Source of the DNA: Gemmatimonadales bacterium
GTDB lineage: Bacteria; Gemmatimonadota; Gemmatimonadetes; Gemmatimonadales; GWC2-71-9
DNA: 64,000 nucleotides
Assembly: GCA_036505055.1 (NCBI GenBank)
Contig: DASXUE010000052.1
Span: forward strand, 1,239 to 65,238
Direction of reading: 5' to 3'
Shown here: piece after piece, positions 1 through 64,000 of the stretch
Layout of the letters: the number at the start of each line of letters is the position of its first letter
Numbering within the stretch: position 1 is the first letter of the stretch
Position numbers and translations under genes: made by a program
The notes under the pieces: generated by a model
The model's database searches: none
The model's input: only the letters and a program-made list of their open reading frames with translations
Told to the model about the DNA's origin: nothing

Positions 1-91
1 CGCCACGAAGCCGTCCTTCACCTTTTGGGGGATGACATTCATAGCGCGGGGAAGGTAATAGCCCCGGGAAGGGGCGGAAAGGCCAAAACTC

Positions 92-1345
92 CTAGTAGAG
101 CAAGTACTTGGCCCGCACGGCGCGAAACCGCGCGAGCTCTGCCTCCCAAGCGGTCCAAATCTCCCAGGGTTCCCGGCCCGCGATGATCGCCTGCCGGAGC
201 TCCGGCCCGCCCGCGAGGCGATCGAAGGACTCGTTCCTGAATTGAAAATCCTGGGGATACACGTGCCGTACCCATGCGAGCAGCAAAACCGCGAGCCGCG
301 TCGGATTGTAAGCCTGCCGGTCCGTCACCTTCAGCCCCAGCCCGACGATCTGCGTGTGGTCGTACTTGCCGTCCCCGGGATTCTCGGGCACGACGCGCAC
401 CGGCTGGACGTAGACGCCGATCAGCGGGCTGGCGCTGGCGCGTTTCCAGTTGGCCGGCGGCTCGAGCAGATGGCTGATGACGGCCTGCGGGTCGAGCAGC
501 CACGGCGCCGCGATGAGCTGAAACGCCTTGGACGTCCCGCGACCCACCGACAGGTTCGTGCCCTCGAACAGACACAGCCCCGGATAGTGCATCGCGCTCT
601 CGAGGTCCGGCATGTTGGGGGAAGGCTTCACCCAGGGCAGCCCGGTCTTGTCGAAGAACATGCCCCGTTTCCAACCGGCCGCCGGAACCACGACGAGGTC
701 GGCCCCCAACTTCAGGAGGTCGTTCGCCATTCGGGCCATCTCGCCGAGCGTCATGCCGTGCCGCATGGCGACGGGCAGGAACCCGACGAGGGCGGAGTCG
801 GGGTCCTGCAATTGGAGGTGCACGTTCCCCTGCACCTCCCGCCCGCCGAGGGGATTAGGCCGGTCGAGGACGACCACCCGCTTGCCGGCGCGCGCCGCGT
901 CCCGCATGAGGGACGTCGCGGTCGCGATGTAGGTGTAGTACCGGGCCCCGATGTCCTGCAGGTCGATCAAGAGGACGTCGAGGGAATCGAGCGCGGCGCG
1001 CGCGGCGGCCCTCGATCCGCCATAAAGGCTATAGATTGGAAGGCCGGTGGCGGAGTCGACCGCGTCCGGCAAGCCGGGGCGATCTTCAGTGCCGCGGAAG
1101 CCATGCTCCGGCGAGAACAGGGCCGTTGGCCGCTGGCCATTGGCCAAGAGGACGTCGACGTCGCGACGGCCCTGGCGGTCGATGCCGGTATGGTTGGAGA
1201 GGAGACCGAGCCGTTTGCCGGCGACGAGGTGGACCGAGTCGGCAAGCAGGACTTCGATGCCGGGTCGCACCTGGGCCGGGGCCCCCGCCGGCACCGTGCA
1301 ACCGAGGCAGCAAACCACTACCCACGCGAGACGATGCGCGCGCAT
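92..1345 (-). CDS. namZ: DUF1343/YbbC-NamZ family exo-beta-N-acetylmuramidase-like lipoprotein
   Basis: 417-aa ORF with a lipoprotein signal (MRAHRLAWVVVCCLGC). Family-typical blocks: GLLSNHTGIDRQG, ALFSPEHGFRG, TGLPIYSLYG, DRPNPLGG. Adjacent to a GH3 nagZ-like and an AmiE-like gene, as in the B. subtilis amiE-nagZ-ybbC module. Confidence 0.85.
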   Translation of the reverse strand: MRAHRLAWVVVCCLGCTVPAGAPAQVRPGIEVLLADSVHLVAGKRLGLLSNHTGIDRQGRRDVDVLLANGQRPTALFSPEHGFRGTEDRPGLPDAVDSATGLPIYSLYGGSRAAARAALDSLDVLLIDLQDIGARYYTYIATATSLMRDAARAGKRVVVLDRPNPLGGREVQGNVHLQLQDPDSALVGFLPVAMRHGMTLGEMARMANDLLKLGADLVVVPAAGWKRGMFFDKTGLPWVKPSPNMPDLESAMHYPGLCLFEGTNLSVGRGTSKAFQLIAAPWLLDPQAVISHLLEPPANWKRASASPLIGVYVQPVRVVPENPGDGKYDHTQIVGLGLKVTDRQAYNPTRLAVLLLAWVRHVYPQDFQFRNESFDRLAGGPELRQAIIAGREPWEIWTAWEAELARFRAVRAKYLLY

Positions 1346-3106
1346 AAGCTCCTATTAGTCTCTCTCGTAGTCGGATGTGCCACGGGACAAGCCGCGGGAC
1401 CCAGCGCGGCCGGCCCCGCGCCGCAGCCCGCGTCCACGGACGCCCTGCTCGCTGCGCTGTCGACACGCCAAAAGGTCGGCCAGCTCGTCGTCCCCTGGCT
1501 GGCGGGAAGTTACAGCGCCTTCGACGACTCCGCATTCCAGCTCGCCGTGCGCTGGGTGGACACGCTGCAGGTGGGCGGGATCATCATCTCCGTCGGCTCG
1601 CCGTACGACATCGCGACCAAGCTCAACCTGCTGCAGCGCCGCTCGCGGCTGCCGCTCCTCATCTCGGCCGACCTCGAGTGGGGCGCCGGGATGCGCGTCT
1701 CCGGGGCGACCTCGTTCCCGATGATCATGGCGGCGGGCGCCACGGGGAGCGAGCTGGACGCTTACGCGATCGGACGCGCCGCGGCGATCGAGGGCCGCGC
1801 CGTCGGCATCCATGTGAACTTCGCCCCCGACGCGGACGTCAACAACAACCCGCTGAATCCGATCATCAATACGCGCTCGTTCGGCGAGGACCCGCAGGCG
1901 GTGGCGCGCTTGGTGCGCGCGTACGTCCGCGGCCTCCAAGAGAACGGGATGCTCGCCACCCTCAAGCACTTCCCGGGGCACGGCGACACCGAAATCGACA
2001 CGCACATCGGTTTGCCGACGATCCGCGCCGTCTACGCCCGCCTCGACACGCTGGAGCTGATTCCGTTCCGCGCCGGCATCGCGGCCGGGGCCGACGTGGT
2101 GATGAGCGCGCACATCGCCTTCCCCGCCGTCACCGGGAGCGACGACCCCGGGACCCTCTCTCCGGCGGTGCTGACCGGCCTGCTGCGCGACTCGCTCCGC
2201 TTCCACGGGCTCATCGTCACCGACGCGCTCGATATGGGGGCGATCGTCACGAAGTACGGCGCCGGTGAGGCGACGGTGCGGGCCTTCCTGGCGGGCTCGG
2301 ACCTGCTCCTGATGCCGTCGAACCCCGACTCCGCGATCGCCGCGATGGCCGCCGCCGTCGAGGCCGGGCGCATATCGATGGAGCGGTTGGACGCCTCCGT
2401 GCGCCGCGTGCTCGACATCAAACGGCGCCTCGGTCTGTTCGAGCGTCGCACCGTCCCGCTCGACTCGGTCATCCAGACCGTGGGCGCCAAGCGGTTCCAG
2501 GACCAGGCCGACGACCTCGCCCAGCGCGCGGTCACGCTGGTGCGCGACACCGCCGGCGCCCTGGCCCGGCTCCGCGCCACGCGGGGGCGCGTCGCCATGA
2601 TCGCCTACGGCGACGAGCTGAACAGCTTCGTCGGCCAGCGGATCGCCGGGATGCTGCGCTCGGCCGGCGACACCGTCTCCTTCTTCCGGCTCTGGCCGAT
2701 GTCGGGACCGCTGTCTTACGACTCGGCCCGCGCCGCCATCGCCCAGGCGCCTGTGGTCCTGTTCGCCAGCAACGTCCGGCCCATCTCGGGACGCGGGAAC
2801 ATCGCGCTCCCCGACTCGCTCGCCCGGCTGATCATGGCGACGGATTCCGTGAAGCCGACGGTGCTCCTGTCGCTCGGGAGCCCCTACCTGTTGAACCAGG
2901 CGCCGACGGTGAAGTCGTACTTGATCGCCTGGAGCGGTGTGCGCGCCGCCGAACGGGCTGCCGGCCGAGCGCTGCTCGGCTGGTCGCCGATCCGCGGCAA
3001 GCTGCCGATCCGCATTCCGCCCGGGTATCCCATCGGCCACGGTCTGGTGATGCCCGACTCGACGCTGCCGGCGCCCAAGCCCCCGCCGCCGATGGGCGCA
3101 CGGTGA
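1334..3106 (+). CDS. nagZ: Glycoside hydrolase family 3 beta-N-acetylhexosaminidase (NagZ-like) lipoprotein
   Basis: In-frame ATG at 1334 inside track ORF 242..3106. Lipoprotein signal MRAHKLLLVSLVVGC. GH3 blocks SADLEWGAGMR, FAPDADVNNNP, KHFPGHGDTEIDTH. The upstream 364 codons of the ORF are antisense to namZ and were discarded. Confidence 0.9.
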   Translation: MRAHKLLLVSLVVGCATGQAAGPSAAGPAPQPASTDALLAALSTRQKVGQLVVPWLAGSYSAFDDSAFQLAVRWVDTLQVGGIIISVGSPYDIATKLNLLQRRSRLPLLISADLEWGAGMRVSGATSFPMIMAAGATGSELDAYAIGRAAAIEGRAVGIHVNFAPDADVNNNPLNPIINTRSFGEDPQAVARLVRAYVRGLQENGMLATLKHFPGHGDTEIDTHIGLPTIRAVYARLDTLELIPFRAGIAAGADVVMSAHIAFPAVTGSDDPGTLSPAVLTGLLRDSLRFHGLIVTDALDMGAIVTKYGAGEATVRAFLAGSDLLLMPSNPDSAIAAMAAAVEAGRISMERLDASVRRVLDIKRRLGLFERRTVPLDSVIQTVGAKRFQDQADDLAQRAVTLVRDTAGALARLRATRGRVAMIAYGDELNSFVGQRIAGMLRSAGDTVSFFRLWPMSGPLSYDSARAAIAQAPVVLFASNVRPISGRGNIALPDSLARLIMATDSVKPTVLLSLGSPYLLNQAPTVKSYLIAWSGVRAAERAAGRALLGWSPIRGKLPIRIPPGYPIGHGLVMPDSTLPAPKPPPPMGAR

Positions 3107-4241
3107 GGCTCCGCTACCTTGCCGTCGCGGCGCTGGCGGCGTGCGGCCCCGCCCGCCGGGCCGCCATCACCACCGCCACCGCCCCACCTCCCTCCGCCAC
3201 CGAACCACGCTTTGATTCCGTCGTCGCGTATCTCCGCTCCCAGGTGGACAGCGCGTTTCCGAGCGCCGTCGTCGCCGTCGGCTCGGGCGGGCGGATCGTG
3301 CTGCTCGAGGCGGTGGGCCACTACGGCATCGACGACCCACGCCGGGTCACGCCCGAAACGGTCTACGACCTGGCGTCGCTCACCAAGGTCATCGGGCTCA
3401 CGACGGCGTGCATGATGCTCGTGACCGAAGGGAAGCTCGATCTCGACGCGCCGGTGCAGCGCTACGTGCCGGCGTTCCAGGGCGCCGCCAAGGAGCGCGT
3501 CACGATTCGCCACCTGCTGACGCACTCGTCGGGCCTTCCCGCCTGGCGGCCGCTCTATACCGAAACGACGACACGCGCGACCGCTATGGCGCTGGCCGAC
3601 ACCACGCCGCTCGCCGCTGAACCCGGCCGAACCATGGTGTATTCGGACCTCGGCGCGATCGTGCTGACACAAGTCGTCGAGGCGATCACGGGCGAGCGTC
3701 TCGATCGTTTTCTCGACCGGCGCTTGTTTCAACCGCTCGGGATGACCTCGACGCGCTACCTGCCGCCGCCCGAGTGGCGGGACCGGATCGCCCCCACTGA
3801 GCGGAGCCAGGACGGCACGATCATCCGCGGCACCGTTCATGACGAAAACGCCTGGAAGCTCGGTGGCGTATCGGGGCACGCGGGTCTGTTCAGCACGGCG
3901 CCCGACCTCGCGCGGTTTGCCACCTGGCTCCTCAGGGCCTGGCACACGGACTCGTTGCGCGCGCGGGAGTTCACCCGGCGCCAGGGGCTGCCATCGGGCT
4001 CGTCGCGCGCGCTCGGGTGGGACACGCCGTCCGAGAACTCGAGCGCCGGCACGAAGCTCGGGCCCAACGCCTTCGGCCACACCGGGTTCACGGGGACGTC
4101 GATCTGGATCGATCCCGATCGCGACCTCTTCATCATCCTGCTCACGAACCGCGTGCACCCGACGCGCGAAAACGCGCGCATCGCCCGCGTCCGGCCGCGC
4201 GTGGCGAATCTCGTGGTGGACGCCATCACTCGCGGGGCGCC

Positions 4242-4245
<4 letters not shown>
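3103..4245 (+). CDS. Beta-lactamase-fold serine hydrolase lipoprotein (AmiE/YbbE-like MurNAc-L-Ala amidase candidate)
   Basis: GTG start forms a GTGA overlap with the nagZ stop. Lipobox LAAC. SxxK motif ASLTK, YSD, HTGFTG. The amidase role is inferred only from the neighbourhood. Confidence 0.8.
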
Positions 4246-6020
<1,775 letters not shown>

Positions 6021-6045
6021 GTTGCGGCCAGACCGGAGGATAGTG

Positions 6046-6402
6046 ATGACCACCACGCAGAAGCCGACAGTCACCCTGACGCTCACCGAGCGTGCCGCCG
6101 AGGAGATCCGGAAGTTCATGGCGGCCGAGAATGTGACGCCCGAGGCCGCAGGCCTCCGCGTCGCGGTATTGCCGGGCGGGTGCTCGGGGTTCAAGTACAG
6201 CCTCAACATCGAAGACCAGCCCGCGGGCGACGACGTCGTGATCGCGAGCGCGGGAGTGCGCCTGTTCGTGGACGAGTTCAGCGCCCCGTACTTGAACGGC
6301 GTCGTGATCGACTACAAGAGCAACTTCCAGGAATCCGGCTTCGCGTTCGAGAACCCGAACGCGTCCGGCGGCTGCGGCTGCGGGTCGTCCTTCACCGTCT
6401 GA
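6046..6402 (+). CDS. erpA: Iron-sulfur cluster insertion protein, HesB/IscA/ErpA family
   Basis: 118 aa. Motifs LRVAVLPGGCSGFKY and C-terminal GCGCGSSF, the hallmark three Cys of A-type carriers. Confidence 0.9.
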   Translation: MTTTQKPTVTLTLTERAAEEIRKFMAAENVTPEAAGLRVAVLPGGCSGFKYSLNIEDQPAGDDVVIASAGVRLFVDEFSAPYLNGVVIDYKSNFQESGFAFENPNASGGCGCGSSFTV

Positions 6403-6526
6403 CCGCAGTGCTCCACCCTGGTTCGGCAGGCTCGGCCCGCGCACCTCGCGGGCCGTTCCTTTTCCCGGGGACCTGACGCTGCGCCCACTCGACATCGCCG
6501 TCATCGTCATCTACTTCGCCGCCGTC

Positions 6527-7924
6527 ATGGCGGCGGGGTTGCTCTTGGCGGGCCGTCAGCGCGACGCGGCCGACTATTTCCTGGGCCGGCGCGGCCTCCC
6601 CTGGTGGGCGATCATGCTCTCGATCGTCGCGACCGAGACCTCGGCCCTCACCGTGATCAGCGTCCCAGGGCTCGCCGCGCGCGGCGACCTCACCTTCCTG
6701 CAGCTGTCGTTCGGCTATTTGGTGGGCCGCCTCGGCGTGGCCGCCGTGCTCCTCCCCGGATACTTCGACGGCACGCAGGATACCGCGTACCAACGGCTCG
6801 AGCGCCGCTTCGGCACCACGACCCGCCGCATTGCGTCGGCGGCGTTCCTCGTCACGCGGGCGCTGGGCGACGGCGTCCGCGTCTTCGCCACCGCGATCCC
6901 GCTCGCGATCATCACCCAGTGGAGCATCCCCGCGGGGATTCTCGCCGTCGGGATCGTGACGATCTTCTACACGTGGGTGGGCGGCCTCCGCGCGGTGGTG
7001 TGGGTGGACGTCGTCCAGCTCGTCTTCTACCTGGTGGGCGGTATCGCGACGATCGTCGTCGCGCTCCACCTCGGCGATGGAGGGTTCGCCCAGGCGTGGG
7101 CCGCCGGTAAGCTGCGGACCATCGACCTGAGTTTCTCGTTCCGGAATCCGTACACGTTGTGGGGCGGTCTGGTCGGGGGCGCCTTGCTCTCCGCAGCCTC
7201 TCACGGGACGGACCACCTCATCGTGCAACGGTTGCTCGCCGCGCGCGACCTGCCCGACGCGAAGAAGGCGCTCATCGGCTCCGGCGTGTTCATCATCGCG
7301 CAATTCACGCTCTTCCTGCTCGTCGGGACGAGCCTCTGGCTGGCCGGGGCCGACCGAGCGGGGGTGAGCGCAGACGCGATCTATCCCACATTCGTGATCG
7401 AGCGCCTGCCCGCGGGCCTGGCCGGCCTCGTGGTGGCGGCGATCCTCGCCGCGGCCATGAGCACCGTGTCCTCGTCCCTCAACTCGCTCGCCTCCGCGAG
7501 CACACACGACTTCTACGCGCCGCTCACCGGGCGTACCGACTCTGCCCATCTGCTCAAAGTGGGGCGTGGAATGACGCTGCTGTGGGCGGCGATCCTCGTG
7601 GGCGGCGCGATGCTGTTCAAGGACCGCAACACCCCCGTCGTCGTGCTCGCCCTGTCGATCGCGTCGATCACCTACGGCGGGCTGCTCGGCAGCTATCTGC
7701 TCGGCGGTCTCTGGCCCCGGACGCGACAGGTGGACGTGATCCTCGCGATCCTGGTCGGTGTGGCGGTGATGATTCCGGTCGTGCTCGGCTTCCCGAAACG
7801 CATGCTCGCGGCCCTCGCCTGGCCCTGGTACGTGCCGCTGGGCACCGCGGTGACGGTGGCGGTGGGGATGCTGTCGTCGGCGGTCGGGCGGACGGGCGGA
7901 AGGGTGGTCAACCCCTCACCATGA
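6527..7924 (+). CDS. Sodium:solute symporter (SSF) family transporter, paralog of 4242..6020
   Basis: Multi-TM SSF-like ORF. 6527 is the first canonical start, but the open frame continues upstream and aligns to the paralog's N-terminus from a CTG at 6473 (see findings). Confidence 0.8.
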   Translation: MAAGLLLAGRQRDAADYFLGRRGLPWWAIMLSIVATETSALTVISVPGLAARGDLTFLQLSFGYLVGRLGVAAVLLPGYFDGTQDTAYQRLERRFGTTTRRIASAAFLVTRALGDGVRVFATAIPLAIITQWSIPAGILAVGIVTIFYTWVGGLRAVVWVDVVQLVFYLVGGIATIVVALHLGDGGFAQAWAAGKLRTIDLSFSFRNPYTLWGGLVGGALLSAASHGTDHLIVQRLLAARDLPDAKKALIGSGVFIIAQFTLFLLVGTSLWLAGADRAGVSADAIYPTFVIERLPAGLAGLVVAAILAAAMSTVSSSLNSLASASTHDFYAPLTGRTDSAHLLKVGRGMTLLWAAILVGGAMLFKDRNTPVVVLALSIASITYGGLLGSYLLGGLWPRTRQVDVILAILVGVAVMIPVVLGFPKRMLAALAWPWYVPLGTAVTVAVGMLSSAVGRTGGRVVNPSP

Positions 7925-8841
7925 CGACCGCCGCTCTACTCGGCATTGACGCGGGCGGCTCGCACACCACGGTCGTCGTGGCGGACGCCCATGCGCGCGT
8001 CCTCGGCCGTGTCGATGGCCCAGCCTCGGCGGTGCGGCCGGGTGGCATCGCGGCGTCCGCCGCCGTGATCCTCGATACGGCGCGCCGCGCGGTCGCGCAG
8101 GCAGAGGCGTCGCTCCCCGCGACGGCCGCCGTGGTCGGCGCGGCGGGCGCCGGGCGCGACCCCGAGCAAAGCGCGCTCGGCGCGGCGCTGGCGGCCGGCG
8201 GCCTGGCGCATGCCGTGCGCGTCGTCGGCGACGGGGAAATCGCCCTCGTGGCGGCGTTCGGCGAGGAGCCCGGGATCCTCGTGAGCGCCGGCACCGGCTC
8301 GATCGCGTTCGCGCGCCCTCCGGGCCCTCAGAACGGGCGGCTGCACCGCGCCGGCGGTTACGGGTGGCAGTTGGGCGACGAGGGGGGCGGCTACTGGCTG
8401 GGCCGGCGCGCGCTCACCGCCGCGGCCCGCGCTTACGATGGCGTGGACGAGTCGTCCACGCTCTCCGAGCGGCTGCTCGTCGCGCTTGGCCTGCCGGGAT
8501 TCGACGAGCTGGTACGCTGGGCCGCCACGGCGACACCCGCCCAGGTCGCCGCGCTCGCGCCGCACGTCCTCAATGCCGCGCAGGAAGGTGAAGTGATCGC
8601 CCAGCGCGCTGTCTTCGACGCGGCGAACGAGCTGGCGCAGCTCGTTCGCGTGCTGGCGCAGCACTTCCCGGGCGCCGAGCCGATTCCCGTCGCGCCCGCG
8701 GGCGGTCTGCTGCGCCGGGGCTCGCCCCTCCTCGCGGGGCTCCGTGTAGCCCTTGGGGCTGCTGTGCCGCGGGCCCGCCTGGTGGACGGGCCCGTGGACG
8801 CGGCGCTCGGGGCGCTGCGGCTGGCGGCACAGCTCGTCTAG
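7921..8841 (+). CDS. BadF/BadG/BcrA/BcrD-type ATPase, N-acetylglucosamine (or MurNAc) kinase-like
   Basis: ATGA overlap with the upstream stop. LGIDAGGSHT phosphate-1 motif, SAGTGSIAF, GWQLGDEGGGYWLG. Confidence 0.8.
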   Translation: MTTAALLGIDAGGSHTTVVVADAHARVLGRVDGPASAVRPGGIAASAAVILDTARRAVAQAEASLPATAAVVGAAGAGRDPEQSALGAALAAGGLAHAVRVVGDGEIALVAAFGEEPGILVSAGTGSIAFARPPGPQNGRLHRAGGYGWQLGDEGGGYWLGRRALTAAARAYDGVDESSTLSERLLVALGLPGFDELVRWAATATPAQVAALAPHVLNAAQEGEVIAQRAVFDAANELAQLVRVLAQHFPGAEPIPVAPAGGLLRRGSPLLAGLRVALGAAVPRARLVDGPVDAALGALRLAAQLV

Positions 8842-10364
8842 GCTGCCGGAGGACTCGGCCGGCGCAGCCGGCTGTGGCGGTAGCCGTACGAGTAGTACAG
8901 GATGAGGCCGATCACGAGCCAGACGCCGAATCGCACCCACGTCTCGCCGGGCAAGCCATACATGACGAGGCCGCAGAGGACGGCGCCCGACACGGCGACG
9001 GGCCAGACCCACGGCACGCGGAACGGCCGCGGGCGATCGCGATCGGTGTAGCGCAGCACCAGGACACCGACGCAGACGAGCGCGAAGGCGAACAAGGTGC
9101 CGATATTCGTCAGGTTATACGTCTCGCCGGCGTCGCCCACCAAGGCCCACACGGCGACGAAGATCCCCGTGATCAGCGTCGTGATGTGGGGAACGCGGTA
9201 CTTGGGATGCAGCTTGGCCGCCCACGGCGGAAGCAGGCCGTCGCGCGCCATAGCGAAGAAGATTCGTGGCTGCCCGTACTGAAACACGAGCAGCACTGCG
9301 GACATCGAGATGATCGCGCCCAGGGCCACGATCCATCCCACCGTCGTGAACCCCGCGCTGTTCAGCGCCTTGGCGAGCGGGTCGGCGACGCCCAGCTCCG
9401 TGTACGGCACCATCCCCGTGAGGACGGCGCCCACGATGACGTAGATCACCGTACAAATCGCCAGGCCGCCGAGGATGCCCAGGGGCAGGTTGCGCTGCGG
9501 GTTCTTCGTCTCTTCGGCCGCCGTGGAGATGGCGTCGAACCCGATGTAGGCAAAGAACACGATCGCGGCGCCCTGATGAATGCCCCGGAATCCGTTGGGC
9601 GCGAACGGGTGGTAGTTGGCGGGGTTGATGTGCGTCAGCCCCGCGACGATGAACAGGCCCAGGACGAGCAGCTTGATCGTGACCATGATGTTGTTCGCCG
9701 TGGCGCTCTCGCGCACGCCGAGCAGCAGGAGCCAGGTGATCAACATCACGATGGCGAACGCCGGGAGATTGACGAGCACCGGGATGCCGAGCAGATGTGG
9801 GCCCGTCTGCAGCAGCCCATGCACGGCAGGATCCGGACTGAGCAGCGCCGTGCGGTACCCCGTGGTCAGCCAGACGGGGAGCTCGATTCCGAAGCTGCCC
9901 AGCAGCGAGCGGAAGTAATCGCCCCAGGAGATCGCGACGGCGACGTTGCCGACGGCGTACTCGAGGATCAGATCCCAGCCGATGATCCACGCGACGAACT
10001 CACCGAGGGTCGCATAGGTGTAGGCGTAGGCGCTCCCCGCCTGCGGAATCATCGACGCCAGCTCGGCGTAGCACAGGCCGGCGAGCGCGCAGCACACGCC
10101 CAGCAACAGGAACGAGAGCACGAGCGCGGGACCCGCGCCGCTGCGGACGAGGTTGCCCGCGGCGTCGTACTGCCCCGCCGCCGCGGTGCCGATGGCGCCG
10201 AAGATGCCGGCACCGATCACGGCGCCGATCCCCAGCATGATGAGGTCGCCCGCGCCGAGGGCGCGCTTCAGGCCTCCGGCGTGCTCGCTGTCCGCGAGGA
10301 GCTGCGCGATGGGCTTGCGCTGGAACAGCTGTCGGTTAAGCACGCGGCGCCGCCGCGAACACAC
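8838..10364 (-). CDS. APC-superfamily amino acid permease (cationic amino acid transporter-like)
   Basis: 508 aa. GAGDLIMLGIGAVIGAGIF signature region and 12-14 hydrophobic segments. Alternative GTG start at 10343. Confidence 0.85.
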   Translation of the reverse strand: MCSRRRRVLNRQLFQRKPIAQLLADSEHAGGLKRALGAGDLIMLGIGAVIGAGIFGAIGTAAAGQYDAAGNLVRSGAGPALVLSFLLLGVCCALAGLCYAELASMIPQAGSAYAYTYATLGEFVAWIIGWDLILEYAVGNVAVAISWGDYFRSLLGSFGIELPVWLTTGYRTALLSPDPAVHGLLQTGPHLLGIPVLVNLPAFAIVMLITWLLLLGVRESATANNIMVTIKLLVLGLFIVAGLTHINPANYHPFAPNGFRGIHQGAAIVFFAYIGFDAISTAAEETKNPQRNLPLGILGGLAICTVIYVIVGAVLTGMVPYTELGVADPLAKALNSAGFTTVGWIVALGAIISMSAVLLVFQYGQPRIFFAMARDGLLPPWAAKLHPKYRVPHITTLITGIFVAVWALVGDAGETYNLTNIGTLFAFALVCVGVLVLRYTDRDRPRPFRVPWVWPVAVSGAVLCGLVMYGLPGETWVRFGVWLVIGLILYYSYGYRHSRLRRPSPPAA

Positions 10365-10424
10365 TCGGTCCCGGAACCAGGCCCATCAGCATGGTCGATG
10401 CCTTCCGCGTCAGAGCTGGGTGAC

Positions 10425-11150
10425 TCAGTGAGTGTACGTGATCTGAAACACGCTGGCCACGGGCCGGCCGTCCCGCGTCGCCGGTTTGAACTGGTACGCG
10501 CGCAGCTGCTCGAACGTCTCGCGCCGGCACCGCGCATCCTTGAGCACGGGAGTCACCTCGACGCGCGACACGTGTCCGTCGACCTCGACCCAAAACCGCA
10601 GCTGCACCGCCCCGCGGACACAGTCGGGCGGGAGGATCACGCCCCGCGGATAGGCGGGAAAAATGTAACCGCCGTCGCCGCCCGAGTCAGGACCCGCGGC
10701 CGACCCGACGCCCCCGCCGGTCCCCGTGCCCCGCCCTCCATCCGTGCCGCTTCCCTGTCCGGCGGCGCCGGTCGTCCCCGCGCCCGTCCCGGTGGGCGCG
10801 GGCTCGGGCGGCTGAGGCTCGGGTACTGGGGGAGGCACATCGACCTTGACGGGGTCCGCCGCCACGATGGTGGGGACGGTGACGGGAGCCGCGGGCACGT
10901 CATGCGCCTGCGGCGCCGAGGGCGGCGCCAACGCAAACCAGACGAGCGCCGGGCGCCCGCCACCGCCGCCGCCGCCTGGTGGACCGGAGGCCCCGGCGCC
11001 CGGCTGGAACAACACCGCACCCCGCCACAACACGGCGAACGCGATCGCGAGGTGCATCACCAGGGCCAAGAGAGCCGCGGGGCCCTGCGGCCGCCGGTCC
11101 CGCGGTAGGCCGTAGGCCGTGAATACGGAGGGGGAGCGAGGCTGCGCCAC
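10425..11150 (-). CDS. TonB-family energy transducer
   Basis: GTG start. N-terminal TM, Pro/Gly-rich linker, C-terminal TonB_C-like block (PAYPRGV..VQLRFWVEVDGHVSRVEV..ATRDGRPV). Confidence 0.75.
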   Translation of the reverse strand: MAQPRSPSVFTAYGLPRDRRPQGPAALLALVMHLAIAFAVLWRGAVLFQPGAGASGPPGGGGGGGRPALVWFALAPPSAPQAHDVPAAPVTVPTIVAADPVKVDVPPPVPEPQPPEPAPTGTGAGTTGAAGQGSGTDGGRGTGTGGGVGSAAGPDSGGDGGYIFPAYPRGVILPPDCVRGAVQLRFWVEVDGHVSRVEVTPVLKDARCRRETFEQLRAYQFKPATRDGRPVASVFQITYTH

Positions 11151-11196
11151 GGTCTATAGATACACCGGGGCGCGCGGGCCGGTTGAAGCGAGAGGG

Positions 11197-11628
11197 CTAG
11201 CGGCCGGCGGGCTTGGCCTGATCCGCGGGGGTGAAGCTCATCACCTGGACGCCGGCGCCGCGAGCGATGTCCATCGCCTCGATCACTTCGCGGTATTTCC
11301 GGTTCGGCGCCGCCTTGATGAACATCAGCTTCACCGGCCGCTGGTCGAAGACCTCGTGCAGCTTGGCGTCGAGACCGGGCAGTGTCACGGGGACGTTGTT
11401 GACGGCGTAGGTGCCGTCGGCACGCAGTTCCAGCACGATCTGATCGCTCTGGGTCTTCTGCTTCGGCTGATCGCGCTGCTCCACGGGGACCTGCATGTCG
11501 AACGCCCGGCGCGACAGCGGGAGCGTGATCATGAAGATGATGAGGAGCACGAGCAGCACGTCGATCATCGGCGTGACGTTGATGTCGGAGCTGAGCCCCG
11601 TCCCTGATCCGCCGCTACCCATGGCCAT
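11197..11628 (-). CDS. exbD: ExbD/TolR biopolymer transport protein
   Basis: 143 aa. DINVTPMIDVLLVLLIIFM signature. Confidence 0.9.
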   Translation of the reverse strand: MAMGSGGSGTGLSSDINVTPMIDVLLVLLIIFMITLPLSRRAFDMQVPVEQRDQPKQKTQSDQIVLELRADGTYAVNNVPVTLPGLDAKLHEVFDQRPVKLMFIKAAPNRKYREVIEAMDIARGAGVQVMSFTPADQAKPAGR

Positions 11629-11632
11629 TGGC

Positions 11633-12097
11633 TCAGTGCTCCGGCCGCGCCGTGCGCTTCTGCTCGGCGATGGAGGCGATCATGCGGACGCCGGCTTTGC
11701 GGGCGATCTCGATGGCCTGCTGCACTCGCGCGAAGTCGATGTTCTCGTCCGCCTTGAGAAAGAGGACCTTGTCCACGGTCCGCACCGCATACAGGGTGGT
11801 CAGCTGTCCCTGCAGGTCCTCATCGCCGATATACCGCATCCCCGTGTACTTCCCGTTGGGTCCGGTGATCTCGAGGTAGAATTTCCCCTCGTGATCGATC
11901 CCCAGGCGGATCTCGCCGTCGGCCTCTTCGGCCGACTCGGGGTTGTTCGCCCGCGGGATGCTGGCCTGAAAGCCCGCGGTGATCGCGGGCGTCACGATCA
12001 TGAAGATGATGAGGAGTACCAGCATCACGTCGATCATCGGCGTGACGTTGATGTCGGCGCGGACGCTGCCCTTGTCTCCCCCTGCGGCCATGGCCAT
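11633..12097 (-). CDS. exbD: ExbD/TolR biopolymer transport protein (second copy)
   Basis: 154 aa. DINVTPMIDVMLVLLIIFM signature. Confidence 0.9.
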   Translation of the reverse strand: MAMAAGGDKGSVRADINVTPMIDVMLVLLIIFMIVTPAITAGFQASIPRANNPESAEEADGEIRLGIDHEGKFYLEITGPNGKYTGMRYIGDEDLQGQLTTLYAVRTVDKVLFLKADENIDFARVQQAIEIARKAGVRMIASIAEQKRTARPEH

Positions 12098-12104
12098 GGC
12101 TCAG

Positions 12105-12848
12105 CTATCCTTTGATCGGGCCGCTGGTCTGGGACGCCTTCTGGGTCTGGAATTCCTTCGTGAAGATCGACCGGCCGAACTCGCTGCCGACGCTCTTGAT
12201 GAGGTAGTCGATCAGCTCCTTCGACGTGTACGTCATCTCCACCGTCAGGAAGTCGATCTTGGTCGCGAAGTAGTTGTAGAGCCACACCGCCGGGATCGCG
12301 ACCAGGAGGCCGAAGGCCGTCGTGATCAGCGCCTCGGCCACGCCGCCCGTGATCGCCGCCAGCGAGCCGGAGCCGCCTGACGCGGACATGCCTTGGAACG
12401 CGGTCACGATACCCATCGTCGTCCCGAGGAGGCCGACGAACGGGGCCGTCGCGCCGGTCGTCGCCAGGATGCCGAGCCCGCGCTTCAGCTCCGCGGTGAT
12501 GATGAGCATCTGCCGCTCGACCGCCCGTTCCGCCGAATTGATGTCGCCGGCCGTGATCGTGGCCCGGTCACGGAGCAGCGGCTTTACCTCGGAGAGGGCC
12601 TCGCCCAGGACGCGCGCCACGTGGCTCTTCTTGTTCCGTTCGGCCAGGGCGATCGCGCCGTCGAGCTGCTCCTCCTGCAGATAGCGGGAGAACTCGGGCG
12701 CGAACTTCCGCGTCTCTTGCTGCGACTTCCGGAGGTACAGGAACTTCGAGATGCTGACCGCCCACGACCAGGCCGACATGACAAACATGACGACCACGAT
12801 GCCCTTGGCGAACAGCCCCATCGATGCCCATAGTTCGGCGTAACTCAT
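12105..12848 (-). CDS. exbB: MotA/TolQ/ExbB proton channel
   Basis: 247 aa. Three TM segments and the conserved GLLGTTMGIVTAF / ALITTAFGL blocks. Confidence 0.9.
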   Translation of the reverse strand: MSYAELWASMGLFAKGIVVVMFVMSAWSWAVSISKFLYLRKSQQETRKFAPEFSRYLQEEQLDGAIALAERNKKSHVARVLGEALSEVKPLLRDRATITAGDINSAERAVERQMLIITAELKRGLGILATTGATAPFVGLLGTTMGIVTAFQGMSASGGSGSLAAITGGVAEALITTAFGLLVAIPAVWLYNYFATKIDFLTVEMTYTSKELIDYLIKSVGSEFGRSIFTKEFQTQKASQTSGPIKG

Positions 12849-12892
12849 CTGGCGTTGGCTCCTCTAGTGCGCGGGGACGCGTGAACTGACGA

Positions 12893-13570
12893 TTAGCGCC
12901 GGCCGGTGATCTTGAAGTCGATCGGTTGATTGATGAGCACGCGCACCGCGCGCCCGTGAACGCGCGCGGGGCGGAACAGCGCCCGCAAGACATACGTCCT
13001 CGCCGCCTGGTCGAAGCCGGGGTTCGGGCTCTGCACGACCTTCACCGACGCCGGCTCGGCACGGCCCGACGTATCGATGATCGCCTGCACGATCGCCCGA
13101 CCCTCGATCCCCGCCTGTCGCAACAGGTCGGGATACTGGAGCTGCGGCCCCGAGAGAATCTCGGGCCGCTCCTCCACGACCGACTCGAGGAACACCTGGT
13201 CCGACGACGGCACGATCCCCCCGCCCGTCCCGCCCTCCACCCCGGAGCCGGTGTAGTCCTTCGGGTCGAAGTGCTCCTGCAAGTTGATCGGCGGAATGTT
13301 GGTGGGGATCTCGGTCGGTGCGACGACTGTCTGGAACCCCTTGAGCTGCGGGATATCGATCACCGGCGGCTGCTCTTCCTGCTTCTGCTCTTCCTGGTTG
13401 ACGAACACCATCAGCGTGTCCGGCACCTGCTCTGCTGCCTGGCTGGCCGTGAGCGTCGCAATCACCGCGAGCCCCACGATACCGGTGTGTCCCACCAGGG
13501 ATACGAAGCCAAGGCCGAACGCTGTTTTCTTGTCGGCCTTCCTCTTCGACTCGATCAGATGCTCGAACAC
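12893..13570 (-). CDS. TonB-family energy transducer
   Basis: 225 aa. N-terminal TM, charged/Pro linker, C-terminal YPDLLRQAGIEGRAIVQAIIDTSGR..ARVHGRAV block. Confidence 0.8.
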   Translation of the reverse strand: MFEHLIESKRKADKKTAFGLGFVSLVGHTGIVGLAVIATLTASQAAEQVPDTLMVFVNQEEQKQEEQPPVIDIPQLKGFQTVVAPTEIPTNIPPINLQEHFDPKDYTGSGVEGGTGGGIVPSSDQVFLESVVEERPEILSGPQLQYPDLLRQAGIEGRAIVQAIIDTSGRAEPASVKVVQSPNPGFDQAARTYVLRALFRPARVHGRAVRVLINQPIDFKITGRR

Positions 13571-13683
13571 GGCTGTAATCTCCCAGGATCGTTGATAATG
13601 TTATAGTACGCCGGGCCGGTCACTCGCTAGTGGTGTCAAGATTACAAAACGATGACAGGCCGGTGAGGTTTTTCAGCAACGCC

Positions 13684-14310
13684 TCACCTGTTGCGATCAA
13701 GCACAAACGACGTCGGTAGCCGGATCCGGACCCGGACCGCGTGACCGTGCATGCGCCCGGGCCGGAACAGAGACGCCGCGAGCGCCCGCCAGGCCGCAGC
13801 CACGAACGCGGGATTCGTCGCTGCCACAACGGCGATCGACCCTGGCTCGACGCGTCCCGTCGTGTCCACCACCGCCTCGAGCACAACCCGCCCTTCGAGC
13901 CCAGCCTGGCGCAGCAAGTCGGGGTAGGCGGGGACCGGGCCGGCGAGGAGCAGGGGAGGGTCGTCGGCGAGCCGCACGTCGATGGGCTCGCCGCCGGCGG
14001 AGCCCGGCGCGCCCGTAGTCCCATCGATCCAGGCCACCAGCGGCCGCGCTGGGAAGAGGGGTCCCGGTGCCGCAATGCCGTCAGGCGGGGCCGTGGAGAT
14101 GTCGGGGGGCAGCTGAAAGTCCCCGTCGGGCACATTCGGCGCCACCGGCGTCGTCGACTCCACGCGGCGTGACGTGCCCGGCGCCGTGATCGGCTCGACC
14201 ATCACGATCCGCTGGGACGCTGGTTCGGCGTCTCGGGCCGTCGCCCAGACAGCGGCGAGCGCGAGGCCCGCATGGACGGTGAAGGACACGGCCGTGCTGG
14301 CGATGCGCAT
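13684..14310 (-). CDS. TonB C-terminal domain protein (third paralog)
   Basis: ATG at 14310 is preceded by GGAG. TM segment, then AYPDLLRQAGLEGRVVLEAVVDTTGR..GRMHGHAV, which closely parallels 12893..13570. The upstream part of track ORF 13684..14499 would overlap the kinase gene and was discarded. Confidence 0.75.
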   Translation of the reverse strand: MRIASTAVSFTVHAGLALAAVWATARDAEPASQRIVMVEPITAPGTSRRVESTTPVAPNVPDGDFQLPPDISTAPPDGIAAPGPLFPARPLVAWIDGTTGAPGSAGGEPIDVRLADDPPLLLAGPVPAYPDLLRQAGLEGRVVLEAVVDTTGRVEPGSIAVVAATNPAFVAAAWRALAASLFRPGRMHGHAVRVRIRLPTSFVLDRNR

Positions 14311-14405
14311 GACATTCTCCGAGGAAGCGTTCCCCGACACGATGGCACGCCACTCTGAGCGGCGCGTGGACGACCGATGACAGTTCCGTGACGGTGGGGT
14401 GAGAA

Positions 14406-15842
14406 CTACGCCGGGCGCGGAAATCGGACCGTAAACGTCGTGCCCCGCCCCGGCCGGCTCGCCACTTCGATCGAGCCGCCGTGCGCTTCGGCGATCCACT
14501 TGCAGATGGCCAAGCCGAGCCCCGCTCCCGGACGCTCGCCCGTCCGCGTCCGGGCGGAGTCGGCGCGCCAGAAGCGGTCAAAGATGTGCGGCAGGTCTCC
14601 CGGCGCGATGCCGATGCCGGTATCGGCGACGGCGACGGAGACCCGGCCGTCGGACGCGTCGAGCTGAACCGTCACCTGTCCGCCGCGGGGCGTGTACTTC
14701 ACCGCGTTCTCGATCAGGTTCAGGATCAACTGGCGGACGCGGCTCCGATCCACGTCGAGCGCGACCGGCTCGGCCGGCGTGTGCACGTCGATCGCGACGC
14801 CCGCATGCTCCGCCAACAGCTCGCCGGTCTCTCGGGCCTCCTCCACGATCTGGCGCAGGTCCACGCGCTCGCGATGCAGCTCGGCGCGGCCCTCGTCGGC
14901 GCGGGCCAGGGTCAGCAGGGCGTCGACCAGCTCCGTCATCCGGTTCACCTCCTGCAGCGTCTCCTCCAGGGCGGCGAGCGTCTCCTGCGGCAGATCGGGC
15001 CGGGTGATCGCCCGCTCGACGCCCGCGCGCACCACCGTGAGCGGGGTCTTGAGCTCGTGGCTCGCGTCGGCGGTGAAACGGCGCAACGCCGCGAAGCTGC
15101 GCTCGAGCCGCGTCATCATCTGGTTCAGCGTGTCGGCCAGGCGGCCCAGCTCGTCCCGCACCATAGGCACGGCGAGACGGCGGTGCAGGCTGCGGCCGTC
15201 GGTGATCTCGCGCACCTCGGTGATCATCCGGTCCACGGGCTCGAGGGCGCGCCCCGCGATCCAGCGGCCGACGAGGACCGCGGGCACGATCCCGACCACG
15301 AAGGCGACGATGATCGTCGAGAGCAGCTGGCGCAGGTCCAGCTGCGCGCTTTGCGTGTCCGCGCCCGCGAAGATCGGGCTGAACTGGCCTCCCGCCTCGG
15401 GCACGGGCCGGACGACGTAGTGCAGCGTCGGACCGTTGGGCTGCAGGCGGTAGTCGCCCTCCGCCCGCGCACCGCCCGCGGCCAGGTGGCTGAGCTGCTC
15501 GAATTCCGCGAAGGTGAGCGCGCGCGCGTCCGGCGACGCGAACAGGAGGCGCCCCTCGCGGCTCGTGACGAGCAGGAAGTCGGGCACCACCTCGAGCACG
15601 GCCGCCACTTCGGGTGTCAGGACGGGCCGGCCCGCGGTGTCTTTCTCGACCAGCACGCCGCGGGCGCGGTAGCTCTCCGCCAGGATCCCCGCCGTCAGGT
15701 CGGCTTCGGATTGGATCCGGCGGTCGAGCTCCTGGTAGGACGCGCTGCGCCGGGCGAAATAGAGCACCACGGCAAAGACCGCGAGGCTGAGAATGAGCGC
15801 CGCGGCGTACCAGAGCGTCAGCCGCCCGCGGATGCTGTCCAC
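14406..15842 (-). CDS. Membrane sensor histidine kinase, heavy-metal-sensor (CusS/CopS)-like
   Basis: GTG start 1 nt after the regulator stop. Two TM segments, HAMP, H-box [16 protein letters not shown] boxes ([21 protein letters not shown]). The subfamily call is tentative. Confidence 0.85.
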
Positions 15843-15843
15843 G

Positions 15844-16512
15844 TCAGGCCCGGACCACGTAGCCCACGCCGCGCACGGTGTGAATCAGCTTCGGCTCGCG
15901 ACCGTGGTCGATCTTCTTCCGCAACCGGGTGATCACGACGTCCACGATGTTGGTGCCGGGATCGAAGTGGTAATCCCAGGCGTACTCGGTGATCAGCGTC
16001 CGCGACATCACCCGCCCCTGATGGCGCATCAAATATTCGAGGACCGCGTATTCCTTCGGCGTCAGCTCGATCCGCTTGCCGTCCCGCGACACTTCGCGGC
16101 TGCCGGTGTCGAGCGCCAGCCCCGCGACCTTGAGGACCGGCGGGGCGATCTCCTTGGGCCGCCGCCCGATCGCCTCGACGCGCGCCAGCAGCTCTTCGAA
16201 CGCGAAGGGCTTCGTCACGTAATCGTCCGCGCCCATGCGCAGGGCCTGGACCTTGAAGTCCACGGCGTCTTGCGCGGTGAGCACCAGCACCGGGAGCCCG
16301 ATTCCGCGGTCCCGCAGCGTGCGCAGCACATCGATCCCGCTCAGCTTGGGGAGCCGCAGGTCCAGCACGACGAGATCGCAGTGCCCGCCGGTCGCGACGC
16401 GCAATCCCTCCTCGCCGTCGCCCGCCAGCTCGACGTGATAGCCGGCTTCCTCCAGGCCGCGCCGGACGTACTCGCCCACCGTCTTGTCGTCCTCGACGAC
16501 CAGGATCTTCAT
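15844..16512 (-). CDS. OmpR/PhoB-family response regulator (CusR-like)
   Basis: MKILVVEDD..DLVVLDLRLP receiver domain plus a winged-helix output (LTPKEYAVLEYL..HTVRGVGY). Its ATG is in an ATGA overlap with the upstream kinase stop. Confidence 0.9.
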   Translation of the reverse strand: MKILVVEDDKTVGEYVRRGLEEAGYHVELAGDGEEGLRVATGGHCDLVVLDLRLPKLSGIDVLRTLRDRGIGLPVLVLTAQDAVDFKVQALRMGADDYVTKPFAFEELLARVEAIGRRPKEIAPPVLKVAGLALDTGSREVSRDGKRIELTPKEYAVLEYLMRHQGRVMSRTLITEYAWDYHFDPGTNIVDVVITRLRKKIDHGREPKLIHTVRGVGYVVRA

Positions 16513-18065
16513 CCGACGGGCAGGTACACCTTGAAGACGCTGCCGACGCCAATCTGGGACTCGACCTCGATGCGGCCGCGATGCTCTTCGACAATGCCGT
16601 ACGCCACCGACAGGCCGAGGCCCGTCCCCCGCCCCGGCGGCTTGGTCGTGAAGAACGGCTCGAAGATCTTGGAGAGGTCGTCCTGGGCGATGCCAGTGCC
16701 CGTGTCGACGAACTCGATCAGCAGCTCGTCCCCGCGGTGCGGGTTGCGCAGGGTCCGGACGGTGAGCACGCCGCGCGAGTTCATGGCGTCCATCGCGTTC
16801 AACATCAGCGCCATGAAGCATTGAATCAAACGCTCGGGGTCGGCCGGCAGCGCAGGCAGGCCGGCGCCGAACTCGCGCTTCACGGTGAGCCGCTTGAAGC
16901 GCTCGTGGTGCTTGAGGAGGAAGAGGGTCTGCTCGATCACATCGTTGATTTCCACCGGCCGCTTCTGGCCCCCCTTAGGCCGCGAGAAGTCCAGCAGGCC
17001 GTCCACGATCCGCCGGCAGCGCTGCACTTCGGTGTCGATGATCTTGAGGTACTCGTCCTGGGCCCCGCGTTCGGCCGCGGGCAGGTCGGGGACGCGGAGG
17101 GCGAGCGCCTCGCTGCATGCGAGGATCGTCGCGAGGGGGTTGTTGATCTCGTGCATCACACCGGCGGCGAGCTGGCCGACGGCCGCGAGCTTTTCGGTCT
17201 GCGTGAGGCGCTGCTGGGCCTCCCGCCACGCCGTCACGTCTTCACCGATCGTGATGACGTGGGTGATGTCGTCGTCGTCCAGCCGCATCGGGATCTTGGT
17301 GATCCGGTAGTAGCGCGCGTCGCCGCTCGCCTGGGACTCCATCTCGACCTGCTGGATCTCGCCCGAGTCGAAGACGCGGACGAACTCGCGCTGCAGCAGC
17401 TCGCGCGGCTGGCGGTCGAGTACCTCGAACACTTCCCGGCCGAGCGCGTCCTCGCGCGACACACCCTGCGTGCCCGTCTCCCGCTTGCGGTTCCAGGCGC
17501 GGATGCGGTAGTCCCGGTCGATCACGTAGAGTCCCACGGGCAGCGAGTCGATGATGCGCGCGACGAAGTTGCGCTGCGCTTCGAGCTCGCGCGTGCGGAG
17601 CGCCACCTCGGTCGCGAGATCCTGCGAGAGCTCCGTCGCGGCGAGCACGGGGGCCAGCATCTGCGCCACCACCACGAGCACGTCGTGCGCCATGCGCTCG
17701 TGGCGGCCCTCGGGAATGACGACCTCGACGCAGCCCAAGCCTTCTTCTTCGTGAATGAGCGGCAGGCGGACCAGCGTGCCGCCGGGCGTCGCCTCGCGCC
17801 GCGGACCCGCGGCGATCCATTCCGCGACGGGGGCGGCGAACCCGGGGAGCTGCGCTTCGTCGCCGGGCGCCGACACCGCCGTGTAGCGCGCGCCGTCCGG
17901 CGACCGCAGCCACAGGCGGCAGCGGCGCAGCGCCAGCCCCCGGCGCAACACGGCGACCACCTCCCCCAGCGTGTCCGGCCGCGCCAGTCCGGTCGCCAGC
18001 ACCTGCGCGACCTCGGCGAGGATGCCGAGCGCGGGATGATCGGATTCGAGATGGGGTGCGGCCAT
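16509..18065 (-). CDS. Cytoplasmic GAF/PAS sensor histidine kinase
   Basis: ATG at 18065 inside the 1155-aa track ORF. No TM segments. GAF-like N-terminus, PAS (LYVIDRDYRIRAWN), H-box GVMHEINNPL, HATPase_c (DTGTGI, GRGTGLGLSV). Confidence 0.85.
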   Translation of the reverse strand: MAAPHLESDHPALGILAEVAQVLATGLARPDTLGEVVAVLRRGLALRRCRLWLRSPDGARYTAVSAPGDEAQLPGFAAPVAEWIAAGPRREATPGGTLVRLPLIHEEEGLGCVEVVIPEGRHERMAHDVLVVVAQMLAPVLAATELSQDLATEVALRTRELEAQRNFVARIIDSLPVGLYVIDRDYRIRAWNRKRETGTQGVSREDALGREVFEVLDRQPRELLQREFVRVFDSGEIQQVEMESQASGDARYYRITKIPMRLDDDDITHVITIGEDVTAWREAQQRLTQTEKLAAVGQLAAGVMHEINNPLATILACSEALALRVPDLPAAERGAQDEYLKIIDTEVQRCRRIVDGLLDFSRPKGGQKRPVEINDVIEQTLFLLKHHERFKRLTVKREFGAGLPALPADPERLIQCFMALMLNAMDAMNSRGVLTVRTLRNPHRGDELLIEFVDTGTGIAQDDLSKIFEPFFTTKPPGRGTGLGLSVAYGIVEEHRGRIEVESQIGVGSVFKVYLPVG

Positions 18066-18076
18066 TGGCCGCAAAC

Positions 18077-18658
18077 CTAGGGATGGCGCTCCCGGCGCGC
18101 CAGCGGCGCCTCGATGCGGAAGGCCAGGAACCCTCGCACTTCCGTCGTCGAACCGAAGAAGACGGTCGGCCCGATGACCAACGCATACTGCGCGCCGTCG
18201 CCGGATCCCATGCGCACGCCCGGTAGGACCGACACGGCCATCCAGCGCGCGCCCTGCGGCAGCGGTGAGTTCGCGGTCAAGTAGCCGCTCGCCTCGATGC
18301 TGACGTCGAAGCCGATCTGGGTGAGGTTGCGCTCGTCGCCCATCTCGGCGAGCATGGCGCGCCCGGTCCGCAGCCCGAGCGTGCCCGCTGCGACGAACCC
18401 GCGCATTCCGCCGATGATCGCGCCCTCGTCCACGAACGATCCCAGGCGCACGCCGGCGGCCAGCGCGCCGATCGGCCCGCGGCGCAGACGCCGCACGAGC
18501 CCCAGCTCCCCGCCCTCGATCTGCCAGCCGGCGCCCAGCGTCGCGACGAACCCGGCGCTGATCGCGGGCCCGGTCCGCGGCGTCTCGGGCGTTTGCGCCG
18601 CGAGCGGTGTAGACAACATCCCCAGCAGGGCCAACATTGAGGCCATGAATCGACGCAC
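18077..18658 (-). CDS. Small secreted beta-barrel-like hypothetical protein
   Basis: GTG at 18658 is preceded by GAGGAGG with 6-nt spacing and gives the signal peptide MRRFMASMLALLGMLSTPLAAQ. Alternating Gly/aromatic strands. An ATG at 18646 is an alternative start. Confidence 0.6.
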   Translation of the reverse strand: MRRFMASMLALLGMLSTPLAAQTPETPRTGPAISAGFVATLGAGWQIEGGELGLVRRLRRGPIGALAAGVRLGSFVDEGAIIGGMRGFVAAGTLGLRTGRAMLAEMGDERNLTQIGFDVSIEASGYLTANSPLPQGARWMAVSVLPGVRMGSGDGAQYALVIGPTVFFGSTTEVRGFLAFRIEAPLARRERHP

Positions 18659-21374
18659 GTTCGTCCTCCTCACAGGTGCCGCTTCCGCCGCGGTGTGGCG
18701 GCCCTCGCTCCTCGCCGCGTCTCCGCTGGAGGCGCGCCGCCTCGGAGGGCTGCGATTCGATCTCGACGAGCAGCGCCGATGGTCGCTCTGGTACCATGGC
18801 GACGGCCAGCCCGTTCCGCTGCTCCGAAACGCCGTTCTCGGCGTCTGGCTGGGCGACGTGCTGGTCACCCTCGCGGACCTGGAAGATATCAGTGTGGCGA
18901 ATCGGCGCCCGCCGGGTGGCGAATCCCTGGCGATCCGGGGGCGCGCCCCCGCCCCGGCGGGCGTCTGGATCGAAGCGGAGTTCACTGCCTGGGAGGGGGG
19001 CCCTGCGGCACAGGGCAGCGTCGCCGTCAGCGTGTTTCCCGACCGGCTCCTCGCCACCATTCGCGGCGTCCGGTTTTTCCAGGCTCCCGAGCCCCAGGTG
19101 CTCGCCGGCGGCGGCTCCCTGCTGGCGCTCGTCAACGGCTACCAGTCCGGGGACGGTTGCCGGGTCGAAGCGGTCGGGGCGGGACCCGCCGAGTCCGTCA
19201 GCCACGCCGCGCTGGGCCTGACCCGCGAGGGGCGCGGCCTCGCGCTGGCGTTCGACCCTGGGGAGCCGGGAGAGGCGAAGGTCAAGCTCTCGAGCGGCGG
19301 GCTCGAGGGCGTGAGCGACTGGTTGCCGGCGCGGCCGGTGCGCCCCGAGGGCGACGGCTCGACGATGCGGCTTGCTTACCTGCCGCGGGGTGACGGATTG
19401 GCGGCCCTCGCCGCGCTGGCCACACCGTCGTCGGCGGTGGATCGCGAGCGGCTCGCCGCACTCGTGACCCCTACGGGGTGGTGCTCCTGGTACGAGCTGT
19501 TTGGAAACGTGACCGAAGCTGACGTGATCGCGAACCTCGATTTCTGCTCGGGGCACTTCGACCGCCGCTTCTTCCGCTACATCCAGCTTGACGACGGCTA
19601 CCAGCGAGCCGCGGGCGACTGGGACACCAACCCCAAGTTCCCGCACGGACACCGCTGGCTCACCGATCGCATCCATGCGCAGGGATTCCTCGCGGGCTTG
19701 TGGGTCGCCCCTTTCGCCGTGGCGGAGCGCTCTGGGGTCCCCACCGCGCACCCCGACTGGCTGCTCAAGGGCGGGGACGGTGCGGCCCTCGTTCAAGACA
19801 CGCGGGACGACTGGGGCGGCCGCCTCTACTCCCTGGACGGAGCACATCCCGGCGTCCAGCAGTGGCTCTATGATCTGGCCCGCCAGGTCGTCCGCGACTG
19901 GGGCTACGACTATCTGAAGATCGATGTTCTCCACTGGGCGACGACGGGGGCGTCGCATTACGGAGGCTTCACACACGCGGAGGCCTACCGCCGGGGGCTC
20001 TCGGCGTTACGCGACGGGCTGGGGACCGAAGCCTTCCTCCTCGCCTGTGACGCCCCGCTGCAGCACGCCGCCGGTCTCGTGAACGGGATGCGCATCGGCC
20101 CCGACGTTGGCGCCTCCTGGGGAGGGATTCAGGGACCCGCGCGGGCCGCGGCGCTGCGGAGCTTCGAGCATCGGGCCCTCTGGCTCAACGATCCCGACTG
20201 TCTCGTCGTCCGCCCGCCCCTCACGCTGGACGAGGCCCGCGTGTGGGCAGCGGTGCTCACGGCGTCAGGAGGGATGAACCTGCTCTCCGACAACCTCCCT
20301 AAACTCCCGGCAGATCGCCTGCCGCTGATCCAGAAGACGTTGCCCGCCCTCGCCGTGGCCGGCCGTCCGATCGGCACGCAGGTGGAGGAGCACGAGGTCG
20401 CACCAGCCCTCGACGTCGGGGAGGGCGGCATCGTCCGCTTGCGCGGGCCCTGGCGCTTCCGGACCGGGGACGACGAGCGGTACGCCGCTCGCGACTACGA
20501 CGACGACGCGTGGGAAACCCTGCCCGTGCCCCAGGTTTGGGAGCGGGCGGGGCACGCCGACTACGACGGACCGGCCTGGTATCGCACCCGCTTCTCCCTT
20601 CCCACCGCTCTGCCGGCGGCGGGAGGGCCCGCCGCCGTGTTGGAGCTCGGTAAGGTCGACGACGACGACGAGACGTTCGTGAACGGCGTCAAGATGGGCG
20701 CGAGCCGCGGCTGGCGCGCGTACCGCCGCTATGCCGTCCCGCGCACCGCGCTCAACTGGGGCGGGGAGAATGTGCTGGCGATTCGGGTGCAGGACCACGG
20801 CGGCGCGGGCGGATTCTGGAACGTCCGCCGCGATCGGCCGGCCGGCACGTGGGTGGTCGAGGGAGCACCGCGCTGGTGGACCGTGGTCCTCGTGAACTGG
20901 GACGACGAGCCGCAGACCGCCTCCGTGGCCCCCGCGGCGCTCGGCATCGCGGCACCTCGCCTCGCAGCCTACGACGTCTGGGCCGACCGTCCTCTCCCCG
21001 ACGTGCAGCAAGCGTTATCGGCCACGCTGGCGCCGCACACGACGCTCACCGTGGCGCTACGACCCGCGGCGAGCCACCCGCAGGTGATCGGGACGACGCG
21101 TCACGTCATCCAGGGCGCCATCGACCTCGCCGACGAGCACTGGGAGGCTCCGACACGGACGCTGAGCGCGAAGGCGGTGAACCTGGATGGCCGCGCGTAC
21201 GCGGTGACCGTGGCGGTGCCGAGGGGGGCGGGGCTGCGACCGGGCGTGTGCAAGGCCGACACGCCATGCACGGTCCGGAGGCTACCGACGGGACATGCGG
21301 TGATTGAGTGGCCGGCAGGGACTGTGAAGGATATCAGCTGGAGTTTGACCTTCCGGTTGCCTGCCAGGAGATAG
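18645..21374 (+). CDS. Alpha-galactosidase (GH36/clan GH-D-like) with Tat-type signal and C-terminal galactose-binding-like domain
   Basis: ATG at 18645 gives MNRRTFVLLTGAASA (twin-Arg motif). GWCSWY, IQLDDGYQ, YDYLKIDV, WLNDPDC blocks. C-terminal GH2-sugar-binding-like segment (PVPQVWE..GPAWYRTRF..ETFVNG). Confidence 0.8.
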   Translation: MNRRTFVLLTGAASAAVWRPSLLAASPLEARRLGGLRFDLDEQRRWSLWYHGDGQPVPLLRNAVLGVWLGDVLVTLADLEDISVANRRPPGGESLAIRGRAPAPAGVWIEAEFTAWEGGPAAQGSVAVSVFPDRLLATIRGVRFFQAPEPQVLAGGGSLLALVNGYQSGDGCRVEAVGAGPAESVSHAALGLTREGRGLALAFDPGEPGEAKVKLSSGGLEGVSDWLPARPVRPEGDGSTMRLAYLPRGDGLAALAALATPSSAVDRERLAALVTPTGWCSWYELFGNVTEADVIANLDFCSGHFDRRFFRYIQLDDGYQRAAGDWDTNPKFPHGHRWLTDRIHAQGFLAGLWVAPFAVAERSGVPTAHPDWLLKGGDGAALVQDTRDDWGGRLYSLDGAHPGVQQWLYDLARQVVRDWGYDYLKIDVLHWATTGASHYGGFTHAEAYRRGLSALRDGLGTEAFLLACDAPLQHAAGLVNGMRIGPDVGASWGGIQGPARAAALRSFEHRALWLNDPDCLVVRPPLTLDEARVWAAVLTASGGMNLLSDNLPKLPADRLPLIQKTLPALAVAGRPIGTQVEEHEVAPALDVGEGGIVRLRGPWRFRTGDDERYAARDYDDDAWETLPVPQVWERAGHADYDGPAWYRTRFSLPTALPAAGGPAAVLELGKVDDDDETFVNGVKMGASRGWRAYRRYAVPRTALNWGGENVLAIRVQDHGGAGGFWNVRRDRPAGTWVVEGAPRWWTVVLVNWDDEPQTASVAPAALGIAAPRLAAYDVWADRPLPDVQQALSATLAPHTTLTVALRPAASHPQVIGTTRHVIQGAIDLADEHWEAPTRTLSAKAVNLDGRAYAVTVAVPRGAGLRPGVCKADTPCTVRRLPTGHAVIEWPAGTVKDISWSLTFRLPARR

Positions 21375-22152
21375 CCGACAGGAAGTACCGTTGCGCCACG
21401 AAGAACACGGCCAGGAGCGGAAGAATCGCTGTCACGGCCGCCGCCATCTGATACGGCCAATTCGTGGCGTAGCCTCCGTGGAAGGTCGCGAGGCCAACTT
21501 CCACGACCTGCATTTCGACCGAGCGCGTCACGACGAGCGGCCAGAGGAAGCTCCTCCACTGATCCACGAAGGCGAGGACGGCGAGCATCGCGAGTGCCGG
21601 CTTGGACAAGGGGAGCACGACGCGCCAGAAGATCGTCCACTCGCCCGCCCCATCGAGCCGCGCGGCATCCTCCAGCTCCCGCGGCAGGGTGAGGAAGAAC
21701 TGGCGCAGCAGGAAGATGCCCCACACCGAGACCAGCTCGGTTGAGATCAGTCCCGCGTAGCTGTCCACCCACCCGAAGGCGTTGACGATGAGGAACCGCG
21801 GGACCAGCAGCGCAACGGCGGGGACCATCAGCACGCCGAGGAATCCGAGAAACACCCGGTCGCGCCCCGGGAACCGGAGCCTGGCGAACGCATACGCTGC
21901 CGCCGCGCTGGTCGCCACCTGCCCCACCACCACGCACGCCGACACAATCGCGCCGTTCAAGAAGAAGCGTCCGAACGGCAGCGCCGTGAGGGCGGCGCCG
22001 TAGTTGCCCCAGCGGGGGCTGGCCGGCAGGAGCGGCGGGGGCCACTGAAAGACCTCGAAGTCGGCCATCAGCGACGTGGAGACCATATAAAGGAAGGGCG
22101 CGACCATGGCGACCGCCAGGAGACCCACCAGCCATCGCCCGGCGTTACGCAT
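21334..22152 (-). CDS. Carbohydrate ABC transporter permease (MalG/UgpE-like)
   Basis: ATG at 22152. EAA loop EDAARLDGAGEWTIFWRVVLPLSKPAL. 8-bp overlap with the upstream permease stop. Confidence 0.85.
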   Translation of the reverse strand: MRNAGRWLVGLLAVAMVAPFLYMVSTSLMADFEVFQWPPPLLPASPRWGNYGAALTALPFGRFFLNGAIVSACVVVGQVATSAAAAYAFARLRFPGRDRVFLGFLGVLMVPAVALLVPRFLIVNAFGWVDSYAGLISTELVSVWGIFLLRQFFLTLPRELEDAARLDGAGEWTIFWRVVLPLSKPALAMLAVLAFVDQWRSFLWPLVVTRSVEMQVVEVGLATFHGGYATNWPYQMAAAVTAILPLLAVFFVAQRYFLSAISWQATGRSNSS

Positions 22153-24067
22153 ACTCCACCCGCTCGGCGAGGAGCCGGAACTGCGCCCAGGTGGCGGCGC
22201 ACAGCACGAGGAACACGAGCAGCGACAGGGCGCTGGCGTACCCGAACTGTGAGAACTGCCAGGCCGACTGGTACACACGGTACGCGACCACATCGGTCGC
22301 GTGCAGCGGACCGCCGCTCGTGAGGACGTACACGTAGCCGAACACCTGAAACGCGCCGATCACGCCCGTCACCAGCACGAACACCGTCACCGGGCGCAGC
22401 AACGGGAAGGTCACCCGCCAGAAGCGCTGCCATGCATTGGCCCCGTCCACCCGCGCCGCATCGAGGTAAGCGCGGGGAATCCCCTGGAGCCCGGCGCGAA
22501 ACACCACCATCTGGTATCCGACGTGCACCCAGATCGAGAGCAGCATCACGGCGAGCAACGCCGTCCGAGGACGGCCGAGCCAATCGAACGGGCCGGCGCC
22601 GACGAACGAGAGGAGACGGTTGACCAACCCAACGTCGGCGTGATACAACCACTGCCACAGGAGCCCTACTGCCACCACCGAGGAAACGTACGGCAGGAGG
22701 AACGCGGTCCGCGCGAGACGCATGGCGCGGCCGTGCCCGTCGAGGGCGAGCGCGACGAGCAGCGCGACCGCCATCGAAACCGGCACGTACAATGTGTACA
22801 GCACCGTGTTGCGCAGCGACACCCAGACGAGCGGATCGCGCAGCACCGCGCCGAAGTTCGCGAGACCGACAAACGGCCGGACCGGCTCGGCGGGTACCCA
22901 ACGGTGCACGGACAGATAGAGCGCGAACAGAATCGGCCCCAACGAAAAGAGCGCCAGGTGCAGCCCCGCCGGCGCCACGAAGGCCCACGCCGCGGCGGTT
23001 TCGCGCAGCTCCCGCGGCCGCGCCGTCATACGCTCCGCCCACCCCAGCCCCAGCGCGGCGAGCGGCCCCGTCAGCGCGAGCCCCAACAACGCGAGCAACC
23101 ATCCGCCCGTGTACGCCTCGGCGGGCACCGTGCGCACCTCGACCCACCGCCCGCTGCCGAGCCGGGCCGTGGCGGCGGCGCGCGGCACGCCGGCGAACCG
23201 GAAGCGACGCGGCGCGACGGTTCCGCTGTCGGCCGGCACCAGCTCGCCCGCCCCCCGTACGAGACTGGCCAGATCGGCGATCGTCACGCGCGCCCGCGGC
23301 GTCGGCAGCCGGGTCGCCGCCTCCCGGAGCAGGAGCCTGGTGCCGGTCAGCCAGTCATCCGTGCTCCGGCGCGCGGCGCCGCGCACGTCGGCGTAAGCGG
23401 CGAGCCCGAGCAGCAGCCCCGCCGCGACCAGCGCGCGCGGCGGCGCGCGCTGCCATGCCACCGCACCCACCGCGGCGAGGGTGAGGAGCGCTGCGGGGAG
23501 CGCCCACCGCAGCAGCAGATCCCACACGCCGCGCCCGGGCGGCAGGCCCACTTCGACCGCGCCCACGACTCGCAGACCGCGCCGGTCCTTCAGCGGCACC
23601 AACGCCGCGCCGTTCCGCCACCGTGGGGGTTCCTGGCGCCGTAGCCGGGCCAATTCCGCGGCCGGGAGCGGCGGCGCGGTCGCATCCACGAGCGGCGCAG
23701 TGCCATGGTACACCTCCACGGGCGCGGTCCAGCCTGGGAGCGTAGTGAGCGCACGGGCTTGCACGAGCAGCTGCACGACGTCGTAGTCGGTCGTGTCGGG
23801 CGCCGCAACGGACGGCGGGGGAAGCGGCGCGGGGGCGGGACGCCGCGTGCGGGACGGGCGCGTTCTGGGACGACGCGGCGTGGGAGGTGGGGTTGGGGGA
23901 CGCGGTGGCGGAATCACCAGCTCGAGGTATGCCGCGGTCGTGACCGCGGTGCGGAAGGCCGCGGCGCGCGCGAACCTCCCCTCCGCCCAGAGGGCGACGG
24001 CGAGGGTGGCGACCACGCCGGCCGCCGCGGCCGCCATCGCGGCAATTCGCCAGGCTCGGCTGGTCAC
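22145..24067 (-). CDS. Carbohydrate ABC transporter permease (MalF/UgpA-like) with 346-aa N-terminal membrane/Pro-rich extension
   Basis: C-terminal 294 aa form a complete permease (EAA loop LDAARVDGANAWQRFWRVTFPLLRP) and could start at the in-frame ATG at 23029. The extension frame keeps G/C in third codon positions and begins with a GTG 11 nt after the ATPase stop. Confidence 0.75.
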   Translation of the reverse strand: MTSRAWRIAAMAAAAAGVVATLAVALWAEGRFARAAAFRTAVTTAAYLELVIPPPRPPTPPPTPRRPRTRPSRTRRPAPAPLPPPSVAAPDTTDYDVVQLLVQARALTTLPGWTAPVEVYHGTAPLVDATAPPLPAAELARLRRQEPPRWRNGAALVPLKDRRGLRVVGAVEVGLPPGRGVWDLLLRWALPAALLTLAAVGAVAWQRAPPRALVAAGLLLGLAAYADVRGAARRSTDDWLTGTRLLLREAATRLPTPRARVTIADLASLVRGAGELVPADSGTVAPRRFRFAGVPRAAATARLGSGRWVEVRTVPAEAYTGGWLLALLGLALTGPLAALGLGWAERMTARPRELRETAAAWAFVAPAGLHLALFSLGPILFALYLSVHRWVPAEPVRPFVGLANFGAVLRDPLVWVSLRNTVLYTLYVPVSMAVALLVALALDGHGRAMRLARTAFLLPYVSSVVAVGLLWQWLYHADVGLVNRLLSFVGAGPFDWLGRPRTALLAVMLLSIWVHVGYQMVVFRAGLQGIPRAYLDAARVDGANAWQRFWRVTFPLLRPVTVFVLVTGVIGAFQVFGYVYVLTSGGPLHATDVVAYRVYQSAWQFSQFGYASALSLLVFLVLCAATWAQFRLLAERVEYA

Positions 24068-24077
24068 GGAACCCGCG

Positions 24078-25148
24078 TCACGCGATGCGCACGCCGGCGG
24101 CGTCGAACAAGTGGGTGCGCCGCCGGTCCAGCCGCACGCCGACCCGCGTGCCTACCTGCACGTCGACGATCCCCGGGAGCCGCGCGACGAGCCCCTGCCC
24201 GCCTGCATTCAGGTGTACGAGCGTTTCGCTGCCGAGGGGCTCGACGACCAAAACATCCGCGTTGCCCACCCCCTGGTCCACACCGCTGAGTCCCACGTGC
24301 TCCGGGCGGATCCCGAGCTGCAGCTCACCTTCGTAGGTCGAGAGCTCGATGGGCACGCTGAGAGTGCCCACCTCGACCACCCGTCCGCCGTCGGCCAACC
24401 CCCGGACCCGCCCCTGGAGCACGTTCATGCCGGGGCTGCCCACGAAGCGCGCCGCGAAGGCGTCCGCGGGGCGCTCGTAGACGTCTGCCGGCGTGCCGAC
24501 CTGCCGGAGGCGGCCCAGGTGGAGGATCGCGATACGCTGGCCCATCGTCATCGCCTCCACCTGGTCGTGCGTGACGTAGATCATGGTCGCGCGCAACGCG
24601 CGATGCAGCGCCAGCAGCTCGGCGCGCAGTGCGATGCGCAGGTTGGGATCGAGATTCGAGAGGGGCTCGTCAAACAGGAACACGTGCGGCGCGCGGACGA
24701 TCGCCCGCGCCAGCGCGACGCGCTGGCGCTGGCCCCCCGAGAGCTGGGCCGGCCGCCGGTCGAGCAGCTCGCCGAGGCCAAGGCGCACGGCCGTTTCGGC
24801 GACGCGGCGCGTGACGTCCCCCGGCGGCACGCCACGCACCTCGAGTGCGAAGGCAATGTTCTCGCGGACGCTGAGGTGCGGATACAGGGCGTAGTTCTGG
24901 AATACCATCGCCACGTCGCGCTCGGCGGGGGGCAGGTGGGTCACGACGCGGTCGCCGATCAAGACCTCGCCCGCCGTCGGCTCTTCCAGCCCGGCGATGC
25001 AGCGCAGCGCCGTCGTCTTGCCGCAGCCCGAGGGGCCCAGCAGGACGAGGAACTCCCCGTCACGCACTTCGAGGGACAGCTCGTGCACCGCCGCCTGCGC
25101 GGTGCCGTCGAACACCTTGGTCAGCCCGCGAAGCGTGACGGACGCCAT
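24078..25148 (-). CDS. Sugar ABC transporter ATP-binding protein (MalK/UgpC-like)
   Basis: Walker A GPSGCGKTT, signature LSGGQRQRVALARA, Walker B FLFDEPLS, C-terminal regulatory/TOBE-like domain. Confidence 0.9.
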   Translation of the reverse strand: MASVTLRGLTKVFDGTAQAAVHELSLEVRDGEFLVLLGPSGCGKTTALRCIAGLEEPTAGEVLIGDRVVTHLPPAERDVAMVFQNYALYPHLSVRENIAFALEVRGVPPGDVTRRVAETAVRLGLGELLDRRPAQLSGGQRQRVALARAIVRAPHVFLFDEPLSNLDPNLRIALRAELLALHRALRATMIYVTHDQVEAMTMGQRIAILHLGRLRQVGTPADVYERPADAFAARFVGSPGMNVLQGRVRGLADGGRVVEVGTLSVPIELSTYEGELQLGIRPEHVGLSGVDQGVGNADVLVVEPLGSETLVHLNAGGQGLVARLPGIVDVQVGTRVGVRLDRRRTHLFDAAGVRIA

Positions 25149-25163
25149 ACCGGCGACGCTACG

Positions 25164-25841
25164 TCACCCGGGCAGCACCCACCGGACCAGAGCGTACACC
25201 ACCGCCCACACTACAAACCCGGTCGTAATGACGCCCGGAATCTTCTCGATCGGCTTGGTGGTGGGGCCGCTCGTCGCCAGGAGCGCATTGGCCTCGATGA
25301 GCCCGGCGACGACGAGCACGCCGATCCAGTACCCCATCGTGTTCGTCACCTGCGACGGAGGCATGTGCGTCGCGGCGCCCATGAAAAACAGCATCGGGAT
25401 CGAGAACACGACGTTGGTGCGGGAGGCGAGGAACGCCCGGCGCCCGGCGGCTGCGGCCGCGGGAATCGCCTGGCCCCCCGTCGCGGCCGCCACCGCCGAT
25501 CCGATGACGACCTTCTGCTTGGGCCAGATCACCAGCCAGACGTTCAGGAACATCAGCGTGCCGAACAGCGCCCCCGTCAAGATCGCCACGCCCCAGGGGC
25601 TCGCCGCTACACCGGGACCCATGCGGCTTCCGATGATCGCGGCGCCCGACAGGAAGGTCAGCATCGCGCCCCAGCGGAACCACCACAGCGCCCGCGGGAC
25701 GAGCTTCTGCGTCGCGGCGCTCTTCGTGGCCGCGTCCGCCTCGGCGAAGAACGGGCCCTGTACGAAGTTGAAATAGTAGAGCAGTCCGATCCACGTGATG
25801 CCCGCCAGGAAGTGCAGCCAACGCAGGAGCAGCTCTGTCAT
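25164..25841 (-). CDS. Integral membrane protein, PuuD N-terminal-domain-like (function unknown)
   Basis: 225 aa. GGAGG 4 nt upstream of the [24 protein letters not shown] block and about 5 TM segments. The family assignment is tentative. Confidence 0.7.
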
Positions 25842-25974
25842 CGAGCCTCCAGATGTGGGGAGTCGCGCGTTCCGCGCTGCAAGATACCGTGAGGCTCGGG
25901 GCCTGCAAGGCGGGAACCCGGCGGGAGCGCCGCTGGTTCAACACGGTGAACGTCTATCGCTGGAGTGCACACCA

Positions 25975-26643
<669 letters not shown>

Positions 26644-26703
26644 ACGCCAGGACGCGAAGACGCCAAGTGGTCGTCAGCCTACGGCGGCGGCGTGAGGCGC
26701 GTT

Positions 26704-26961
26704 TCAGTCGTCGAGCGGTACGGCGGTCACGCTGGCTCCCCCTGCGTCGTCGTAGGTGACCGTCACGCGCCAGGGCCGGCAGCACACCTGGCAGTCTTCC
26801 TCGTATTCCTGGAAGGCGCCGCCCCCGGCATCGAGCGCGATTTCGTTCACTTCACCGCAATACGGGCACACCACCGCCGCTTCCGTCTCCGGTGCGGGGT
26901 CGCCGAGCGGAAACTCCTCGTCGAGCGGATCGTCCCCGAAATCGACCACGCCTATCTCCAC
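26704..26961 (-). CDS. CPXCG motif-containing cysteine-rich protein
   Basis: VVCPYCGE..EDCQVCCRPW core. Start is ambiguous (GTG at 26961 or GTG at 26949). The rest of track ORF 26704..27057 overlaps the DinB gene. Confidence 0.7.
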   Translation of the reverse strand: MEIGVVDFGDDPLDEEFPLGDPAPETEAAVVCPYCGEVNEIALDAGGGAFQEYEEDCQVCCRPWRVTVTYDDAGGASVTAVPLDD

Positions 26962-27479
26962 CCCATCCGCTCGCGCAGCGTCGTCACGTGCGCCGTGTGG
27001 TGCCGGCCGTGCCACGCGTACAGCGCCAGCATGGCATCGAGCCTCGGCGTGCCCCATTCCGGGTGTTTGATGGTACGGGCGAACTGCTCCGGCGTCATCG
27101 CCCGAAGCAGCGCCACCCAGCGAGCGTGGAGCGCGTCAAGCAGCGCGAGCGACACCTCGACCGGCGTCGCGGCTACCTCGGGCGTCCGCGCCCAGTCTTT
27201 TTCCTCGTACGTCTTGATGGCCGGCGCGTCCTCCGTGAGCCCGAACTTGAAGCGCAGGTAGGCGTTCATGTGGCTGTCCGGCACGTGATGCGCCACCTGC
27301 CGCACGGTCCAGCCGCCGTCGCGGTAGGGCGTGTCCAGCTGGGCGGGCGTCAGACCCGTGACGGCACGCCGAAACTCTCCGGGTGCCGCGGCGACCTGTT
27401 CGATGCAGGTCGCCCGCTGCGGCGGCGTCAGACTCTGCACCGGCGTGAACGTGCCGATGGGGTATCGGAGATCAGTCAT
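26952..27479 (-). CDS. DinB/YfiT-family metal-dependent hydrolase/thiol transferase-like protein
   Basis: 175 aa. PIGTF N-terminus, VAHHVPDSHMNAY, WHGRHHTAH His triad typical of YfiT. Confidence 0.85.
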   Translation of the reverse strand: MTDLRYPIGTFTPVQSLTPPQRATCIEQVAAAPGEFRRAVTGLTPAQLDTPYRDGGWTVRQVAHHVPDSHMNAYLRFKFGLTEDAPAIKTYEEKDWARTPEVAATPVEVSLALLDALHARWVALLRAMTPEQFARTIKHPEWGTPRLDAMLALYAWHGRHHTAHVTTLRERMGWR

Positions 27480-27483
27480 GACG

Positions 27484-30354
27484 TTATCGCTCCGTGGTGC
27501 TGATGCCGCCGCCGGGGAGCGCCCGCAGCGATTGCACGATCCGTGAGACGGCGTCTCGCAAGGCGTCCACTCCCTCCACGCCCTTGAGCCGGGCGAGCAC
27601 GCCTTCGAGCTGGTCCAGGCAGGCGGTCACGCGCCCTCGTTCGAGTAACGTAAGCGCCAGGTTCACCTTGAGAGCAAGCCACTTGGCATCCTCGTTCGTT
27701 AGGGCGCCACCAGCTGCGAGCTGCTCCACGAGCACCGCGGCGTCCGCCAGTGCTTGCGCGGGGGTGGCCACGGTGACCGTCGTCGCCGCCGTGTCGACCA
27801 GGCCGCGCACGTCGGTCACGACCAGGCGAACGGCATAGGTGCCGGCCTGCATGTACGTGTGCGTCACGGCGACGCCCGCTCCCGTCGCGCCGTCGCCGAA
27901 TGTCCAGGCGTAGCTGAGCACATCGCCGTCCGGATCAGCGGAGCCCGCGGCGCTCATCGTGACCGCCAAGTGCGGGAGCGAGGCATAGGGGCCATCGGTC
28001 GCGGCGGTCGGCGGCGCGGTATTGCTCTCCACCGCGATCTCGATTTGGTCGGGCAGCAGGGCAAGGAGGTCGTAGCCACTCAACGCCTCGATCGCATCGA
28101 CGGTGGTCTTGTACGTCTCCCACGCAACGTTCCTCACGCCGGGCTCGTTCGGCATGTTCACCGCAATCACCTCGAGGTCCCGGTAATCGACTATGCTCGC
28201 GAGACCGTGATCGTGCGGCAGAATCACTGCGACCTTCCACGTGCTGTTGGGGATGACGATCTTGCCCTCGTTCTTAATCGTTCCTTTGTTACCGGCGACG
28301 CCAGCGATGATGTATACCTCACGATTCTGGAAGCGCACGAGATCGCCGAGGAAGTTCTCGAGCGTGGCCCACGGCCCCTGGTTCAGGTCGGCGGCTTGGG
28401 GAACGATGTTCGTGAAGTAGAATGTGAACGCGTTGTCCAAGCTCGCGGAGGTGCGGTCGAACGAACGCGCGAGGTGTCCCCGGTCGATGCCGAAGCCGTG
28501 GAACGCGCCGGCGCCCGTGTAGTCGGCGGTGGTATAGTGCGTAAATGCAGCCGGCAGCGCCGGATCGAACGTGAAGCAATCGCAGCGGTCTTCGGGGCCG
28601 AAATGCGTCGGGTCGAGGTCGTAGCTCACCCAATTGGGCGTCCCGCGGTTGTGGTTGTAGGACGCCGTGTACTGCGCGTGCCGCACGATGAAGTCGTCGC
28701 TCGGATCCCCATCGGTCGGCTCGCCGAACTCCGTGTTCCCGGCGTACAGCGCGGTCGTGCTCGCTACCGCGACGCGGGTCGGCAGCGTGAAGGTCCGCGT
28801 CGTGCCCTCGGCGGCCGTGGCGCGCACGATGGCACTGCCCTCCTGCAGCGCCGTCATCACCCCGTTCTGGTCGATGTCTGCGACGGCGGGCGTCTCGGAC
28901 GACCAGGCGAACGTCGTCGGAACGGCGTTCCCACTCCCGTCCAGCAACGTGGCGAACAGCTGATCCTGGAAACCGACGGGCAACGCCGGGTCGCTCGGGT
29001 TCCGGCCGGTGAAGAGGATGGTGTTGGCGGGTGGGGACGGCTTCACGTTGCACGCCCCGAAGCTCGCCGTCACCGGCCCGTACCACCCGCTCGCGTCCTT
29101 CTGGAGCGAGCGGCCCACGGGCTCCGAGCCGGTCTCGGCCACGCCGATGTCGGTCGAGACCATCCCGCTGGCGGGGCCGTTCGTCGCGGTGAACGTGCCC
29201 TCGTACGACAGGAACTCCACCACGGTCGTGCCATTGACGAGCGCGAGGCCGTCGGGACTGCCGTTTTGGATTCCCAGGGCCGGCACGGACGTCACCCCGC
29301 GACCGTCGCACTGATCCGTGAGCGTCTCGGACAGCGCGAGTGTCCCGTAGGTGACGCCGCCGTTACCGTTGTAGAGCACGATGCTCCAGCCCGCGAGATC
29401 GAGCCCCGCCGGGCCCTCGACTTCGACGGTCTCCCCGACGTCGGCGCCGCCGTTGTCGTAATGAATCTCGACGATGTTGACATCCCCCGAGGGCGGGGGC
29501 GGCGGGGTCTCATCGACATGCAACTCCGCCGTGTCGGCCACGCCGTTCGGCGCCGCCGCGATGACCCCCACGTCGCCCGGCGCCAGGCCCGTCGCGAGGC
29601 CGCTCGCATTCACGCTCGCGATCGATGCGTCGGTCACCGTCCAGGTGAACCCCACGCCGCCGATCGGCAGATGCGCGGCGTCGAATGCGGCGGCGGTGAA
29701 GGTCTGCGTTCCGCCCTGCACGATGGTCGCCGCCCCGGGCGAAACCGCGACGCTCGCTACCGCCGGCGGCTCGTCGTTGTCGTTGCAGAGAGCGAAACTG
29801 TTCGCAGTCGGTCCGCTCCAGACATTCGACCCGCTGCGCTGCAGCGACTGCCCGAGGGGCTCGGTTCCGGCCTCAGCGGCGCCGATGTCCGTCGAGGTCA
29901 GGCCGCTGGCGGGACCGCCGACGGCCACGAAGGTTCCTTCGTACGAGAGAAACTCCACCACGCCGCTGACGGGCCTGACGAGCGCGACGCCGTCCGGGCT
30001 CCCATTCTGGATGCCGTTGACGGGATAGTTGATCACCACGACGCCGCGAGGATCGCACGTCGCGGGGATCAAGCCGCTCAGGGTGGTCGTCGTGTACAGG
30101 GCGCCGCCGCTGCCGTTGTACAGCACGAGCTGCCAGCCCGTGAGATCGGTGCCCGCGGGGCCCGATACCTCGATGGCCTCTCCGGCGTCGATGCCCGTGT
30201 TATCGTAATGGATCTCGCTGATCCGGACCGCCGGCAGACCGGCGGCGACGTCGCCTTGGAGGGCGAACGGACGCGGGGCGGTGCCCTTGCCTGGCTCGCA
30301 GGAGAGAACGGCGACGAAGATGGCGAGTGTCGTGATCGTGCGGCGGCGAGTCAT
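27484..30354 (-). CDS. Secreted multidomain DNA/RNA non-specific endonuclease (LTD-Big2-LTD-Big-nuclease-PKD)
   Basis: Lipoprotein signal. Two lamin-tail-like repeats (ISEIHYDN..LTGWQLVLYNG and IVEIHYDN..LAGWSIVLYNG). Endonuclease_NS active-site block GIDRGHLA plus NIVPQAADLNQGPW. PKD-like DPDGDVLSYAWTFGDG. Confidence 0.85.
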   Translation of the reverse strand: MTRRRTITTLAIFVAVLSCEPGKGTAPRPFALQGDVAAGLPAVRISEIHYDNTGIDAGEAIEVSGPAGTDLTGWQLVLYNGSGGALYTTTTLSGLIPATCDPRGVVVINYPVNGIQNGSPDGVALVRPVSGVVEFLSYEGTFVAVGGPASGLTSTDIGAAEAGTEPLGQSLQRSGSNVWSGPTANSFALCNDNDEPPAVASVAVSPGAATIVQGGTQTFTAAAFDAAHLPIGGVGFTWTVTDASIASVNASGLATGLAPGDVGVIAAAPNGVADTAELHVDETPPPPPSGDVNIVEIHYDNGGADVGETVEVEGPAGLDLAGWSIVLYNGNGGVTYGTLALSETLTDQCDGRGVTSVPALGIQNGSPDGLALVNGTTVVEFLSYEGTFTATNGPASGMVSTDIGVAETGSEPVGRSLQKDASGWYGPVTASFGACNVKPSPPANTILFTGRNPSDPALPVGFQDQLFATLLDGSGNAVPTTFAWSSETPAVADIDQNGVMTALQEGSAIVRATAAEGTTRTFTLPTRVAVASTTALYAGNTEFGEPTDGDPSDDFIVRHAQYTASYNHNRGTPNWVSYDLDPTHFGPEDRCDCFTFDPALPAAFTHYTTADYTGAGAFHGFGIDRGHLARSFDRTSASLDNAFTFYFTNIVPQAADLNQGPWATLENFLGDLVRFQNREVYIIAGVAGNKGTIKNEGKIVIPNSTWKVAVILPHDHGLASIVDYRDLEVIAVNMPNEPGVRNVAWETYKTTVDAIEALSGYDLLALLPDQIEIAVESNTAPPTAATDGPYASLPHLAVTMSAAGSADPDGDVLSYAWTFGDGATGAGVAVTHTYMQAGTYAVRLVVTDVRGLVDTAATTVTVATPAQALADAAVLVEQLAAGGALTNEDAKWLALKVNLALTLLERGRVTACLDQLEGVLARLKGVEGVDALRDAVSRIVQSLRALPGGGISTTER

Positions 30355-30435
30355 TCAAGCTCCGAAGCGAAGGGTCCGATGAGCGTGCGCGCCACGAAGA
30401 TACGAACGGCTCGGCCGGTCCGCGACCCGGTGCCA

Positions 30436-30451
30436 TGTGACGCGCGTCACG
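30436..30451. promoter_or_regulatory. CRP/FNR-type operator candidate TGTGA-N6-TCAC
   Basis: tGTGACGCGCGTCACg. Positions 30437..30450 form a perfect 14-bp palindrome in the 163-bp divergent intergenic region between the nuclease and lipoprotein genes. Confidence 0.4.
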
Positions 30452-30517
30452 CGCGCCGGTAACATCCGGGAGCCGTCGGGGTCTTCAGGAATGCAACTCC
30501 TCCGAAAGGAGTCGACG

Positions 30518-30913
30518 ATGAAAACCATGATGCTGGTCGCCGCCAGCGCGCTGAGCCTCGCGGGCTGCGCGGGAGGATTCACCAGCGCCACCGTCGTCTA
30601 CGGTGAGCCTGCCGAATATGTGTACGTCGTGCCGGTCGATCGAGTCGTCGTGGTCACGCGCGAAGTGCTCGTGAGCCGCGGCTGGGTCGTCTATCGCGTG
30701 GAGCGCTCGGGTCCCAACCGGATCATCTGGGCCCGGCGCGGGAACGATGAAATCGTGCGCATCTTTGCGACCCCGCAGGGGCAGCGCGTGGTCGTGCGCG
30801 GCCTGTGGGAAGCGCGCGAGCGGCACGATCGCGGCAAGCACAAGGGATGGCAGAAACGCGGCCCACCGCGGGAGATCATCGCGGACATCGACGTCCGTCT
30901 GCGGGCCCGCTAA
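30518..30913 (+). CDS. Small lipoprotein, function unknown
   Basis: AAGGAG 6 nt upstream of the ATG. MKTMMLVAASALSLAGC lipobox. 131 aa. Confidence 0.75.
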   Translation: MKTMMLVAASALSLAGCAGGFTSATVVYGEPAEYVYVVPVDRVVVVTREVLVSRGWVVYRVERSGPNRIIWARRGNDEIVRIFATPQGQRVVVRGLWEARERHDRGKHKGWQKRGPPREIIADIDVRLRAR

Positions 30914-30936
30914 GGCAGCGGAGGTCTGGTCTGGTC

Positions 30937-30976
30937 CCGACCCCCTGGGCGATCGCTCAGGGGGTCGGTGCGTTTA
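30937..30976 (+). terminator. Intrinsic terminator-like hairpin
   Basis: Perfect 11-bp stem CCGACCCCCTG/CAGGGGGTCGG (30937-30947 / 30958-30968) with a 10-nt loop, followed by TGCGTTTA. Lies between the lipoprotein gene and the convergent tRNA. The U-tract is weak. Confidence 0.55.
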
Positions 30977-30985
30977 GCAGCGCGA

Positions 30986-31058
30986 TGGAGCGGAAGGGAT
31001 TCGAACCCTCGACCCCCTGGTTGCAAACCAGGTGCTCTCCCAGCTGAGCTACCGCCCC
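30986..31058 (-). tRNA. tRNA-Ala (anticodon UGC)
   Basis: Minus strand reads GGGGCGGTAGCTCAGCTGGGAGAGCACCTGGTTTGCAACCAGGGGGTCGAGGGTTCGAATCCCTTCCGCTCCA. 7-bp acceptor stem with the G3:U70 Ala identity pair, anticodon loop TTTGCAA, T-loop TTCGAAT. CCA is not encoded. Confidence 0.92.
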
Positions 31059-31248
31059 GCGCTCACGCTCCCCGAAGCCCAAACCTAATACCGGTGAGGA
31101 ATCGGTGCGACGACGCGCGCCGACATGCTGCAGTTTGGTGCAGCGGCGGCGTCGCCTCCCCGTGTCGCCCCGCCGCGCTCCTGGCCTGACCCTTGCCTGA
31201 TTGAGAGCGATCGAGATGTCGCGCTCACTCCACACACAGGGTCGGATC

Positions 31249-32388
31249 ATGAACGTGCCACGCCTCCTCGCCGTCGCGCTGCTCGTCGCGGGCTGCAGCG
31301 ACGCGGTCAGTCCCCACCAGCACGGCCTCCACAGACCGTCGTTCGCCGCCACGGCCGGGTCGGGGATCACCCTCGACCAGGCAAACGGCGCGTTCGAGTC
31401 GGACCCATGGGGCGCGAACGGCACGCACATCGGCAAGGGGTTCAACCCGCGGAACCCCCACGTGGGCGACGCAATCGTTGCCACCTTCTTCTGGCATGGC
31501 TCGACGAATACGATCGTCCAAGTGACCGATCACTTGAGCGACGCGGCGCAGACCCCCGTCGGTAACACCTACACGCTGGTCGAGTACGTCACCGCCGGCG
31601 GCCTCTCGATGGCCACGTACGTCGCGACCAACGTGCAGGGCTTCTCCGACGCCGATACGACCAGCGGCAAGATCCTCGCCGTGCATGCGATCTTCTCAGA
31701 CCACGTGACGGGCGGCGTCAAGATCTCCGCGTGGAGCGGCGTGAACGCGGTGACGGCGCAGGCCCTGGCCGCCCACCGCTCGGCGGCCGGCGCCGGCGCA
31801 GGGATCACCCCGGGCGGTCCCGGCTCGATCCCGCTCGACGCAGGCTCGCTCGCCTACGCCGTGACGATGAGCAACGGCCACGCCGGCTTCGACCGGCCGT
31901 CAGACTTCACCCAGATCGGCACTGGGGGCGACACGTCGATTGTCGAAGATGGGGAGTACGCGGCTCCGGGCGACGGAGCGCCGGTCGATCCGCGATGGAC
32001 CTGGTACTTCAGCGACGGCTCGCAGAGCACGTGGCTCGCGACCGCGTTCGCGCTCAACCCCGCCACCGAACACCTCGTGTTCACGACGCAACCCACCAAC
32101 ACCCTGCCGCTCATGGCGATCAGGCCGCCGGTGCAAGTGATGGTGATGGACGACCAGGGGACCACGCTCACGAGCTTCACGGGCTCGGTGACGATCGCGA
32201 TCGGACGCAACGGCGGGATGCTGATGCGGGGAACGCTCTCGGGCACGAAGACCGTGGCGGCGGTGAACGGGGTGGCAACCTTCTCGGATCTGAGCATCGA
32301 CCAACCCGGCAGCGGCTACACGCTCACGGTCGCGGGTCCGGGGGTGGCGGGCTCGGAGAGCGCGCCGTTCACTATCGGCGGCTTATAG
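31249..32388 (+). CDS. Hypothetical lipoprotein with C-terminal Ig-like domain
   Basis: MNVPRLLAVALLVAGC lipobox. The C-terminal segment VQVMVMDDQGTT..AVNGVATFSDLSIDQPGSGYTLTV resembles Ig-like surface domains. An ATG at 31216 or TTG at 31201 are alternative starts. Confidence 0.65.
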   Translation: MNVPRLLAVALLVAGCSDAVSPHQHGLHRPSFAATAGSGITLDQANGAFESDPWGANGTHIGKGFNPRNPHVGDAIVATFFWHGSTNTIVQVTDHLSDAAQTPVGNTYTLVEYVTAGGLSMATYVATNVQGFSDADTTSGKILAVHAIFSDHVTGGVKISAWSGVNAVTAQALAAHRSAAGAGAGITPGGPGSIPLDAGSLAYAVTMSNGHAGFDRPSDFTQIGTGGDTSIVEDGEYAAPGDGAPVDPRWTWYFSDGSQSTWLATAFALNPATEHLVFTTQPTNTLPLMAIRPPVQVMVMDDQGTTLTSFTGSVTIAIGRNGGMLMRGTLSGTKTVAAVNGVATFSDLSIDQPGSGYTLTVAGPGVAGSESAPFTIGGL

Positions 32389-33627
32389 CGCGGGCCGGAG
32401 CTCGAGGTAGGCCAGCACGCCCACGGGCGTCCGGCTCCCGTAGAACAGCTCCAACTCCGCGGGCACGAATCGCATCGTCCCGCGCAGGCCGATGACGGCC
32501 TCCATACGGGCACGGGTCGCGACCCTGCGGGCGTAGCCCGCCGCGACGGCGCCGATGTCGACCTCCTCGGGGATCGACCCGGTGAGCGCCAGATCTTCGG
32601 CCGTCCGCCGCACGTACTCGGCGCGGGCAAACACCGCATTCGCGCGGTCGAGCTCGAGCGTACTCTCGACGAGCAACGAGTTCAACGGGTGCGACGCGCC
32701 GTCCCGCAGGTCGGCGCCGTACACGAACGCGCTGGACCATTCCCCCCGTCCCACCGGCCTGCTGTGGAGCACCGAAGCGCCGAAGCGATCGAGCGCCCCG
32801 TGCGAATGGGCGCCGCCCACTGCCGCGAGATGTCCGACCCACGTCGCGATGCTCCAATGCGCCGATGGGTTGACGCTGATCCGCCCCGTGTAAGAGTTCA
32901 GTGCGATGGGGTCGACGTCGGTCCACACGTCGTCACCGTGCGCGCCGTTGAAGGCGGATCCCTCGATCTTCACGCGCCGCGTGGAGGCCCCTACGGTCAC
33001 GACGCCATTGCTGATGTGTGTGAGGTCCTGCAGATGATGACCCAGCGGGGCGGTCGGGTCGTAGGCAGCCGAGGGGCGGTGCGAATACGCGACGGGCCCG
33101 AGGGCTGGCTCCCCGATCGCCGCGGCGTAGAGCGACAGCGCGACGCCGCCGCCAATCGGCCGATTGTAGGTGACCGCGGCCTCCGCCAGGAGGTCGTGCG
33201 GGTGCTGTCGGTCCGAAACCGTCACGCCGCGATAGAGGACCGCGACCTGGAGCAGCTCCGGGTACCCGCGACCGGTGAGGGTGAAGGGTTCGGCGCTCCC
33301 CATGGCGCGCAATCCCACCACGCCGCCCGCCAGCGAGTGTGTCGCGACGGCCATGAGCCAGTTGACGCTGCCGAGCTGGTGGGCGTCACGCGTCCCGAAC
33401 TCGCGCACGTACTGAACGAAGGCGGCGCCGTGCACCATCAGCTCCCATCCGCCGAGCCTGGCGTGCAGGGCGCGCATGGGCGCCGCCGCGGGGAGCCATG
33501 CCGTGCCCGAGGCCATCGGCGGCGCAGAGGCGGACGTATCCGCGGGCGCGCCGTGCACGTGCTGCCCGTGCGCCGGCCGTGTCGCGCCGAGGCTCAGGGC
33601 GACGCTCGTCGCTAGGAGGAAACGCAA
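32383..33627 (-). CDS. Hypothetical outer-membrane beta-barrel-like protein, His-rich N-terminus
   Basis: TTG at 33627 lies 4 nt after the upstream stop and gives the signal peptide M-RFLLATSVALSLGATRPAHG. The track start (TTG at 33702) would overlap the upstream gene by 71 nt. The terminal Leu is preceded by alternating strands. Confidence 0.6.
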   Translation of the reverse strand: MRFLLATSVALSLGATRPAHGQHVHGAPADTSASAPPMASGTAWLPAAAPMRALHARLGGWELMVHGAAFVQYVREFGTRDAHQLGSVNWLMAVATHSLAGGVVGLRAMGSAEPFTLTGRGYPELLQVAVLYRGVTVSDRQHPHDLLAEAAVTYNRPIGGGVALSLYAAAIGEPALGPVAYSHRPSAAYDPTAPLGHHLQDLTHISNGVVTVGASTRRVKIEGSAFNGAHGDDVWTDVDPIALNSYTGRISVNPSAHWSIATWVGHLAAVGGAHSHGALDRFGASVLHSRPVGRGEWSSAFVYGADLRDGASHPLNSLLVESTLELDRANAVFARAEYVRRTAEDLALTGSIPEEVDIGAVAAGYARRVATRARMEAVIGLRGTMRFVPAELELFYGSRTPVGVLAYLELRPAL

Positions 33628-33631
33628 CGAC

Positions 33632-34069
33632 CTATGGTGGAAACGAGTGAACCAGGACGCCGAAACCGCAGTACGAGTCCGCCTCCGTCGTGTCGGCGCC
33701 AACGAAGAGTGAGACGCATAGGTGACCGGAGGTGCCTGCCGTGGCCGTGGGGGTGACGTCCCGCATCAACGGCTCCCCGTCGACCGGGAAGGACACGGCG
33801 AGGGACCCGGGGCTGAAGGCGAACTCGGCACGCTTACCGCCGGCGGACATGGGGCTGCCGTCAGGGGCAAACAGGCCTACGGTGATGCGGGTGGTCTCCG
33901 CCGTCACCAGGGCCAGGTGGGCCGTAATGTCGGTGCCGTGAGTGTCGAACAGGCGCACCGACGCCGCGCCACCACCACCCCCGCCGCCCCCGCCGCCCCC
34001 GCCCGGATCGCCGATCGATCCGTTCCCGCCGCAAGCTACGAGGAGCGCGAGACCAATCGCCCGGCGCAT
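33632..34069 (-). CDS. Small lipoprotein with a 12-residue poly-Gly linker
   Basis: ATG at 34069 gives MRRAIGLALLVACGG (lipobox), then G12, then a roughly 100-aa beta-rich domain. Confidence 0.6.
   Translation of the reverse strand: MRRAIGLALLVACGGNGSIGDPGGGGGGGGGGGGAASVRLFDTHGTDITAHLALVTAETTRITVGLFAPDGSPMSAGGKRAEFAFSPGSLAVSFPVDGEPLMRDVTPTATAGTSGHLCVSLFVGADTTEADSYCGFGVLVHSFPP
33968..34003 (-). repeat. 36-nt Gly-codon tract with roughly 9-bp periodicity
   Basis: Minus strand reads GGC GGG GGC GGC GGG GGC GGC GGG GGT GGT GGT GGC. The unit GGCGGGGGC is repeated in frame. Confidence 0.8.
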
Positions 34070-34080
34070 CGTCGGACCCG

Positions 34081-34638
34081 CTAGCGCCGCCCCACGGGGA
34101 AGACCACGCCCGCGGTGAGCGGAATGAAGGCGGTGCTCTTCGGCGTCGCCACCGAGATGTAACGGGCGACGAGGAACCAACGCCGGCCGCCGCCGTCCGG
34201 CCCTCCCCCCACGAGCACACCCGCGCCGGCGTCGAACGCGGATTTCGTCGCGGCGGCGGCGCCGAATCCGGGCACATCGATGTTCACGCGCACAGCCCCG
34301 ACACCGGCCAGAACGAATGGGCGCACCCGTCGTGTTTCCGAACCCAGGTGCAGCACCAGGTTGGCGATGGCCCCGCCCAGCGTGCTCGTCCCCTCGACGC
34401 CGCCGTCGTGCCCGGTCTGGCCGTATACGCCGTCGATGCTGAACGGAACGCCCTTGAGTTTCCCCTGGGCGGTGAACAGGAGGTGCCACCCCGCCTTGTC
34501 GACATCCCCGAAGCTCCCGGAGGGAGAGACGAGCCCCGCACCGGCACCGACGTACTTCACCGGGCCCCACCCCTGCCCGCACAGTGACGCGGGCGCGAGG
34601 GCGAGCGCTACGAGCGAGAGCGTTCGATTCATGGGCAT
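34081..34638 (-). CDS. Outer-membrane beta-barrel protein (OmpW/OmpA-barrel-like)
   Basis: 185 aa. Signal peptide MPMNRTLSLVALALAPASLCGQ and alternating Gly/hydrophobic strands. Starts 4 nt after the M8 stop. Confidence 0.65.
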   Translation of the reverse strand: MPMNRTLSLVALALAPASLCGQGWGPVKYVGAGAGLVSPSGSFGDVDKAGWHLLFTAQGKLKGVPFSIDGVYGQTGHDGGVEGTSTLGGAIANLVLHLGSETRRVRPFVLAGVGAVRVNIDVPGFGAAAATKSAFDAGAGVLVGGGPDGGGRRWFLVARYISVATPKSTAFIPLTAGVVFPVGRR

Positions 34639-34642
34639 GGCC

Positions 34643-35893
34643 TTAGGGCCGCCACACGAGGGTCAGCCGTCCCCGCCCGTCCACGGCGTAGATGGGCATC
34701 CGCAGAATGTCGTCGCCGAGAGCGATCCTCCCTGCGGTTGGGGTGGCGCCTGCGGCGGGAGGTGCCTGAGCCGCGCCGAACGAGACCGTGAACGAGTCCG
34801 CCGCGGCGTAGTTGGTGAGGTACCCTTCGTCCCTTAGAGAAGCGATGGTCACCGCGCTCAGGGGGTTCGGCCCGTTCGCGTTGAGGAACCCGGTCATCAG
34901 CTCGCTGGTCGTAACGCCCGGCGCAAGCGGATGCGTAAAAGCCGTCTCGCGCCAATGCGAGTCTCGGGTACCTGGCCCGCAGCAGTTCTCGACCGGCACC
35001 TTGCCGCCCCCGGTATACGACGCTCCACCGATACGGTCGAACGTCGCCCGCGCATTGGCCCCGCTGAAATACGGGTCGCCGCCGCCCGCCCCCACCAGCA
35101 CGTTGAGGAAGCCCGATCCCCAGATTGTGCCGAATCCCAAGACATGCCCCATCTCGTGCATGATCACTTCGTCGAATAGCCCCAGGGACTCGAGGTTCGC
35201 CACGTCGGCCGTGTCGAAGACCATGACACCCACGACGGGCAACTTCCCGGTCGACCGGAAGATGCAGAAGCCGGCGAATCCGAGAATCGCGCCGGGTCCG
35301 TCGATGGAGTCCAGGTCGGCAAGGATGCGCAGGTCGTCGACCGTCGTGTTGTCGACGCTGGCCCCGAACCCGGCGCACGCCCCCGGCGGGACGCCGGTCA
35401 AGAAGGCGTCAGGAACGTCGCCGTAAATCAAGCGCTGCCATCGCGCTGCGGCAGTATCGAAAACGGCCTGCCGCGTCGGTGAGACGGCCGTCATGAACGA
35501 CACGGCAATGTTATACGCCGGCGCGACGCCGTTGGCCGAGAAGGTCACGGGCGGAACACGAAACGGCGCTGGGATCGTGGCGGTGACTTGGTTCGCCCCC
35601 AACCCGACCGACCAGGCGCCCACCGTCGCGACGCCGTTGGTCCCCGTGGTAGCGACCCCGCTGACGCTGCCGCCGCCGACCGTCGTCGCGAACGTGATGT
35701 CGACGCCCACCATCGGCTTGCCGTCGGAATCGAGCAGCTGCACCGCCGGGAGGTCGTTCACGCTGTAGCCGATGAGTCCGGGTTGACTAGTCGGCGATCG
35801 GGTGACGAGCTCGGCGGGCCAGCCGTCGAGCGCGTCGGGGCTGCTGCACGCGGCCGCCAGCACCACGACGGCCAGGACCCTGACAGGAGACAT
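34643..35893 (-). CDS. Leishmanolysin-like (M8) zinc metalloprotease lipoprotein
   Basis: ATG at 35893 gives MSPVRVLAVVVLAAAC. N-terminal Ig-like domain. Zinc site VIMHEMGHVLGFG. Downstream Cys-rich segment (ENCCGPG..SHW). Confidence 0.75.
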   Translation of the reverse strand: MSPVRVLAVVVLAAACSSPDALDGWPAELVTRSPTSQPGLIGYSVNDLPAVQLLDSDGKPMVGVDITFATTVGGGSVSGVATTGTNGVATVGAWSVGLGANQVTATIPAPFRVPPVTFSANGVAPAYNIAVSFMTAVSPTRQAVFDTAAARWQRLIYGDVPDAFLTGVPPGACAGFGASVDNTTVDDLRILADLDSIDGPGAILGFAGFCIFRSTGKLPVVGVMVFDTADVANLESLGLFDEVIMHEMGHVLGFGTIWGSGFLNVLVGAGGGDPYFSGANARATFDRIGGASYTGGGKVPVENCCGPGTRDSHWRETAFTHPLAPGVTTSELMTGFLNANGPNPLSAVTIASLRDEGYLTNYAAADSFTVSFGAAQAPPAAGATPTAGRIALGDDILRMPIYAVDGRGRLTLVWRP

Positions 35894-35912
35894 GCGGATA
35901 ACGCTAGGGCCG

Positions 35913-38243
35913 TCACCGAGCGGCGGCAAGCGCCCCATCGAACAAATGGAGGATGCGCCGGTACTCGTCCGTCCAGCTGTCGTTCCGCCGGAACCCGTGC
36001 GGCTCCACCGGGTAGACCGCCGCCTCCCAGTTGTCCTTGCCGAGCTCGATCAAGCGTTGAATGAGGCGCGCGGTGTCCTGAAAGTGCACGTTGTCGTCGA
36101 CCATGCCATGGCAGATCAGCAGGCGGCCTTTGAGCCCCTCCGCAAAGTAGATCGGCGATGATTGCCGGTACGCGATCGTGTCGCTCTGAGGCTCGTTCAG
36201 GATCCGCGCGGTGTACGGGTGGTTGTAGTGCGCCCAGTCGGTTACGGGCCGGAGCGCGGCGCCGGCGGCGAAGACGCCGGGTTTGGTGAACAGCGCCATG
36301 AGCGTAATGAATCCGCCGTAGCTGCCACCGTAGATGCCGATGCGCGTGGAATCGATGCCCAGGTTGGCAACCAACCACCTCGCACCCGACACCTGATCCT
36401 CGAGATCGAGGCCACCCATGTGTCGATAGATCGCCGTCCGCCAGGCCCGTCCCAACCCCGCGCTCCCGCGGTAATCGAGGTCGAGGACGGCGTAGCCTTT
36501 CGACGCGAGCAAGTGATGGAACATGTACTCGCGGTAATACCACGACCACCACCGGTGCACGTTCTGCAGGTAGCCCGCCCCGTGCACGAAAATCACGGCC
36601 GCGCCGGTTGCCCCGGTTCCCCTCGGCCGATAGAGCCGCGCCGGCACCTGCGCGCCGTTCCCCCCCCCCGTCGGAATCATGACGATCTCCGGCTTGACCC
36701 ACTCGTAACTCCGGAACTCGGGGCTCGTGCTCTCCGTGACCTTTTGCATGGCCGCGCCGGGGCGCGCCGCCTGGAGATACAGCTCGGGTGGGTGATTCGC
36801 CGTCGAGTGCAGCACCGCAAGGGTGCGCCCGTCGGGCGACACGACCACGTCCTGCCGCCCTTCACCCGCGGTCAGCTGGGTGCGCCGGCCGGTGGCGATG
36901 TCGAGCGCGTAAAAGTGCACCTGACCGAAGTCGCCCTCGTTCGTATGCAGGTACAGGGTCCGGCCGTCGGGGGCGAGGTCCACCTGCTGCACTTCCCAGG
37001 CGCCGCTCGTAAGCGCCCGCGCTGCCCCGCCGCCCGCGGGCACGGTGTACACGTGCGCGTAGCCGGTCTGCTCGCTTCCGTAGTAGACCGTCTCACTCGC
37101 GGGAATCCACCCCGCCGTGTTGCCGAGCGGGCCGTCGAGCCATGCGTCGTCGTGCAGATGCGCGACTTCGCGCCGCGCCAGGGACGGAAGGTCCACCACG
37201 ACGAGCCAGGCGTCCTGATAGTCGGTGCTCGTGATCCGAACCAGTGCGTGTCGCCCCGTCGCCGAGAACCCGACGCCAGCCGCGTCCGTTTCCCGTTTCC
37301 CGCGAGCGTCAGGGAGTCCTTTAGGGATTCCCGAGTCCGTTTGTACCCACGTCACCTTCCCCGTCGCGACCTCGATCAGGGCGGCTTTGAGCCGCGCCTG
37401 CGCGTCGCCGACCTTCGTCCGAATCTGCTGCGTCTCGACGTACCCGGACTGCGTCACCCACACCGGCATTTGGACGGCGCGGCCCTCCGTCGAGTCGCCG
37501 CGCGCCCGCTCGGTGACCGTGACCAGCACGAAGCGGCCGTCAGGGGAAACCTGCAGCCGGCTTGGCGTCTGGCGCTCGGCGAGGTAGAGCGGCTTGACGG
37601 TGGCCACGGTGTCGGTGTCGGCGCGTAGCCGTTCGTCGGCTACTTGACGGCGAATGAAATCGAAGAGCTCGCGTTGCTGATCGCGCAAGAACTTCTTTTC
37701 GCCGGCGGGCTCCGTCGCCACGCGTGGCGCGGGGCCGCGGCGAATGTCGGTCAGTTGCGACACCGCTCCGGCGAAATCGAGCGCCCAGCAATTCTGGTCA
37801 CGCGTAAAAAAGATTCTGCGCCCGTCGGCCGACCACGCTGGCGCGGTTTCTGCACCGGGCGTCGATGTCAGGCGGCGCTTGGTGCCGTCCCGCTCGACCA
37901 GCCACAGGTCGCCTTTCAGCACTACGACGAGGCGGCGCCGGTCGGGCGACCACGCGCCCGTCGCCAGGGGAATCGTGTCGACGGCGTTGCGTGCAAGCCG
38001 CTGGATTTGTCGCGCGTCCGCCACAGCGACGCGGTAGTCCTGATCCAGCGTGTCGGCACCCGGCTGACGCCAGCGGAGGTACACATAGTGTCCGAGCGCA
38101 TCGAATTGCACATTGAACGGAGCGGTGCCTACGAGGTCGGGCCCGCGCATGATGTTCTCGACCGTCAACGCGAACCCCTGGGCGGCGGCGCCGACCGGGA
38201 TCGAGGCGAGCACGACGGTACACAGCGTAATGCAACGACGCAT
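35913..38243 (-). CDS. S9 family serine peptidase (DPP-IV/prolyl oligopeptidase-like)
   Basis: ATG at 38243 is preceded by AAGGAG with 7-nt spacing. Signal peptide MRRCITLCTVVLASIPVGAAAQ. Beta-propeller region, then catalytic GIYGGSYGG, with D and H in LICHGMVDDNV..EPHGF. Confidence 0.85.
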   Translation of the reverse strand: MRRCITLCTVVLASIPVGAAAQGFALTVENIMRGPDLVGTAPFNVQFDALGHYVYLRWRQPGADTLDQDYRVAVADARQIQRLARNAVDTIPLATGAWSPDRRRLVVVLKGDLWLVERDGTKRRLTSTPGAETAPAWSADGRRIFFTRDQNCWALDFAGAVSQLTDIRRGPAPRVATEPAGEKKFLRDQQRELFDFIRRQVADERLRADTDTVATVKPLYLAERQTPSRLQVSPDGRFVLVTVTERARGDSTEGRAVQMPVWVTQSGYVETQQIRTKVGDAQARLKAALIEVATGKVTWVQTDSGIPKGLPDARGKRETDAAGVGFSATGRHALVRITSTDYQDAWLVVVDLPSLARREVAHLHDDAWLDGPLGNTAGWIPASETVYYGSEQTGYAHVYTVPAGGGAARALTSGAWEVQQVDLAPDGRTLYLHTNEGDFGQVHFYALDIATGRRTQLTAGEGRQDVVVSPDGRTLAVLHSTANHPPELYLQAARPGAAMQKVTESTSPEFRSYEWVKPEIVMIPTGGGNGAQVPARLYRPRGTGATGAAVIFVHGAGYLQNVHRWWSWYYREYMFHHLLASKGYAVLDLDYRGSAGLGRAWRTAIYRHMGGLDLEDQVSGARWLVANLGIDSTRIGIYGGSYGGFITLMALFTKPGVFAAGAALRPVTDWAHYNHPYTARILNEPQSDTIAYRQSSPIYFAEGLKGRLLICHGMVDDNVHFQDTARLIQRLIELGKDNWEAAVYPVEPHGFRRNDSWTDEYRRILHLFDGALAAAR
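36660..36669 (-). repeat. G10 homopolymer (C10 on + strand) inside the S9 peptidase gene
   Basis: Direct reading: ttCCCCCCCCCCg. It encodes the GGG of IPTGGGNGA, upstream of the catalytic domain. Confidence 0.9.
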
Positions 38244-39069
38244 AGAGCTGCTCCTTGCGGATCGAGGGGCGGCGACGTTTGCGGCGCTAATCTGCGCCGC
38301 GCTGACGGCGTGCACCAGCGAGGCGCGACCGCTGCGGTTGGGTACGACGTACACCGTCGAGCAATCGGGTGCGCTGGCGGTGCTCGACTCGCTCACTCCC
38401 CCCGCACCGGTGACGGCGATCGTCGGGCCTTCGGGCCAGATTCTGCGCTCGGCGGCTGCCGGCGACCTCGATGTCGTCCTGACGCACGCCCCTACGCTCG
38501 AGGACCGGCTGCTCGTCGCGCCTGGACTGGCGGCGCTGCAATGCCCGTTCGTCTCGAGCCGGTTCGCGATCGTCGGCCCGCCGGCGGATCCGGCCCGCGT
38601 GGCGGGCGCCACCACCGCGGTGGACGCGTTGCGCCGCATCGCGGCGGCGCAGGCCACATTCGTCTCCCGAGGTGACTCATCCGGCACACACGTGAAAGAG
38701 GTGGCGCTGTGGGCCGCGGCGGGCGTAGCCCTCACCGGACGGGCGTGGTACGTGCAATCGGGCGTCGACCAGGCCGCCACCCTGCACCTCGCGGACGAGC
38801 GGCAAGGCTACGCGCTGGCGGACCTCCCGACGTTCACGCGCATCGGCGGCGTGAACCTGCGCGTCCTGTTCGCAGACGACAGCACGCTGGTGAATCCGTA
38901 CACGCTGTACGTCGTGCAAGCCCGCACCCCGCATCCCGCGGCGCGGGCGTTCGGTCTCTGGGCGCCGGGGCAGTGGCGCGCGCGGCTGCTGGCGCTGCGC
39001 CTGCCCGACGGCACCGCGGCGTTCGCGTCGCGGGACGGCGACTGCCGAACCCCGGCGGCAAGACCGTAG
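38230..39069 (+). CDS. TupA/PBP-like periplasmic oxyanion (tungstate/molybdate-type) binding lipoprotein
   Basis: ATG at 38230. Lipobox LTAC. LRLGTTYTVEQSGAL and FVSRGDSSGTHVKEVALW blocks recall tungstate-binding proteins. No cognate permease or ATPase is nearby. Confidence 0.65.
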   Translation: MQRRIELLLADRGAATFAALICAALTACTSEARPLRLGTTYTVEQSGALAVLDSLTPPAPVTAIVGPSGQILRSAAAGDLDVVLTHAPTLEDRLLVAPGLAALQCPFVSSRFAIVGPPADPARVAGATTAVDALRRIAAAQATFVSRGDSSGTHVKEVALWAAAGVALTGRAWYVQSGVDQAATLHLADERQGYALADLPTFTRIGGVNLRVLFADDSTLVNPYTLYVVQARTPHPAARAFGLWAPGQWRARLLALRLPDGTAAFASRDGDCRTPAARP

Positions 39070-39078
39070 GAGGCCCCG

Positions 39079-39435
39079 ATGCCATTCAGTGACCTTGAAT
39101 CGAAGGTGGGCTTGACGCTGCTGCGGCGGGGCGTGCCGGTCATGGGCGAGCGTGAGGCGCGCCTGCTCGACGCGGTGGCGCGCGTGCAGTCGATCAAGGA
39201 CGCGGCGCGAGAGACGGGGATCAGTTACCGCACGGCGTGGGGCGCCATCCAGCTGATGGAGCGGGCGTGGGGCCGGCCGGTGGTCGAGTCCCGCGCCGGC
39301 GGTCCCGGCGGCGGCGCGACCACGTTGACCGCGGAGTGCCGGGAGCTGCTGCGCCTGTACCAGGACGTGGAGCGGCGGCTCGACGAGCATGTCCAGCACG
39401 CCTTGCACGCCGCCGAGGGGTCGCCGGCGGACTAG
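39079..39435 (+). CDS. ModE N-terminal-domain-like winged-helix regulator
   Basis: 118 aa. AARETGISYRTAWGAIQLME HTH block typical of the ModE/LysR-like N-domain. No Mop domains. Confidence 0.7.
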   Translation: MPFSDLESKVGLTLLRRGVPVMGEREARLLDAVARVQSIKDAARETGISYRTAWGAIQLMERAWGRPVVESRAGGPGGGATTLTAECRELLRLYQDVERRLDEHVQHALHAAEGSPAD

Positions 39436-39839
39436 CGAACGATGTCGAGCGCGTAGCTCGCGAGCACCAGCGGCGTCCGCAGCTGGTAGTTCGCCTGCGC
39501 GACCCCCTGAATCGTCCCGTCGTACCGCGCCACGGCATTCACGTTCTCCACGCCGATCGTCAGCACCACCGCGTCCTGCGTCAGCTGGCCGACGAGCGCG
39601 AACCTCGTGCTCGTCCCGCCGAGCGTTTGCTGGAAGAGACGCATCCCCGCTCCCGCTGTAGCGCTCGTCAGGGCCGCGGGACCGGTGATGGTGAACACCA
39701 TCGCCGAATCGGCGCCCGAGTTGGGCGTCGTCAGCTTCACGCTGAGGACGCCGGGGACCGGGCCCACGGGGTCTCTGCCGCAGCTCAGACCAACAGCGGC
39801 CAGGAGGGCGAGCGCCACGACGCCGACGGTGGGCTTCAT
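39432..39839 (-). CDS. Small lipoprotein, function unknown
   Basis: ATG at 39839 is in an ATGA overlap with the M6 protease stop. MKPTVGVVALALLAAVGLSC lipobox. Confidence 0.65.
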   Translation of the reverse strand: MKPTVGVVALALLAAVGLSCGRDPVGPVPGVLSVKLTTPNSGADSAMVFTITGPAALTSATAGAGMRLFQQTLGGTSTRFALVGQLTQDAVVLTIGVENVNAVARYDGTIQGVAQANYQLRTPLVLASYALDIVR

Positions 39840-42409
39840 GGCCGCGCTCCCTTCGGTCGGGCGATTCGCGACATCGCGTTCGCGCTGAGCGGCGCGCCCG
39901 TCCCCTTCACCCAGGCGAGGAAGTCGCCGATGTCGAAGCCGCCGTTGTTGTTCCCGAGGAAGTCGAGATAGCGCCGTTGGTCGGCGGTCAGCGGCACCGT
40001 GGGACCGAGCAGATGATTCACCACATCGGCCGTCGCGAGCGTGGGTGCCGAGACCGAGAATGTGAACGTCCGCGTCTGGGTCTGCGCACCCGATGTCAGC
40101 AGCACGTCGTACGAAAAACTCCCCGTGTCGTGCGGAAATCCCGACACGATCCCCGTGGACGCCGCCAGGGTCAGTCCTTGCGGCAGGGCGCCGCCTGTCA
40201 CGGTCCAAGTGTAGGTCCCGGTGCCACCGCTGGCGCGCAGCGTGTCGCCGTACGAGGCGCCCATCACGCCCGCGGGGCGCGCGGCGCCCGAGCTGACCGC
40301 CAGCGCCGTCGCAAATGTCGCGACCACCGTATACGGCCGACCCATCGGCAGGGTGACGACGAGGTTGGTGGTCGTCGTGTCGCCGCTCCAGTTCCCGAAG
40401 AACCCGCCGGAGTCGGGCGTCGCCGTGAGCTGAACGGCGCTGCCGTCGGCGATGAACTGGCCGGCGAGGTTGACGGGAGGGTTGGACGCGATCGTCCCGC
40501 CACCGACCTTCGTCGCGACCAGCTTGAACTCGCGGTCCAAGGTGGCGGTGAATGTCCCTCCCGACAGGCTCCCGGTGATCGAATGCGTGCGGGCCCCGAA
40601 GTCCGACCAGGAGACAAACCGCCAGCGCGTGCGAGCGTCCCCCGACAGCTGCGTATCGGCGACGCTGACCGTGTGCGAGGAGCCGTCATCCAGCAGGTCG
40701 TGGAAGATGTTGACATTGACGTCGTCCAACACGACGACTGCATTCGTGTCGCTGCCGCTGATCACGGTGAGGTTACCGAACCGCAGCCGGAACGCCATCG
40801 CACCGCCCGGGATGAGCTGCCGAATCGAGTCGACCGCAAGACCCATGAAGCCGCCGTCGAGGTTGTTCCGGGCGGCGGGGCTCGTCCCGAACGCGTACGT
40901 GGTGTTCCCGCTCTTGCCCGGGTACAGATCGCCGGCGTCGCCCCGGTTGCAGCCGCCGGCGCCGCACCACAGCTGCCGCAGGCGGTCCGCCTCCTCGACG
41001 ACGAGGCCGTGAATCGGCCCGAAGTTGACCGCGTTGCCGTTGCGAAACCCGTTGTCCGTGATCTGCGTCGAATCCGCGTGCCAGATGAGGAGGCCGCCCC
41101 CGCACGACGCCGGCAGACTGCTGCGCTGGCAATGGAGCCGAATCATCGCCGTATCGGCCTGGGACGCCTGCCTGTTCTCGAGCAACACGTACTCGCCCCG
41201 CGTGTTCGTGCCCTGCACGCGCACGTAGAAGGCGGTGTCTGACACGGCGGCGGCGCCGAAGGTGTAGGTCCCGGTCGCCGAGAGCAGGCGGAGGGACACC
41301 CACCCCAGCTCGCTGAGCGACCACGCCTCCATGCGGGACGGGCTCGGCGGGCTGGTGTAGTTGCCCGAGCCCATGAGCCCCCACTCGCCGATGCCCTCGG
41401 TCGAACCCTGCGTGTCGTACAGATCCGGGAGTCCCAGCGCGTGGCCAAACTCGTGCGCCGCGGTACCGATCGGCATGATCTTCGTGTCGTCGCACGGGGA
41501 CGTGCCGGGTGCGGTACCGCCCAACGCGCTGGACGCGAAGTAGTCGCTGATGCGGACATTACCGAAGCCGGACTTGGCGGAGACGTCGTTCGTGACGTAG
41601 TCCTGAAAGTTCGTCTGGTTGGCGTTCGCCAGGACGTAGCGGTGCGACCAGATGTGATTGTTCGCCGAACCGGCGGGGCCGCACGCGCCGTCTTTCGTGG
41701 CGTGCGCGAACATGATCATGTCCACGTAGCCGTCGTCGTCCCCGGAATTCGGGATCAAGTCCGGCCCGTCGTTGTCGAACTGTGTGAAGGTCACACCCGA
41801 TGGGCCCGTGTCCACTCGGGCCAGCGCTTGGCGAAACCCATTCTGCATCCGCCTGATGGCGTCGCTCGAGAACAGGCCGTTACAGTTCGTCCCCCCGAAC
41901 GGATTGCCGCTACAGGTCCCCGGCGTGCCGGTGTACGTCGCCTCGGCGCTGTCGAGCCGCACCCAACGCGTGATTCTGCCCGTCATGTGAAACAGCCCGT
42001 TCGACATCTGCTCGTAGAACGTCCGCAACGTGTACGGGTTGCCCCCCGGGGGCGACGTGGAAAACAGCACGCTGGTGTACTGTGCCGTGTCGCGCATGAA
42101 CTGGAGGGAGTCGATCCCCTGATAGCTGAGGAGAACGACGGGCACCTGGAGCGTCCCGGTCACCGCGCTGGCCGTCGGGAGGGGCCCGCGGAGCAGCAAC
42201 GGCGCGTTCAGCGTGCCCATCCGGCCCTGCGCCAGCAGCTGCCGCCGGAGATCGCTAACCCGCGTAGCCCGGACGCGCCACACGCCGTCCTTCCGGAAAT
42301 CGAAGCCGGGGATCTCCCACCGGGGATGGAGCTGGCTCTGGGCGTGGGCGGGTGCCGGCACGAGCGCGACGACGGCGAGCGCCGCGACCAGCGCAACCAA
42401 ACCTCTCAC
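39836..42409 (-). CDS. M6 (immune inhibitor A-like) secreted metalloprotease with C-terminal Ig-like repeats
   Basis: GTG at 42409 is preceded by GGAGGA with 8-nt spacing and gives the signal peptide M-RGLVALVAALAVVALVPAPAHA. Zinc site AAHEFGHALGLPDLYD. The track start (TTG at 42448) is possible. Confidence 0.8.
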   Translation of the reverse strand: MRGLVALVAALAVVALVPAPAHAQSQLHPRWEIPGFDFRKDGVWRVRATRVSDLRRQLLAQGRMGTLNAPLLLRGPLPTASAVTGTLQVPVVLLSYQGIDSLQFMRDTAQYTSVLFSTSPPGGNPYTLRTFYEQMSNGLFHMTGRITRWVRLDSAEATYTGTPGTCSGNPFGGTNCNGLFSSDAIRRMQNGFRQALARVDTGPSGVTFTQFDNDGPDLIPNSGDDDGYVDMIMFAHATKDGACGPAGSANNHIWSHRYVLANANQTNFQDYVTNDVSAKSGFGNVRISDYFASSALGGTAPGTSPCDDTKIMPIGTAAHEFGHALGLPDLYDTQGSTEGIGEWGLMGSGNYTSPPSPSRMEAWSLSELGWVSLRLLSATGTYTFGAAAVSDTAFYVRVQGTNTRGEYVLLENRQASQADTAMIRLHCQRSSLPASCGGGLLIWHADSTQITDNGFRNGNAVNFGPIHGLVVEEADRLRQLWCGAGGCNRGDAGDLYPGKSGNTTYAFGTSPAARNNLDGGFMGLAVDSIRQLIPGGAMAFRLRFGNLTVISGSDTNAVVVLDDVNVNIFHDLLDDGSSHTVSVADTQLSGDARTRWRFVSWSDFGARTHSITGSLSGGTFTATLDREFKLVATKVGGGTIASNPPVNLAGQFIADGSAVQLTATPDSGGFFGNWSGDTTTTNLVVTLPMGRPYTVVATFATALAVSSGAARPAGVMGASYGDTLRASGGTGTYTWTVTGGALPQGLTLAASTGIVSGFPHDTGSFSYDVLLTSGAQTQTRTFTFSVSAPTLATADVVNHLLGPTVPLTADQRRYLDFLGNNNGGFDIGDFLAWVKGTGAPLSANAMSRIARPKGARP

Positions 42410-42454
42410 AAGCGATTCCTCCGGGAGCGCGACGAGTCGACGACGCAATGTACC

Positions 42455-43843
42455 CTAGGAGACTGGCGCTTCGGAAGCTGTGCGACGGCTCACACCCCGC
42501 TGCGCCAGCCACCAGCCGAGCGCCATGAACAGCACGACGCCCCCTGCGACCTTCACCTCGTACACCATCGCGGCCTCGCCGGCCGGCGGTACGAACCCCA
42601 GCACGATCGCAAAGGCCACGGAGAGGATCCCCGACCACCCTGCCGCCGCGGTGCGCAGCGAGTGCTCGCGCCGCAGCCGCAGGAACGCCGCGAACATGTA
42701 GATGTAGGGGATGAAGAACAGGATCAAGGTCGTCTGGGTGAGCACCAGATACGCGTTCTTCACGGTGGTGCCGACCAGGCTCGCCACGACGAACGCCGTC
42801 GCGAGCACGCCCTGCGTCAAGAGCGACACGTACGGCGTCTGCCACCGCGGGTGAACGCGGGAGAACGCCTCGGGCAGCGCCCGATCCACGCCGGCCGCAT
42901 ACGGCAGTCGCGCCGAGCCGGCCAGCCATGCCCCCACACCGCCCAGATTCCCGAGGACGAGGAGGAGCGCCACGATGGCGGCGACGGGCGCGAGCGGGGC
43001 CCACCCGAGCCGCTCCACGAGCGCCGCCGTCGCCTGCGGCATCCCATTTGTGATGCTCACCGTTTCGGCGGGCAACGCCACCAGGATCGCCGCCGTGCCG
43101 AGCACGTACATCCCCACGATCGCGAGGCCCGAGAGCGCGATCCCGCGCCGCAGCGTCGCCGCCGGATCGCGAACCTCGCCGCCCAGGGTCGACGCCAGCT
43201 CCAACCCGCCGAAGGCGAAGATCAACGTTCCGAACAGATTGATAGACTGGAAGTCGAGCTTGTGCGGCACGAGATCCGACATCCGCAGCGGCGTCGCACT
43301 CCCATGGAGCGCGAGCGAGGCCGTCGCCAGCGCGAGGAAGATGGCGAGCGTCACCCACGTGCCATACGCGCCCAGGTTCTGCAGCCACTTCCCCACCCGC
43401 AGCCCGACGACATTGAGCCCCACGGCGATCCACAGCCCCGCCAGCGACAGCACGCCGATGAACGTGGGATCGTCCCCCAAGCGCACGAAGCGCGGGCCCC
43501 CTGCGTACGCCGCGATGGCCGCCGTCGCCACGAGCAACGAGGGGTAATAGAAGAGGTTGTTGACCCAGTAGCCCCAGCCTGCCACGAATCCCTGGCGTGC
43601 GCCGAAGGCGCGGGTCACCCACCGATAGATCCCGCCTGTGCCGGGGTCGATGTCCGCCAGCTCGCGCACGACGATCGCGGAGGGAATGAAAAAGATCACC
43701 ATCGCGACGGCCCAGAGCAGCAGGCCGGCGAGACCGAATTGACTCGCCGCCGTGGTGAGCCAGCGGAGCCCAACGATCGCCGAAATGTTGAAGAGCACGA
43801 CGTCGCGCAGGGTCATCACGCGCGGCAGCGGACTGTGATTCAT
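42455..43843 (-). CDS. APC-superfamily amino acid permease
   Basis: 462 aa with about 12 TM segments. N-terminal LRDVVLFNISAIVGLRW block, typical of the glutamate/GABA-antiporter-like subfamily. Confidence 0.85.
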   Translation of the reverse strand: MNHSPLPRVMTLRDVVLFNISAIVGLRWLTTAASQFGLAGLLLWAVAMVIFFIPSAIVVRELADIDPGTGGIYRWVTRAFGARQGFVAGWGYWVNNLFYYPSLLVATAAIAAYAGGPRFVRLGDDPTFIGVLSLAGLWIAVGLNVVGLRVGKWLQNLGAYGTWVTLAIFLALATASLALHGSATPLRMSDLVPHKLDFQSINLFGTLIFAFGGLELASTLGGEVRDPAATLRRGIALSGLAIVGMYVLGTAAILVALPAETVSITNGMPQATAALVERLGWAPLAPVAAIVALLLVLGNLGGVGAWLAGSARLPYAAGVDRALPEAFSRVHPRWQTPYVSLLTQGVLATAFVVASLVGTTVKNAYLVLTQTTLILFFIPYIYMFAAFLRLRREHSLRTAAAGWSGILSVAFAIVLGFVPPAGEAAMVYEVKVAGGVVLFMALGWWLAQRGVSRRTASEAPVS

Positions 43844-43961
43844 GGCGGGAACTTACGGAGCGTCGGACACGTACGCTAACTCACGTGGGCACGGACCCTT
43901 GCGAATTCGTGTCCGTCCGGCTAAGCTGTACCACCGCCAAACACATAGGCTTCGAGGTTGC

Positions 43962-45167
43962 GTGCGAACTGAGACCCTGCAGCACATCGCGCTGTTCGAC
44001 AAATGCAGGAACTTCACCCGGGCGCGCGAGATCCAGGCCGCCGGGCTGTATCCGTACTTCAAGGCCATCTCCCAGTCCGAAGACACCGTCGTCGTCATCG
44101 AAGGCAAAGAGCGGATCATGATGGGCTCCAACAACTACCTGGGGCTCACGCATCATCCGGCAGTGCTCTCAGCTGCGAAGGATGCGCTGGAGCGCTATGG
44201 CTCGGGCTGCACCGGCAGCCGGTTCCTGAACGGGACGCTCGACCTCCACGAGCAGCTCGAGGCCGAGCTGGCGGAGTTCTTCGGGAAGGAAGCCTGCCTC
44301 ATCTTCTCGACCGGTTATCAGGCGAATCTCGGACTGATTTCGGGGCTGGTGGGACGCGGGGACGTCGTCTTCCTGGACAAGCTGGACCACGCCTCGATCG
44401 TGGACGGCGCCAAGATGTCGCACGGGGAAACCCTGCGGTTCAATCACGGCGACCTGGCGGGGCTCGAGCGCAAACTGCTCAAGGTCCCCGAGGGCACCGG
44501 CACCATGGTGATCGTGGACGGCGTCTACTCCATGGAAGGGGATATCGCCGACGTCCCGGGCCTGCTGAAGCTCACCCAGAAGTACGGTGCCGCGCTGGCG
44601 ATCGACGACGCGCACTCGGTGGGCGTGCTGGGCCCCCGCGGGGACGGCACCGCGGCGCACTACAACCTGGTGGACGAGGTCGATCTGATCGTCGGGACCT
44701 TCTCGAAGTCGCTGGCTTCGATCGGCGGCTTCGCGGCCGGGTCCGACAACGTGATTCATTTCCTGCGCCACCACTCGCGGCCGCTGATCTTCACCGCGGC
44801 CCTGCCCCCGGCGAACACCGCGGGCGTGCTGGCGGCCCTCCACGTCATGCAGCAGGAGCCGGACCGCCGCGATCGCCTCTGGACCAACACGCGGCGCCTG
44901 CAGGAAGGGCTGCGCTCCCTGGGCTTCGACATCGGCCCCACTGAGACGCCGATCGTCCCCGTCCTGATCGGGCCGCTGGACAAGACCTTCCTGTTCTGGC
45001 GTCAGCTGTTCGACGCCGGCGTGTTCACCAACCCCGTGGTGCCCCCGGCGGTGCCGCCGTCGCAATGCCGGCTGCGCACGAGCCTGATGGCGACGCACAC
45101 CGCCGAACAGATCGACTTCGCCCTGGGGACCTTCGCGCGGCTCGGGAAAGAGCTGGGGGTCATCTGA
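43962..45167 (+). CDS. spt: Alpha-oxoamine synthase, serine palmitoyltransferase-like (PLP-dependent)
   Basis: GTG at 43962 follows a lower-GC 118-bp spacer. GLYPYF, GSNNYLGL, DDAHSVG and the PLP-Lys block GTFSKSLASIGGF (SPT-like rather than the GT[LF]GKA of KBL/BioF). RPLIFTAALPP. Confidence 0.7.
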   Translation: MRTETLQHIALFDKCRNFTRAREIQAAGLYPYFKAISQSEDTVVVIEGKERIMMGSNNYLGLTHHPAVLSAAKDALERYGSGCTGSRFLNGTLDLHEQLEAELAEFFGKEACLIFSTGYQANLGLISGLVGRGDVVFLDKLDHASIVDGAKMSHGETLRFNHGDLAGLERKLLKVPEGTGTMVIVDGVYSMEGDIADVPGLLKLTQKYGAALAIDDAHSVGVLGPRGDGTAAHYNLVDEVDLIVGTFSKSLASIGGFAAGSDNVIHFLRHHSRPLIFTAALPPANTAGVLAALHVMQQEPDRRDRLWTNTRRLQEGLRSLGFDIGPTETPIVPVLIGPLDKTFLFWRQLFDAGVFTNPVVPPAVPPSQCRLRTSLMATHTAEQIDFALGTFARLGKELGVI

Positions 45168-45172
45168 GCGCA

Positions 45173-46279
45173 GTGGAGATCGCGCCCGTCTCCGGCGGGC
45201 GCGATCTCGAGCAGTTCATTTCCTTCCCGTACGACCACTACCGCGGCGATCCCATGTGGGCCCCCCAGCTGCGCATGGACGTCCGCACCCTGCTCTCCCC
45301 CAAGAAGAATCCGTTCTTCCAGCACGCCGAGGCACAGTACTTCGTCGCGCGGTCGAACGGTCGAACGGTCGGACGGATCGCGGCCATCAAGAACGACGCC
45401 CACAACCGGACCTGGAAGGACACGGTCGGGTTCTATGGGTTCTTCGAGTCAATCGACGATCAGGGCGTCGCGGACGCCCTCTTCGACGCCGCGGGCGCGT
45501 GGCTCCGCGCCCGCGGCTGCGACACGATGCGCGGGCCCGCCAGCCCGTCGACCAACGACGAATGCGGCCTCCTGGTGGACGGCTTCGAGACGCCCGCGAC
45601 GCTCATGATGCCGCACAACCCCCGCTACTACGTCGCGCTGACGGAGCGGGCTGGGTTCCACAAGGCCAAAGACCTCATCTGCTACGAGTCGACCTACACG
45701 GAGCTGCCGGAGCGGCTCGCCCGCGGGGCGAAGCTCGTCGCGCAGCGCCGCGGCATCACCCTGCGCTCGCTCGACCTCAAACGATTCACCCAGGAAGTGG
45801 AGACGATCAAGGCCCTGTACAACGCCGCCTGGGAGCAAAACTGGGGCACGGTGCCCCTCACCGACGCCGAGATCGACCACCTCGCCAAACAGCTCAAGCC
45901 CATCGTGGTCCCCGAGCTGGTGGTCTTCGCCGAAATGAAAGGCGAGATCATCGGGTTCGGCGTGGCACTGCCCGACTTGAACGTCGCGCTGCGGCACAAC
46001 CCGTCGGGCCGGCTGTTCCCCGGCGTCGTGAAAGTCCTGTGGCACGCGCGCAAGATCTCGCGGCTCCGCGTCATGCTGCTCGGCGCCTTGCCGGCGTACC
46101 GCCACAGCGGCGTGGATGCGCTGATGTACCACTGGATCTGGACGCAGGGGTACGCCCGGGGCTGTCGCTGGGGCGAGGCGGGCTGGATCCTCGAGGACAA
46201 CGCCCCGATGACCAACGCGGCGCTGAACCTCGGGTTCCGCCCGTACAAGACGTACCGCATGTACGACAAGGCGCTGTGA
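45173..46279 (+). CDS. GNAT-fold acyltransferase-like protein (bacterial ceramide synthase candidate)
   Basis: GTG at 45173, 5 nt after the spt stop. 368 aa. The fold and function call rests on the recalled family pattern (LEQFISFPYDHY..DPMWAPQL) and on synteny, so it is tentative. Confidence 0.55.
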   Translation: MEIAPVSGGRDLEQFISFPYDHYRGDPMWAPQLRMDVRTLLSPKKNPFFQHAEAQYFVARSNGRTVGRIAAIKNDAHNRTWKDTVGFYGFFESIDDQGVADALFDAAGAWLRARGCDTMRGPASPSTNDECGLLVDGFETPATLMMPHNPRYYVALTERAGFHKAKDLICYESTYTELPERLARGAKLVAQRRGITLRSLDLKRFTQEVETIKALYNAAWEQNWGTVPLTDAEIDHLAKQLKPIVVPELVVFAEMKGEIIGFGVALPDLNVALRHNPSGRLFPGVVKVLWHARKISRLRVMLLGALPAYRHSGVDALMYHWIWTQGYARGCRWGEAGWILEDNAPMTNAALNLGFRPYKTYRMYDKAL

Positions 46280-47244
46280 ACGCCTTCGTAACGGGAGGCA
46301 CGGGCTTCGTCGGCGCCCATCTGGTCCAGGCACTCCAGGCCCGGGGCGACCGGGTGACGTGCCTGGTACGCCGGCCCGCGCTCGCCGAACGGCTGGGGTG
46401 GCGCGACGTGCGCATCGTGCGGGGCGACCTCGACGATCCGCAGGCCCTGCGGGAAGGGTGCGCCGACGCCGACGTCGTCTTTCACGTCGCCGGCAAGATC
46501 GTGGCGCGCGACGCGCTCGAGTTCATGGCGACGAACCGTGACGGGACGGCCAACGTGCTCGAAGCGGCCCAGGAACGCGGCGTGACCCGCTTCGTGCTGG
46601 TCTCCTCGCTCGCCGCGGCGGGACCGACGCTGCCGGGGCAGCCGATCGATGAGCAGCGCCCCCCGGCGCCGGTGACCGACTACGGGCGGTCCAAGCTCGC
46701 CGCCGAGGTGTTGGTTCGGGCGATGCCCTTCCCGTGGACCATCGTCCGACCCCCGGTTGTGTACGGGGAGTGGGACCGGGGCACGCTGACGATCTTCCAG
46801 CTGGCGCGTCGCCCCGTCATGCCGGTGTTCGGGGACGGCTCACAGGAGCTCTCCGTGATCCATGCGGACGACCTCGCCCAGGCCCTGATCGCGGCGGGCA
46901 CGACTCCCGCAACGGCCGGCCGCGTGTATTTTGCGGCGCACCCGGCCACAACGACCAGCCGCGAGCTGGCGCTGGCGTGCGGGCGGGCCCTCGGCACGAC
47001 GCCCCGCATCGTTCCCGTACCGGCGTTCGTGGCACGCGGTGTGCTGTGGACGGTGGGCTCGCTCGCGCATCTCGCCGGGCGCGCCACACTGCTCTCGGCC
47101 GACAAGGCGAACGAGTACCTGGCGCCCGCGTGGACCTGCCGGCCGGACGCCTTGATGAGCGATGGGAATTGGCGGGCGACGATCGACCTCGAGTCCGGCC
47201 TGCGTCGCACCGCGGCCTGGTACCGGGAGGTGGGATGGCTTTGA
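46276..47244 (+). CDS. NAD(P)-dependent epimerase/dehydratase-family SDR (ceramide reductase candidate)
   Basis: GTGA overlap with the upstream stop. Rossmann motif VTGGTGFVGAHL. YGRSK catalytic motif. Confidence 0.8.
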   Translation: MNAFVTGGTGFVGAHLVQALQARGDRVTCLVRRPALAERLGWRDVRIVRGDLDDPQALREGCADADVVFHVAGKIVARDALEFMATNRDGTANVLEAAQERGVTRFVLVSSLAAAGPTLPGQPIDEQRPPAPVTDYGRSKLAAEVLVRAMPFPWTIVRPPVVYGEWDRGTLTIFQLARRPVMPVFGDGSQELSVIHADDLAQALIAAGTTPATAGRVYFAAHPATTTSRELALACGRALGTTPRIVPVPAFVARGVLWTVGSLAHLAGRATLLSADKANEYLAPAWTCRPDALMSDGNWRATIDLESGLRRTAAWYREVGWL

Positions 47245-48116
47245 AGCGGTACACGCCGATCGATGTGGCGACGCTGCTCTATATCGTCTTGGCGACGGTG
47301 GCAGTGCTCCTGTCGTTCCGCGGCGACTCCATTCCCGGGTGGCCGTGGCTGCTCGTCGCCCATGGCCTGCTGGCAGGGCTCGTGTGGCTGGCGCCGCGGG
47401 CGCGCGCCGCGGGTCCGGTGGGACGCGTCTTCGGCGACTGGTACGCGTTGTTGCTGCTCGCGGCGCTGTACGGCGAGATCGGCGTCCTGACGCTCGACGC
47501 GGGGTTTCAGAACGACCTCGCGATCCAGCGGCTCGAGGCGTGGGTCTTCGGCTCGCAGGTCTCCTACCGCTGGATCCGGGAAATGCCCAGTCCCGCGCTG
47601 TCGTGGCTGCTGCACGCCTGCTATTTGGCGTATTACCCGATCCTGTACGCGTCCCCCGCCGGCCTCTGGCTGGCGGGTCGGCGCGACGCCGCCCGGCATA
47701 CCATCTTCGCGGTGATGGTGACGTTCTACCTCTGCTATGTGGTGTTCTTGTTCTTTCCGGTCGCAGGGCCGCGCTACGCCTTCGACGCGGCGCACAACGC
47801 CGCGTCGGAAGTCGGCCCGGCGCGCTTTGCCGCCTGGCTCTTGGACCGCGGCGACTCGTGGGGCGCAGCGTTCCCGTCGTCCCACGTGGCGGCGTCGGTC
47901 GTCGCCACGGGGATGGCGCTGCGCTACTGGCGGAAGCTGGGGCTCATGCTGCTGCCCTTCACGACCGGATTGATCCTCGCGGTCGTGTACGGCCAGTTCC
48001 ACTACGCCGTCGACGCGATGGCGGGACTCGTGGTGGCGGCGGTGATGCTTGGTGTGATGCAGACGGCCGAGGCCGAGGTGCCGCGCCGCGTGCCGGTGGC
48101 CGAGCTCAGCCTCTAG
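47235..48116 (+). CDS. PAP2-superfamily membrane protein, AUR1/sphingomyelin-synthase-like transferase candidate
   Basis: ATG at 47235, with a 10-nt overlap with the upstream gene. About 6 TM segments. PSSH and FHYAVD motifs (HYxxD without the SR of classical lipid phosphatases). Confidence 0.7.
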   Translation: MALKRYTPIDVATLLYIVLATVAVLLSFRGDSIPGWPWLLVAHGLLAGLVWLAPRARAAGPVGRVFGDWYALLLLAALYGEIGVLTLDAGFQNDLAIQRLEAWVFGSQVSYRWIREMPSPALSWLLHACYLAYYPILYASPAGLWLAGRRDAARHTIFAVMVTFYLCYVVFLFFPVAGPRYAFDAAHNAASEVGPARFAAWLLDRGDSWGAAFPSSHVAASVVATGMALRYWRKLGLMLLPFTTGLILAVVYGQFHYAVDAMAGLVVAAVMLGVMQTAEAEVPRRVPVAELSL

Positions 48117-49174
48117 TGGTGCATCATCATCGGCTCGGCGACCCCGGCCGACGCCTCTCGGAGGTAGTGCTTTAGGTCCACCTGATACAGTGAATCGCTG
48201 GGATCCACACGCGGCCACGAAACGTCCCGGTCGGGAATGAACAGGCCGCCGACCACCCCCATACCACCGTCCTTGATGACCTGCCCGGTCGGATTGTCGT
48301 AGATCACCCGCACGCGGTACCGGTGCGCGGGGACGATGTGCGCGCCGAGACGGGTCAGCCCGTAGAGTCTCCCCACCGGCACCGCAACGACCTGATCGCG
48401 CCCATCCCGCACCGGCTCGCCGCGCCAGATCAGCTCACCCGTCGTTGCATCCCACAGCTCGATGCTTACGCCGTACGCGTGCAGGTGTCCGCCGACGGCC
48501 ACGATGTCCCCTGGCACCGCGGGGCTGCCCTCGTAGGCCCTCACGGTGCGGCCGGGTGGCAAGTCGAAGGACTTGTCACCAACGGGGAACGCGACGTCGA
48601 GCTGCCAGGGCGACGCCGGAAACAACGGCCAGGGGCGCCGCTCGGCGGTGTAATTGAGGACGAGTCGCACCCGCACGCCTTGATAGCTGACCGGTGTCGG
48701 GTTGTGCAGCATGGCGCTCACGACGACGGTTTCGTTCCGCTCGAACGGCGCACCGAAGAGGAGCCAGGGAATGCGCACGTCGCCCGTCTCCTTTCCGGCC
48801 GCCGCGAGCCGCCGCGCGATCGGGAGGAACAGCTCCCGATGCGTCGGGTCGAGCACGTTGAAGTGATGGATCAGCTCGGCGGGGAGCGCTCGACCCGCCG
48901 CGTCCACGACCTCGGCGTGAAATCCGAAGATGGCCCCGCCGGCGGGAAAGCGGGCCAGTGAGACGGGAGGCTGAGGTCCTCCCATGTGGTCGCCCCGTTC
49001 GGCGCCGGCGGGGAGATCGACCGCGGGCAGCTCGATCGTCAGCTCCCCGCGACGGGCGTCCGCGGTCACGCGCGCGTGCGGCAGGCCACTGAGGTCCACC
49101 CCGGGCGAGGTACCCCCTCCGCGGGCCGGGACGACGCCTAGGGCGACCACTGTGAGCAGTGTGCGTCTGAGCAT
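48113..49174 (-). CDS. Secreted hypothetical protein, PHM/DBH-like copper monooxygenase candidate with Met/His tail
   Basis: Signal peptide. Ligand-like pattern HH(103-104)..H157..HxH(230,232)..M305 and C-terminal PMMMHH. The fold assignment is inference only. Confidence 0.6.
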   Translation of the reverse strand: MLRRTLLTVVALGVVPARGGGTSPGVDLSGLPHARVTADARRGELTIELPAVDLPAGAERGDHMGGPQPPVSLARFPAGGAIFGFHAEVVDAAGRALPAELIHHFNVLDPTHRELFLPIARRLAAAGKETGDVRIPWLLFGAPFERNETVVVSAMLHNPTPVSYQGVRVRLVLNYTAERRPWPLFPASPWQLDVAFPVGDKSFDLPPGRTVRAYEGSPAVPGDIVAVGGHLHAYGVSIELWDATTGELIWRGEPVRDGRDQVVAVPVGRLYGLTRLGAHIVPAHRYRVRVIYDNPTGQVIKDGGMGVVGGLFIPDRDVSWPRVDPSDSLYQVDLKHYLREASAGVAEPMMMHH

Positions 49175-49245
49175 TGACGTTCTCTTTTAGGAATGAACCC
49201 TCCCAGCAAACAAGAAGTCACGAGGAGGGGTTCCCCGAGGTCACC

Positions 49246-49911
49246 TCAATGCGGCGACGCGGCCGGGTCGGCGGAACGCCGCCGCTGCAGCCAGACGATC
49301 AGGAGGAAGGCCACGGTGAAGCCCAGCGTCCCCAGCAGCAGCACCGGCGTCGAAATGGGCAGCCACTTTCCAAACGCGGCGTAGATCCACCACTCGGGGA
49401 ACCGCCCCACGAAGGTCGCCAAGAGGTACCGCTCGATCGGGTAGCGGGTCAGGGGTCCGAGAATGCGCGCCGGCCAGTAGGGCAACGGCGTGAACGCCAT
49501 CAGGACGATGGCCCAGAAGGGGCTGAGAGCGAACAGCTCGACGCATTTTCGTACCCAGTAGGACTGGCGGACACCCTCGAGGCGCGGGTGGAAGATCGCG
49601 TAGCGGTGGAGGTAGTAATTGAGGTACTCCATGTAACACGCCCCCAGCGTCGCCACGAGGCCCACGAGGACGGGGGGATACACGCGCGCGGCCACGAACA
49701 TCACCGGCTCGAAGAACACCGGGAAGAGCGGCGAGAGCGGGCCGTTCATGACGACCGATATAACGAAGAAGCCGACCAGCCCGGCGAGTCCGGGCCACCG
49801 CAGCGTCGGATAGATCGCGAGCAGGCCGACCACGCCGGTGAGGCGGATGACCGCGTCCCATTGCGGTGTGCCGCGCTTCCGAACGAGCGCTTGACCGAGG
49901 GCCCGGAGCAC
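49246..49911 (-). CDS. YqaA/VTT (DedA-superfamily)-like membrane protein
   Basis: GTG at 49911, 5 nt after the upstream stop. Multi-TM with a FTPLPYWPARILGPL..LLATFVGRFP block. The rest of the 376-aa track ORF overlaps the neighbouring gene in another frame. Confidence 0.6.
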   Translation of the reverse strand: MLRALGQALVRKRGTPQWDAVIRLTGVVGLLAIYPTLRWPGLAGLVGFFVISVVMNGPLSPLFPVFFEPVMFVAARVYPPVLVGLVATLGACYMEYLNYYLHRYAIFHPRLEGVRQSYWVRKCVELFALSPFWAIVLMAFTPLPYWPARILGPLTRYPIERYLLATFVGRFPEWWIYAAFGKWLPISTPVLLLGTLGFTVAFLLIVWLQRRRSADPAASPH

Positions 49912-49916
49912 CCGGG

Positions 49917-50372
49917 CTAGGCCGACACGACGTACAGCCGGTAGGCGAAGAACGCCAGCACGGCGCCCTCGAGCACCCACGCCATGGGCTGGCGATAGTA
50001 CCCGATGAGCATCTGCCACCCCCAGTAGCCCGTGTCCTTGAAGAACGCGAGAGTGAACTTCTTTTTCGAGAACGGCCACAGGAGCGGGAGCCCCACCGTG
50101 CTCCCAATGTCGGCCGCGTAGTGCGCCAGGATCGCGATCAGCGCGAATACGGCATAGTGCGGCGAAAACAGCGCCACGATCCCGCTCACGACCAGGGCGA
50201 AGAGGATGCTGTGGGTCACGGTGCAGTGGAATTCGGGCTTCGCGAACCCCGCTTTCACGACGAGCGAGTCGGCGTTCGGCAGGAAATGCATGCCGAGGAC
50301 GAAGACCGCGGTCTTGGGGTTCCAGTCGTACGTGGCGATGGCGAGAGCGAGCGGGACGTGGCCGACTTGCAT
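49917..50372 (-). CDS. Membrane-bound metal-dependent hydrolase, YdjM/DUF457-like
   Basis: 151 aa. His/Asp pattern (HVPLA..HFLPNAD..THS..AHYAADIGS). Start is directly adjacent to the upstream stop. Confidence 0.7.
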   Translation of the reverse strand: MQVGHVPLALAIATYDWNPKTAVFVLGMHFLPNADSLVVKAGFAKPEFHCTVTHSILFALVVSGIVALFSPHYAVFALIAILAHYAADIGSTVGLPLLWPFSKKKFTLAFFKDTGYWGWQMLIGYYRQPMAWVLEGAVLAFFAYRLYVVSA

Positions 50373-51374
50373 TCAATCCTCCGTCAACAGGGGTTCGAAC
50401 CGCCGGGTCTCAAGCGAACGATAGGCCGCGAGCACGACGGCGAGGTCGCGACGCGCGACGGCGAGGGACATCTCGGGCTGGCCCCGCTCGCGCACACAAG
50501 CGAGGAAATGACGCAGCATCGCGCGGTAGCCCATGAGATCGCGGACGCCGGGGAAACGTAACCGCGTGCGCCGCCCCGTGACCAGCGCAAACAGCCCGTT
50601 GCTTTCGAAGGTGATGGTGCCCTCGGTCCCATAGATTTTCGACAGCCCCAATCCAGCAAGGCGATTCGTGACGCTCCAGGCGTGCAGCAGCTTGCCGACC
50701 GTCCCGTTCTCGAACCGGACCAGTACCTCCAGGCCGTCTTCGAACGGCGCGACCGGCGCGCGACCCGTCTCGGGGCGGGCGGCGCACACCTCGCGCACCG
50801 GGCCGCCCAGGTGGCAGAGATAGTTCACCCAGTGGACGCCCCCCTCGAGCAGCGCGCCGCCGCCCATCATCGCGGGATCGGCGCGCCAGCCGGTGGGGCG
50901 CTGGCGCCCGGCCCGGTTCAGCTCGAGGAACAGCGGCTCGCCGACATCCCCCGCGTCGAGATGGCTCCGCAGGACTCGGGCGGCGGGCTTGAAGTGGTAG
51001 TTCTCCGCGACCATGCAGATCGTCTTGGCCCGCCTCACGGCCTCTTCGATCGCGGCCACTTCCGTCAACGTGCGGGCGACGGGCTTCTCGATCAGCGTGG
51101 CCTTGCCGTGCCCGGCGGCGAGGCTCGTGTGCTCCACGTGAAAGGCGTGCGGGGTGCAGATCACGACCGCATCCACCCGTGGGTCGGCGCACGCTTCCTC
51201 GTAACTCCCGAAGGCGCCGATGCCCCCGTAGCGGCGCTGGTACTGCTCCGCCTTTTCCCGCGAGCGGCTGGCGTAGAGGAGCTGCACCCCGCCGAGCGAC
51301 CGCGCCACGCGGCTGTGCACGCCGGCGATCCGCCCGCACCCCAGCATGCACAGGCGGACGGGGGACGCGGTCAC
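50373..51374 (-). CDS. Gfo/Idh/MocA-family NAD(P)-dependent oxidoreductase
   Basis: GTGA overlap with the GMC stop. Rossmann motif LGCGRIAGVH. EKP motif (LIEKPVA). Confidence 0.85.
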   Translation of the reverse strand: MTASPVRLCMLGCGRIAGVHSRVARSLGGVQLLYASRSREKAEQYQRRYGGIGAFGSYEEACADPRVDAVVICTPHAFHVEHTSLAAGHGKATLIEKPVARTLTEVAAIEEAVRRAKTICMVAENYHFKPAARVLRSHLDAGDVGEPLFLELNRAGRQRPTGWRADPAMMGGGALLEGGVHWVNYLCHLGGPVREVCAARPETGRAPVAPFEDGLEVLVRFENGTVGKLLHAWSVTNRLAGLGLSKIYGTEGTITFESNGLFALVTGRRTRLRFPGVRDLMGYRAMLRHFLACVRERGQPEMSLAVARRDLAVVLAAYRSLETRRFEPLLTED

Positions 51375-52930
51375 GCGTCTCCCTCCCCCTCCACGACGAT
51401 GTGACGCCCCACCCGCAAGGCGTTCGCGGCAATCGTGAGACTCGGGTTGACTCCGCCCGAGCTCGGAAAGAAGCTCGCGTCGACCACGTAGAGGTTCGGA
51501 ACCCCGAAGAAGCGGCACCACGGGTCGAGGACGGCGCGCGCCGGATCGTCGCCGAAGCGGCACGTTCCCAGCGCGTGCGAGAAGGTGTTGATGGGCTTGC
51601 GCACCCGAATCAGCGCCCCGGCGCGACGCAGGATCCGGGCGGCTTCCCGATGGAGCGCCCCGCGCGCCTGCCGGTCGCGCCGGGAATAACGGTGGAACAC
51701 CCGCGGGATCGGCGCGCCGTAGCGATCGGTCTTGGCGGGATCGATCACCACGCGGTTCTCGCGGTCGGGCAGGTCCTGCGCGATGCACAGGAGGAACACC
51801 TGGCGGTCGGCGGTCTTGGCGCCGATCGTGCCGATCGGAAACCCGCCTTCGGCGGCGATGTATTCCGGCGGGGGCACCTGGAGCGCTTGAATGATCCCCC
51901 AGGGCCCGGCAGGCCCGCTGCGGTTGCGGCCGCCGAAGTAGAAGTCGGCGATGGCAACTTGTTTGTGGAACACCCGCTCGGGATTCGTCGGGGCTCCGAA
52001 AATGCCGATCACGATCCCGGAGCAATGGCGCATGAGACTGCGGCCGATCCACGCGCCGTTCGGCTCCACCGTCCCGAGCCCGGAGGCCAGGAGCAGCGCC
52101 GCGGATGGAATCGCACCCGCGCTCACGACGCAGACGCGGCACGGGACGCGGAATCTCCGTCCCGTGCCGGCGTCGACGCAATCCACGCCCGCCACCCGCT
52201 TCCCCTGGCGCACGAGCCGCAGCGCGATCGTGCTGTGGAGCACGGTCGCACCCCCGGAGATCGCCGCGGGAAGCACCGTGACCGACAGATCGTTCTTCGC
52301 GCCGATCTTGCAGGGGAACAGGTCGCACGTAAGGCACTGCACGCAGGACCGCCGCCCGTCGGTCGACGCGAAGTTGATCGCCAATGGAATCGGAAACGGA
52401 TGGAGCCCGAGCGTCGTCGCGCTCTCCGCGATGCGGCGTGCGGGCGCGGAAAACGGCGGCGGCGCCCCGGCGTATGCGCCCGACCGGCGCGGCTCGGTGG
52501 GATCGATTCCCGCCACGCCCACCACACCCAGCAGGCGTTCGGCCTCGTCGTAGAAGGGCGCCAGCTCGTCGTAGCCGATGGGCCAGTCGACGGCGTCGGA
52601 GCAAACCCGCGGGTACCGCTCGCGCAGATGAAAGTCCCCTTCACGCAGCCGGAACGATGCCGCCCCGTAAAAGACGGACTTGCCGCCCACCGCCTCGTCG
52701 GGATAGAAGTGCGTGCGGCCCAGGCCGTAGCGCGGTGTCTCGAAGGGCGATGCGCTGCGGTACTTGCGATCGATGAGGATGGCCTGCGGATCCCAGGCCG
52801 AGTCGTCGCGCTCCACCCAGCGGCCGCGCTCGATCAGCAGCACGCGCAGGCCTGCGCGCACGGCCGCCAGCGCGACCATGCTGCCCCCGAACCCCGTCCC
52901 CACCACAACCAAATCCCACTCCTGCGTCAT
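51371..52930 (-). CDS. GMC-family FAD-dependent oxidoreductase
   Basis: AAGGAGG immediately upstream of the ATG at 52930. DLVVVGTGFGGS FAD motif. C-terminal HALGTCRFG..VVDASFFPSSGGVNPSLT. Confidence 0.85.
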   Translation of the reverse strand: MTQEWDLVVVGTGFGGSMVALAAVRAGLRVLLIERGRWVERDDSAWDPQAILIDRKYRSASPFETPRYGLGRTHFYPDEAVGGKSVFYGAASFRLREGDFHLRERYPRVCSDAVDWPIGYDELAPFYDEAERLLGVVGVAGIDPTEPRRSGAYAGAPPPFSAPARRIAESATTLGLHPFPIPLAINFASTDGRRSCVQCLTCDLFPCKIGAKNDLSVTVLPAAISGGATVLHSTIALRLVRQGKRVAGVDCVDAGTGRRFRVPCRVCVVSAGAIPSAALLLASGLGTVEPNGAWIGRSLMRHCSGIVIGIFGAPTNPERVFHKQVAIADFYFGGRNRSGPAGPWGIIQALQVPPPEYIAAEGGFPIGTIGAKTADRQVFLLCIAQDLPDRENRVVIDPAKTDRYGAPIPRVFHRYSRRDRQARGALHREAARILRRAGALIRVRKPINTFSHALGTCRFGDDPARAVLDPWCRFFGVPNLYVVDASFFPSSGGVNPSLTIAANALRVGRHIVVEGEGDA

Positions 52931-52962
52931 GGCCTCCTTGCTACCGGGTTCATGGGGAAAGG

Positions 52963-54858
52963 TCAAGACCGCACGCCTTCGCGAAACCGGCGGGCCTGAC
53001 CCGGGGTGATCATCTCGGCGAGGAGGATCTCCCGCACAATGGGCGCGCCGAAGACGTAGCCCCGCGCATCGGCGGCCAGCCACCGGTCCCACTCGAGCTC
53101 GTCGAGTGCGGCGTCGACGGTCCCGCCATCCAAACCCGTGGCGCCCGAAAGCCACGTGGGCTCCACGCGATCGCCCACCGCGGCCGCTGCGGCGAGGACC
53201 TGCTGAGCGGGGGCCGAGAGCCCGCGGAAGCGCAGGCACACCGCGCCGATCACCGCGGGCGGCAGATCGCCCGGCAGCGAATCGACCACGGTGCGCTTGG
53301 GTGTCGGCCAAGCCGGCGCGTCGGGGGCCAATTTGAACCCCGCGGCGATCGCCTCGACCATCGCCGCGGCAAGGAGGGGAATCCCTGCCGTGTCTCGCTC
53401 GATCCGCCGGGCCAGGCGTGCGGCGTCGTCGCTCCCGTACCGCGGCAGGGCCCAGGCGACCAGCGTTTGCAGGGCCGCCGCGTCCCAGCGCTCCAGCCGC
53501 ACGACCGCACCGTCGAGATCGCGCCCGATGCGGGCGCGTAGGGCGTCCTGCCGTTCGTCGCCCGGTGCTGCGAGCGCGCTGCCGAGCACGAGGAGCACGC
53601 GACGGCGTCCCATGTCGCGCGAGAACGCCGGAAGCGCGGCGCTGGTCTCGTCGTCCAGCCACTGCGCGTCATCGAGCGCGACGAGAAGCGGGCGCTCGTC
53701 GCTCGCCGCCGCGGCCGCCGCCGCGAGCGCCTCCGGCACGGGCAGCGGCGCAGCCCGGGCGGCGTAGCGCGCGCCGACCTCAGGATCGAGCACGGCCAGG
53801 GCGGCGAGCGCGCCGGGCGGGGCGCCGGCGAGCCCGGCGGAATCGGTGAGGCCTGCCACGAGCAGTCCCGCAACCCCGCTCCACGGGCGCGTGCGATCGG
53901 CCGGCACCGCGCGTGCCCACGCGACACTCGCGTCCTCCAATCGCGCGCGCCCGACTAGCTCATCCACGAGACGGGTCTTCCCTGCACCGGGCTCGCCTTC
54001 CACCAGGACGACCTGACCGCGTCCCTCGCGCGCGCGGCCCCAAGCGGCGAGCAGCGTCGCGAGCGCCGCCTCACGGCCGACGAGGGGTAGCCGTGCCCTG
54101 GGCGCAGGCGCAACAGGGATGCGCCGCCCGACGCGCACATCACGGATCCGTTCGATCATGCGGGTCGTCTCGAGAGCGGGCTCGGCATCGAGCCGCTCCG
54201 CCAGCGCGCGGGTGAGGGCCGCCGCCACGGCGAGGGCGCCCGCGCGGTCGCCAGCGAGGGCGAGGGCGCGCATCGCGGCCCGAGCCGCCGGCTCGTGCGC
54301 CGGATCGATCGCGAGCGCGCGTTGGGCGGCCTCGGCGGCGGCGGTCAGATTCCCCGCGCCGACGTGGCTCTCGGCGCCGCTCACCAGGACGTCGATGGTC
54401 CGGGCCCGCCACGCGGCCCGCTCCGCCGCGAGCCAGAGCTCGAAGTCGCCCGCGTCGGGGACGGCGAGGCCCTCGAGAAACTCCCCTTGCGCGAGCGCGG
54501 CGGCCCCGATCCAGTCGCCGCGCTCCTGGCGCGCAACCAGCTCGTCACAGTCCAGCACGAGTCCGTCCGCGACGAGGCGCACCTGATCGACGTCCACCAC
54601 GACGCGCTCCTCACCCAGCGTGCGCCGGAGGGCCCCCAAGGCCTCGCTCAACGAGTGGCGGGCCTGCTTCTCGTCGCGATCGCCCCACAACATCCCCACG
54701 AGGTGCTCCCGGGTCCGGCCCCGGCGGGGGCTGCGCGCCAGGTACACGAGCAGGGCCACGTGCTTGCGCCAGAGAAGCTCCGCGGGCGCCGGGGCGCCGT
54801 CGATCGTGATCGCGACCGGGCCGAGCACTCGGCAATGGACTAGGCGCGTCGATGGCAC
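52963..54858 (-). CDS. SARP-type regulator: OmpR-like wHTH + BTAD + P-loop (AAA_16/STAND-like) ATPase
   Basis: GTG at 54858 aligns with the paralog's N-terminus. [13 protein letters not shown] wHTH, BTAD helices, Walker [11 protein letters not shown], Walker [14 protein letters not shown]. Confidence 0.8.
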
Positions 54859-54891
54859 GAGAGAAGGATACTCTCTACATTCCGCCTCGTC

Positions 54892-57609
54892 ATGAATCCC
54901 GCGCCGCTCGAGGACGTCCAGCGCGCCGTCGGCGACCGCTACGAGGTGCTCGATCTCGCGGGATCGGGCGGGATGGGCGTGGTGTACCGCGCACGCCACC
55001 GCCAGCTCGGACACGTCGTGGCCGTCAAGATCCTCCCGCCCGAGGTCGCGGCCAGCGGCATGCGCCAAGAGCGCTTCCACCGGGAGGCCTCACTCGCCGC
55101 GCAGCTGCAGCACCCCCACCTCGTGCCGGTCTACGAATTCGATGTGCAGCGCGGGCTCGCCTTCCTGATCATGCCGTTCGTCCGAGGCGTCACGCTCGAA
55201 ACGCTGCTCGCCGAGCGCCGTCTCGACACCGACGCGGTGCTGCGGCTGCTGCGCGAGGTGGGCTCCGCACTCGACTTCCTGCACCGGAGCAGCGTCGTGC
55301 ATCGGGACGTCAAACCCTCGAATATCATGATCGAGGAAGACGCCGGCCGCGCCCTGCTCACCGATTTCGGGCTGGCGCGGCCCGAGCGACCCGTCGACGG
55401 ATCGCTGACGGCGCCGGGCACGGCGCTCGGTACGCCAGATTACATGGCGCCCGAGCAGGCCGCCGGAGACGAGACCGTCGACGGCCGCGCCGACTTGTAC
55501 GCCCTCGCGCTCGTCGCCTTCGAGGCGCTCACCGGCACGCTCCCCGCCAGTAGCGCCGACCGTGCGACGCTCGCGCGGGGCGTCCGCAGCGCGCACCCCG
55601 AAGTCGGGGGCCTGCTGGCCGCCGCGCTGGTCGCGCCGCTGGCCCCGCGCGCGGCGGATCGGCCGCCCACGGCGGCCGCGTGGCTGGCGTTGCTCGAGCG
55701 GGGCGCGCGCGAGCGGCGCACGCGGATCACTCAGGTCGCCATCGCCTTCGCGGGGCTCGCCGCCATCGTGCTGACCATCGCACTGCTGCGCCGGCCCACG
55801 GCGGCGCCCGACGCCGTCGTCGCCGTCATGCCCTTCGCCGTGCTGGGGCAATCGCCCTACCCACCCGCGCAGCTCCCCGACTACTTCCTGTCGCGCTTCA
55901 GCGCCGTCCAGGGCCTGCGCGACGTCGTGTCGTTCGGGCGCGTGCTCGCCGAGACAGGGGTGGAGCCGATCTCTGCCGGCGACGCCGAGGCCGCCGCCCA
56001 GCGCCTCGGGGCCGCGTACTATGTCCAGGCGAGCCTGGCGTTCACGGGCGACTCGGTCACGTTGACCGCGACCCTCTACGAGGTCGGCCGGCGCACGCCG
56101 CGTGTCACCGCCACGGGCGCGGGTGCGGCCGGCGCGATGTCGGCGGTCATGGACGCGGTCTGGGGACGGATCCTCGGAGCCGGATTCGCGCCCAATCCCT
56201 ACGAGACGATGCCCAGCGGCAAAGACGCCATCGCCGCGTACATCAACGCCGACGCCGACTTCCGTCGGGGCGCCTACGACAGAGCGGTGGCGGGCTACGA
56301 CCGCGTGATCGCCGCCGACACGGCGTTCGCCCTGGCGCGGTTTCGCCGCGCGCTGGTCGTCGCCCAGACAGACCCGACGGGCGAGCAGGTGCGGGCCGCG
56401 TTGCGAGGCGCCATCCAACACCAATCAGGGCTCTCACCCGCCGACAGCCTGATGCTCGAGGGTTACGCCCTGCTGCTCGACCGCGGGGACGGCCGCGCGG
56501 CGCTGGAGCGGTTCCGGGCGGCGGTCGACGCGGCGCCGGGCCAGCCCCTGCCCTGGTTCGTGCTGGGCGAGTTCCACGTGCATTTCGGCGTGCTGTTCGA
56601 CCAGCCGGTGGACGAAGCGTGGACGGCGTTCAACCGGGTGCGCGACCTGGTCCCGCAGTTCGCCCCCGCCATCGCACACCTGGTCACGCTGGCCTACCTG
56701 CGCGGGGACAAGGCGTACGCGAAACGGCTGATGGACGAATACCGCCGCCTCGATTCGACGTCCGTGGTGGCGGCGGTGATCGGCGTGGCCGACACCATCC
56801 TCTTCGGCGCCACCCCGGCGCGGCTGCGGGTGCTGCGCACGCTCGACCAACGCAGCTTCGAGATCCTCGCCTTCCTGGCGTTCCAGGCGGCCGTCGCGGG
56901 GACCGACGCTGACCGCCGCGGGCCCGGGCGCCGCGTCCTCGCGGCGCTCGCGCGCCGGGCCGCGAGCGAGTCGGAGCGGGTCCGCGCGCTGCGCATGGGC
57001 GTCGCCGCCGACCTGCGGTACGGCTGGGCCGACAGCGCGCGCGCCCTGTTGCGCCGGGCCACGTCGCCGGCCGCGGCCCGCGAGCGCGACGCGTGGATCG
57101 TGCTGGCCGGCGTCGCCGGATTGGCACCCCTGGGCACACCGGGCACCTCCGCGGCGCGCCTCGCCACCCACGTCCGTAACGAGGCGGATCCCGACGTGGT
57201 CGAGCTATGGCTGCTCGCGGCGCTGCCGGCGGGCCCCGATCAGGCGCGCGCGGCGGAACGGCTGCGCGCCGCGGCGGCGGGTGGGGCGCCGCTCGCCGCC
57301 GCCTTGGCGGCGAGCCTGGAGGCGCGCCGCATGCTCACCGTGGGCGATTCGGCGGGAGCGATCGCCCGCTGGACCGCCGCCACAGCGCGCTACGACGTGC
57401 TGAGCGTCCCCTCCGGACTGCTCTCGTCCCTGTGGCCGCAGCGTCTGACGCTGGCGCGCGCGGCCGTCCTGGCGGGCGACAGCGCGAGCGCGGCACGCGC
57501 CTGCGCGACGCTCAGCGCACCGATCGGCTACGCCGACCAGGCTGCGTTCGCCGAGGTCGAGCCGCTGTGCGCACCGTGGCGTGGCGTCACCCCCTCCCCT
57601 CGTCGCTAG
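54892..57609 (+). CDS. Membrane Ser/Thr protein kinase with large extracytoplasmic helical-repeat (TPR-like) domain
   Basis: Hanks kinase motifs [29 protein letters not shown]. One TM ([21 protein letters not shown]), then about 600 aa rich in Ala/Leu/Arg. Confidence 0.85.
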
Positions 57610-59518
57610 CCGCCGCCTCCCGGTAACGCTGCCGCTGGCCCTCGGTAACGAGGTCCCCGCCGACGATGTCCCGAACGATCCGCGCGACGAACGCATAACC
57701 ACGGGGCTCGACGGCGAGCCACCGCTCCCACTCGAGCTCATCCAGCGCGGACTCCAGTTCGCGCGCGCCCAGACTGGTGGCGCGCCCGAGCACCGGTGAC
57801 GGCACCCGCTCATCGAGCGACGCGACGGCCGCGAGCACCTGCTGCGCCGCCGGCGATAGCCGCCGGAAGCCGACGCGGATGGCGCCGATCACGCCTTCGG
57901 GCAGGTCGCCGGGCAACGTCTGGTCGAGGGTTCGGAACGGGCGGGGCCACGCGGCCGCGCTGCGGTCGAGGTCGAGCCCCAGCGCCACGGCGTGCAGCAA
58001 TTCCACCGCGAGGAGCGGCAACCCCGCCGAGTCGCGCGCGAGCCGCCGCGCCAGGCGCTCCGCATCATGCTCGGCGTACTGCGGCATCGCCCAGCGCACG
58101 AGGGCCCGCAACGCGTCGGCTCCCAAAGGCCCGAGCCGCAACACTGCGCCTTCGGTGTCGCGGCCGACGCGCGCCTGCAGCTCGTCGAGCTCGGGCCGTG
58201 CCGGGTAGGCCGCGCGCGTCAGCAACAGGCAGAACGGCGCCGACGCCAGGTCGCGTACCGCGGCCACCAACGCGAGCAGCGAGTCGCGATCGGTCCAGTG
58301 CGCGTCGTCGACGACGAGGACGACAGGCCGCTCCGCCGTGACGGCGCGCAACACCTCGCGGAGGGCCCGGCCCGGAGGATCGGCGGCGACGCCGCGGCTC
58401 GCGGTCCCCCCCCCGAACCGGTCCATCCACTCCGGGAGTCGCGCCGCGAACGCGGCGAGGGCGGCCGGGGACGCCGCCGCCACGCCGGGAGCGTCGAGCA
58501 ACCCACCGCGCGCGACGCCAAAGACGCCGCTCCAGGGATCCGCCGCGTCGGCCTCGACGGCGCGAACGATGGCCGTCGCCGCGCCGTCGAGCCGCGCGCG
58601 GGTCATCGCTTCATCAGCGAGGCGACTCTTCCCCGTGCCGGCGTCGCCCGTCACCACCGCGACGGCCGCGCGCGCCGCACGGCGACACGCCGCCCAAACC
58701 TCCCCTAACTGCTCCAGCTCCCCTTCCCGGCCGACCAGCGGCGCGCGCCGCGATTCCGCGCCCAGCGACGCCGCACCCTCGAGGTGGCGGGGCTGCGCCC
58801 GTTCGCGGCTGATGCGTTCGGCGAGGGCGACGCTCTCCGCATCCGGCGTCCCCCCCACGTCCGCCGCGAGCCGCGTCGCGAACGCCTCGTACGCTGCCAG
58901 AGCGGCGGCGCGGTCACCCGCGAGCGCCAGCGCCCGCATGGAGGCACGCACCGCCACGTCGGCGTTCCGGTCGAGCGCCAGCGCGCGCCGCGCCAACGCC
59001 ACCGCTTCGGCCGCGCGCCCGCGGCCCAGCTCCACGTCGGCCTGTCGGACCAACGCATCGACCCCGCGCGTACGCCACAGCCCGCGCTCCGCGGTCAGCC
59101 AGTGCTCGAATTCCGCGGCCCCGCGAACCGAGAACCCCTCGAGGAACTCGCCGCGCACCAGGCCGCAGGCTCCCTCCCAGTCTCCGGCCGCCGCCAACGC
59201 CTCGAACTGGTCGGTGTCGAGCTCGACCGCGCCGGCTTCGAGCCGGATCCTGTCGGCCTCCGTCGAGATACCGCGGTCGCCGGTGCAATCGCGCAGCACG
59301 CCCAAGGCCACGTTGAGGGAATGCCGGGCCTTCACGTCCGCCGTGTCGGGCCAGAGCAGGCCGATGAGGTGGTCGCGGGCTCTGGAGCGCTTGGGGGAGC
59401 GCGCCAGGTACACGAGCAGCGCGAGATTCTTCCGCCACAGGAGGTTGGCCGGTGCCGGGCCGTCATCGAGACTTACGTCCACCGAGCCGAGCGTGCGGCA
59501 GCGGATCACCGTTTGCAC
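57587..59518 (-). CDS. SARP-type regulator: wHTH + BTAD + P-loop ATPase (paralog of 52963..54858)
   Basis: [13 protein letters not shown], Walker [11 protein letters not shown], Walker [16 protein letters not shown] at 59518, or a GTG at 59509 in a GTGA overlap with the kinase stop. Confidence 0.8.
58406..58414 (-). repeat. G9 homopolymer (C9 on + strand) inside the SARP-ATPase gene
   Basis: Direct reading: gtCCCCCCCCCg. It encodes the GGG of DRFGGGTAS. Confidence 0.9.
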
Positions 59519-62313
59519 GCCTCCGCTCGCTTCCGCGTCTCGGCGACCAACGGCTCATACGCCGGCTCGGCGCCGGTCCAGAGCTCCAGCACGCGCCGCA
59601 GCCGGTCGCACCCCTCGTGCGACCGAGCCCACGGGCCGAGCGCCCAGTCGATCTCGACGGCCTCCACTTCGCCGGTGAGCCAGCCCTCGAAGTCCGAGTT
59701 CTCGTACCACCGCCACTCGCGCTCGGCCGCGGCGGCGCGCCCGAGGGCCGCAAGCCACTCGGCGCGCCGCGCGTGCAGCACCGCTCGGGCAAATGGGTCG
59801 CCGAGCTGCTCGGATTCGTCGTACGGCAAGAGGGCTTCCGAGCGCGCCAGCGCCGCCCGCACGTCGCCCCGCGCCGCCTCGCCCTGGGCGAGCGCCAACT
59901 CGTGGAGCCGCTGCAGCGCGCCGCTGCCCGCCGCGCGACCGCCGAGCTGCACGCTCCAGCGACGCGCGGCGGGCACGTCGCGCCGGGCGTAGGCCTCCAC
60001 GGCGAGCGCCCACGCGGCGCGTGCCGTCGCGGTAGAGGGAGGAGAGCCGGCGATCCGGTCGAGCGCCGCCCGCGCACGCTCGACTTCCTGGGGCGGCACA
60101 CCGGGCACACCCAGGGCGCTCGGGATCACACGCCACTCCAGCGCTTCGAGACTCGCCGTCGGGCCAGCGAAGAGCGCCGCCGCCGAATCGAACTGACCGA
60201 GCGCCTGTGCCGGTCGACCCAGCGCGACGAGGGCGAGGGCCTGGGCTTCGTGGCCCGACGCCCGCAGGCCCCGCTCCCCGGGAGCCGTCGCGAATCGCCT
60301 CCCGAGCGCGAGCTGCGTTTCTGGAGCGTCGAACCCGAGCGCCCAGCGCAGCGTGCGCGCCAGGTCCTGCTGCGCACCGGAGGACACGCCCCCGAGCATC
60401 GCGGCCAGCTGGTCCGGGTGAAACCGCGCCGTGAACGCCACCTCGAGCATCGACCCGATGTCGAGGTCGCCGCCCGGCGACGGAGGCCCCCGAACCTGCT
60501 CCAGCCGGTCGAGAGCGGAGCGGGCGTTCACCTCCCGGCCCAGCCGGATCAGCGACCACACCAGCTGATCGTGCGCCGGGGCGAGCGACGGGTCCTGAGC
60601 CACCGCCTCCTCCAGCACGGCGGCGCCGCTGTCCAGCGGAATACCCGCGAGCGGACCGCGATGCATCAGCTCCGCGCCGTACAGCAGCCGCGCGTATGGA
60701 TCGTTCGGGTACAACGCCAGGACGTGCTCGTAGATGCCATAGCGCGGCGGTCCCGTCGGCGCCAGCTCCGCCTCGATGAGCAGCGAGTCGAGCCGCTTCA
60801 GGTAACGCCCGTTGCGTCGCACGACGTCGCGCAGGTTCACTGCTGAAGGAACTCGCCGCCACCGCTGGGCGTTGGCGAGGCGCCACGCCGCGCGGGCGAA
60901 GCTCGCGTCGAGCTGCAGGGCGGCTCGAAAATGGCGCTCCGCCTCGCTCCAGGCGTCCTGCGCGAACGCGTCCTCGCCCTTCAGGAACTCTCCCAGGGCC
61001 CCGACGCTGCGCCCGCGCAGAGTGCTGTCGTAGACGTACTCGCCGGCCAGGTCGGGGCGCAGCCGCTCGATCAGCCAGGCGGCAATCGCCTCCGCCAGCT
61101 CCACCTCGGCGCCGATCCGACCAGTCGCGCCGCCGCTCTGGAGTCGCTGACCGAGGGAGTCGAGCAGCTCCAGGCTCACCTTGAGCGTGTCCCCGTGCCG
61201 CGTCACGGCCCCTCCCACCGTGCTGGCCACGACGGACAGCGGCGGCAGCCGGCGCCCCGCCAGCGAGTCTTCGACGCGGCGCAGCGCGTAACTCGTGGGC
61301 ACCAAGCGGATCCGCGGCAGCCGCTCGAGGAGATCCGACACGAGAAACCCGAGATGACGCCCCACGCCCGGGTCCATCACGCCAACCACCTGGAAACGCC
61401 CCACCATCAGCTCGTACGGCTGGTGCCGCCGTGTGCGGGCTCCGCAGAGACCCAGCCGTTCGCACGAGACGCCGGCCGCGACGCCGACAACGATCAGGAG
61501 GGCCGCGACCGGCCACAGCCGGATGGGGGACTTGGGCAACCACAGGGCGCGCCGGAACGTGCCGGCATCCGGCCACCGCTCCGCGGCATGCAACGACAGC
61601 GCCTTGCGGAGCGTGCGCGCCAAGGCTCGAGGCATGGCGGACCACTCGGCCGCGTCGGGGTGGTCGAAACTCGACCACTTGTGGCCGGTCACCGCCTCGT
61701 ACGTCACCATCGCCAGGGCGTAGAGGTCGGTGCGGGGCGTGATCTCGCCACCCACCGCCTGCTCGGGAGGCATGTACTCGAGCGTGCCCACCGTCTGGCC
61801 AGGCGCCGTGAGCCCCTCGGTGGGGTCCGAGAGGGACTTGGCGATCCCGAAGTCGATGAGGATCGCGCGACCGTCGACGATCAGGATGTTGCTGGGATTG
61901 ATGTCGCGGTGCACGACGCCGCGCCCGTGCGCCGACGCCAGCGCCCCGAGGAGGTCTCGACACATCCGTGCCGCTTCCGCGGGCGGCATTCGCCCCCGGG
62001 CGACCCGCGCCTCGAGGGTCTCGCCTTCGAGGTACGCCATCACATAGAAGGAAAAGCCGCCTCGCTGCCCCGAATAGTGAATGGGGACGACGTTCGCGTG
62101 GGCGAGGTTGGCGAGCGTGCGGGCTTCCCGCAGGAACCGCTCCGCGGCGTTGGCGCTCGCCATCTCTGGAATGATGATCTTGATGGCGACTGGGCGGGCG
62201 AGCGCGGTATCGCGCCCGAGAAAGATCATTCCCATGCCTCCCCTATCGAGCTCGCGCTCGACCTCGTACTCAGGGGCCAGGGCGGCGCGCAGCCGTTCGA
62301 GGAGGGTGGGCAT
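59506..62313 (-). CDS. Membrane Ser/Thr protein kinase with extracytoplasmic helical-repeat domain (paralog of 54892..57609)
   Basis: GGMGMIF, VAIK, HRDINPSN, DFG, MPPEQ. One TM (LWPVAALLIVVGVAAGV), then about 650 aa of TPR-like sequence. Confidence 0.85.
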   Translation of the reverse strand: MPTLLERLRAALAPEYEVERELDRGGMGMIFLGRDTALARPVAIKIIIPEMASANAAERFLREARTLANLAHANVVPIHYSGQRGGFSFYVMAYLEGETLEARVARGRMPPAEAARMCRDLLGALASAHGRGVVHRDINPSNILIVDGRAILIDFGIAKSLSDPTEGLTAPGQTVGTLEYMPPEQAVGGEITPRTDLYALAMVTYEAVTGHKWSSFDHPDAAEWSAMPRALARTLRKALSLHAAERWPDAGTFRRALWLPKSPIRLWPVAALLIVVGVAAGVSCERLGLCGARTRRHQPYELMVGRFQVVGVMDPGVGRHLGFLVSDLLERLPRIRLVPTSYALRRVEDSLAGRRLPPLSVVASTVGGAVTRHGDTLKVSLELLDSLGQRLQSGGATGRIGAEVELAEAIAAWLIERLRPDLAGEYVYDSTLRGRSVGALGEFLKGEDAFAQDAWSEAERHFRAALQLDASFARAAWRLANAQRWRRVPSAVNLRDVVRRNGRYLKRLDSLLIEAELAPTGPPRYGIYEHVLALYPNDPYARLLYGAELMHRGPLAGIPLDSGAAVLEEAVAQDPSLAPAHDQLVWSLIRLGREVNARSALDRLEQVRGPPSPGGDLDIGSMLEVAFTARFHPDQLAAMLGGVSSGAQQDLARTLRWALGFDAPETQLALGRRFATAPGERGLRASGHEAQALALVALGRPAQALGQFDSAAALFAGPTASLEALEWRVIPSALGVPGVPPQEVERARAALDRIAGSPPSTATARAAWALAVEAYARRDVPAARRWSVQLGGRAAGSGALQRLHELALAQGEAARGDVRAALARSEALLPYDESEQLGDPFARAVLHARRAEWLAALGRAAAAEREWRWYENSDFEGWLTGEVEAVEIDWALGPWARSHEGCDRLRRVLELWTGAEPAYEPLVAETRKRAEACKR

Positions 62314-62364
62314 GTGGTGCGCGCCCGAATCTAACAGTCGACACCGGCGTCCGCCCGATCGCCT

Positions 62365-62402
62365 AAAAACGAAGCGGCCCCGGGGATCTTCCCCAGGGCC
62401 GC
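62365..62402 (-). terminator. Rho-independent terminator downstream of the cupredoxin gene
   Basis: On the minus strand: GCGGCCCTGGGG-AAGAT-CCCCGGGGCCGC (11 bp with 1 mismatch), followed by TTCGTTTTT. Confidence 0.75.
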
Positions 62403-62424
62403 CCCACTCACGACGAAGGGCGTC

Positions 62425-62883
62425 TTACTGCACAGTGATCTGGATCTTCATCCCCATGCCCTGGTGGGGCACGCAGAATCCCTTGTACTTCCCCGCGGGC
62501 GCGTTAGCGAACGACACGTCGTACGTCTCGTTCGGCTGCTGCAGGAACTGCCCCGACAACTTGTCGATGGGGTTCGTGAGCGCCGCCGCGAGCACGGCCT
62601 CGGCACCGGCCGGGATCGAATCACTCCAGAAGGCGACGTTGTGGGGCCCACCGGAGACGTTGATGAAACGCACCGTCGTACCTGGCGCGATCGTGAGGGC
62701 GGCCGGCTCGAACGCCGCCTTCGTGCTGCCATTACCCGTCATTTTGACTTCGACGACCGGCCCCGCGGGTGCCGCGGGCGCCGCACCGGGCTGGCCGGCG
62801 GCCGGCGTTTGGTCGGCCTTCTTCTCGCCGCCACAAGCGAGCGCGCCGAGCGCGGCGATCGTCGTGAGCAGAGTGAACCGCAT
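62425..62883 (-). CDS. Plastocyanin/azurin-family blue copper protein (cupredoxin) lipoprotein
   Basis: GGAGGA 8 nt upstream of the ATG. Lipobox LGALAC. Type-1 Cu ligand pattern PHNV..FCVPHQGMGM. Confidence 0.85.
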   Translation of the reverse strand: MRFTLLTTIAALGALACGGEKKADQTPAAGQPGAAPAAPAGPVVEVKMTGNGSTKAAFEPAALTIAPGTTVRFINVSGGPHNVAFWSDSIPAGAEAVLAAALTNPIDKLSGQFLQQPNETYDVSFANAPAGKYKGFCVPHQGMGMKIQITVQ

Positions 62884-62919
62884 TGCGAATGTCCTCCGGG
62901 AACGTTTTGGCTGGTCGGC

Positions 62920-62937
62920 TTGTGAACGCGTTCACAA
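62920..62937. promoter_or_regulatory. Perfect 18-bp palindrome with CRP-type half-sites TGTGA-N6-TCACA
   Basis: TTGTGAACGCGTTCACAA equals its own reverse complement. Lies in the 146-bp divergent region between the cupredoxin gene and the beta-barrel-like gene. Confidence 0.5.
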
Positions 62938-63029
62938 TAAACAGGTGGGGGTCAAAACGGGAGGGCCCTGGCGTTTCGGCCCCGATTGACGAGCTTCCCG
63001 CGATCCTTCGACCGCTCTGGAGCCGCACT

Positions 63030-64000
63030 GTGCGACACCCGCTGGCCGTCCTCCTCCTCACGATGCTCGCCGCCGCGGCCGCACCCGCGGCTCTGGCGCA
63101 GGGTTGGTGGCGGCCCGAAATCGGGATTCAGGGTGGCTTCGCCAGGTTCAAGCCGACCGGCACAGGGGCGCCCGACCACACCGATCTGTGGGACGCGCCG
63201 GGCGACGGGTCGCGATACACGGCGTTGTTCGGCATCATCCCCGTGGCGGGACGCTTGGCGATCGAACCCAGCATCAGTGCATCGCAAACTTCCGTCGTCG
63301 GTGACGCGAACGGCTTGATCGCGTTCGTGTCGACGAGCCGGGTCACCTTGGTTGTACGAGGCGATGTGGCGCTCGCCGCGGGGCTCTACGCGGCAGCCGG
63401 CGGGATGCTGCGCTACCTCGAGACCGGCGGGCTCAATCGCACCCGATTGGGCGTGGTGGCGGGGGTGGGTTATCGTGCGCCTCTGGGTGCCGGGCTGGCA
63501 GCCCGTATTGAGGCGGAGGCGATCGCCGTCCCCGGGGCGGATCGGTTCATTCCCTTCAACGTGTACGCGCTGCTCGTCGGTGTGTCGAAGGATGTCCGTG
63601 GGGCTACGCACGCGGCGACACCCAACGTGCCCGGGCGGCGCGCCGCGGCGTGGCGGCCGGCGCTCGGTCTGGCGGGAGGCTACGCGCAGAACCATTCCCG
63701 CGGGAGCATCGCGGGCCTCCCCGTCATGGCGGATCAAACGCTGCTCGCGCTCCCCGGATCCGCCGCCACAACCCCACCCGCTCTGTACGCGATCGTCCCT
63801 GTCCGGGGGCGGCTCGCCATCGAGCTGGGCGTCGACGCCCACCGCGCCCAGCAGCTCGACAGTGCCACGTTCAGTGCGCAGCTGGCCCCCCGGTTCGACG
63901 TGGCGCTGCACGGCGGCTGGTACGCCGCCGCCGGCGGGAGCCTGCGATACGTCGAGGCGACGGGGACAACGGGATTCGTGCTCTCGGGCGCGACCCTCGC
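63030..64000 (+). CDS. Secreted beta-barrel-like hypothetical protein with internal tandem duplication (partial, runs off the window)
   Basis: Not in the ORF track because there is no stop before the window end. GTG at 63030 is preceded by GGAG with 7-nt spacing. Signal peptide VRHPLAVLLLTMLAAAAAPAALAQG. Frame hand-translated with no stops to 64000. The antisense track ORF 62952..63911 was rejected. Confidence 0.6.
   Translation, partial: MRHPLAVLLLTMLAAAAAPAALAQGWWRPEIGIQGGFARFKPTGTGAPDHTDLWDAPGDGSRYTALFGIIPVAGRLAIEPSISASQTSVVGDANGLIAFVSTSRVTLVVRGDVALAAGLYAAAGGMLRYLETGGLNRTRLGVVAGVGYRAPLGAGLAARIEAEAIAVPGADRFIPFNVYALLVGVSKDVRGATHAATPNVPGRRAAAWRPALGLAGGYAQNHSRGSIAGLPVMADQTLLALPGSAATTPPALYAIVPVRGRLAIELGVDAHRAQQLDSATFSAQLAPRFDVALHGGWYAAAGGSLRYVEATGTTGFVLSGATL

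Follow-up and report, generated by a model that had tools for sequence, protein, structure and literature searches.

Organization of the namZ/nagZ locus

The window, a stretch of 64,000 nucleotides from a Gemmatimonadales genome, carries near its beginning two divergent genes for predicted peptidoglycan-recycling enzymes. On the minus strand, positions 92..1345 (start codon 1345..1343) encode a secreted protein of the exo-beta-N-acetylmuramidase family. NamZ proteins combine the domains PF07075 and PF20732, each expected above its gathering score, and the product displayed both of them in Pfam (NamZ_N, 6e-71, 238.5 bits for a cut-off of 26.9; NamZ_C, 1e-41, 143.7 bits for a cut-off of 25), with PDB matches to 4k05 (1e-56) and 4jja (4e-53). 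These profiles identify the gene as namZ, its product being a predicted exo-beta-N-acetylmuramidase. On the plus strand, positions 1334..3106 encode a nagZ-like beta-N-acetylglucosaminidase of family GH3, with a lipoprotein signal (MRAHKLLLVSLVVGC) and a Pfam Glyco_hydro_3 domain (1e-82, 278.5 bits). Its PDB matches were the GH3 N-acetylglucosaminidase 6k5j (4e-80) and the Bacillus subtilis lipoprotein YbbD/NagZ (3bmx, 8e-66), and it scored 144 bits against the NCBIfam NagZ equivalog, under the cut-off of 207. Pfam profiles and PDB relatives together establish both genes as real protein-coding genes on opposite strands.

The nagZ-like gene is the head of an operon with two further plus-strand genes. 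A beta-lactamase-fold protein (3103..4245; Pfam Beta-lactamase, 2e-73) has a 4-bp overlap with the nagZ stop, and its NCBIfam PBP4B match was under the cut-off. An AmiE-like role may be suggested for this protein by analogy, because its position after nagZ resembles the amiE-nagZ order of B. subtilis (PMC8054146). A sodium:solute symporter (4242..6020) follows; its Pfam SSF match (1e-32) was obtained on the ORF 4017-6020, whose translation (MTLSF..) places the probable start at 4242. Neither murQ, murP nor murR was found among the neighbours examined.

The start codons overlap head-to-head

The two genes meet in the 12-bp sequence ATGCGCGCGCAT (1334-1345), which holds both start codons, that of namZ on the minus strand and that of nagZ on the plus strand, in codon phase 123:321. 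As the preliminary description had noticed, this sequence is a perfect palindrome and reads M-R-A-H on either strand. The window contains a single copy, where 0.03 would be expected, and a match was obtained in 3 of 100 shuffles.

The position of the namZ start is bounded in the window itself, since a TAG two codons upstream (the third codon back) prevents it from lying further up; a stop at this third codon back was present in six genomes. The plus frame of nagZ is open for 425 codons upstream, so that the window by itself leaves the nagZ start unfixed. It is fixed by eight relatives (L068, L059, L057, L062, L003, L055, L006, and L002), in which in-frame stops lie 3-8 codons upstream. Given these upstream stops in several genomes and the signal peptides, each start codon lies within the reading frame of its partner.

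One could still argue that there is no true overlap, one of the genes starting downstream and the shared ATG/CAT being merely a His codon of its partner. In the survey of Palleja et al. (PMC2478687), each of the 75 divergent overlaps longer than 60 bp did turn out to be a misannotated start. The present overlap is just 12 bp long, and a downstream start would remove a signal peptide. In namZ, the nearest in-frame alternative downstream is a GTG at codon 10, nine codons in, which leaves MVCCLGC, and nagZ has none within 25 codons, in line with the earlier claim that no internal start preserves either signal peptide. Moreover, an n-region, a hydrophobic core and a Cys or AXA motif were kept at both N-termini in 56 of 56 overlap loci. 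We regard a downstream start as extremely unlikely and the head-to-head 12-bp overlap, initially proposed from the letters of the window, as very probably genuine: ORFs, bounding stops and conservation all agree with it.

The preliminary description attributed lipoprotein signals to both ORFs. The canonical lipobox of PROSITE follows a hydrophobic core and reads [LVI][ASTVI][GAS]C. The N-terminus of NagZ (MRAHKLLLVSLVVGC, with ..LVVGC) is consistent with this pattern. For namZ of the window the claim is weaker: the signal region of NamZ reads ..VCCLGC, outside the canonical pattern, and may be cleaved after APA instead. Many relatives have a NamZ with the canonical ..LGIGC, and some have a NamZ with no Cys.

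Since each gene begins within the frame of the other, with the start codons 12 bp apart, there is no intergenic DNA between namZ and nagZ, and the expression signals of each gene must therefore lie within the codons of its partner. That the promoters would sit inside the partner's coding region, as first proposed, follows logically from this layout; likewise, if both genes are expressed, their transcripts overlap by at least 12 nt.

Conservation among relatives

Aligning orthologous loci had been proposed beforehand as a check of the palindrome. In a set of 101 related, non-identical junctions taken from MAGs of Gemmatimonadota, 56 showed the 12-bp start/start overlap (start-N6-start), with the exact palindrome in 33. 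One further junction had a 15-bp overlap, bringing overlaps of 12 or 15 bp to 57 of 101. The sister family f3 uses GTG starts and displays overlaps of 12 bp (GTGAGCGTTCAC) and 9 bp (GTGACGCAC). In the NamZ phylogeny, a clade with 100% SH-aLRT support gathered 62 rows, 53 of which were 12-bp-overlap rows. The genomes that retain the overlap are divergent at the species level and number more than 50, with NamZ identities down to 55%. At loci that lost the overlap the N-termini are unrelated, and the losses, few in number, came about when a TPR gene or a spacer of 110-130 bp was inserted. From this distribution, the overlap appears to have arisen once and then to have been retained for long with few losses. 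The arrangement spans a family-level clade of the Gemmatimonadales and is no single annotation artefact.

The palindrome is accounted for by double coding

The symmetry of the overlap is a consequence of coding on both strands. An ATG on one strand provides the CAT of His4 on the other, and the CGC of Arg2 of a signal peptide, the commonest Arg2 codon, provides the GCG of Ala3 on the opposite strand. The palindrome, and M-R-A-H at the start of both proteins, are due to this double coding, and a protein-binding site is unnecessary to explain the palindrome. Variant 12-mers encoded complementary residues in every case, for example MQAH/MRLH, MPAH/MRWH and MKPH/MRLH, and within the 12-mer only positions 6 and 7 varied much (0.73 and 0.80).

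An operator is a rival reading: ATGCGCGCGCAT is where a single protein would most naturally control both genes, and GAG-N3-ATGCGCGCGCAT-N3-CTC could be bound by a dimeric regulator. The dyad symmetry is perfect over 12 bp and partial over about 24 bp, and 33 genomes share exactly the same 12-mer. Against this, the paired start codons, Arg2 codons and Leu6 codons of the two genes wholly explain the symmetry. The perfect palindrome is absent from 23 of the 56 overlaps, f3 has unrelated GTG-based 9- and 12-mers, and the spacers of L010 and L052, two loci examined that lost the overlap, do not contain the sequence. The neighbouring genes inspected, up to window position 13570, include no regulator gene. 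Neither symmetry beyond the coding need, given the variation at positions 6 and 7, nor, among these neighbours, a cognate regulator was found, and we rejected the operator as very unlikely.

Purine-rich motifs next to the start codons

A Shine-Dalgarno-like GAGA (1328..1331, plus strand), antisense of namZ codons 5-6 (CGT CTC), lies 3 nt before the nagZ ATG. Its counterpart is the AGGAG pointed out previously on the minus strand (1349..1353), 3 nt before the namZ ATG and antisense of nagZ Leu codons 6-7 (CTC CTA). Each GAG/AGGAG is encoded by the Leu6 CTC of the partner. Over 55 loci, the GAGA positions were conserved at 0.95 (G-6), 0.98 (A-5), 0.87 (G-4) and 0.80 (A-3), G-6 and A-3 being wobble positions of namZ, and the AGGAG positions 16-20 at 0.85-0.98, including 0.85 at wobble C18. 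By comparison, the median major-base frequency over 278 four-fold columns was 0.60-0.65, well below the values of G-6 and C18, which bears out the view that these flanks are constrained twice.

The proposal that AGGAG acts as a ribosome-binding sequence fits poorly. The GGAG motifs of this genome end at -10..-6, and a GAG or GGAG ending at -4 was seen in 0 of 149 well-bounded genes; because of this spacing, a ribosome-binding role for either motif is doubtful. The rare codon run CTA-TTA-GTC-TCT-..-GTA, also thought to be constrained, is specific to this genome, its relatives having mostly CTC-CTG-ATC-GTT.

Candidate promoter boxes inside the partner genes

The -10 motif of this genome, TAnnTT, is found upstream of tRNA genes. 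Within 30 nt before starts it occurred 55 times in sense against 14, and its density was 0.26 per kb in coding versus 0.70 per kb in non-coding DNA.

On the plus strand, the sole TAnnTT between 800 and 1333 is TAGATT (1032..1037), a candidate -10 box for the nagZ operon with a predicted leader of about 290 nt. It lies inside namZ, antisense of CCA-ATC-TAT in the motif L-P-I-Y-S, and depends on the wobble A of the Pro codon CCA. All but one of the 56 overlap loci (55) have the box, at -285..-310. CCA, which makes up 3.8% of Pro codons genome-wide, was used at 50 of 50 sites and is the sole invariant column among the 278 four-fold columns. In contrast, none of 28 outgroup loci had a TAnnTT at this site, and outgroups that share the P-I-Y residues have CCG or CCC there. 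The box also persisted in four of five clade members that lost the overlap, so its presence does not depend on the overlap itself. On this pattern of conservation, we lean slightly towards the namZ-internal box being the nagZ promoter.

On the minus strand, TAACTT (1507..1512) is the sole TAnnTT between 1346 and 1900 and a candidate -10 box for namZ, with a predicted leader of about 155 nt. It lies inside nagZ, antisense of GGA-AGT-TAC. Among 170 nagZ columns, the GGA codon, which accounts for 8.6% of Gly codons, has the lone A/T-major wobble. Of the 56 overlap loci, 41 have the box, and its absence from the other 15 makes it a weaker candidate than the namZ-internal box. As it was also missing from all five f3 loci, it is not a universal namZ promoter; that it serves as the namZ promoter where present is conceivable, at somewhat less than even chances. 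In L007, L008, L010 and L036, where namZ no longer overlaps nagZ, a TAnnTT ends at -7 before namZ, and the GGA box is lost in three of these four. The association between loss of the overlap and loss of the nagZ-internal box was not significant (four independent pairs, about 1.2 changing in the same way, none in the opposite way and the rest unchanged).

Across the 56 loci, the TAnnTT instances up to 400 nt upstream of starts fell at these two fixed sites in 55 of 55 cases for nagZ and 41 of 44 for namZ. We recognized no -35 element at either box, and a sigma-70 scan was blank at both. The boxes lie inside conserved Tyr-containing protein motifs, and their conservation is therefore partly coding; the codon choices described above nevertheless show, at the level of aligned sequences, nucleotide-level constraint at both.

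Transcription across the overlap

Most likely, one TAnnTT -10 box inside each partner, kept by a rare codon, would drive the other gene. Transcription would then proceed face-to-face over about 455 bp (about 1044-1500), and each mRNA leader would be antisense to the first 50-95 codons of the partner. The comparison of loci provides one conserved, wobble-constrained TAnnTT on the right strand per partner, with no -35 element and with the nagZ-internal box missing in 15 of 56; we infer from it the role of the boxes as promoters, the lengths of the leaders and any effect of polymerase collision or duplex RNA. Alternatively, both mRNAs might be leaderless or nearly so, as the preliminary description had allowed, with promoters in the first 10-12 codons of the partner and transcripts overlapping by only about 12 nt. 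Promoters of this type are common in this genome, where TAnnnT ends 6-11 nt before the start in 30 of 149 well-bounded genes; L007, L008, L010 and L036, where namZ has lost the overlap, have such a box ending at -7 before namZ, and the minus strand of the window has TAATAG at -12..-7 before namZ. However, the final T is missing from this TAATAG, and the hexamer is not kept among relatives, which have GATCAG. Over the 56 overlap loci, there was almost no -10-like box adjoining either ATG (TAnnTT in -20..-1, none; TAnnnT, one for nagZ and three for namZ), and the wobble-conserved GAG at -6..-4 would be functionless in a leaderless mRNA. We consider the leaderless arrangement improbable.

Whether face-to-face transcription has a function is a separate matter. 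The overlap may be a neutral frozen accident, the spacer having been lost once and being hard to regain because any change affects two signal peptides; promoters would be weak, and collisions or duplex RNA would have no regulatory effect. We give this possibility serious weight, short of preferring it. It draws on the single origin, long retention and few escapes described above, on the need for NamZ and NagZ together, as presented for B. subtilis (PMC8054146), and on RNA folds around the starts, which were no stabler than shuffles (z -0.9 to 0). This neutral explanation is compatible with the anatomy proposed here and denies only a function of the interference. On the other side, the cost of the rare CCA and GGA codons indicates selection on the expression signals of the overlap zone, and persistence over more than 50 genomes as divergent as those compared here is long for a neutral state. 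That interference is used for regulation rather than merely tolerated seems rather unlikely. Slightly less likely still is an excludon with no non-coding DNA, conserved at the family level, its two face-to-face promoters being kept in the partners' codons through selection on rare synonymous codons, in which polymerase collision and pairing of antisense leaders of roughly 150 and 290 nt would set or toggle the ratio of NamZ to NagZ, the amidase-like protein and the transporter. The joint action of NamZ and NagZ described in B. subtilis (PMC8054146) would fit poorly with mutually exclusive expression. Overall, we find it reasonably probable that the locus represents a long-conserved overlap of two secreted peptidoglycan-recycling enzyme genes with expression signals embedded in the partner.

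Comparison with known systems and significance

Among bacterial gene overlaps, the head-to-head coding type is the rarest, and its cases are usually put down to wrongly assigned start codons. Published surveys put such divergent overlaps at 331 in 58 genomes and at 457 of 42,055 (1%) (Lillo and Krakauer 2007, PMC2174442; Palleja et al. 2008, PMC2478687). The namZ/nagZ overlap resembles the 5'-5' overlaps reported there in its opposite strands, its length of a few bases and its phase 123:321, among the three phases listed. The surveyed cases are presented as annotation statistics, many of them start-codon errors, whereas the present one is exactly start-on-start and is backed by bounding stops, two signal peptides and its conservation in 57 related genomes.

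In divergent excludons, neighbouring genes are transcribed with overlapping 5' UTRs, and transcriptional interference and RNase III duplex cleavage are expected (ExcludonFinder, PMC12288877). As in these, the transcripts of namZ and nagZ, if both genes are expressed, would have to overlap at their 5' ends. The excludons described there are defined by RNA-seq and overlap in their UTRs, whereas namZ and nagZ overlap in their coding sequences, with no non-coding DNA; the pair is a candidate for this class. The scbA-scbR pair of Streptomyces coelicolor has face-to-face promoters and a 53 bp transcript overlap, modelled as polymerase collision plus antisense pairing (PMC3134472). Divergent genes and face-to-face promoters, the latter candidate ones at namZ/nagZ, are common to both systems. 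According to that model, scbA-scbR is a regulator/signal-synthase switch with a known repressor and an overlap between transcription start sites; namZ and nagZ, by contrast, are two enzymes of the same pathway, with an inferred overlap of about 455 bp, candidate promoters in coding sequence and no regulator found nearby.

In B. subtilis, the operon murQ-murR-murP-amiE-nagZ-namZ encodes NagZ, AmiE and NamZ, which are described as degrading peptidoglycan sequentially from the non-reducing end (PMC8054146). The same set of enzymes, here predicted ones, is linked in the window, including NamZ and a two-domain lipoprotein-type GH3 NagZ. The B. subtilis genes point the same way in a single operon with the regulator MurR (PMC8054146), whereas the present namZ is divergent and overlaps nagZ. 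Our literature searches found no published account of this overlap, and a promoter-like TAnnTT box inside each partner, on the correct strand and held by a rare codon, appears to be a new result.

The namZ/nagZ overlap is backed by more than 50 genomes. Prodigal forbids 5'-5' overlaps (PMC2848648), and one gene of the pair will therefore be mis-started in Prodigal-based annotation. A start placed downstream would cost that gene its signal peptide, which could distort localisation calls for peptidoglycan-recycling enzymes. The Gemmatimonadales hosts are abundant soil bacteria. In the absence of intergenic DNA, their expression signals move into the codons of the neighbour, as suggested by the invariant rare Pro codon and by the rare Gly codon in 41 of 56 loci. 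The locus thus offers a natural setting in which to study promoters that lie within codons, and possible face-to-face transcription of the genes of two cooperating enzymes.

The overlap joins the starts of namZ and a nagZ-like gene

The sequence ATGCGCGCGCAT, at positions 1334-1345 of the window, contains the start codons of two genes with domain support, one on each strand, confirming the overlap reported in the preliminary description. This 12-mer is single-copy in the window, against 0.03 copies expected from shuffled sequences. The minus-strand gene, namZ (92..1345), starts at the ATG inside ATGCGCGCGCAT and encodes both NamZ domains (6e-71 and 1e-41), matching the Bacteroides structures 4k05 and 4jja. 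The plus-strand gene (1334-3106) encodes a GH3 enzyme (1e-82) whose closest solved relatives are N-acetylglucosaminidases, among them the B. subtilis lipoprotein YbbD/NagZ (8e-66). Since its match to the NCBI NagZ equivalog reached 144 bits against a cut-off of 207, the gene is named nagZ-like.

Downstream of nagZ, a gene for a beta-lactamase-fold protein (3103-4245) overlaps the nagZ stop by 4 bp, and a sodium:solute symporter gene, whose start at 4242 was derived from ORF translation only, overlaps the preceding stop by another 4 bp. These start/stop overlaps, GTGA at 3103-3106 and ATGA at 4242-4245, join the three genes; such overlaps are the usual mark of one translationally coupled operon. 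In B. subtilis, NagZ, the amidase AmiE and NamZ act sequentially on peptidoglycan and are encoded together (PMC8054146). An amidase role for the beta-lactamase-fold protein could be only tentatively inferred, from gene order alone. The source is a soil Gemmatimonadales MAG with a GC content of 0.697 and 59% completeness, and the six runs listed for window positions 1-6000 are all soil-metagenome DNA.

Position of the two start codons

A namZ start further upstream is impossible in the window because a TAG lies two codons before the ATG. The nagZ frame remains open for 425 codons upstream, so that an earlier start is possible there. The comparison covered 110 loci, reduced to 101 non-identical junctions after nine identical ones were dropped. 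In 56 of the 101 junctions, two opposed start codons are separated by six bases and each is in frame with its own gene, which supports the core of the preliminary reading; locus L044 carries a 15-bp version, ATGAAGCGCGCGCAT. An in-frame stop is found at the third codon upstream of namZ in six genomes and 3-8 codons upstream of nagZ in eight genomes, with no start between in either case. At the level of sequence, the upstream stops of the relatives settle the nagZ start.

A second ATG or GTG immediately 5′ of the nagZ ATG is present in 13 of the 56 overlap loci, and initiation there would extend the overlap to 15 bp, not abolish it. The next in-frame start lies nine codons inside namZ, and there is none in the first 25 codons of nagZ; a downstream start in either gene would strip the protein of its signal peptide. 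In all 56 pairs, the n-region and the hydrophobic core are retained, as is a Cys or Ala-X-Ala site. VVGC in the NagZ of the window reads as a good lipobox, and CCLGC in its NamZ appears to depart from the canonical form; LGIGC is found in the NamZ of many relatives.

Conservation and loss of the overlap

In a 99-row NamZ tree, built without L022 and L068 because of their insufficient length, one clade with 100% SH-aLRT support comprises 62 rows, 53 with the 12-bp overlap and one with 15 bp. Escapes from the overlap inside this clade are few: a TPR gene is inserted between namZ and nagZ at three loci, a spacer of 110-130 bp separates them at two, and no nagZ was seen adjoining namZ at another two. 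A single locus, L066 (DATNIM010000080.1), is unclear; no standard start codon is in frame where its nagZ should begin, and an ATG in another frame meets TAG after seven codons, which suggests a frameshift or a MAG assembly error. Loss of the overlap goes with replacement of both N-termini by unrelated sequences (for example, MIRSRYAILL.. and MNRFHAFLAV..).

At the loci with the inserted TPR gene (PF14559, 1e-8), namZ seems to overlap its new neighbor head-to-head by 15 bp, with ATGCGAACGGATCAT in L007 (unpublished genome G008, at approximately 2700-2720 of the locus) and ATGGAATCGGTTCAT in L008 (L008/L031:3007-3021); in L008, a TTG could instead serve as the TPR gene start, which would give an 18-bp spacer and no overlap. 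Codons 6-10 of the TPR gene contain a TAGGTT box that ends at -7 relative to namZ. The 127-bp spacer locus L052 (JBGOUQ010000006.1) has long G-runs, GGGGGGGGGGGAGAGGAAGGGGGGGGG, in the namZ 5′ end, coding for a proline-rich stretch. Locus L004 (G017) duplicates the public locus L035.

In the sister family f3, the overlap is GTGAGCGTTCAC (12 bp) in L023 and GTGACGCAC (9 bp, with GTG/GTG starts) in L024 and L028, while TTGAAGCAC in L025 and L027, with TTG/GTG starts, can be read as an overlap of 9 bp or as a spacer of 6 bp. Spacers of 114-153 bp in this family were rejected, as alignments had been extrapolated across a low-complexity linker and direct reading gave 9-bp overlaps. The linker, a repetitive Ser/Arg/Asn-rich segment of f3 NamZ (DNA repeats GTTGCGAGACG) between signal peptide and enzyme domain, is the reason why the alignment-based estimates were wrong. 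The 32 loci of more distant Gemmatimonadota (Longimicrobiales, Palauibacter and others) have real spacers, other genes between, or no adjacent nagZ; the spacer lengths of about 14-352 bp are approximate, coming from heuristic automatic start picking.

A coding explanation for the palindrome

The two genes overlap in the 123:321 codon phase. In this arrangement, an ATG on one strand sets codon 4 of the opposite gene to CAT (His), and an Arg CGN at codon 2 makes the partner's codon 3 NCG (Ala, Ser, Pro or Thr). CGC is the commonest Arg codon of the source genome (53%), and its use on both strands yields CGCGCG and therefore M-R-A-H twice. The palindrome is exact in 33 of the 56 overlaps, appreciable variation is confined to positions 6 and 7 (0.73 and 0.80 in 55 loci), and all variants fit the coding rule (MQAH/MRLH, MPAH/MRWH, MPTH/MRGH and MKPH/MRLH). 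An operator is unnecessary for explaining the palindrome, and no regulator gene was found among the neighbors examined, out to window position 13570.

Signals beside the start codons

The preliminary description had proposed that the flanking bases are constrained twice, as codons and as signals, and this is borne out by the relatives. The bases before the nagZ ATG are strongly conserved in 55 aligned loci (G-6 0.95, A-5 0.98, G-4 0.87 and A-3 0.80), G-6 being the wobble base of namZ codon 6 and A-3 that of codon 5. On the mirror side, nagZ codon 6, CTC (C18 at 0.85), yields the AGGAG before namZ. As CTC and CTG are used almost equally in the source genome (45.5% and 42.9%) and conserved four-fold sites (n = 278) have a median major-base frequency of only 0.60-0.65, the GAG/AGGAG bases are constrained beyond coding. 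The run of rare codons (CTA, TTA, TCT and GTA) that had been put forward with them is a peculiarity of this genome, relatives having mostly CTG-ATC-GTT.

It is doubtful that GAG and AGGAG serve as ribosome-binding sites, as had been suggested for AGGAG. GGAG in the source genome ends at -10 to -6 before starts, and GAG or GGAG ending at -4, the spacing seen here, occurs in none of its 149 genes with well-bounded starts, just 32 of which have any SD-like motif. RNA folds predicted for 60 nt around each start, on both strands of the window and of locus L015, had z-scores of -0.9 to 0 and were no stronger than those of shuffled sequences; the small hairpin predicted in L015 (AUGC/GCAU plus GAG/CUC) was likewise no better. 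No compensation was seen for the changed Y triplet (TGG in L050, L060 and L061). An ECF-type GGAAC upstream of nagZ was discarded: by eye, it corresponds to the Cys-Ser-Ser codons of the namZ lipobox, and its spacing to any CGTC is unfit.

The alternative of leaderless mRNAs was assessed with the promoter motif of the genome. Literature searches turned up no papers on Gemmatimonadota promoters. The Bacteroidetes-type TAnnTTTG gave too few matches and was replaced by TAnnTT, as found upstream of tRNA genes in the source genome (TAGGTT, TATATT and TAAGTT). Genome-wide, TAnnTT in the 30 nt just before a start codon is enriched in the sense orientation (55 vs 14), and its density is lower in coding (0.26 per kb) than in non-coding DNA (0.70 per kb); it looks like the -10 promoter box of this genome. 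The looser TAnnnT ends 6-11 nt before the start in about a fifth of the well-bounded genes (30/149), which suggests that many mRNAs are leaderless; most of the 149 genes have neither this box nor an SD-like motif. At the 56 overlap loci, no TAnnTT adjoins either ATG, and TAnnnT does so once for nagZ and three times for namZ. This scarcity of adjoining boxes argues against leaderless mRNAs at this locus.

Candidate promoters inside the partner genes

Within 400 nt upstream, nearly all TAnnTT boxes of the 56 overlap loci fall at two fixed places; in the part of the window that matters for each, neither box has a second TAnnTT on its strand. Site 1, TAGATT at 1032-1037 on the plus strand, lies inside namZ, 285-310 nt before nagZ, in 55 of the 56 loci. 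It reads CT[AG]TAGATTGG, antisense of the namZ codons CCA-ATC-TAY-AGY (L-P-I-Y-S), its final T being the wobble base of the Pro codon CCA. This codon was found at 50 of 50 sites, though it makes up 3.8% of the Pro codons of the source genome, and is the sole invariant column among 278 four-fold columns. Site 1 is present in all five f3 loci and kept in four of five loci where the overlap was lost; L052 is the sole clade member lacking the CCA. None of 28 outgroup loci has TAnnTT here, and outgroups sharing the P-I-Y residues write the Pro codon as CCG or CCC.

Site 2, TAACTT at 1512..1507 on the minus strand, lies inside nagZ, 144-180 nt before namZ, in 41 of the 56 loci; it is missing in the other 15 and in every f3 locus. 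It reads GTA[GA][TC]TTCC, antisense of the nagZ codons GGA-A[AG][CT]-TAY, and needs the Gly codon GGA (8.6% usage); no other wobble position in 170 nagZ columns has A or T as its major base. In four relatives whose namZ has ceased to overlap nagZ (L007, L008, L010 and L036), namZ is preceded by a separate TAnnTT that ends at -7, and GGC replaces GGA in three of them, a suggestive association in the sequences. An independent-pairs test of overlap loss against site 2 loss gave four contrasts, with about 1.2 as expected and none against, and was not significant.

Both boxes lie within conserved Tyr-containing protein motifs, and no -35 element was recognizable at either. A sigma-70 scan of 900-1800 returned a lone plus-strand match, unrelated, at 1557-1584, neither box being matched and no terminators found; an Rfam search of 700-1900 (E<=1) gave no family. 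If sites 1 and 2 are promoters, transcription would run face-to-face across about 455 bp, with leaders of about 290 and 155 nt antisense to the 5′ coding region of the partner.

Relation to known divergent overlaps

In surveys, divergent overlaps are the rarest class, with 331 in 58 genomes (PMC2174442) and 1% of 42,055 overlaps (PMC2478687); the latter study also attributes every one of the 75 that exceed 60 bp to annotation errors. The namZ/nagZ locus is a well-supported further case of these rare overlaps already known; literature searches found no printed report on it. Prodigal disallows 5′-5′ overlaps (PMC2848648), and automatic annotation will therefore misplace one start of the pair. 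A scan of the source genome for other head-to-head overlaps gave 194 raw hits, mainly shadow ORFs of a GC-rich genome, from which no count was drawn. Among further candidates from this noisy scan are C20:18246-18260, C17:28742-28752, C47:9528-9537, C49:120118-120125 and C13:23704-23713 (contig:positions), all closely bounded by stops on either side; one is the 15-bp ATGACGTTCCGGCAT, whose plus-strand product is signal-peptide-like.

The nearest working models for the putative arrangement are the divergent excludons (PMC12288877) and scbA-scbR (PMC3134472), in which transcripts overlap in untranslated regions, as shown or modeled with RNA data. The interest of the locus lies in the possible presence of codon-embedded, face-to-face promoters in the two partner genes, with interference between them perhaps serving a regulatory purpose.

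Follow-up and report, generated by a model that had tools for sequence, protein, structure and literature searches.

A probable short divergent start-to-start overlap between an S9 peptidase gene and a predicted lipoprotein gene in a Gemmatimonadales bacterium, and related junctions in its genus

Divergent transcription units with mutually antisense 5′ UTRs are known, their coding regions normally being separate. Divergent overlaps between coding regions are described as rare and under-represented, with 331 reported in 58 genomes, and phase 123:213 is the commonest among them, at 59% (Lillo and Krakauer, 2007; PMC2174442). As one route by which overlaps originate, a gene may take up a new start codon that lies within its neighbour (PairWise Neighbours database; PMC2716372). 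For genes on the same strand, overlaps of 4 bp and 1 bp (ATGA and TGATG) are associated with translational coupling (PMC10666635). In Deinococcus-Thermus, leaderless genes have been described in which a −10 box immediately precedes the start codon (PMC12340547).

Here, we describe the junction between an S9 family peptidase gene and a lipoprotein gene in a window of 64,000 nucleotides, this being the whole stretch of DNA that was analysed; the host is a soil Gemmatimonadales bacterium. The pair would belong to an already known, rare arrangement. Like the overlaps surveyed by Lillo and Krakauer (PMC2174442), the two genes lie on opposite strands with a probable 5′ overlap of few bases, and both the 14-bp form and the 2-bp form fall in phase 123:213; for the 14-bp form, this was computed from positions 38230 and 38243 and places third codon positions opposite each other. 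Unlike the treatment in the accessible parts of the two surveys (PMC2174442 and PMC2716372), where no single junction or its conservation is discussed, several junctions are found here to be inherited genus-wide. The junctions resemble the co-directional ATGA and TGATG overlaps (PMC10666635) in being very short, including a start codon and being evolutionarily conserved. In those overlaps, the stop of one gene is coupled to the start of the next within a single mRNA, whereas here two starts face each other on different mRNAs, and therefore no ribosome hand-over is possible. As in the Deinococcus-Thermus leaderless genes (PMC12340547), there is an excess of TANNNT before start codons in this genome (85 boxes ending 6–10 nt before the start were observed in 523 genes against about 25 expected by our own estimate), but neither the peptidase nor the lipoprotein gene has such a box. 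A leaderless reading of the pair was rejected on the lack of TANNNT 6–10 nt before 38230 or 38243, and the peptidase mRNA must be leadered because a Shine-Dalgarno sequence is present. As in divergent units with antisense 5′ UTRs, the spacer-free mRNAs are predicted to overlap at their 5′ ends; unlike in those units, the start codons themselves would overlap. The coordinates of the features are given in Table 1.

Table 1. Features of the peptidase/lipoprotein junction and of two further head-to-head pairs in the window.
Feature	Position	Strand	Details
S9 family serine peptidase gene	35913..38243	−	776 aa; N-terminal signal peptide MRRCITLCTVVLASIPVGAAAQ
Peptidase start ATG (CAT on + strand)	38241..38243	−	Read from the sequence
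Peptidase Shine-Dalgarno AAGGAG (+ strand CTCCTT)	38251..38256	−	7 nt (38250..38244) before the ATG
Predicted head-to-head overlap ATGCAACGACGCAT, 14 bp	38230..38243	both	M-Q-R-R on +, M-R-R-C on −
PBP_like_2 (distantly TupA-like) periplasmic-binding lipoprotein gene, most likely start	38230..39069	+	279 aa; lipobox LTAC
ATA codon (Ile5), homologous to the + gene ATG start in G003, G054 and G006	38242..38244	+	Signal-peptide alignment
Conserved block GCGCTAATCTGCGC, codons A-L-I-C-A of the signal peptide	38284..38297	both	6-genome alignment
Lipobox cysteine codon (Cys28)	38311..38313	+	TGCACCAGCGA kept in 6/6 genomes
ModE N-terminal-domain-like HTH protein gene	39079..39435	+	118 aa; second gene of the + unit
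First pair, 12-bp perfect palindrome ATGCGCGCGCAT	1334..1345	both	MRAH read on both strands
First pair, GH3 NagZ-like gene	1334..3106	+	Lipoprotein-type signal; begins MRAH
First pair, 417-aa gene	92..1345	−	Lipoprotein-type signal; begins MRAH
Second pair, 14-bp overlap ATGAATCGACGCAC	18645..18658	both	18645 (+) / 18658 (−)
Second pair, Tat-signal glycosidase-like gene	from 18645	+	Begins MNRRTFVLL
Second pair, small exported protein gene	GTG 18658	−	MRRFMASMLALL; GGAGG 6 nt upstream

The translation of the minus-strand gene opens MRRCITLCTVVLASIPVGAAAQG, contains GGSYGG and matched Peptidase_S9 (PF00326; E 1.3e-47, 162.5 bits against a cut-off of 22.6) and DPPIV_N (PF00930; E 3.1e-26, 92.4 bits against a cut-off of 22). 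On these matches to a catalytic and a beta-propeller domain, the predicted product belongs to family S9 (prolyl oligopeptidase/DPP IV type). Orthologs with 78–83% identity were identified in five other genomes of the genus. The plus-strand translation, which opens MQRRIELLLADRGAATFAALICAALTAC, matched PBP_like_2 (PF12849; E 1.1e-22, 81.5 bits against a cut-off of 27). It scored 67.2 bits with the NCBIfam TupA model NF041772, missing the equivalog threshold (cut-off 400), so that the label "TupA-like" is valid at the superfamily level only; no tupB- or tupC-like genes adjoin the lipoprotein gene. The lipobox L-T-A-C forms residues 25–28, following AATFAALICAA, with MQRR at the N-terminus. By the pattern [LVI][ASTVI][GAS]C with a hydrophobic stretch and a positive n-region, read by eye, the product is predicted to be a bacterial lipoprotein and a substrate of signal peptidase II. 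Its orthologs were found in 14 loci (59–75% identity), with the lipobox cysteine conserved among them. The gene downstream encodes a ModE-like protein with an HTH_1 match (E 7.5e-10) and a TIGR00637 score of 85 bits, below the cut-off of 98.5.

Judged by the Pfam matches and the orthologs in relatives, both genes of the pair are real. The NCBI annotation of the contig includes the 776-aa peptidase together with the 279-aa lipoprotein, and therefore annotates the overlap. The JGI gene call for an identical sequence starts the lipoprotein at 38149, giving 306 aa, and the two sources differ for three of the six genes examined.

The first-pass annotation of this DNA had described a 14-bp overlap between the ATG at 38230 on the plus strand and the ATG at 38243 on the minus strand, with AAGGAG at 7-nt spacing before the latter; coordinates, translations and spacing all agree with the sequence. 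Its claim that no later plus-strand start would keep the lipobox also held, as the codons between the ATG at 38230 and the lipobox cysteine include no ATG, GTG or TTG. The other canonical in-frame starts (TTG 38113, GTG 38125, ATG 38149/38152) all lie upstream and would lengthen the overlap, which with a canonical start is thus at least 14 bp. The two 5′ ends would therefore overlap provided that the plus gene uses a canonical start; in the relatives, the extremes of the junction are an overlap of 2 bp and a spacer of 17 nt. Neither a Shine-Dalgarno sequence nor a TANNNT box at leaderless distance was found before 38230. On the plus strand, the Shine-Dalgarno sequence of the peptidase falls within CTG-CTC-CTT, Leu codons in the signal peptide of the lipoprotein, and AGGAG-type motifs are enriched 5–9 nt upstream of starts across this genome. 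This correspondence of CTCCT and AGGAG had been pointed out before, and CTCCT is unchanged in all six genomes that have the locus. The accompanying observation of Arg-Arg on both strands is likewise real and is explained by the geometry of the 14-bp overlap, because every plus-strand CGN codon shares its CG with a CGN codon on the minus strand.

An ortholog of the S9 peptidase was present in 6 of 50 genomes of the genus, which are kin and not independent samples, and in each case it lies divergently beside the lipoprotein gene with little or no spacer. The lipoprotein gene is intact and full length in five of these six (64–75% protein identity), the sixth being cut by a contig end. Junction lengths and peptidase starts in the relatives were read by eye from printed alignments and sequences: the junction measures −14 in this genome, −2 (CATG) in G003, G054 and G006, +4 in G055 and +17 in G061. 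Start positions at this locus therefore slide, and the 14-bp form is no fixed solution here. At the homologous peptidase start, G003, G054 and G006 have ATG, whereas G055 and G061 have GTG, and the distance from AGGAG is 7 nt throughout; GCTCCT is invariant in all six genomes, while its flanking codons vary. In the signal-peptide alignment, I-E-L-L-L-A-D-R-G of this genome (G000) stands against M-G-L-L-L-R-N-R-G of G003, which places the ATG of the relatives at the ATA codon. The plus start has most likely moved four codons upstream in this genome, the codon at the CATG position being ATA. This direction of change, with CATG ancestral and 14 bp derived, rests on parsimony, and a protein tree intended to root it was well supported at only 1 of 14 inner branches.

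We consider it probable that two real divergent genes for exported proteins abut here without intergenic DNA, with the plus start at 38230 and the promoters inside the partner genes. The peptidase gene starts at ATG 38243 and would be translated from a leadered mRNA, its Shine-Dalgarno sequence supplied by the Leu-Leu codons of its partner. The most likely lipoprotein start, ATG 38230, would have arisen from the Cys-Ile codons of the peptidase, and the resulting N-terminal extension may be tolerated as the n-region of a signal peptide is loosely constrained. The facing third positions would help this tolerance, and Arg-Arg on the other strand would follow automatically from the Arg-Arg codons of the peptidase. 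Since there is no spacer, the promoter and 5′ UTR of each gene should lie within the first codons of the other, and the 5′ ends of the two mRNAs should be mutually antisense. As the plus gene has neither a Shine-Dalgarno sequence nor an adjoining −10 box, its initiation would be Shine-Dalgarno-independent, on a leadered mRNA whose promoter would be located inside the peptidase gene.

The lack of both signals before 38230 also fits a different arrangement, in which the genes abut without the 14-bp overlap and ATG 38230 is incidental. The lipoprotein would then begin at a near-cognate codon, either ATA 38242, shrinking the overlap to 2 bp, or CTG 38248, abolishing it. These codons stand where three relatives have ATG and where G055 has GTG, respectively, and in related junctions of another family one partner also appeared by eye to be without a canonical start at the expected place (CTG in L131, ATT in L127). 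However, the bacteria that have been studied initiate very weakly at ATA and CTG, and an in-frame ATG 12–18 nt upstream would serve if it is on the mRNA. Moreover, MQRR supplies a positive n-region, without which IELLLADRG has a net charge of −1. We therefore regard a near-cognate start as unlikely.

The upstream regions of the orthologs bear on whether the lipoprotein gene is expressed at all. In twelve other orthologs examined, the upstream region is normal and includes a conserved motif some 30–60 nt ahead of the start, and four of five such loci scanned have a divergent tRNA gene upstream, while the six genomes with the adjoining peptidase gene have neither that region nor the motif nor the tRNA. 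The lipoprotein gene could thus have lost its regulatory region on being brought up against the peptidase gene and be silent or decaying, with a functionless overlap. We hold this to be very improbable, given that the gene is intact in five of the six genomes, that its lipobox and mature N-terminus are conserved, and that the downstream ModE-like gene is intact. When the surroundings of the lipoprotein gene were scanned with Rfam in seven loci (E-value threshold 0.1), no riboswitch was returned here or in the relatives, and the only hits were tRNA genes upstream of four lipoprotein orthologs. A sigma-54 reading of the upstream motif was discarded, the GG–GC spacing being one base short of the consensus by eye. 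A true plus start at ATG 38149/38152, with an overlap of 92–95 bp, is barely credible: although the frame is open from 38089 and 38149 was chosen by JGI and, at first, by our own gene caller, the lipobox cysteine would become residue 55, farther in than a lipoprotein signal peptide extends (13–28 residues in all other orthologs), and the upstream frame is open and conserved because it is antisense to conserved peptidase codons.

The block GCGCTAATCTGCGC may hold part of the peptidase promoter. It is invariant across the six genomes save for one base in G061, and all six keep the rare Leu codon CTA (38287–38289), which makes up 1% of the Leu codons of this genome. Together with the invariant CTCCT, the CTA-keeping block points to regulatory signals inside the signal-peptide codons of the partner. 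We infer a candidate −10 region for the peptidase gene (CAGATT, minus strand, 38294..38289, without the first T of the consensus) or an operator. A genome search returned one exact copy of the block and one more with a single mismatch, and this copy number ruled out a repeated operator. A strict scan for the sigma-70 consensus (−35/−10 hexamers, 16–18 nt spacing) over 37900–38600 on both strands gave no sites, the consensus possibly differing from that of this phylum, and a terminator consensus scan of the same interval gave none.

The two other overlapping pairs that had been noted in the window are both real and conserved in related genomes. In the first pair, whose 417-aa minus-strand gene we take to be NamZ-like, 22 of 30 genus loci carry the palindrome ATGCGCGCGCAT unchanged, and two more have a 15-bp variant. 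No promoter-like conserved blocks were found within 150 nt on either side of it, the conservation there being accounted for by the coded residues. In the second pair, the module [AG]TG-NNN-CGN-CGC-AC and its Shine-Dalgarno sequence are kept in all 23 genus loci; two in-frame ATGs, at 18646 and 18637, could serve instead of the GTG and make the minus start less certain. Shorter junctions of the CATG type were found between AroH-like and ThiE-like genes (30/30 loci) and between PduO-like and flavoprotein genes (6/30 loci), and one CATG pair (C24) has TAGATT at leaderless distance from its minus start. At least four of the longer junctions (11–15 bp) involve signal peptides. Comparison across the genomes indicates that head-to-head start overlaps are heritable in this genus. 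The inheritance of the junctions across relatives supports the earlier view that they are not due to chance, and with both genes of each pair real and the junctions conserved, they do not appear to be start-calling artefacts.

The first-pass annotation had further read the three pairs as a recurrent solution for genome compaction. Recurrence stood in so far as several junctions are inherited, but among the six genomes with the S9 ortholog, the 14-bp form is confined to this one. The gene spacing gave compaction no support: with a crude, unvalidated home-made gene caller (starts chosen jointly, overlap at most 30 nt, supplemented by eye), divergent spacers had a median of 93 nt, and overlap or abutment within 2 nt was limited to about 10 of the 181 divergent pairs. 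The same caller gave a spacing of −4 for 387 of 1290 co-directional pairs and found no Shine-Dalgarno sequence for 687 of 1598 gene calls. For the class Gemmatimonadetes, a published table gives a value of 22, which we take as the percentage of Shine-Dalgarno use (PMC10783764).

Divergent start-to-start overlaps are commonly written off as annotation errors, and some gene finders, to our knowledge including Prodigal, forbid them. In annotation, such pairs readily lose part of their N-termini and hence of their signal peptides, which raises the question of how gene callers should handle start-to-start pairs. The start modules of the genus (ATGCGCGCGCAT, the 14-bp start-NNN-CGN-CGC-A(C/T) and CATG) could conceivably be regulatory devices beyond tolerated compaction, an idea that we consider doubtful. 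If it is true, two exported proteins on opposite strands would share a short, partly palindromic segment that carries the ribosome-binding site and promoter elements of the partner. By occluding a promoter or by antisense pairing of the 5′ ends, the transcription or translation of one would then exclude its partner or set its level. In that case, selection on the DNA or RNA itself would account for MRAH being invariant on both strands in 22 of 30 loci, beside freely varying signal residues, and for the retention of the rare CTA codon in all six genomes. With several junctions passed down in dozens of genomes, the genus offers a natural system for asking how the promoters, ribosome-binding sites and signal peptides of two genes fit into the same 20–40 bases, and the −14, −2, +4 and +17 states of the S9 locus provide material for understanding how start codons travel along a junction.

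Overlaps between divergent genes are strongly under-represented, with 331 against 12,737 co-directional ones in the counts given by Lillo and Krakauer for 58 genomes (PMC2174442). In the figures of that paper, 59% of the divergent overlaps are in phase 123:213, and their deficit is ascribed to the room needed for regulatory signals. Elongation of a 5' end into the neighbouring gene is named as the origin of such overlaps (PMC2716372). The junction between the S9 peptidase and lipoprotein genes of G000, the genome carrying the window (assembly of 1.86 Mb in 59 contigs, 59% complete, 69.7% G+C), is, given a canonical lipoprotein start, of this known, rare kind. A literature search, which was not exhaustive, found no paper reporting that individual junctions are conserved across a genus, or that starts slide within a single junction.

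Features at three divergent junctions of the window
Feature	Position	Strand	Details
14-bp overlap	38230-38243		+ strand sequence ATGCAACGACGCAT
PBP_like_2 lipoprotein, 279 aa	Most likely ATG 38230	+	Pfam E 1.1e-22
S9 peptidase, 776 aa	ATG = CAT at 38241-38243	-	Peptidase_S9 E 1.3e-47, with DPPIV_N
Shine-Dalgarno AAGGAG of peptidase	38251-38256	-	CTCCTT on + strand; 7 nt to peptidase ATG
ModE-N-terminal-like HTH protein, 118 aa	39079-39435		Next gene after lipoprotein gene
Pair 1	1334 / 1345	+ / -	GH3 NagZ-like / 417-aa exported protein (NamZ-like); 12-bp palindrome ATGCGCGCGCAT
Pair 2	18645 / 18658	+ / -	[AG]TG-NNN-CGN-CGC-AC; AGGAG 7 nt before minus GTG

The lipoprotein N-terminus, MQRRIELLLADRGAATFAALICAALTAC, ends in its lipobox, and the peptidase carries the signal peptide MRRCITLCTVVLASIPVGAAAQ. 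The codon list holds no in-frame ATG, GTG or TTG between 38230 and the Cys codon at 38311-38313, the remaining canonical starts all lying upstream. Sequence and codon list match the first-pass annotation, which had described the overlap and the lack of another canonical start that would keep the lipobox. The name TupA is too strong, as the NCBIfam TupA model (cut-off 400 bits) gave 67 bits and no transporter genes lie downstream. Public annotations differ on starts: JGI gives the lipoprotein 306 aa (38149-39069), while the minus-strand gene of pair 1 (92-1345) has 400 aa at NCBI and 417 at JGI, and that of pair 2 (18077-18658) has 189 aa at NCBI (ATG 18646) and 186 at JGI.

The lipoprotein query matched 28 of 41 related genomes, with orthologs at 59-75% identity in 14 loci (13 without G008 and G017, two genomes flagged as unpublished, on neither of which the result for this junction depends). 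An S9 ortholog was detected in six of 50 genus genomes (E <= 1e-100), divergent against the lipoprotein gene in all six, and the intergenic region is absent solely in lipoprotein loci with an adjoining S9 ortholog. As read by eye from the junction sequences, the 14-bp form belongs among these six to G000; three others (G003, G054 and G006) have a CATG, two bases of which are common to both ATGs, G055 has two GTG starts 4 nt apart, and G061 has a 17-nt spacer. The CATG position is occupied in G000 by an ATA codon (38242-38244), where I-E-L-L-L-A-D-R-G aligns with M-G-L-L-L-R-N-R-G of G003, and the ATG four codons upstream arises from the Cys4-Ile5 codons of the peptidase. An ancestral ATG, forming a CATG with the peptidase start, may have changed to ATA, the start being taken over by the in-frame ATG four codons upstream. 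On these alignments, CATG first and the 14-bp form second would be the simplest history, a tentative direction of change; one of 14 inner branches of the protein tree is well supported. The relatives are kin, and counts across genomes are not independent.

The 12 other orthologs (L003-L014) have ordinary upstream regions, and signals such as MTRRTLALILVSAAQTAC; of the five such loci scanned, four have a divergent tRNA gene some 190 nt upstream. At roughly 30-60 nt ahead of the lipoprotein start, most of the 12 (within L004-L013) also share a conserved non-coding motif resembling CTGGAACGATTCCGCCGCTCGGGAATACCGCA; it has no Rfam match and is missing from the six S9-adjacent genomes.

GCTCCT is invariant in all six S9-adjacent genomes and always 7 nt from the peptidase start, with adjoining codons and even spacer length differing around it. 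A second invariant block, GCGCTAAT(C/G)TGCGC (38284-38297), lies 10-31 nt beyond the Shine-Dalgarno viewed from the peptidase and keeps the rare codon CTA, which makes up 1% of Leu codons here. We infer that this block may act as the peptidase -10 element; a candidate -10 within it (CAGATT, minus strand) would place the Shine-Dalgarno always on the peptidase transcript. A strict scan of 37900-38600 gave no sigma-70 promoter, and no Shine-Dalgarno or -10 box adjoins the lipoprotein start. The lack of a Shine-Dalgarno is not unusual, since an SD-like motif is missing in 687 of 1598 genes called in G000 by a crude caller; the class Gemmatimonadetes has a low value, 22, in the published survey PMC10783764.

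Both other overlaps of the first-pass annotation proved real. Pair 1 had matches in 46 of 50 genus genomes. Among the best 30 loci from these, the palindrome, which encodes MRAH on each strand, is identical in 22, G000 included (21/28 without G008 and G017). By eye, two further loci have ATGAAGCGCGCGCAT, and in the six remaining the genes stand 166 nt or about 1.2 kb apart. In another family of the order these two genes also lie side by side in divergent orientation; several loci there overlap by 9, 12 or 15 bp (GTGAATCAT, GTGACGCAT, ATGAGTCAT and GTGAGCGTTCAC, by eye) and others have spacers of 200-280 nt. In L114-L122 and L128 (genus g3, family f3), a GAGTTGCGAG(A/T)-type repeat occurs two to four times in the 200-280 nt spacer and looks like an operator-site array in lineages without overlapping starts. 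One partner has no canonical start at the overlap position in L131 (G066, CTG) and L127 (G083, ATT); near-cognate initiation, recent loss or assembly error could account for this. Pair 2 had matches in 23 genus genomes, and all 23 loci keep its module (22/22 without G008 and G017). Because much of this conservation is forced by dual coding, the minus start (GTG 18658, ATG 18646 or ATG 18637) is a judgement.

Divergent pairs were surveyed in G000 with the crude caller, which combined weights for SD and start codon with codon log-odds against the five other frames, and chose both starts jointly with an overlap of at most 30 nt. Its 181 divergent pairs have a median spacer of 93 nt; nine overlap (-18 twice, -14, -12, -11, -6 and -2 three times), one lies at +2, and pair 2 was called at +7. 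Four overlapping or abutting pairs were judged dubious (C8, C4, C48 and C56). Among co-directional neighbours, 387 of 1290 overlap by exactly 4 bp by the same caller. ORF and motif reading of 50373-54800 in the window gave a 3.9-kb stretch with three minus-strand genes (Gfo/Idh/MocA-like oxidoreductase, GMC-type oxidoreductase and BTAD/AfsR-like regulator); the regulator 5' end nears a Ser/Thr kinase gene at 54892 (+), and the two may form another tight divergent junction.

A CATG joins the AroH-like and ThiE-like genes in 30/30 loci (28/28 without G008 and G017) and the PduO-like and flavoprotein genes in 6/30 (6/28), the six falling among seven genomes nearest to G000 (G000, G003, G006, G054, G055, G061 and G062), which have both features. 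At the latter junction, in G000 (C24:55750-55800, L080/L084) and in five relatives, the third codon of the + protein is Arg (CGA) against Lys (AAG) in the other 24 loci, and this Lys-to-Arg change generates a TAGATT or TAAATT whose end lies 6 nt ahead of the minus ATG. Some CATG partners may be leaderless, because this -10-like box stands at leaderless distance. In G000, TANNNT boxes whose end falls 6-10 nt before operon-first starts are enriched (85 in 523 genes, where our own estimate predicts about 25), and this suggests that about a tenth of operon-first genes are leaderless.

The four longer overlaps (11-15 bp) judged credible each involve at least one signal peptide, and the two CATG pairs followed up encode cytoplasmic enzymes. 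In overlaps of 2 and 14 bp the third codon positions lie opposite one another, and wobble freedom is kept on each strand. A CGN Arg codon on the + strand then shares its CG with a CGN codon on the minus strand, so that Arg-Arg yields Arg-Arg, a good fit to the n-region in Sec, lipoprotein and Tat signals; Leu-Leu spelled CTC-CTN is AGGAG on the opposite strand, and CTC and CTG make up 89% of Leu codons here. The logic of Arg-Arg on both strands and CTCCT as AGGAG, previously read as recurrent genome compaction, is real and follows from the code and G+C-rich codon usage, which makes such junctions cheap rather than designed.

Follow-up and report, generated by a model that had tools for sequence, protein, structure and literature searches.

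Does a tight cluster of generically annotated genes in a Gemmatimonadales genome encode the synthesis of ceramide, and what might become of the ceramide that it makes? Gemmatimonadota are abundant soil bacteria, and their membrane lipids are, to our knowledge, poorly studied. The genes in question lie in the window, the whole 64,000-nucleotide stretch of DNA that was analysed, and carry the public annotations '8-amino-7-oxononanoate synthase' (also the JGI call for the first gene), 'hypothetical protein', 'epimerase/dehydratase' and 'phosphatase PAP2 family protein'. These generic labels hide the pathway, which automated metabolic reconstructions will therefore miss. It is likely, in our assessment, that the four genes form an operon that makes ceramide and then adds a phosphate-linked head group.

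Layout and conservation of the operon

The first-pass annotation had recognized three tightly packed open reading frames on the + strand, all of which were found at the coordinates it gave. The first (spt, 43962-45167; GTG start, with GAGG upstream) encodes an alpha-oxoamine synthase (AOS) of 401 aa, the second (45173-46279; GTG start) a predicted bCerS-like tandem-GNAT N-acyltransferase of 368 aa and the third (46276-47244) a CerR-like extended SDR reductase of 322 aa. A spacer of only 5 nt separates the spt stop from the GNAT start (TGAgcgcaGTG), and the GNAT stop and SDR start overlap in GTGA. The protein sequences are exactly those of the public-record calls HEY3280468.1, VGJ83_08140 and HEY3280470.1. 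A MAG labelled 'Gemmatimonadales bacterium' encodes a protein with 100% identity to the GNAT protein, so the initial guess of a Gemmatimonadota-like source was right.

The set does not end with the third gene. A fourth gene on the + strand (47235-48116; ATG start) encodes a polytopic membrane protein of 293 aa with a Pfam PAP2_3 domain; its start overlaps the end of the SDR gene by 10 nt, with a GGGAGG motif ahead of the ATG. Because this gene overlaps the SDR stop and follows the SDR gene in every one of the 46 loci with room for it, among 80 related metagenome loci, we place the end of the feature at 48116 rather than 47244. The three-gene set proposed at first pass thus stands, but its three-gene extent does not. 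The resulting operon comprises four genes in about 4.2 kb, without an accessory ACP, a compact format well suited to heterologous reconstitution. A divergent gene on the - strand (42455-43843; Pfam AA_permease_2) encodes an APC-family amino acid permease. Of 34 related loci with enough upstream sequence, 28 have it too; this conserved neighbour may be linked to the operon. A sigma-70 promoter scan of positions 43600-48400 returned no promoter, and the two terminator-like matches in the same interval, both on the minus strand within the GNAT gene, were not above shuffled expectation.

The same 80 loci speak to the rest of the arrangement. Spt is encoded directly upstream of the GNAT gene in 51 of 56 loci with room, and the SDR directly downstream of it in 55 of 55, which argues that the gene order is not due to chance. 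Natural Spt::GNAT fusion proteins exist (P0127 and P0201), and the four parts recur in varied orders in loci that span GC contents of 0.38 to 0.73. In three loci (L082, L084 and L086), a PAP2_3 gene is linked to the ceramide module. The genes of ~355 aa that follow PAP2_3 in L084 and L086 and a 353-aa gene of the window were considered as a fifth conserved component and rejected, as they are mutually non-homologous (BLASTP, E 1e-3).

The three ceramide-enzyme homologues and the proposed pathway

The AOS has a Pfam Aminotran_1_2 domain and contains the motif GTFSKSLASIGGF; its PLP lysine (GTFSKS), DHASI (DHASIVDG) and DDAHS motifs align with the matching motifs of SmSPT and SpSPT. Its top NCBIfam model is that of serine palmitoyltransferase (SerpalmtaseCFB, NF047600) at 533 bits, a score that lies below the equivalog cutoff of 640 set for the CFB group, with BioF and KBL models at 329-393 bits. 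Among solved structures, the Sphingobacterium multivorum SPT matched best (432 bits, with a further SPT at 318), compared with 265-304 bits for KBL, about 132-223 for BioF, about 165-204 for ALAS and 138 for CqsA. Identity was 48.7% to SmSPT versus 35.7% to KBL. In a bootstrapped neighbour-joining tree, the AOS formed a clade with S. multivorum SPT at 99%, and the SPTs split at 93.5% from an outgroup of only two sequences, E. coli KBL and BioF. The tree, the top NCBIfam model and the top structures agree with the first-pass call of an SPT-type rather than a KBL- or BioF-type enzyme. Judged by sequence, the gene most likely encodes an SPT-type AOS of the Bacteroidota/delta-proteobacterial Spt subgroup, with serine condensation as its predicted reaction.

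The other two proteins were connected to Caulobacter bCerS and CerR transitively, with Sphingomonas spt loci as a bridge to published ortholog tables. Of 80 Sphingomonas loci searched with the GNAT protein (tblastn), 60 gave full-length matches, with 34-40% identity and E values between 1e-62 and 1e-69 over residues 1-368. The matched gene sits after two LptF/G genes downstream of spt, the position of bCerS (Swit_3908), which is the published ortholog of Caulobacter CC_1154 (45% identity, 5e-109; S2B table, PMC11324152). In the reciprocal search, the Sphingomonas gene at this position matched a single gene of the window, that encoding the GNAT protein. These matches support the suspected relationship of the middle gene to bCerS. 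An AF2 model (pLDDT 86) has a tandem-GNAT fold resembling MshD, glucosamine N-acetyltransferase and NMT. NCBIfam returned nothing beyond weak aminoglycoside acetyltransferase matches for this protein, and a PDB sequence search with it matched no solved structure. The family is very large (8431 clusters at 50% identity), so some of its members need not be ceramide synthases. We regard the gene as a bCerS homologue with predicted N-acylation activity, with which the modelled tandem-GNAT fold is compatible.

For the SDR (Pfam Epimerase), 76 of the 80 Sphingomonas loci contain a match, with 35-40% identity and E values between 1e-35 and 1e-43, in an Epimerase-family gene directly upstream of acpR-spt. 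This is the position of CerR (Swit_3897), the published ortholog of Caulobacter CC_1164 (40% identity, 5e-50; S2B table, PMC11324152), and here too the reciprocal match was unique within the window. Solved structures scored at best 74.6 bits, well below the CerR-position homologues. The protein carries a cofactor motif (TGGTGFVG, residues 6-13) and a YxxxK catalytic motif (YGRSK, residues 136-140); its sequence opens with the Rossmann motif, and neither this protein nor the Sphingomonas homologue has a visible signal peptide at the N-terminus. It is most likely a full-length CerR homologue, with a predicted role as ceramide reductase.

Collectively, these assignments support the ceramide-pathway reading made at first pass: the AOS groups with SPTs, and the middle gene and the SDR are tied, through their Sphingomonas homologues, to bCerS and CerR. 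In the proposed pathway, condensation of serine and an acyl-CoA by the PLP-dependent Spt would yield 3-ketosphinganine, the tandem-GNAT protein would use another acyl thioester for N-acylation of its amine, and the SDR would use NAD(P)H to reduce the 3-keto group, yielding dihydroceramide. We infer these substrates and the order of the second and third steps. The PAP2_3 protein would then probably move a phospho-alcohol from a glycerophospholipid to the 1-OH of ceramide to form a phosphosphingolipid, a step modelled on IPC and sphingomyelin synthases.

The PAP2_3 protein and competing readings of the operon

The membrane protein scored 65.9 bits against Pfam PF14378 (PAP2_3; cutoff 27). Residues H217, H256 and D260 do not vary among 39 homologues, and the protein has the motif HYAVD, which we take to be that of sphingomyelin and IPC synthases. 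An hhalign comparison with an IPC-synthase-type protein (probability 73.8%) places the three residues opposite their counterparts. In a Foldseek search with a model of pLDDT only 67.5, Aur1 and IPC synthase ranked first (probability 1.00 and 0.99, TM 0.44-0.46), although these are weak matches with E of 0.03-0.14; a PDB sequence search gave chance antibody matches only. Because the His-His-Asp motifs of IPC synthases are kept, the protein is probably a ceramide head-group phosphotransferase, and its gene offers a defined candidate for a bacterial enzyme of this type. We infer the whole of this fourth step and, with it, which head group is transferred; the flanking genes examined beside the operon include no inositol-synthesis genes, which makes inositol an improbable head group.

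The protein could instead be a lipid phosphatase acting on ceramide-1-phosphate, long-chain-base phosphate, undecaprenyl diphosphate or lipid A, leaving plain (dihydro)ceramide as the operon product, an assignment that we consider somewhat unlikely. It would fit the public annotation, the near-match to the general PAP2 Pfam model (26.2 bits, slightly under the cutoff of 27.2), the weak NCBIfam matches of the protein's relatives to undecaprenyl-diphosphatases and LpxE, and the third place of PgpB in the fold search (0.57, TM 0.29). However, the score for the Aur1-type PAP2_3 family is far above that for PAP2, and the two top fold matches, weak as their scores are, are IPC synthases. The sequence lacks both KxxxxxxRP and the SR before the second His, having HYAVD instead, and the operon contains no ceramide kinase gene to supply a substrate.

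With the transferase as the preferred reading of the fourth gene, a second alternative concerns the order of the preceding steps. As in eukaryotes, the SDR might reduce 3-ketosphinganine first, with the GNAT protein then acylating sphinganine. One group has proposed this order for Caulobacter (PMC11324152), and Bacteroides has a true 3-ketosphinganine reductase (PMC9278070). In Caulobacter, however, deletion of cerR leads to accumulation of oxidised ceramide, and CerR is periplasmic, at the periphery of the inner membrane, whereas Spt and bCerS are cytoplasmic (PMC11087976). The Spt::bCerS fusions fit a direct hand-over of 3-ketosphinganine to the acyltransferase, although they are suggestive only. 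We therefore think it quite unlikely that reduction comes before acylation in the operon described here, and retain acylation as the second step.

It is very unlikely that the operon makes a sphingolipid-like lipid from an amino acid other than serine; cysteate would lead to a capnine-type sulfonolipid, alanine to a 1-deoxyceramide and glycine to a base of its own. The substrate choice of an AOS is not reliably readable from sequence, solved cysteate-C-fatty acyltransferases match this one significantly (230-249 bits), and a conserved amino acid permease adjoins the operon; the same enzyme set is also reported, in the supplement of PMC11334938, to make 1-deoxyceramides. Yet the AOS falls in the clade of SmSPT, and its SPT match of 432 bits compares with 249 for the cysteate enzyme, on which ground we judged sulfonolipid synthesis unlikely. 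An IPC-synthase-like transferase would, moreover, need a free 1-OH, a group that capnine and 1-deoxy bases lack. Serine remains the favoured substrate.

We give almost no weight to a KBL/threonine-dehydrogenase pair in threonine catabolism beside an unrelated GNAT gene: the BioF and KBL model scores are those expected for any AOS, and JGI labels the AOS 8-amino-7-oxononanoate synthase, but this reading was rejected on the AOS tree, on the structure scores, and on the SDR, whose sole threonine dehydrogenase match in the PDB (E 1e-8) compares with values down to 1e-43 for CerR-position genes, and it sits poorly with the conserved coupling to a bCerS homologue and PAP2_3 and with the Spt::GNAT fusions.

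Relation to known systems

Caulobacter crescentus (Spt CCNA_01220, bCerS CCNA_01212 and CerR CCNA_01222) uses the same three enzyme families as the window operon, whose GNAT and SDR proteins are full-length homologues of the sphingomonad orthologs of its bCerS and CerR. In Caulobacter and Sphingomonas, however, the genes do not form a single unit but occur in several transcription units, alongside AcpR, AasR, Lpt paralogs and ceramide phosphoglycerate genes, and cerS is described as always lying in a separate operon (PMC11324152). Those of the window overlap or lie almost end to end in a single operon, without an ACP or AasR. The Spt belongs to a different subgroup from that of Caulobacter, and the head-group gene is PAP2_3 rather than a kinase/CDP-alcohol system. 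It is only the alpha/beta/gamma-proteobacterial Spt subgroup that has a dedicated ACP and acyl-ACP synthetase (PMC9386255). Their absence, correctly recorded by the first-pass annotation as a contrast with Caulobacter, is therefore expected of the subgroup to which this Spt belongs.

The closest characterised enzyme is the S. multivorum or Bacteroidota-type SPT (PDB 3a2b and 8guh), the structure with the best score, identity and tree placement noted above. Enzymes of this subgroup likewise come without a dedicated ACP (PMC9386255). The three ceramide genes are not co-located in Bacteroidota (PMC11334938), unlike in the window operon. That paper describes the clustering of spt, bcerS and cerR as frequent and uses their co-localisation as a marker, so contiguity of the kind that the first-pass annotation had correctly seen, and contrasted with Caulobacter, is already on record.

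From Black Sea metagenomes, it already reports clusters of Spt-like, bCerS and CerR genes and predicts that about 40 bacterial phyla make sphingolipids, a genomic prediction like ours. Its main text does not name Gemmatimonadota, which may be listed in its figures or tables, and the part considered here does not discuss a PAP2_3 partner. A literature search on sphingolipid or SPT in this phylum, under either of its names (Gemmatimonadota, Gemmatimonadetes), yielded community-profiling papers only. The operon thus most likely represents a known bacterial ceramide pathway in a lineage for which no study of it was found in the literature searched. Its conserved, compact form predicts ceramide-based lipids in many Gemmatimonadota, which would, if made, add to the sphingolipids that bacteria contribute to soil lipidomes.

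The nearest precedents for the fourth gene are BT1522, the IPC synthase of Bacteroides thetaiotaomicron encoded in the BT1522-1526 operon, and yeast Aur1, both of the PAP2_3 family and with His-His-Asp motifs in common with the window protein. As in the BT1522 system, the PAP2_3 gene is genomically tied to ceramide synthesis. The resemblance is nevertheless remote: the window protein scored 16 bits against the PI-dihydroceramide synthase model NF052609 (cutoff 480), and we therefore class it not as a BT1522-type PI-DHC synthase but only as a distant relative. It is possible, and we suggest it tentatively, that proteins like that of the window define a new clade of bacterial ceramide phospho-head-group transferases distinct from BT1522, which could be ethanolamine- or glycerol-phosphoceramide synthases. 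A search in Bacteroides with a eukaryotic EPC synthase did not find an enzyme of the ethanolamine or glycerol type (PMC8791184, 2022). If the assignment is right, PAP2_3, Spt, bCerS and CerR would make up a self-contained four-gene phosphosphingolipid cassette, near-universal in the sampled soil Gemmatimonadales loci and reordered or fused in other phyla.

Variant loci combine these parts in other ways. One (L085) joins an spt-bcerS-cerR core to an inositol-lipid cluster like BT1522-1526 (PMC8791184), and its PAP2_3 protein, 25% identical to that of the window, matches the PI-dihydroceramide synthase model at 291 bits (1.2e-86). In another (L083), PAP2_3 is replaced by a GT4 glycosyltransferase, and a bCerS-PAP2_3 pair is seen in Candidatus Cloacimonas.

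A four-gene operon headed by an SPT-like enzyme

Four tightly packed genes at 43962-48116 (+) encode proteins that most likely provide ceramide synthesis plus addition of a phospho-alcohol head group. The first, spt, encodes a 401-aa alpha-oxoamine synthase (AOS; 43962-45167, +) and starts at a GTG behind a GAGG. It is separated by 5 nt from a GNAT-like gene (45173-46279, +; 368 aa), which shares a GTGA start/stop overlap with the gene for a 322-aa extended SDR (46276-47244, +). The fourth gene, encoding a 293-aa PAP2_3 membrane protein (47235-48116, +), overlaps the SDR gene by 10 nt (ATGGCTTTGA) and is preceded by GGGAGG. A first-pass annotation had described genes one to three correctly as a ceramide operon but overlooked the fourth. 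The GC content of the operon (0.67-0.71) is like that of the remainder of the window. The derived proteins are identical to database gene products of a 'Gemmatimonadales bacterium' MAG, which confirms the lineage guessed in the first-pass annotation; they are publicly named, in gene order, 'PLP-dependent aminotransferase family protein' ('8-amino-7-oxononanoate synthase' at JGI), 'hypothetical protein VGJ83_08140', 'NAD-dependent epimerase/dehydratase family protein' and 'phosphatase PAP2 family protein'.

Sequence comparison assigns the first enzyme to the SPT type of alpha-oxoamine synthases. Its top NCBIfam model was serine palmitoyltransferase, CFB type, at 533 bits (short of the curated equivalog cutoff of 640), compared with 329-393 bits for the BioF and KBL models. 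Among solved structures, it best matched the SPT of Sphingobacterium multivorum (SmSPT; 432 bits) and Sphingomonas SPTs (about 318 bits), ahead of KBL (265-304), the cysteate acyltransferase (249) and CqsA (138), with BioF reaching no more than 223 and ALAS no more than 204. In a small, bootstrapped neighbour-joining tree, the AOS and its relatives grouped with SmSPT (99%), and the SPTs as a whole were set apart from the non-SPT sequences included, E. coli KBL and BioF (93.5%). These three lines of evidence uphold the initial assignment of the enzyme as SPT-like rather than KBL- or BioF-like. Identity is 48.7% to SmSPT, 40% to the S. paucimobilis SPT, 35.7% to KBL and 31% to BioF, and the PLP lysine plus the His and Asp motifs were found on reading the sequence. 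Bacterial SPTs fall into two subgroups, with a dedicated ACP and acyl-ACP synthetase accompanying only the alpha/beta/gamma-proteobacterial one (PMC9386255). Because the window Spt is placed by its sequence with the other subgroup, the absence of ACP and acyl-ACP synthetase genes is expected.

Homologues of bCerS and CerR

[quoted passage not shown] As a bridge, the S. paucimobilis SPT sequence, taken from a PDB alignment, was used as the query to obtain 80 Sphingomonas spt-centred loci with 10-kb flanks. In 60 of these 80 loci the window GNAT protein aligned along its entire length with a gene about 6-7 kb downstream of spt (34-40% identity, E 1e-62 to 1e-69), and in 76 the window SDR matched a gene immediately upstream of spt (35-40% identity, E 1e-35 to 1e-43). 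One such locus (L078) reads ProB, Epimerase-family SDR, PP-binding ACP, spt, sensor kinase, two LptF/LptG genes and the GNAT homologue, an order that matches the layout tabulated for S. wittichii: cerR Swit_3897, acpR 3899, spt 3900, LptG/F 3905-3906 and cerS 3908 (PMC11324152). The same source states that Swit_3897 is the orthologue of Caulobacter CC_1164 (40% identity, 5e-50) and Swit_3908 that of CC_1154 (45% identity, 5e-109). In reverse searches, the sole significant window match of the Sphingomonas GNAT protein was the GNAT gene (6e-67), and that of the Sphingomonas SDR was the SDR gene (9e-44). The proposed kinship of the middle gene with bCerS and of the third with CerR was supported in both directions through these Sphingomonas orthologues.

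The GNAT protein gave only a weak Acetyltransf_1 match in Pfam and no sequence match in the PDB. Its AlphaFold model (pLDDT 86, pTM 0.85) has a tandem-GNAT fold; best fold matches were the clavulanate tandem GNAT, glucosamine N-acetyltransferase, MshD and FemX, with the fatty-acyl-transferring NMT also found (TM up to 0.64). The SDR carries TGGTGFVG and YGRSK motifs, and its best score against solved SDRs, 74.6 bits, lies far below its matches to genes in the Sphingomonas cerR position. A threonine dehydrogenase, the partner of KBL in the main alternative of the first-pass annotation, was rejected: the lone TDH among the solved-structure matches reached only 1e-8, and the Sphingomonas cerR-position genes are far closer.

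The PAP2_3 protein and the proposed pathway

The fourth protein scored 65.9 bits with Pfam PAP2_3. Among 39 aligned PAP2_3 homologues, PSSH (H217) and FHYAxD (H256, D260) are invariant. The HYxxD form is known from sphingomyelin and IPC synthases. The top PDB folds for its model, which is of moderate confidence (pLDDT 67.5), were yeast Aur1 and a membrane IPC synthase-ceramide complex, with PgpB ranking behind both, but the statistics of the two top folds are weak (TM 0.44-0.46, E 0.03-0.14). The main alternative, that the protein acts as a phosphatase, is disfavoured by two observations: the KxxxxxxRP motif and SR dipeptide of PAP2 phosphatases are missing from the sequence as read, and the general PAP2 model scores only 26.2 bits. 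On our reading, the protein is a candidate ceramide phospho-head-group transferase.

A related low-GC locus (L085) offers a comparison. There, PAP2_3, Spt, GNAT and SDR genes lie amid genes for a CDP-alcohol phosphatidyltransferase, inositol-1-phosphate synthase, PgpA, GtrA and a DAG-kinase-like protein, the same set as in the inositol-phosphoceramide operon BT1522-1526 of Bacteroides (PMC8791184). Its PAP2_3 protein matched the NCBIfam PI-dihydroceramide synthase model at 1.2e-86, whereas the window protein, which belongs to a subfamily distinct from BT1522, scored 16 bits, and no inositol genes were found among the genes examined on either side of the window operon. In hhalign, the window protein aligned with the L085 protein, which is of the IPC-synthase type, at 73.8% probability, and the catalytic motifs of the two fell in register. 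Identity is 25% to the L085 type and 33-36% to the PAP2_3 proteins of three other related loci (L082, L084 and L086).

In the proposed pathway, Spt would form 3-ketosphinganine from serine and acyl-CoA, the tandem-GNAT enzyme would N-acylate it, the SDR would reduce the 3-keto group and the PAP2_3 protein would add a phospho-alcohol head group from a glycerophospholipid. Acylation is placed before reduction by analogy with work in Caulobacter (PMC11087976); the reverse order, with reduction first, has also been proposed (PMC11324152). Two natural Spt::GNAT fusions, P0127 (780 aa; L082 8001-10343, on an 819-kb contig) and P0201 (648 aa), point suggestively to acylation first. A 784-aa protein (P0122) consists of two bCerS-like domain copies in tandem.

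[quoted passage not shown] Gemmatimonadota is not named in that text, figures and data tables aside, where the phylum may be listed, and our literature search found no paper linking Gemmatimonadota to SPT. Three features are less usual: a PAP2_3 partner that is conserved and belongs to a subfamily distinct from BT1522, the existence of fusions, and an arrangement that contrasts with the statement that in Rhodobacteria cerS always occupies a separate operon (PMC11324152).

Conservation and genomic surroundings

At 50% identity, the large GNAT family forms 8431 clusters under a cutoff of E<=1e-3 and 1594 under E<=1e-30. We chose 80 metagenome loci whose GNAT proteins are 59-78% identical to that of the window. 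Where contigs reached far enough, Spt lay directly upstream of GNAT in 51 of 56 loci, the SDR directly downstream in 55 of 55 and PAP2_3 next in 46 of 46. Five loci (L150, L156, L159, L162 and L164; GNAT 59-63% identical) have no adjacent spt, and those genomes must either carry the gene at another place or lack it; the SDR follows GNAT in four of the five, and PAP2_3 is present in both that are long enough. Upstream of GNAT, L159 has genes for an RRM RNA-binding protein and a solute-binding protein. The operon on a 2.47-Mb Gemmatimonadales-like contig (L001) matches that of the window, its PAP2 gene being uncalled.

Around more distant GNAT relatives, the arrangement varies. L086 keeps the order Spt, GNAT, SDR, PAP2_3, and L082 has SDR, the Spt::GNAT fusion and PAP2_3. 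In L083 (5804-11430), a GT4 glycosyltransferase gene and one for an LPG_synthase_TM protein come after SDR, Spt and GNAT in place of PAP2_3, which suggests a glycosphingolipid product; gene calling split the Spt of this locus into pieces of 131 and 278 aa, perhaps owing to a frameshift or an assembly error. In Candidatus Cloacimonas (L084 7335-10074), a GNAT homologue 43% identical to that of the window forms a run with PlsY and PAP2_3 genes, and neither Spt nor SDR occurs within 8 kb. This accords with a remark in the text of PMC11334938 (Black Sea study) that Cloacimonadota lack bCerS near Spt, and the locus shows where the predicted bCerS homologue sits, its PAP2_3 partner kept.

Divergent from spt is a gene for an APC-family amino acid permease (42455-43843, -), best matched in NCBIfam by GadC-type antiporters far below cutoff; of 34 related loci that extend far enough, 28 have it upstream, and it could supply an amino acid substrate. 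A large gene upstream of it (39836-42448, -) has a tblastn counterpart in 18 of 34 such loci, and in L001 a Peptidase_M6 (immune inhibitor A-like) gene (2907-5390) precedes the operon.

Convergent on the PAP2_3 gene, with stop codons overlapping by 4 nt, is a gene for a 353-aa protein (48113-49174, -) with a hydrophobic, signal-peptide-like N-terminus and no match in Pfam, NCBIfam or the PDB. It is 57% identical to its L001 counterpart (13086-14201) and was found in 12 of 38 related loci with room. Side by side at 49246-50372 (-) are genes for two membrane proteins, one of VTT/DedA type and the other an inner-membrane protein of the YdjM family; the VTT gene also occurs downstream of the L001 operon (51% identity). 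DedA-family proteins are implicated in lipid flipping. A GFO/IDH/MocA and GMC oxidoreductase pair (50373-52870, -), 2-5 kb downstream of the operon, has a homologous pair directly downstream of the L085 inositol-ceramide cluster (15283-17125; 33% and 45% identity, E 3e-66 and 2e-62). A conserved role of the pair in modifying the sphingolipid or its head group is possible. Its genes occur in just 5 and 2 of the 80 close loci, most of which have no room for them. Further along, 54000-60000 has a GC content of 0.74-0.756, against about 0.68-0.71 elsewhere, and a negative GC skew.
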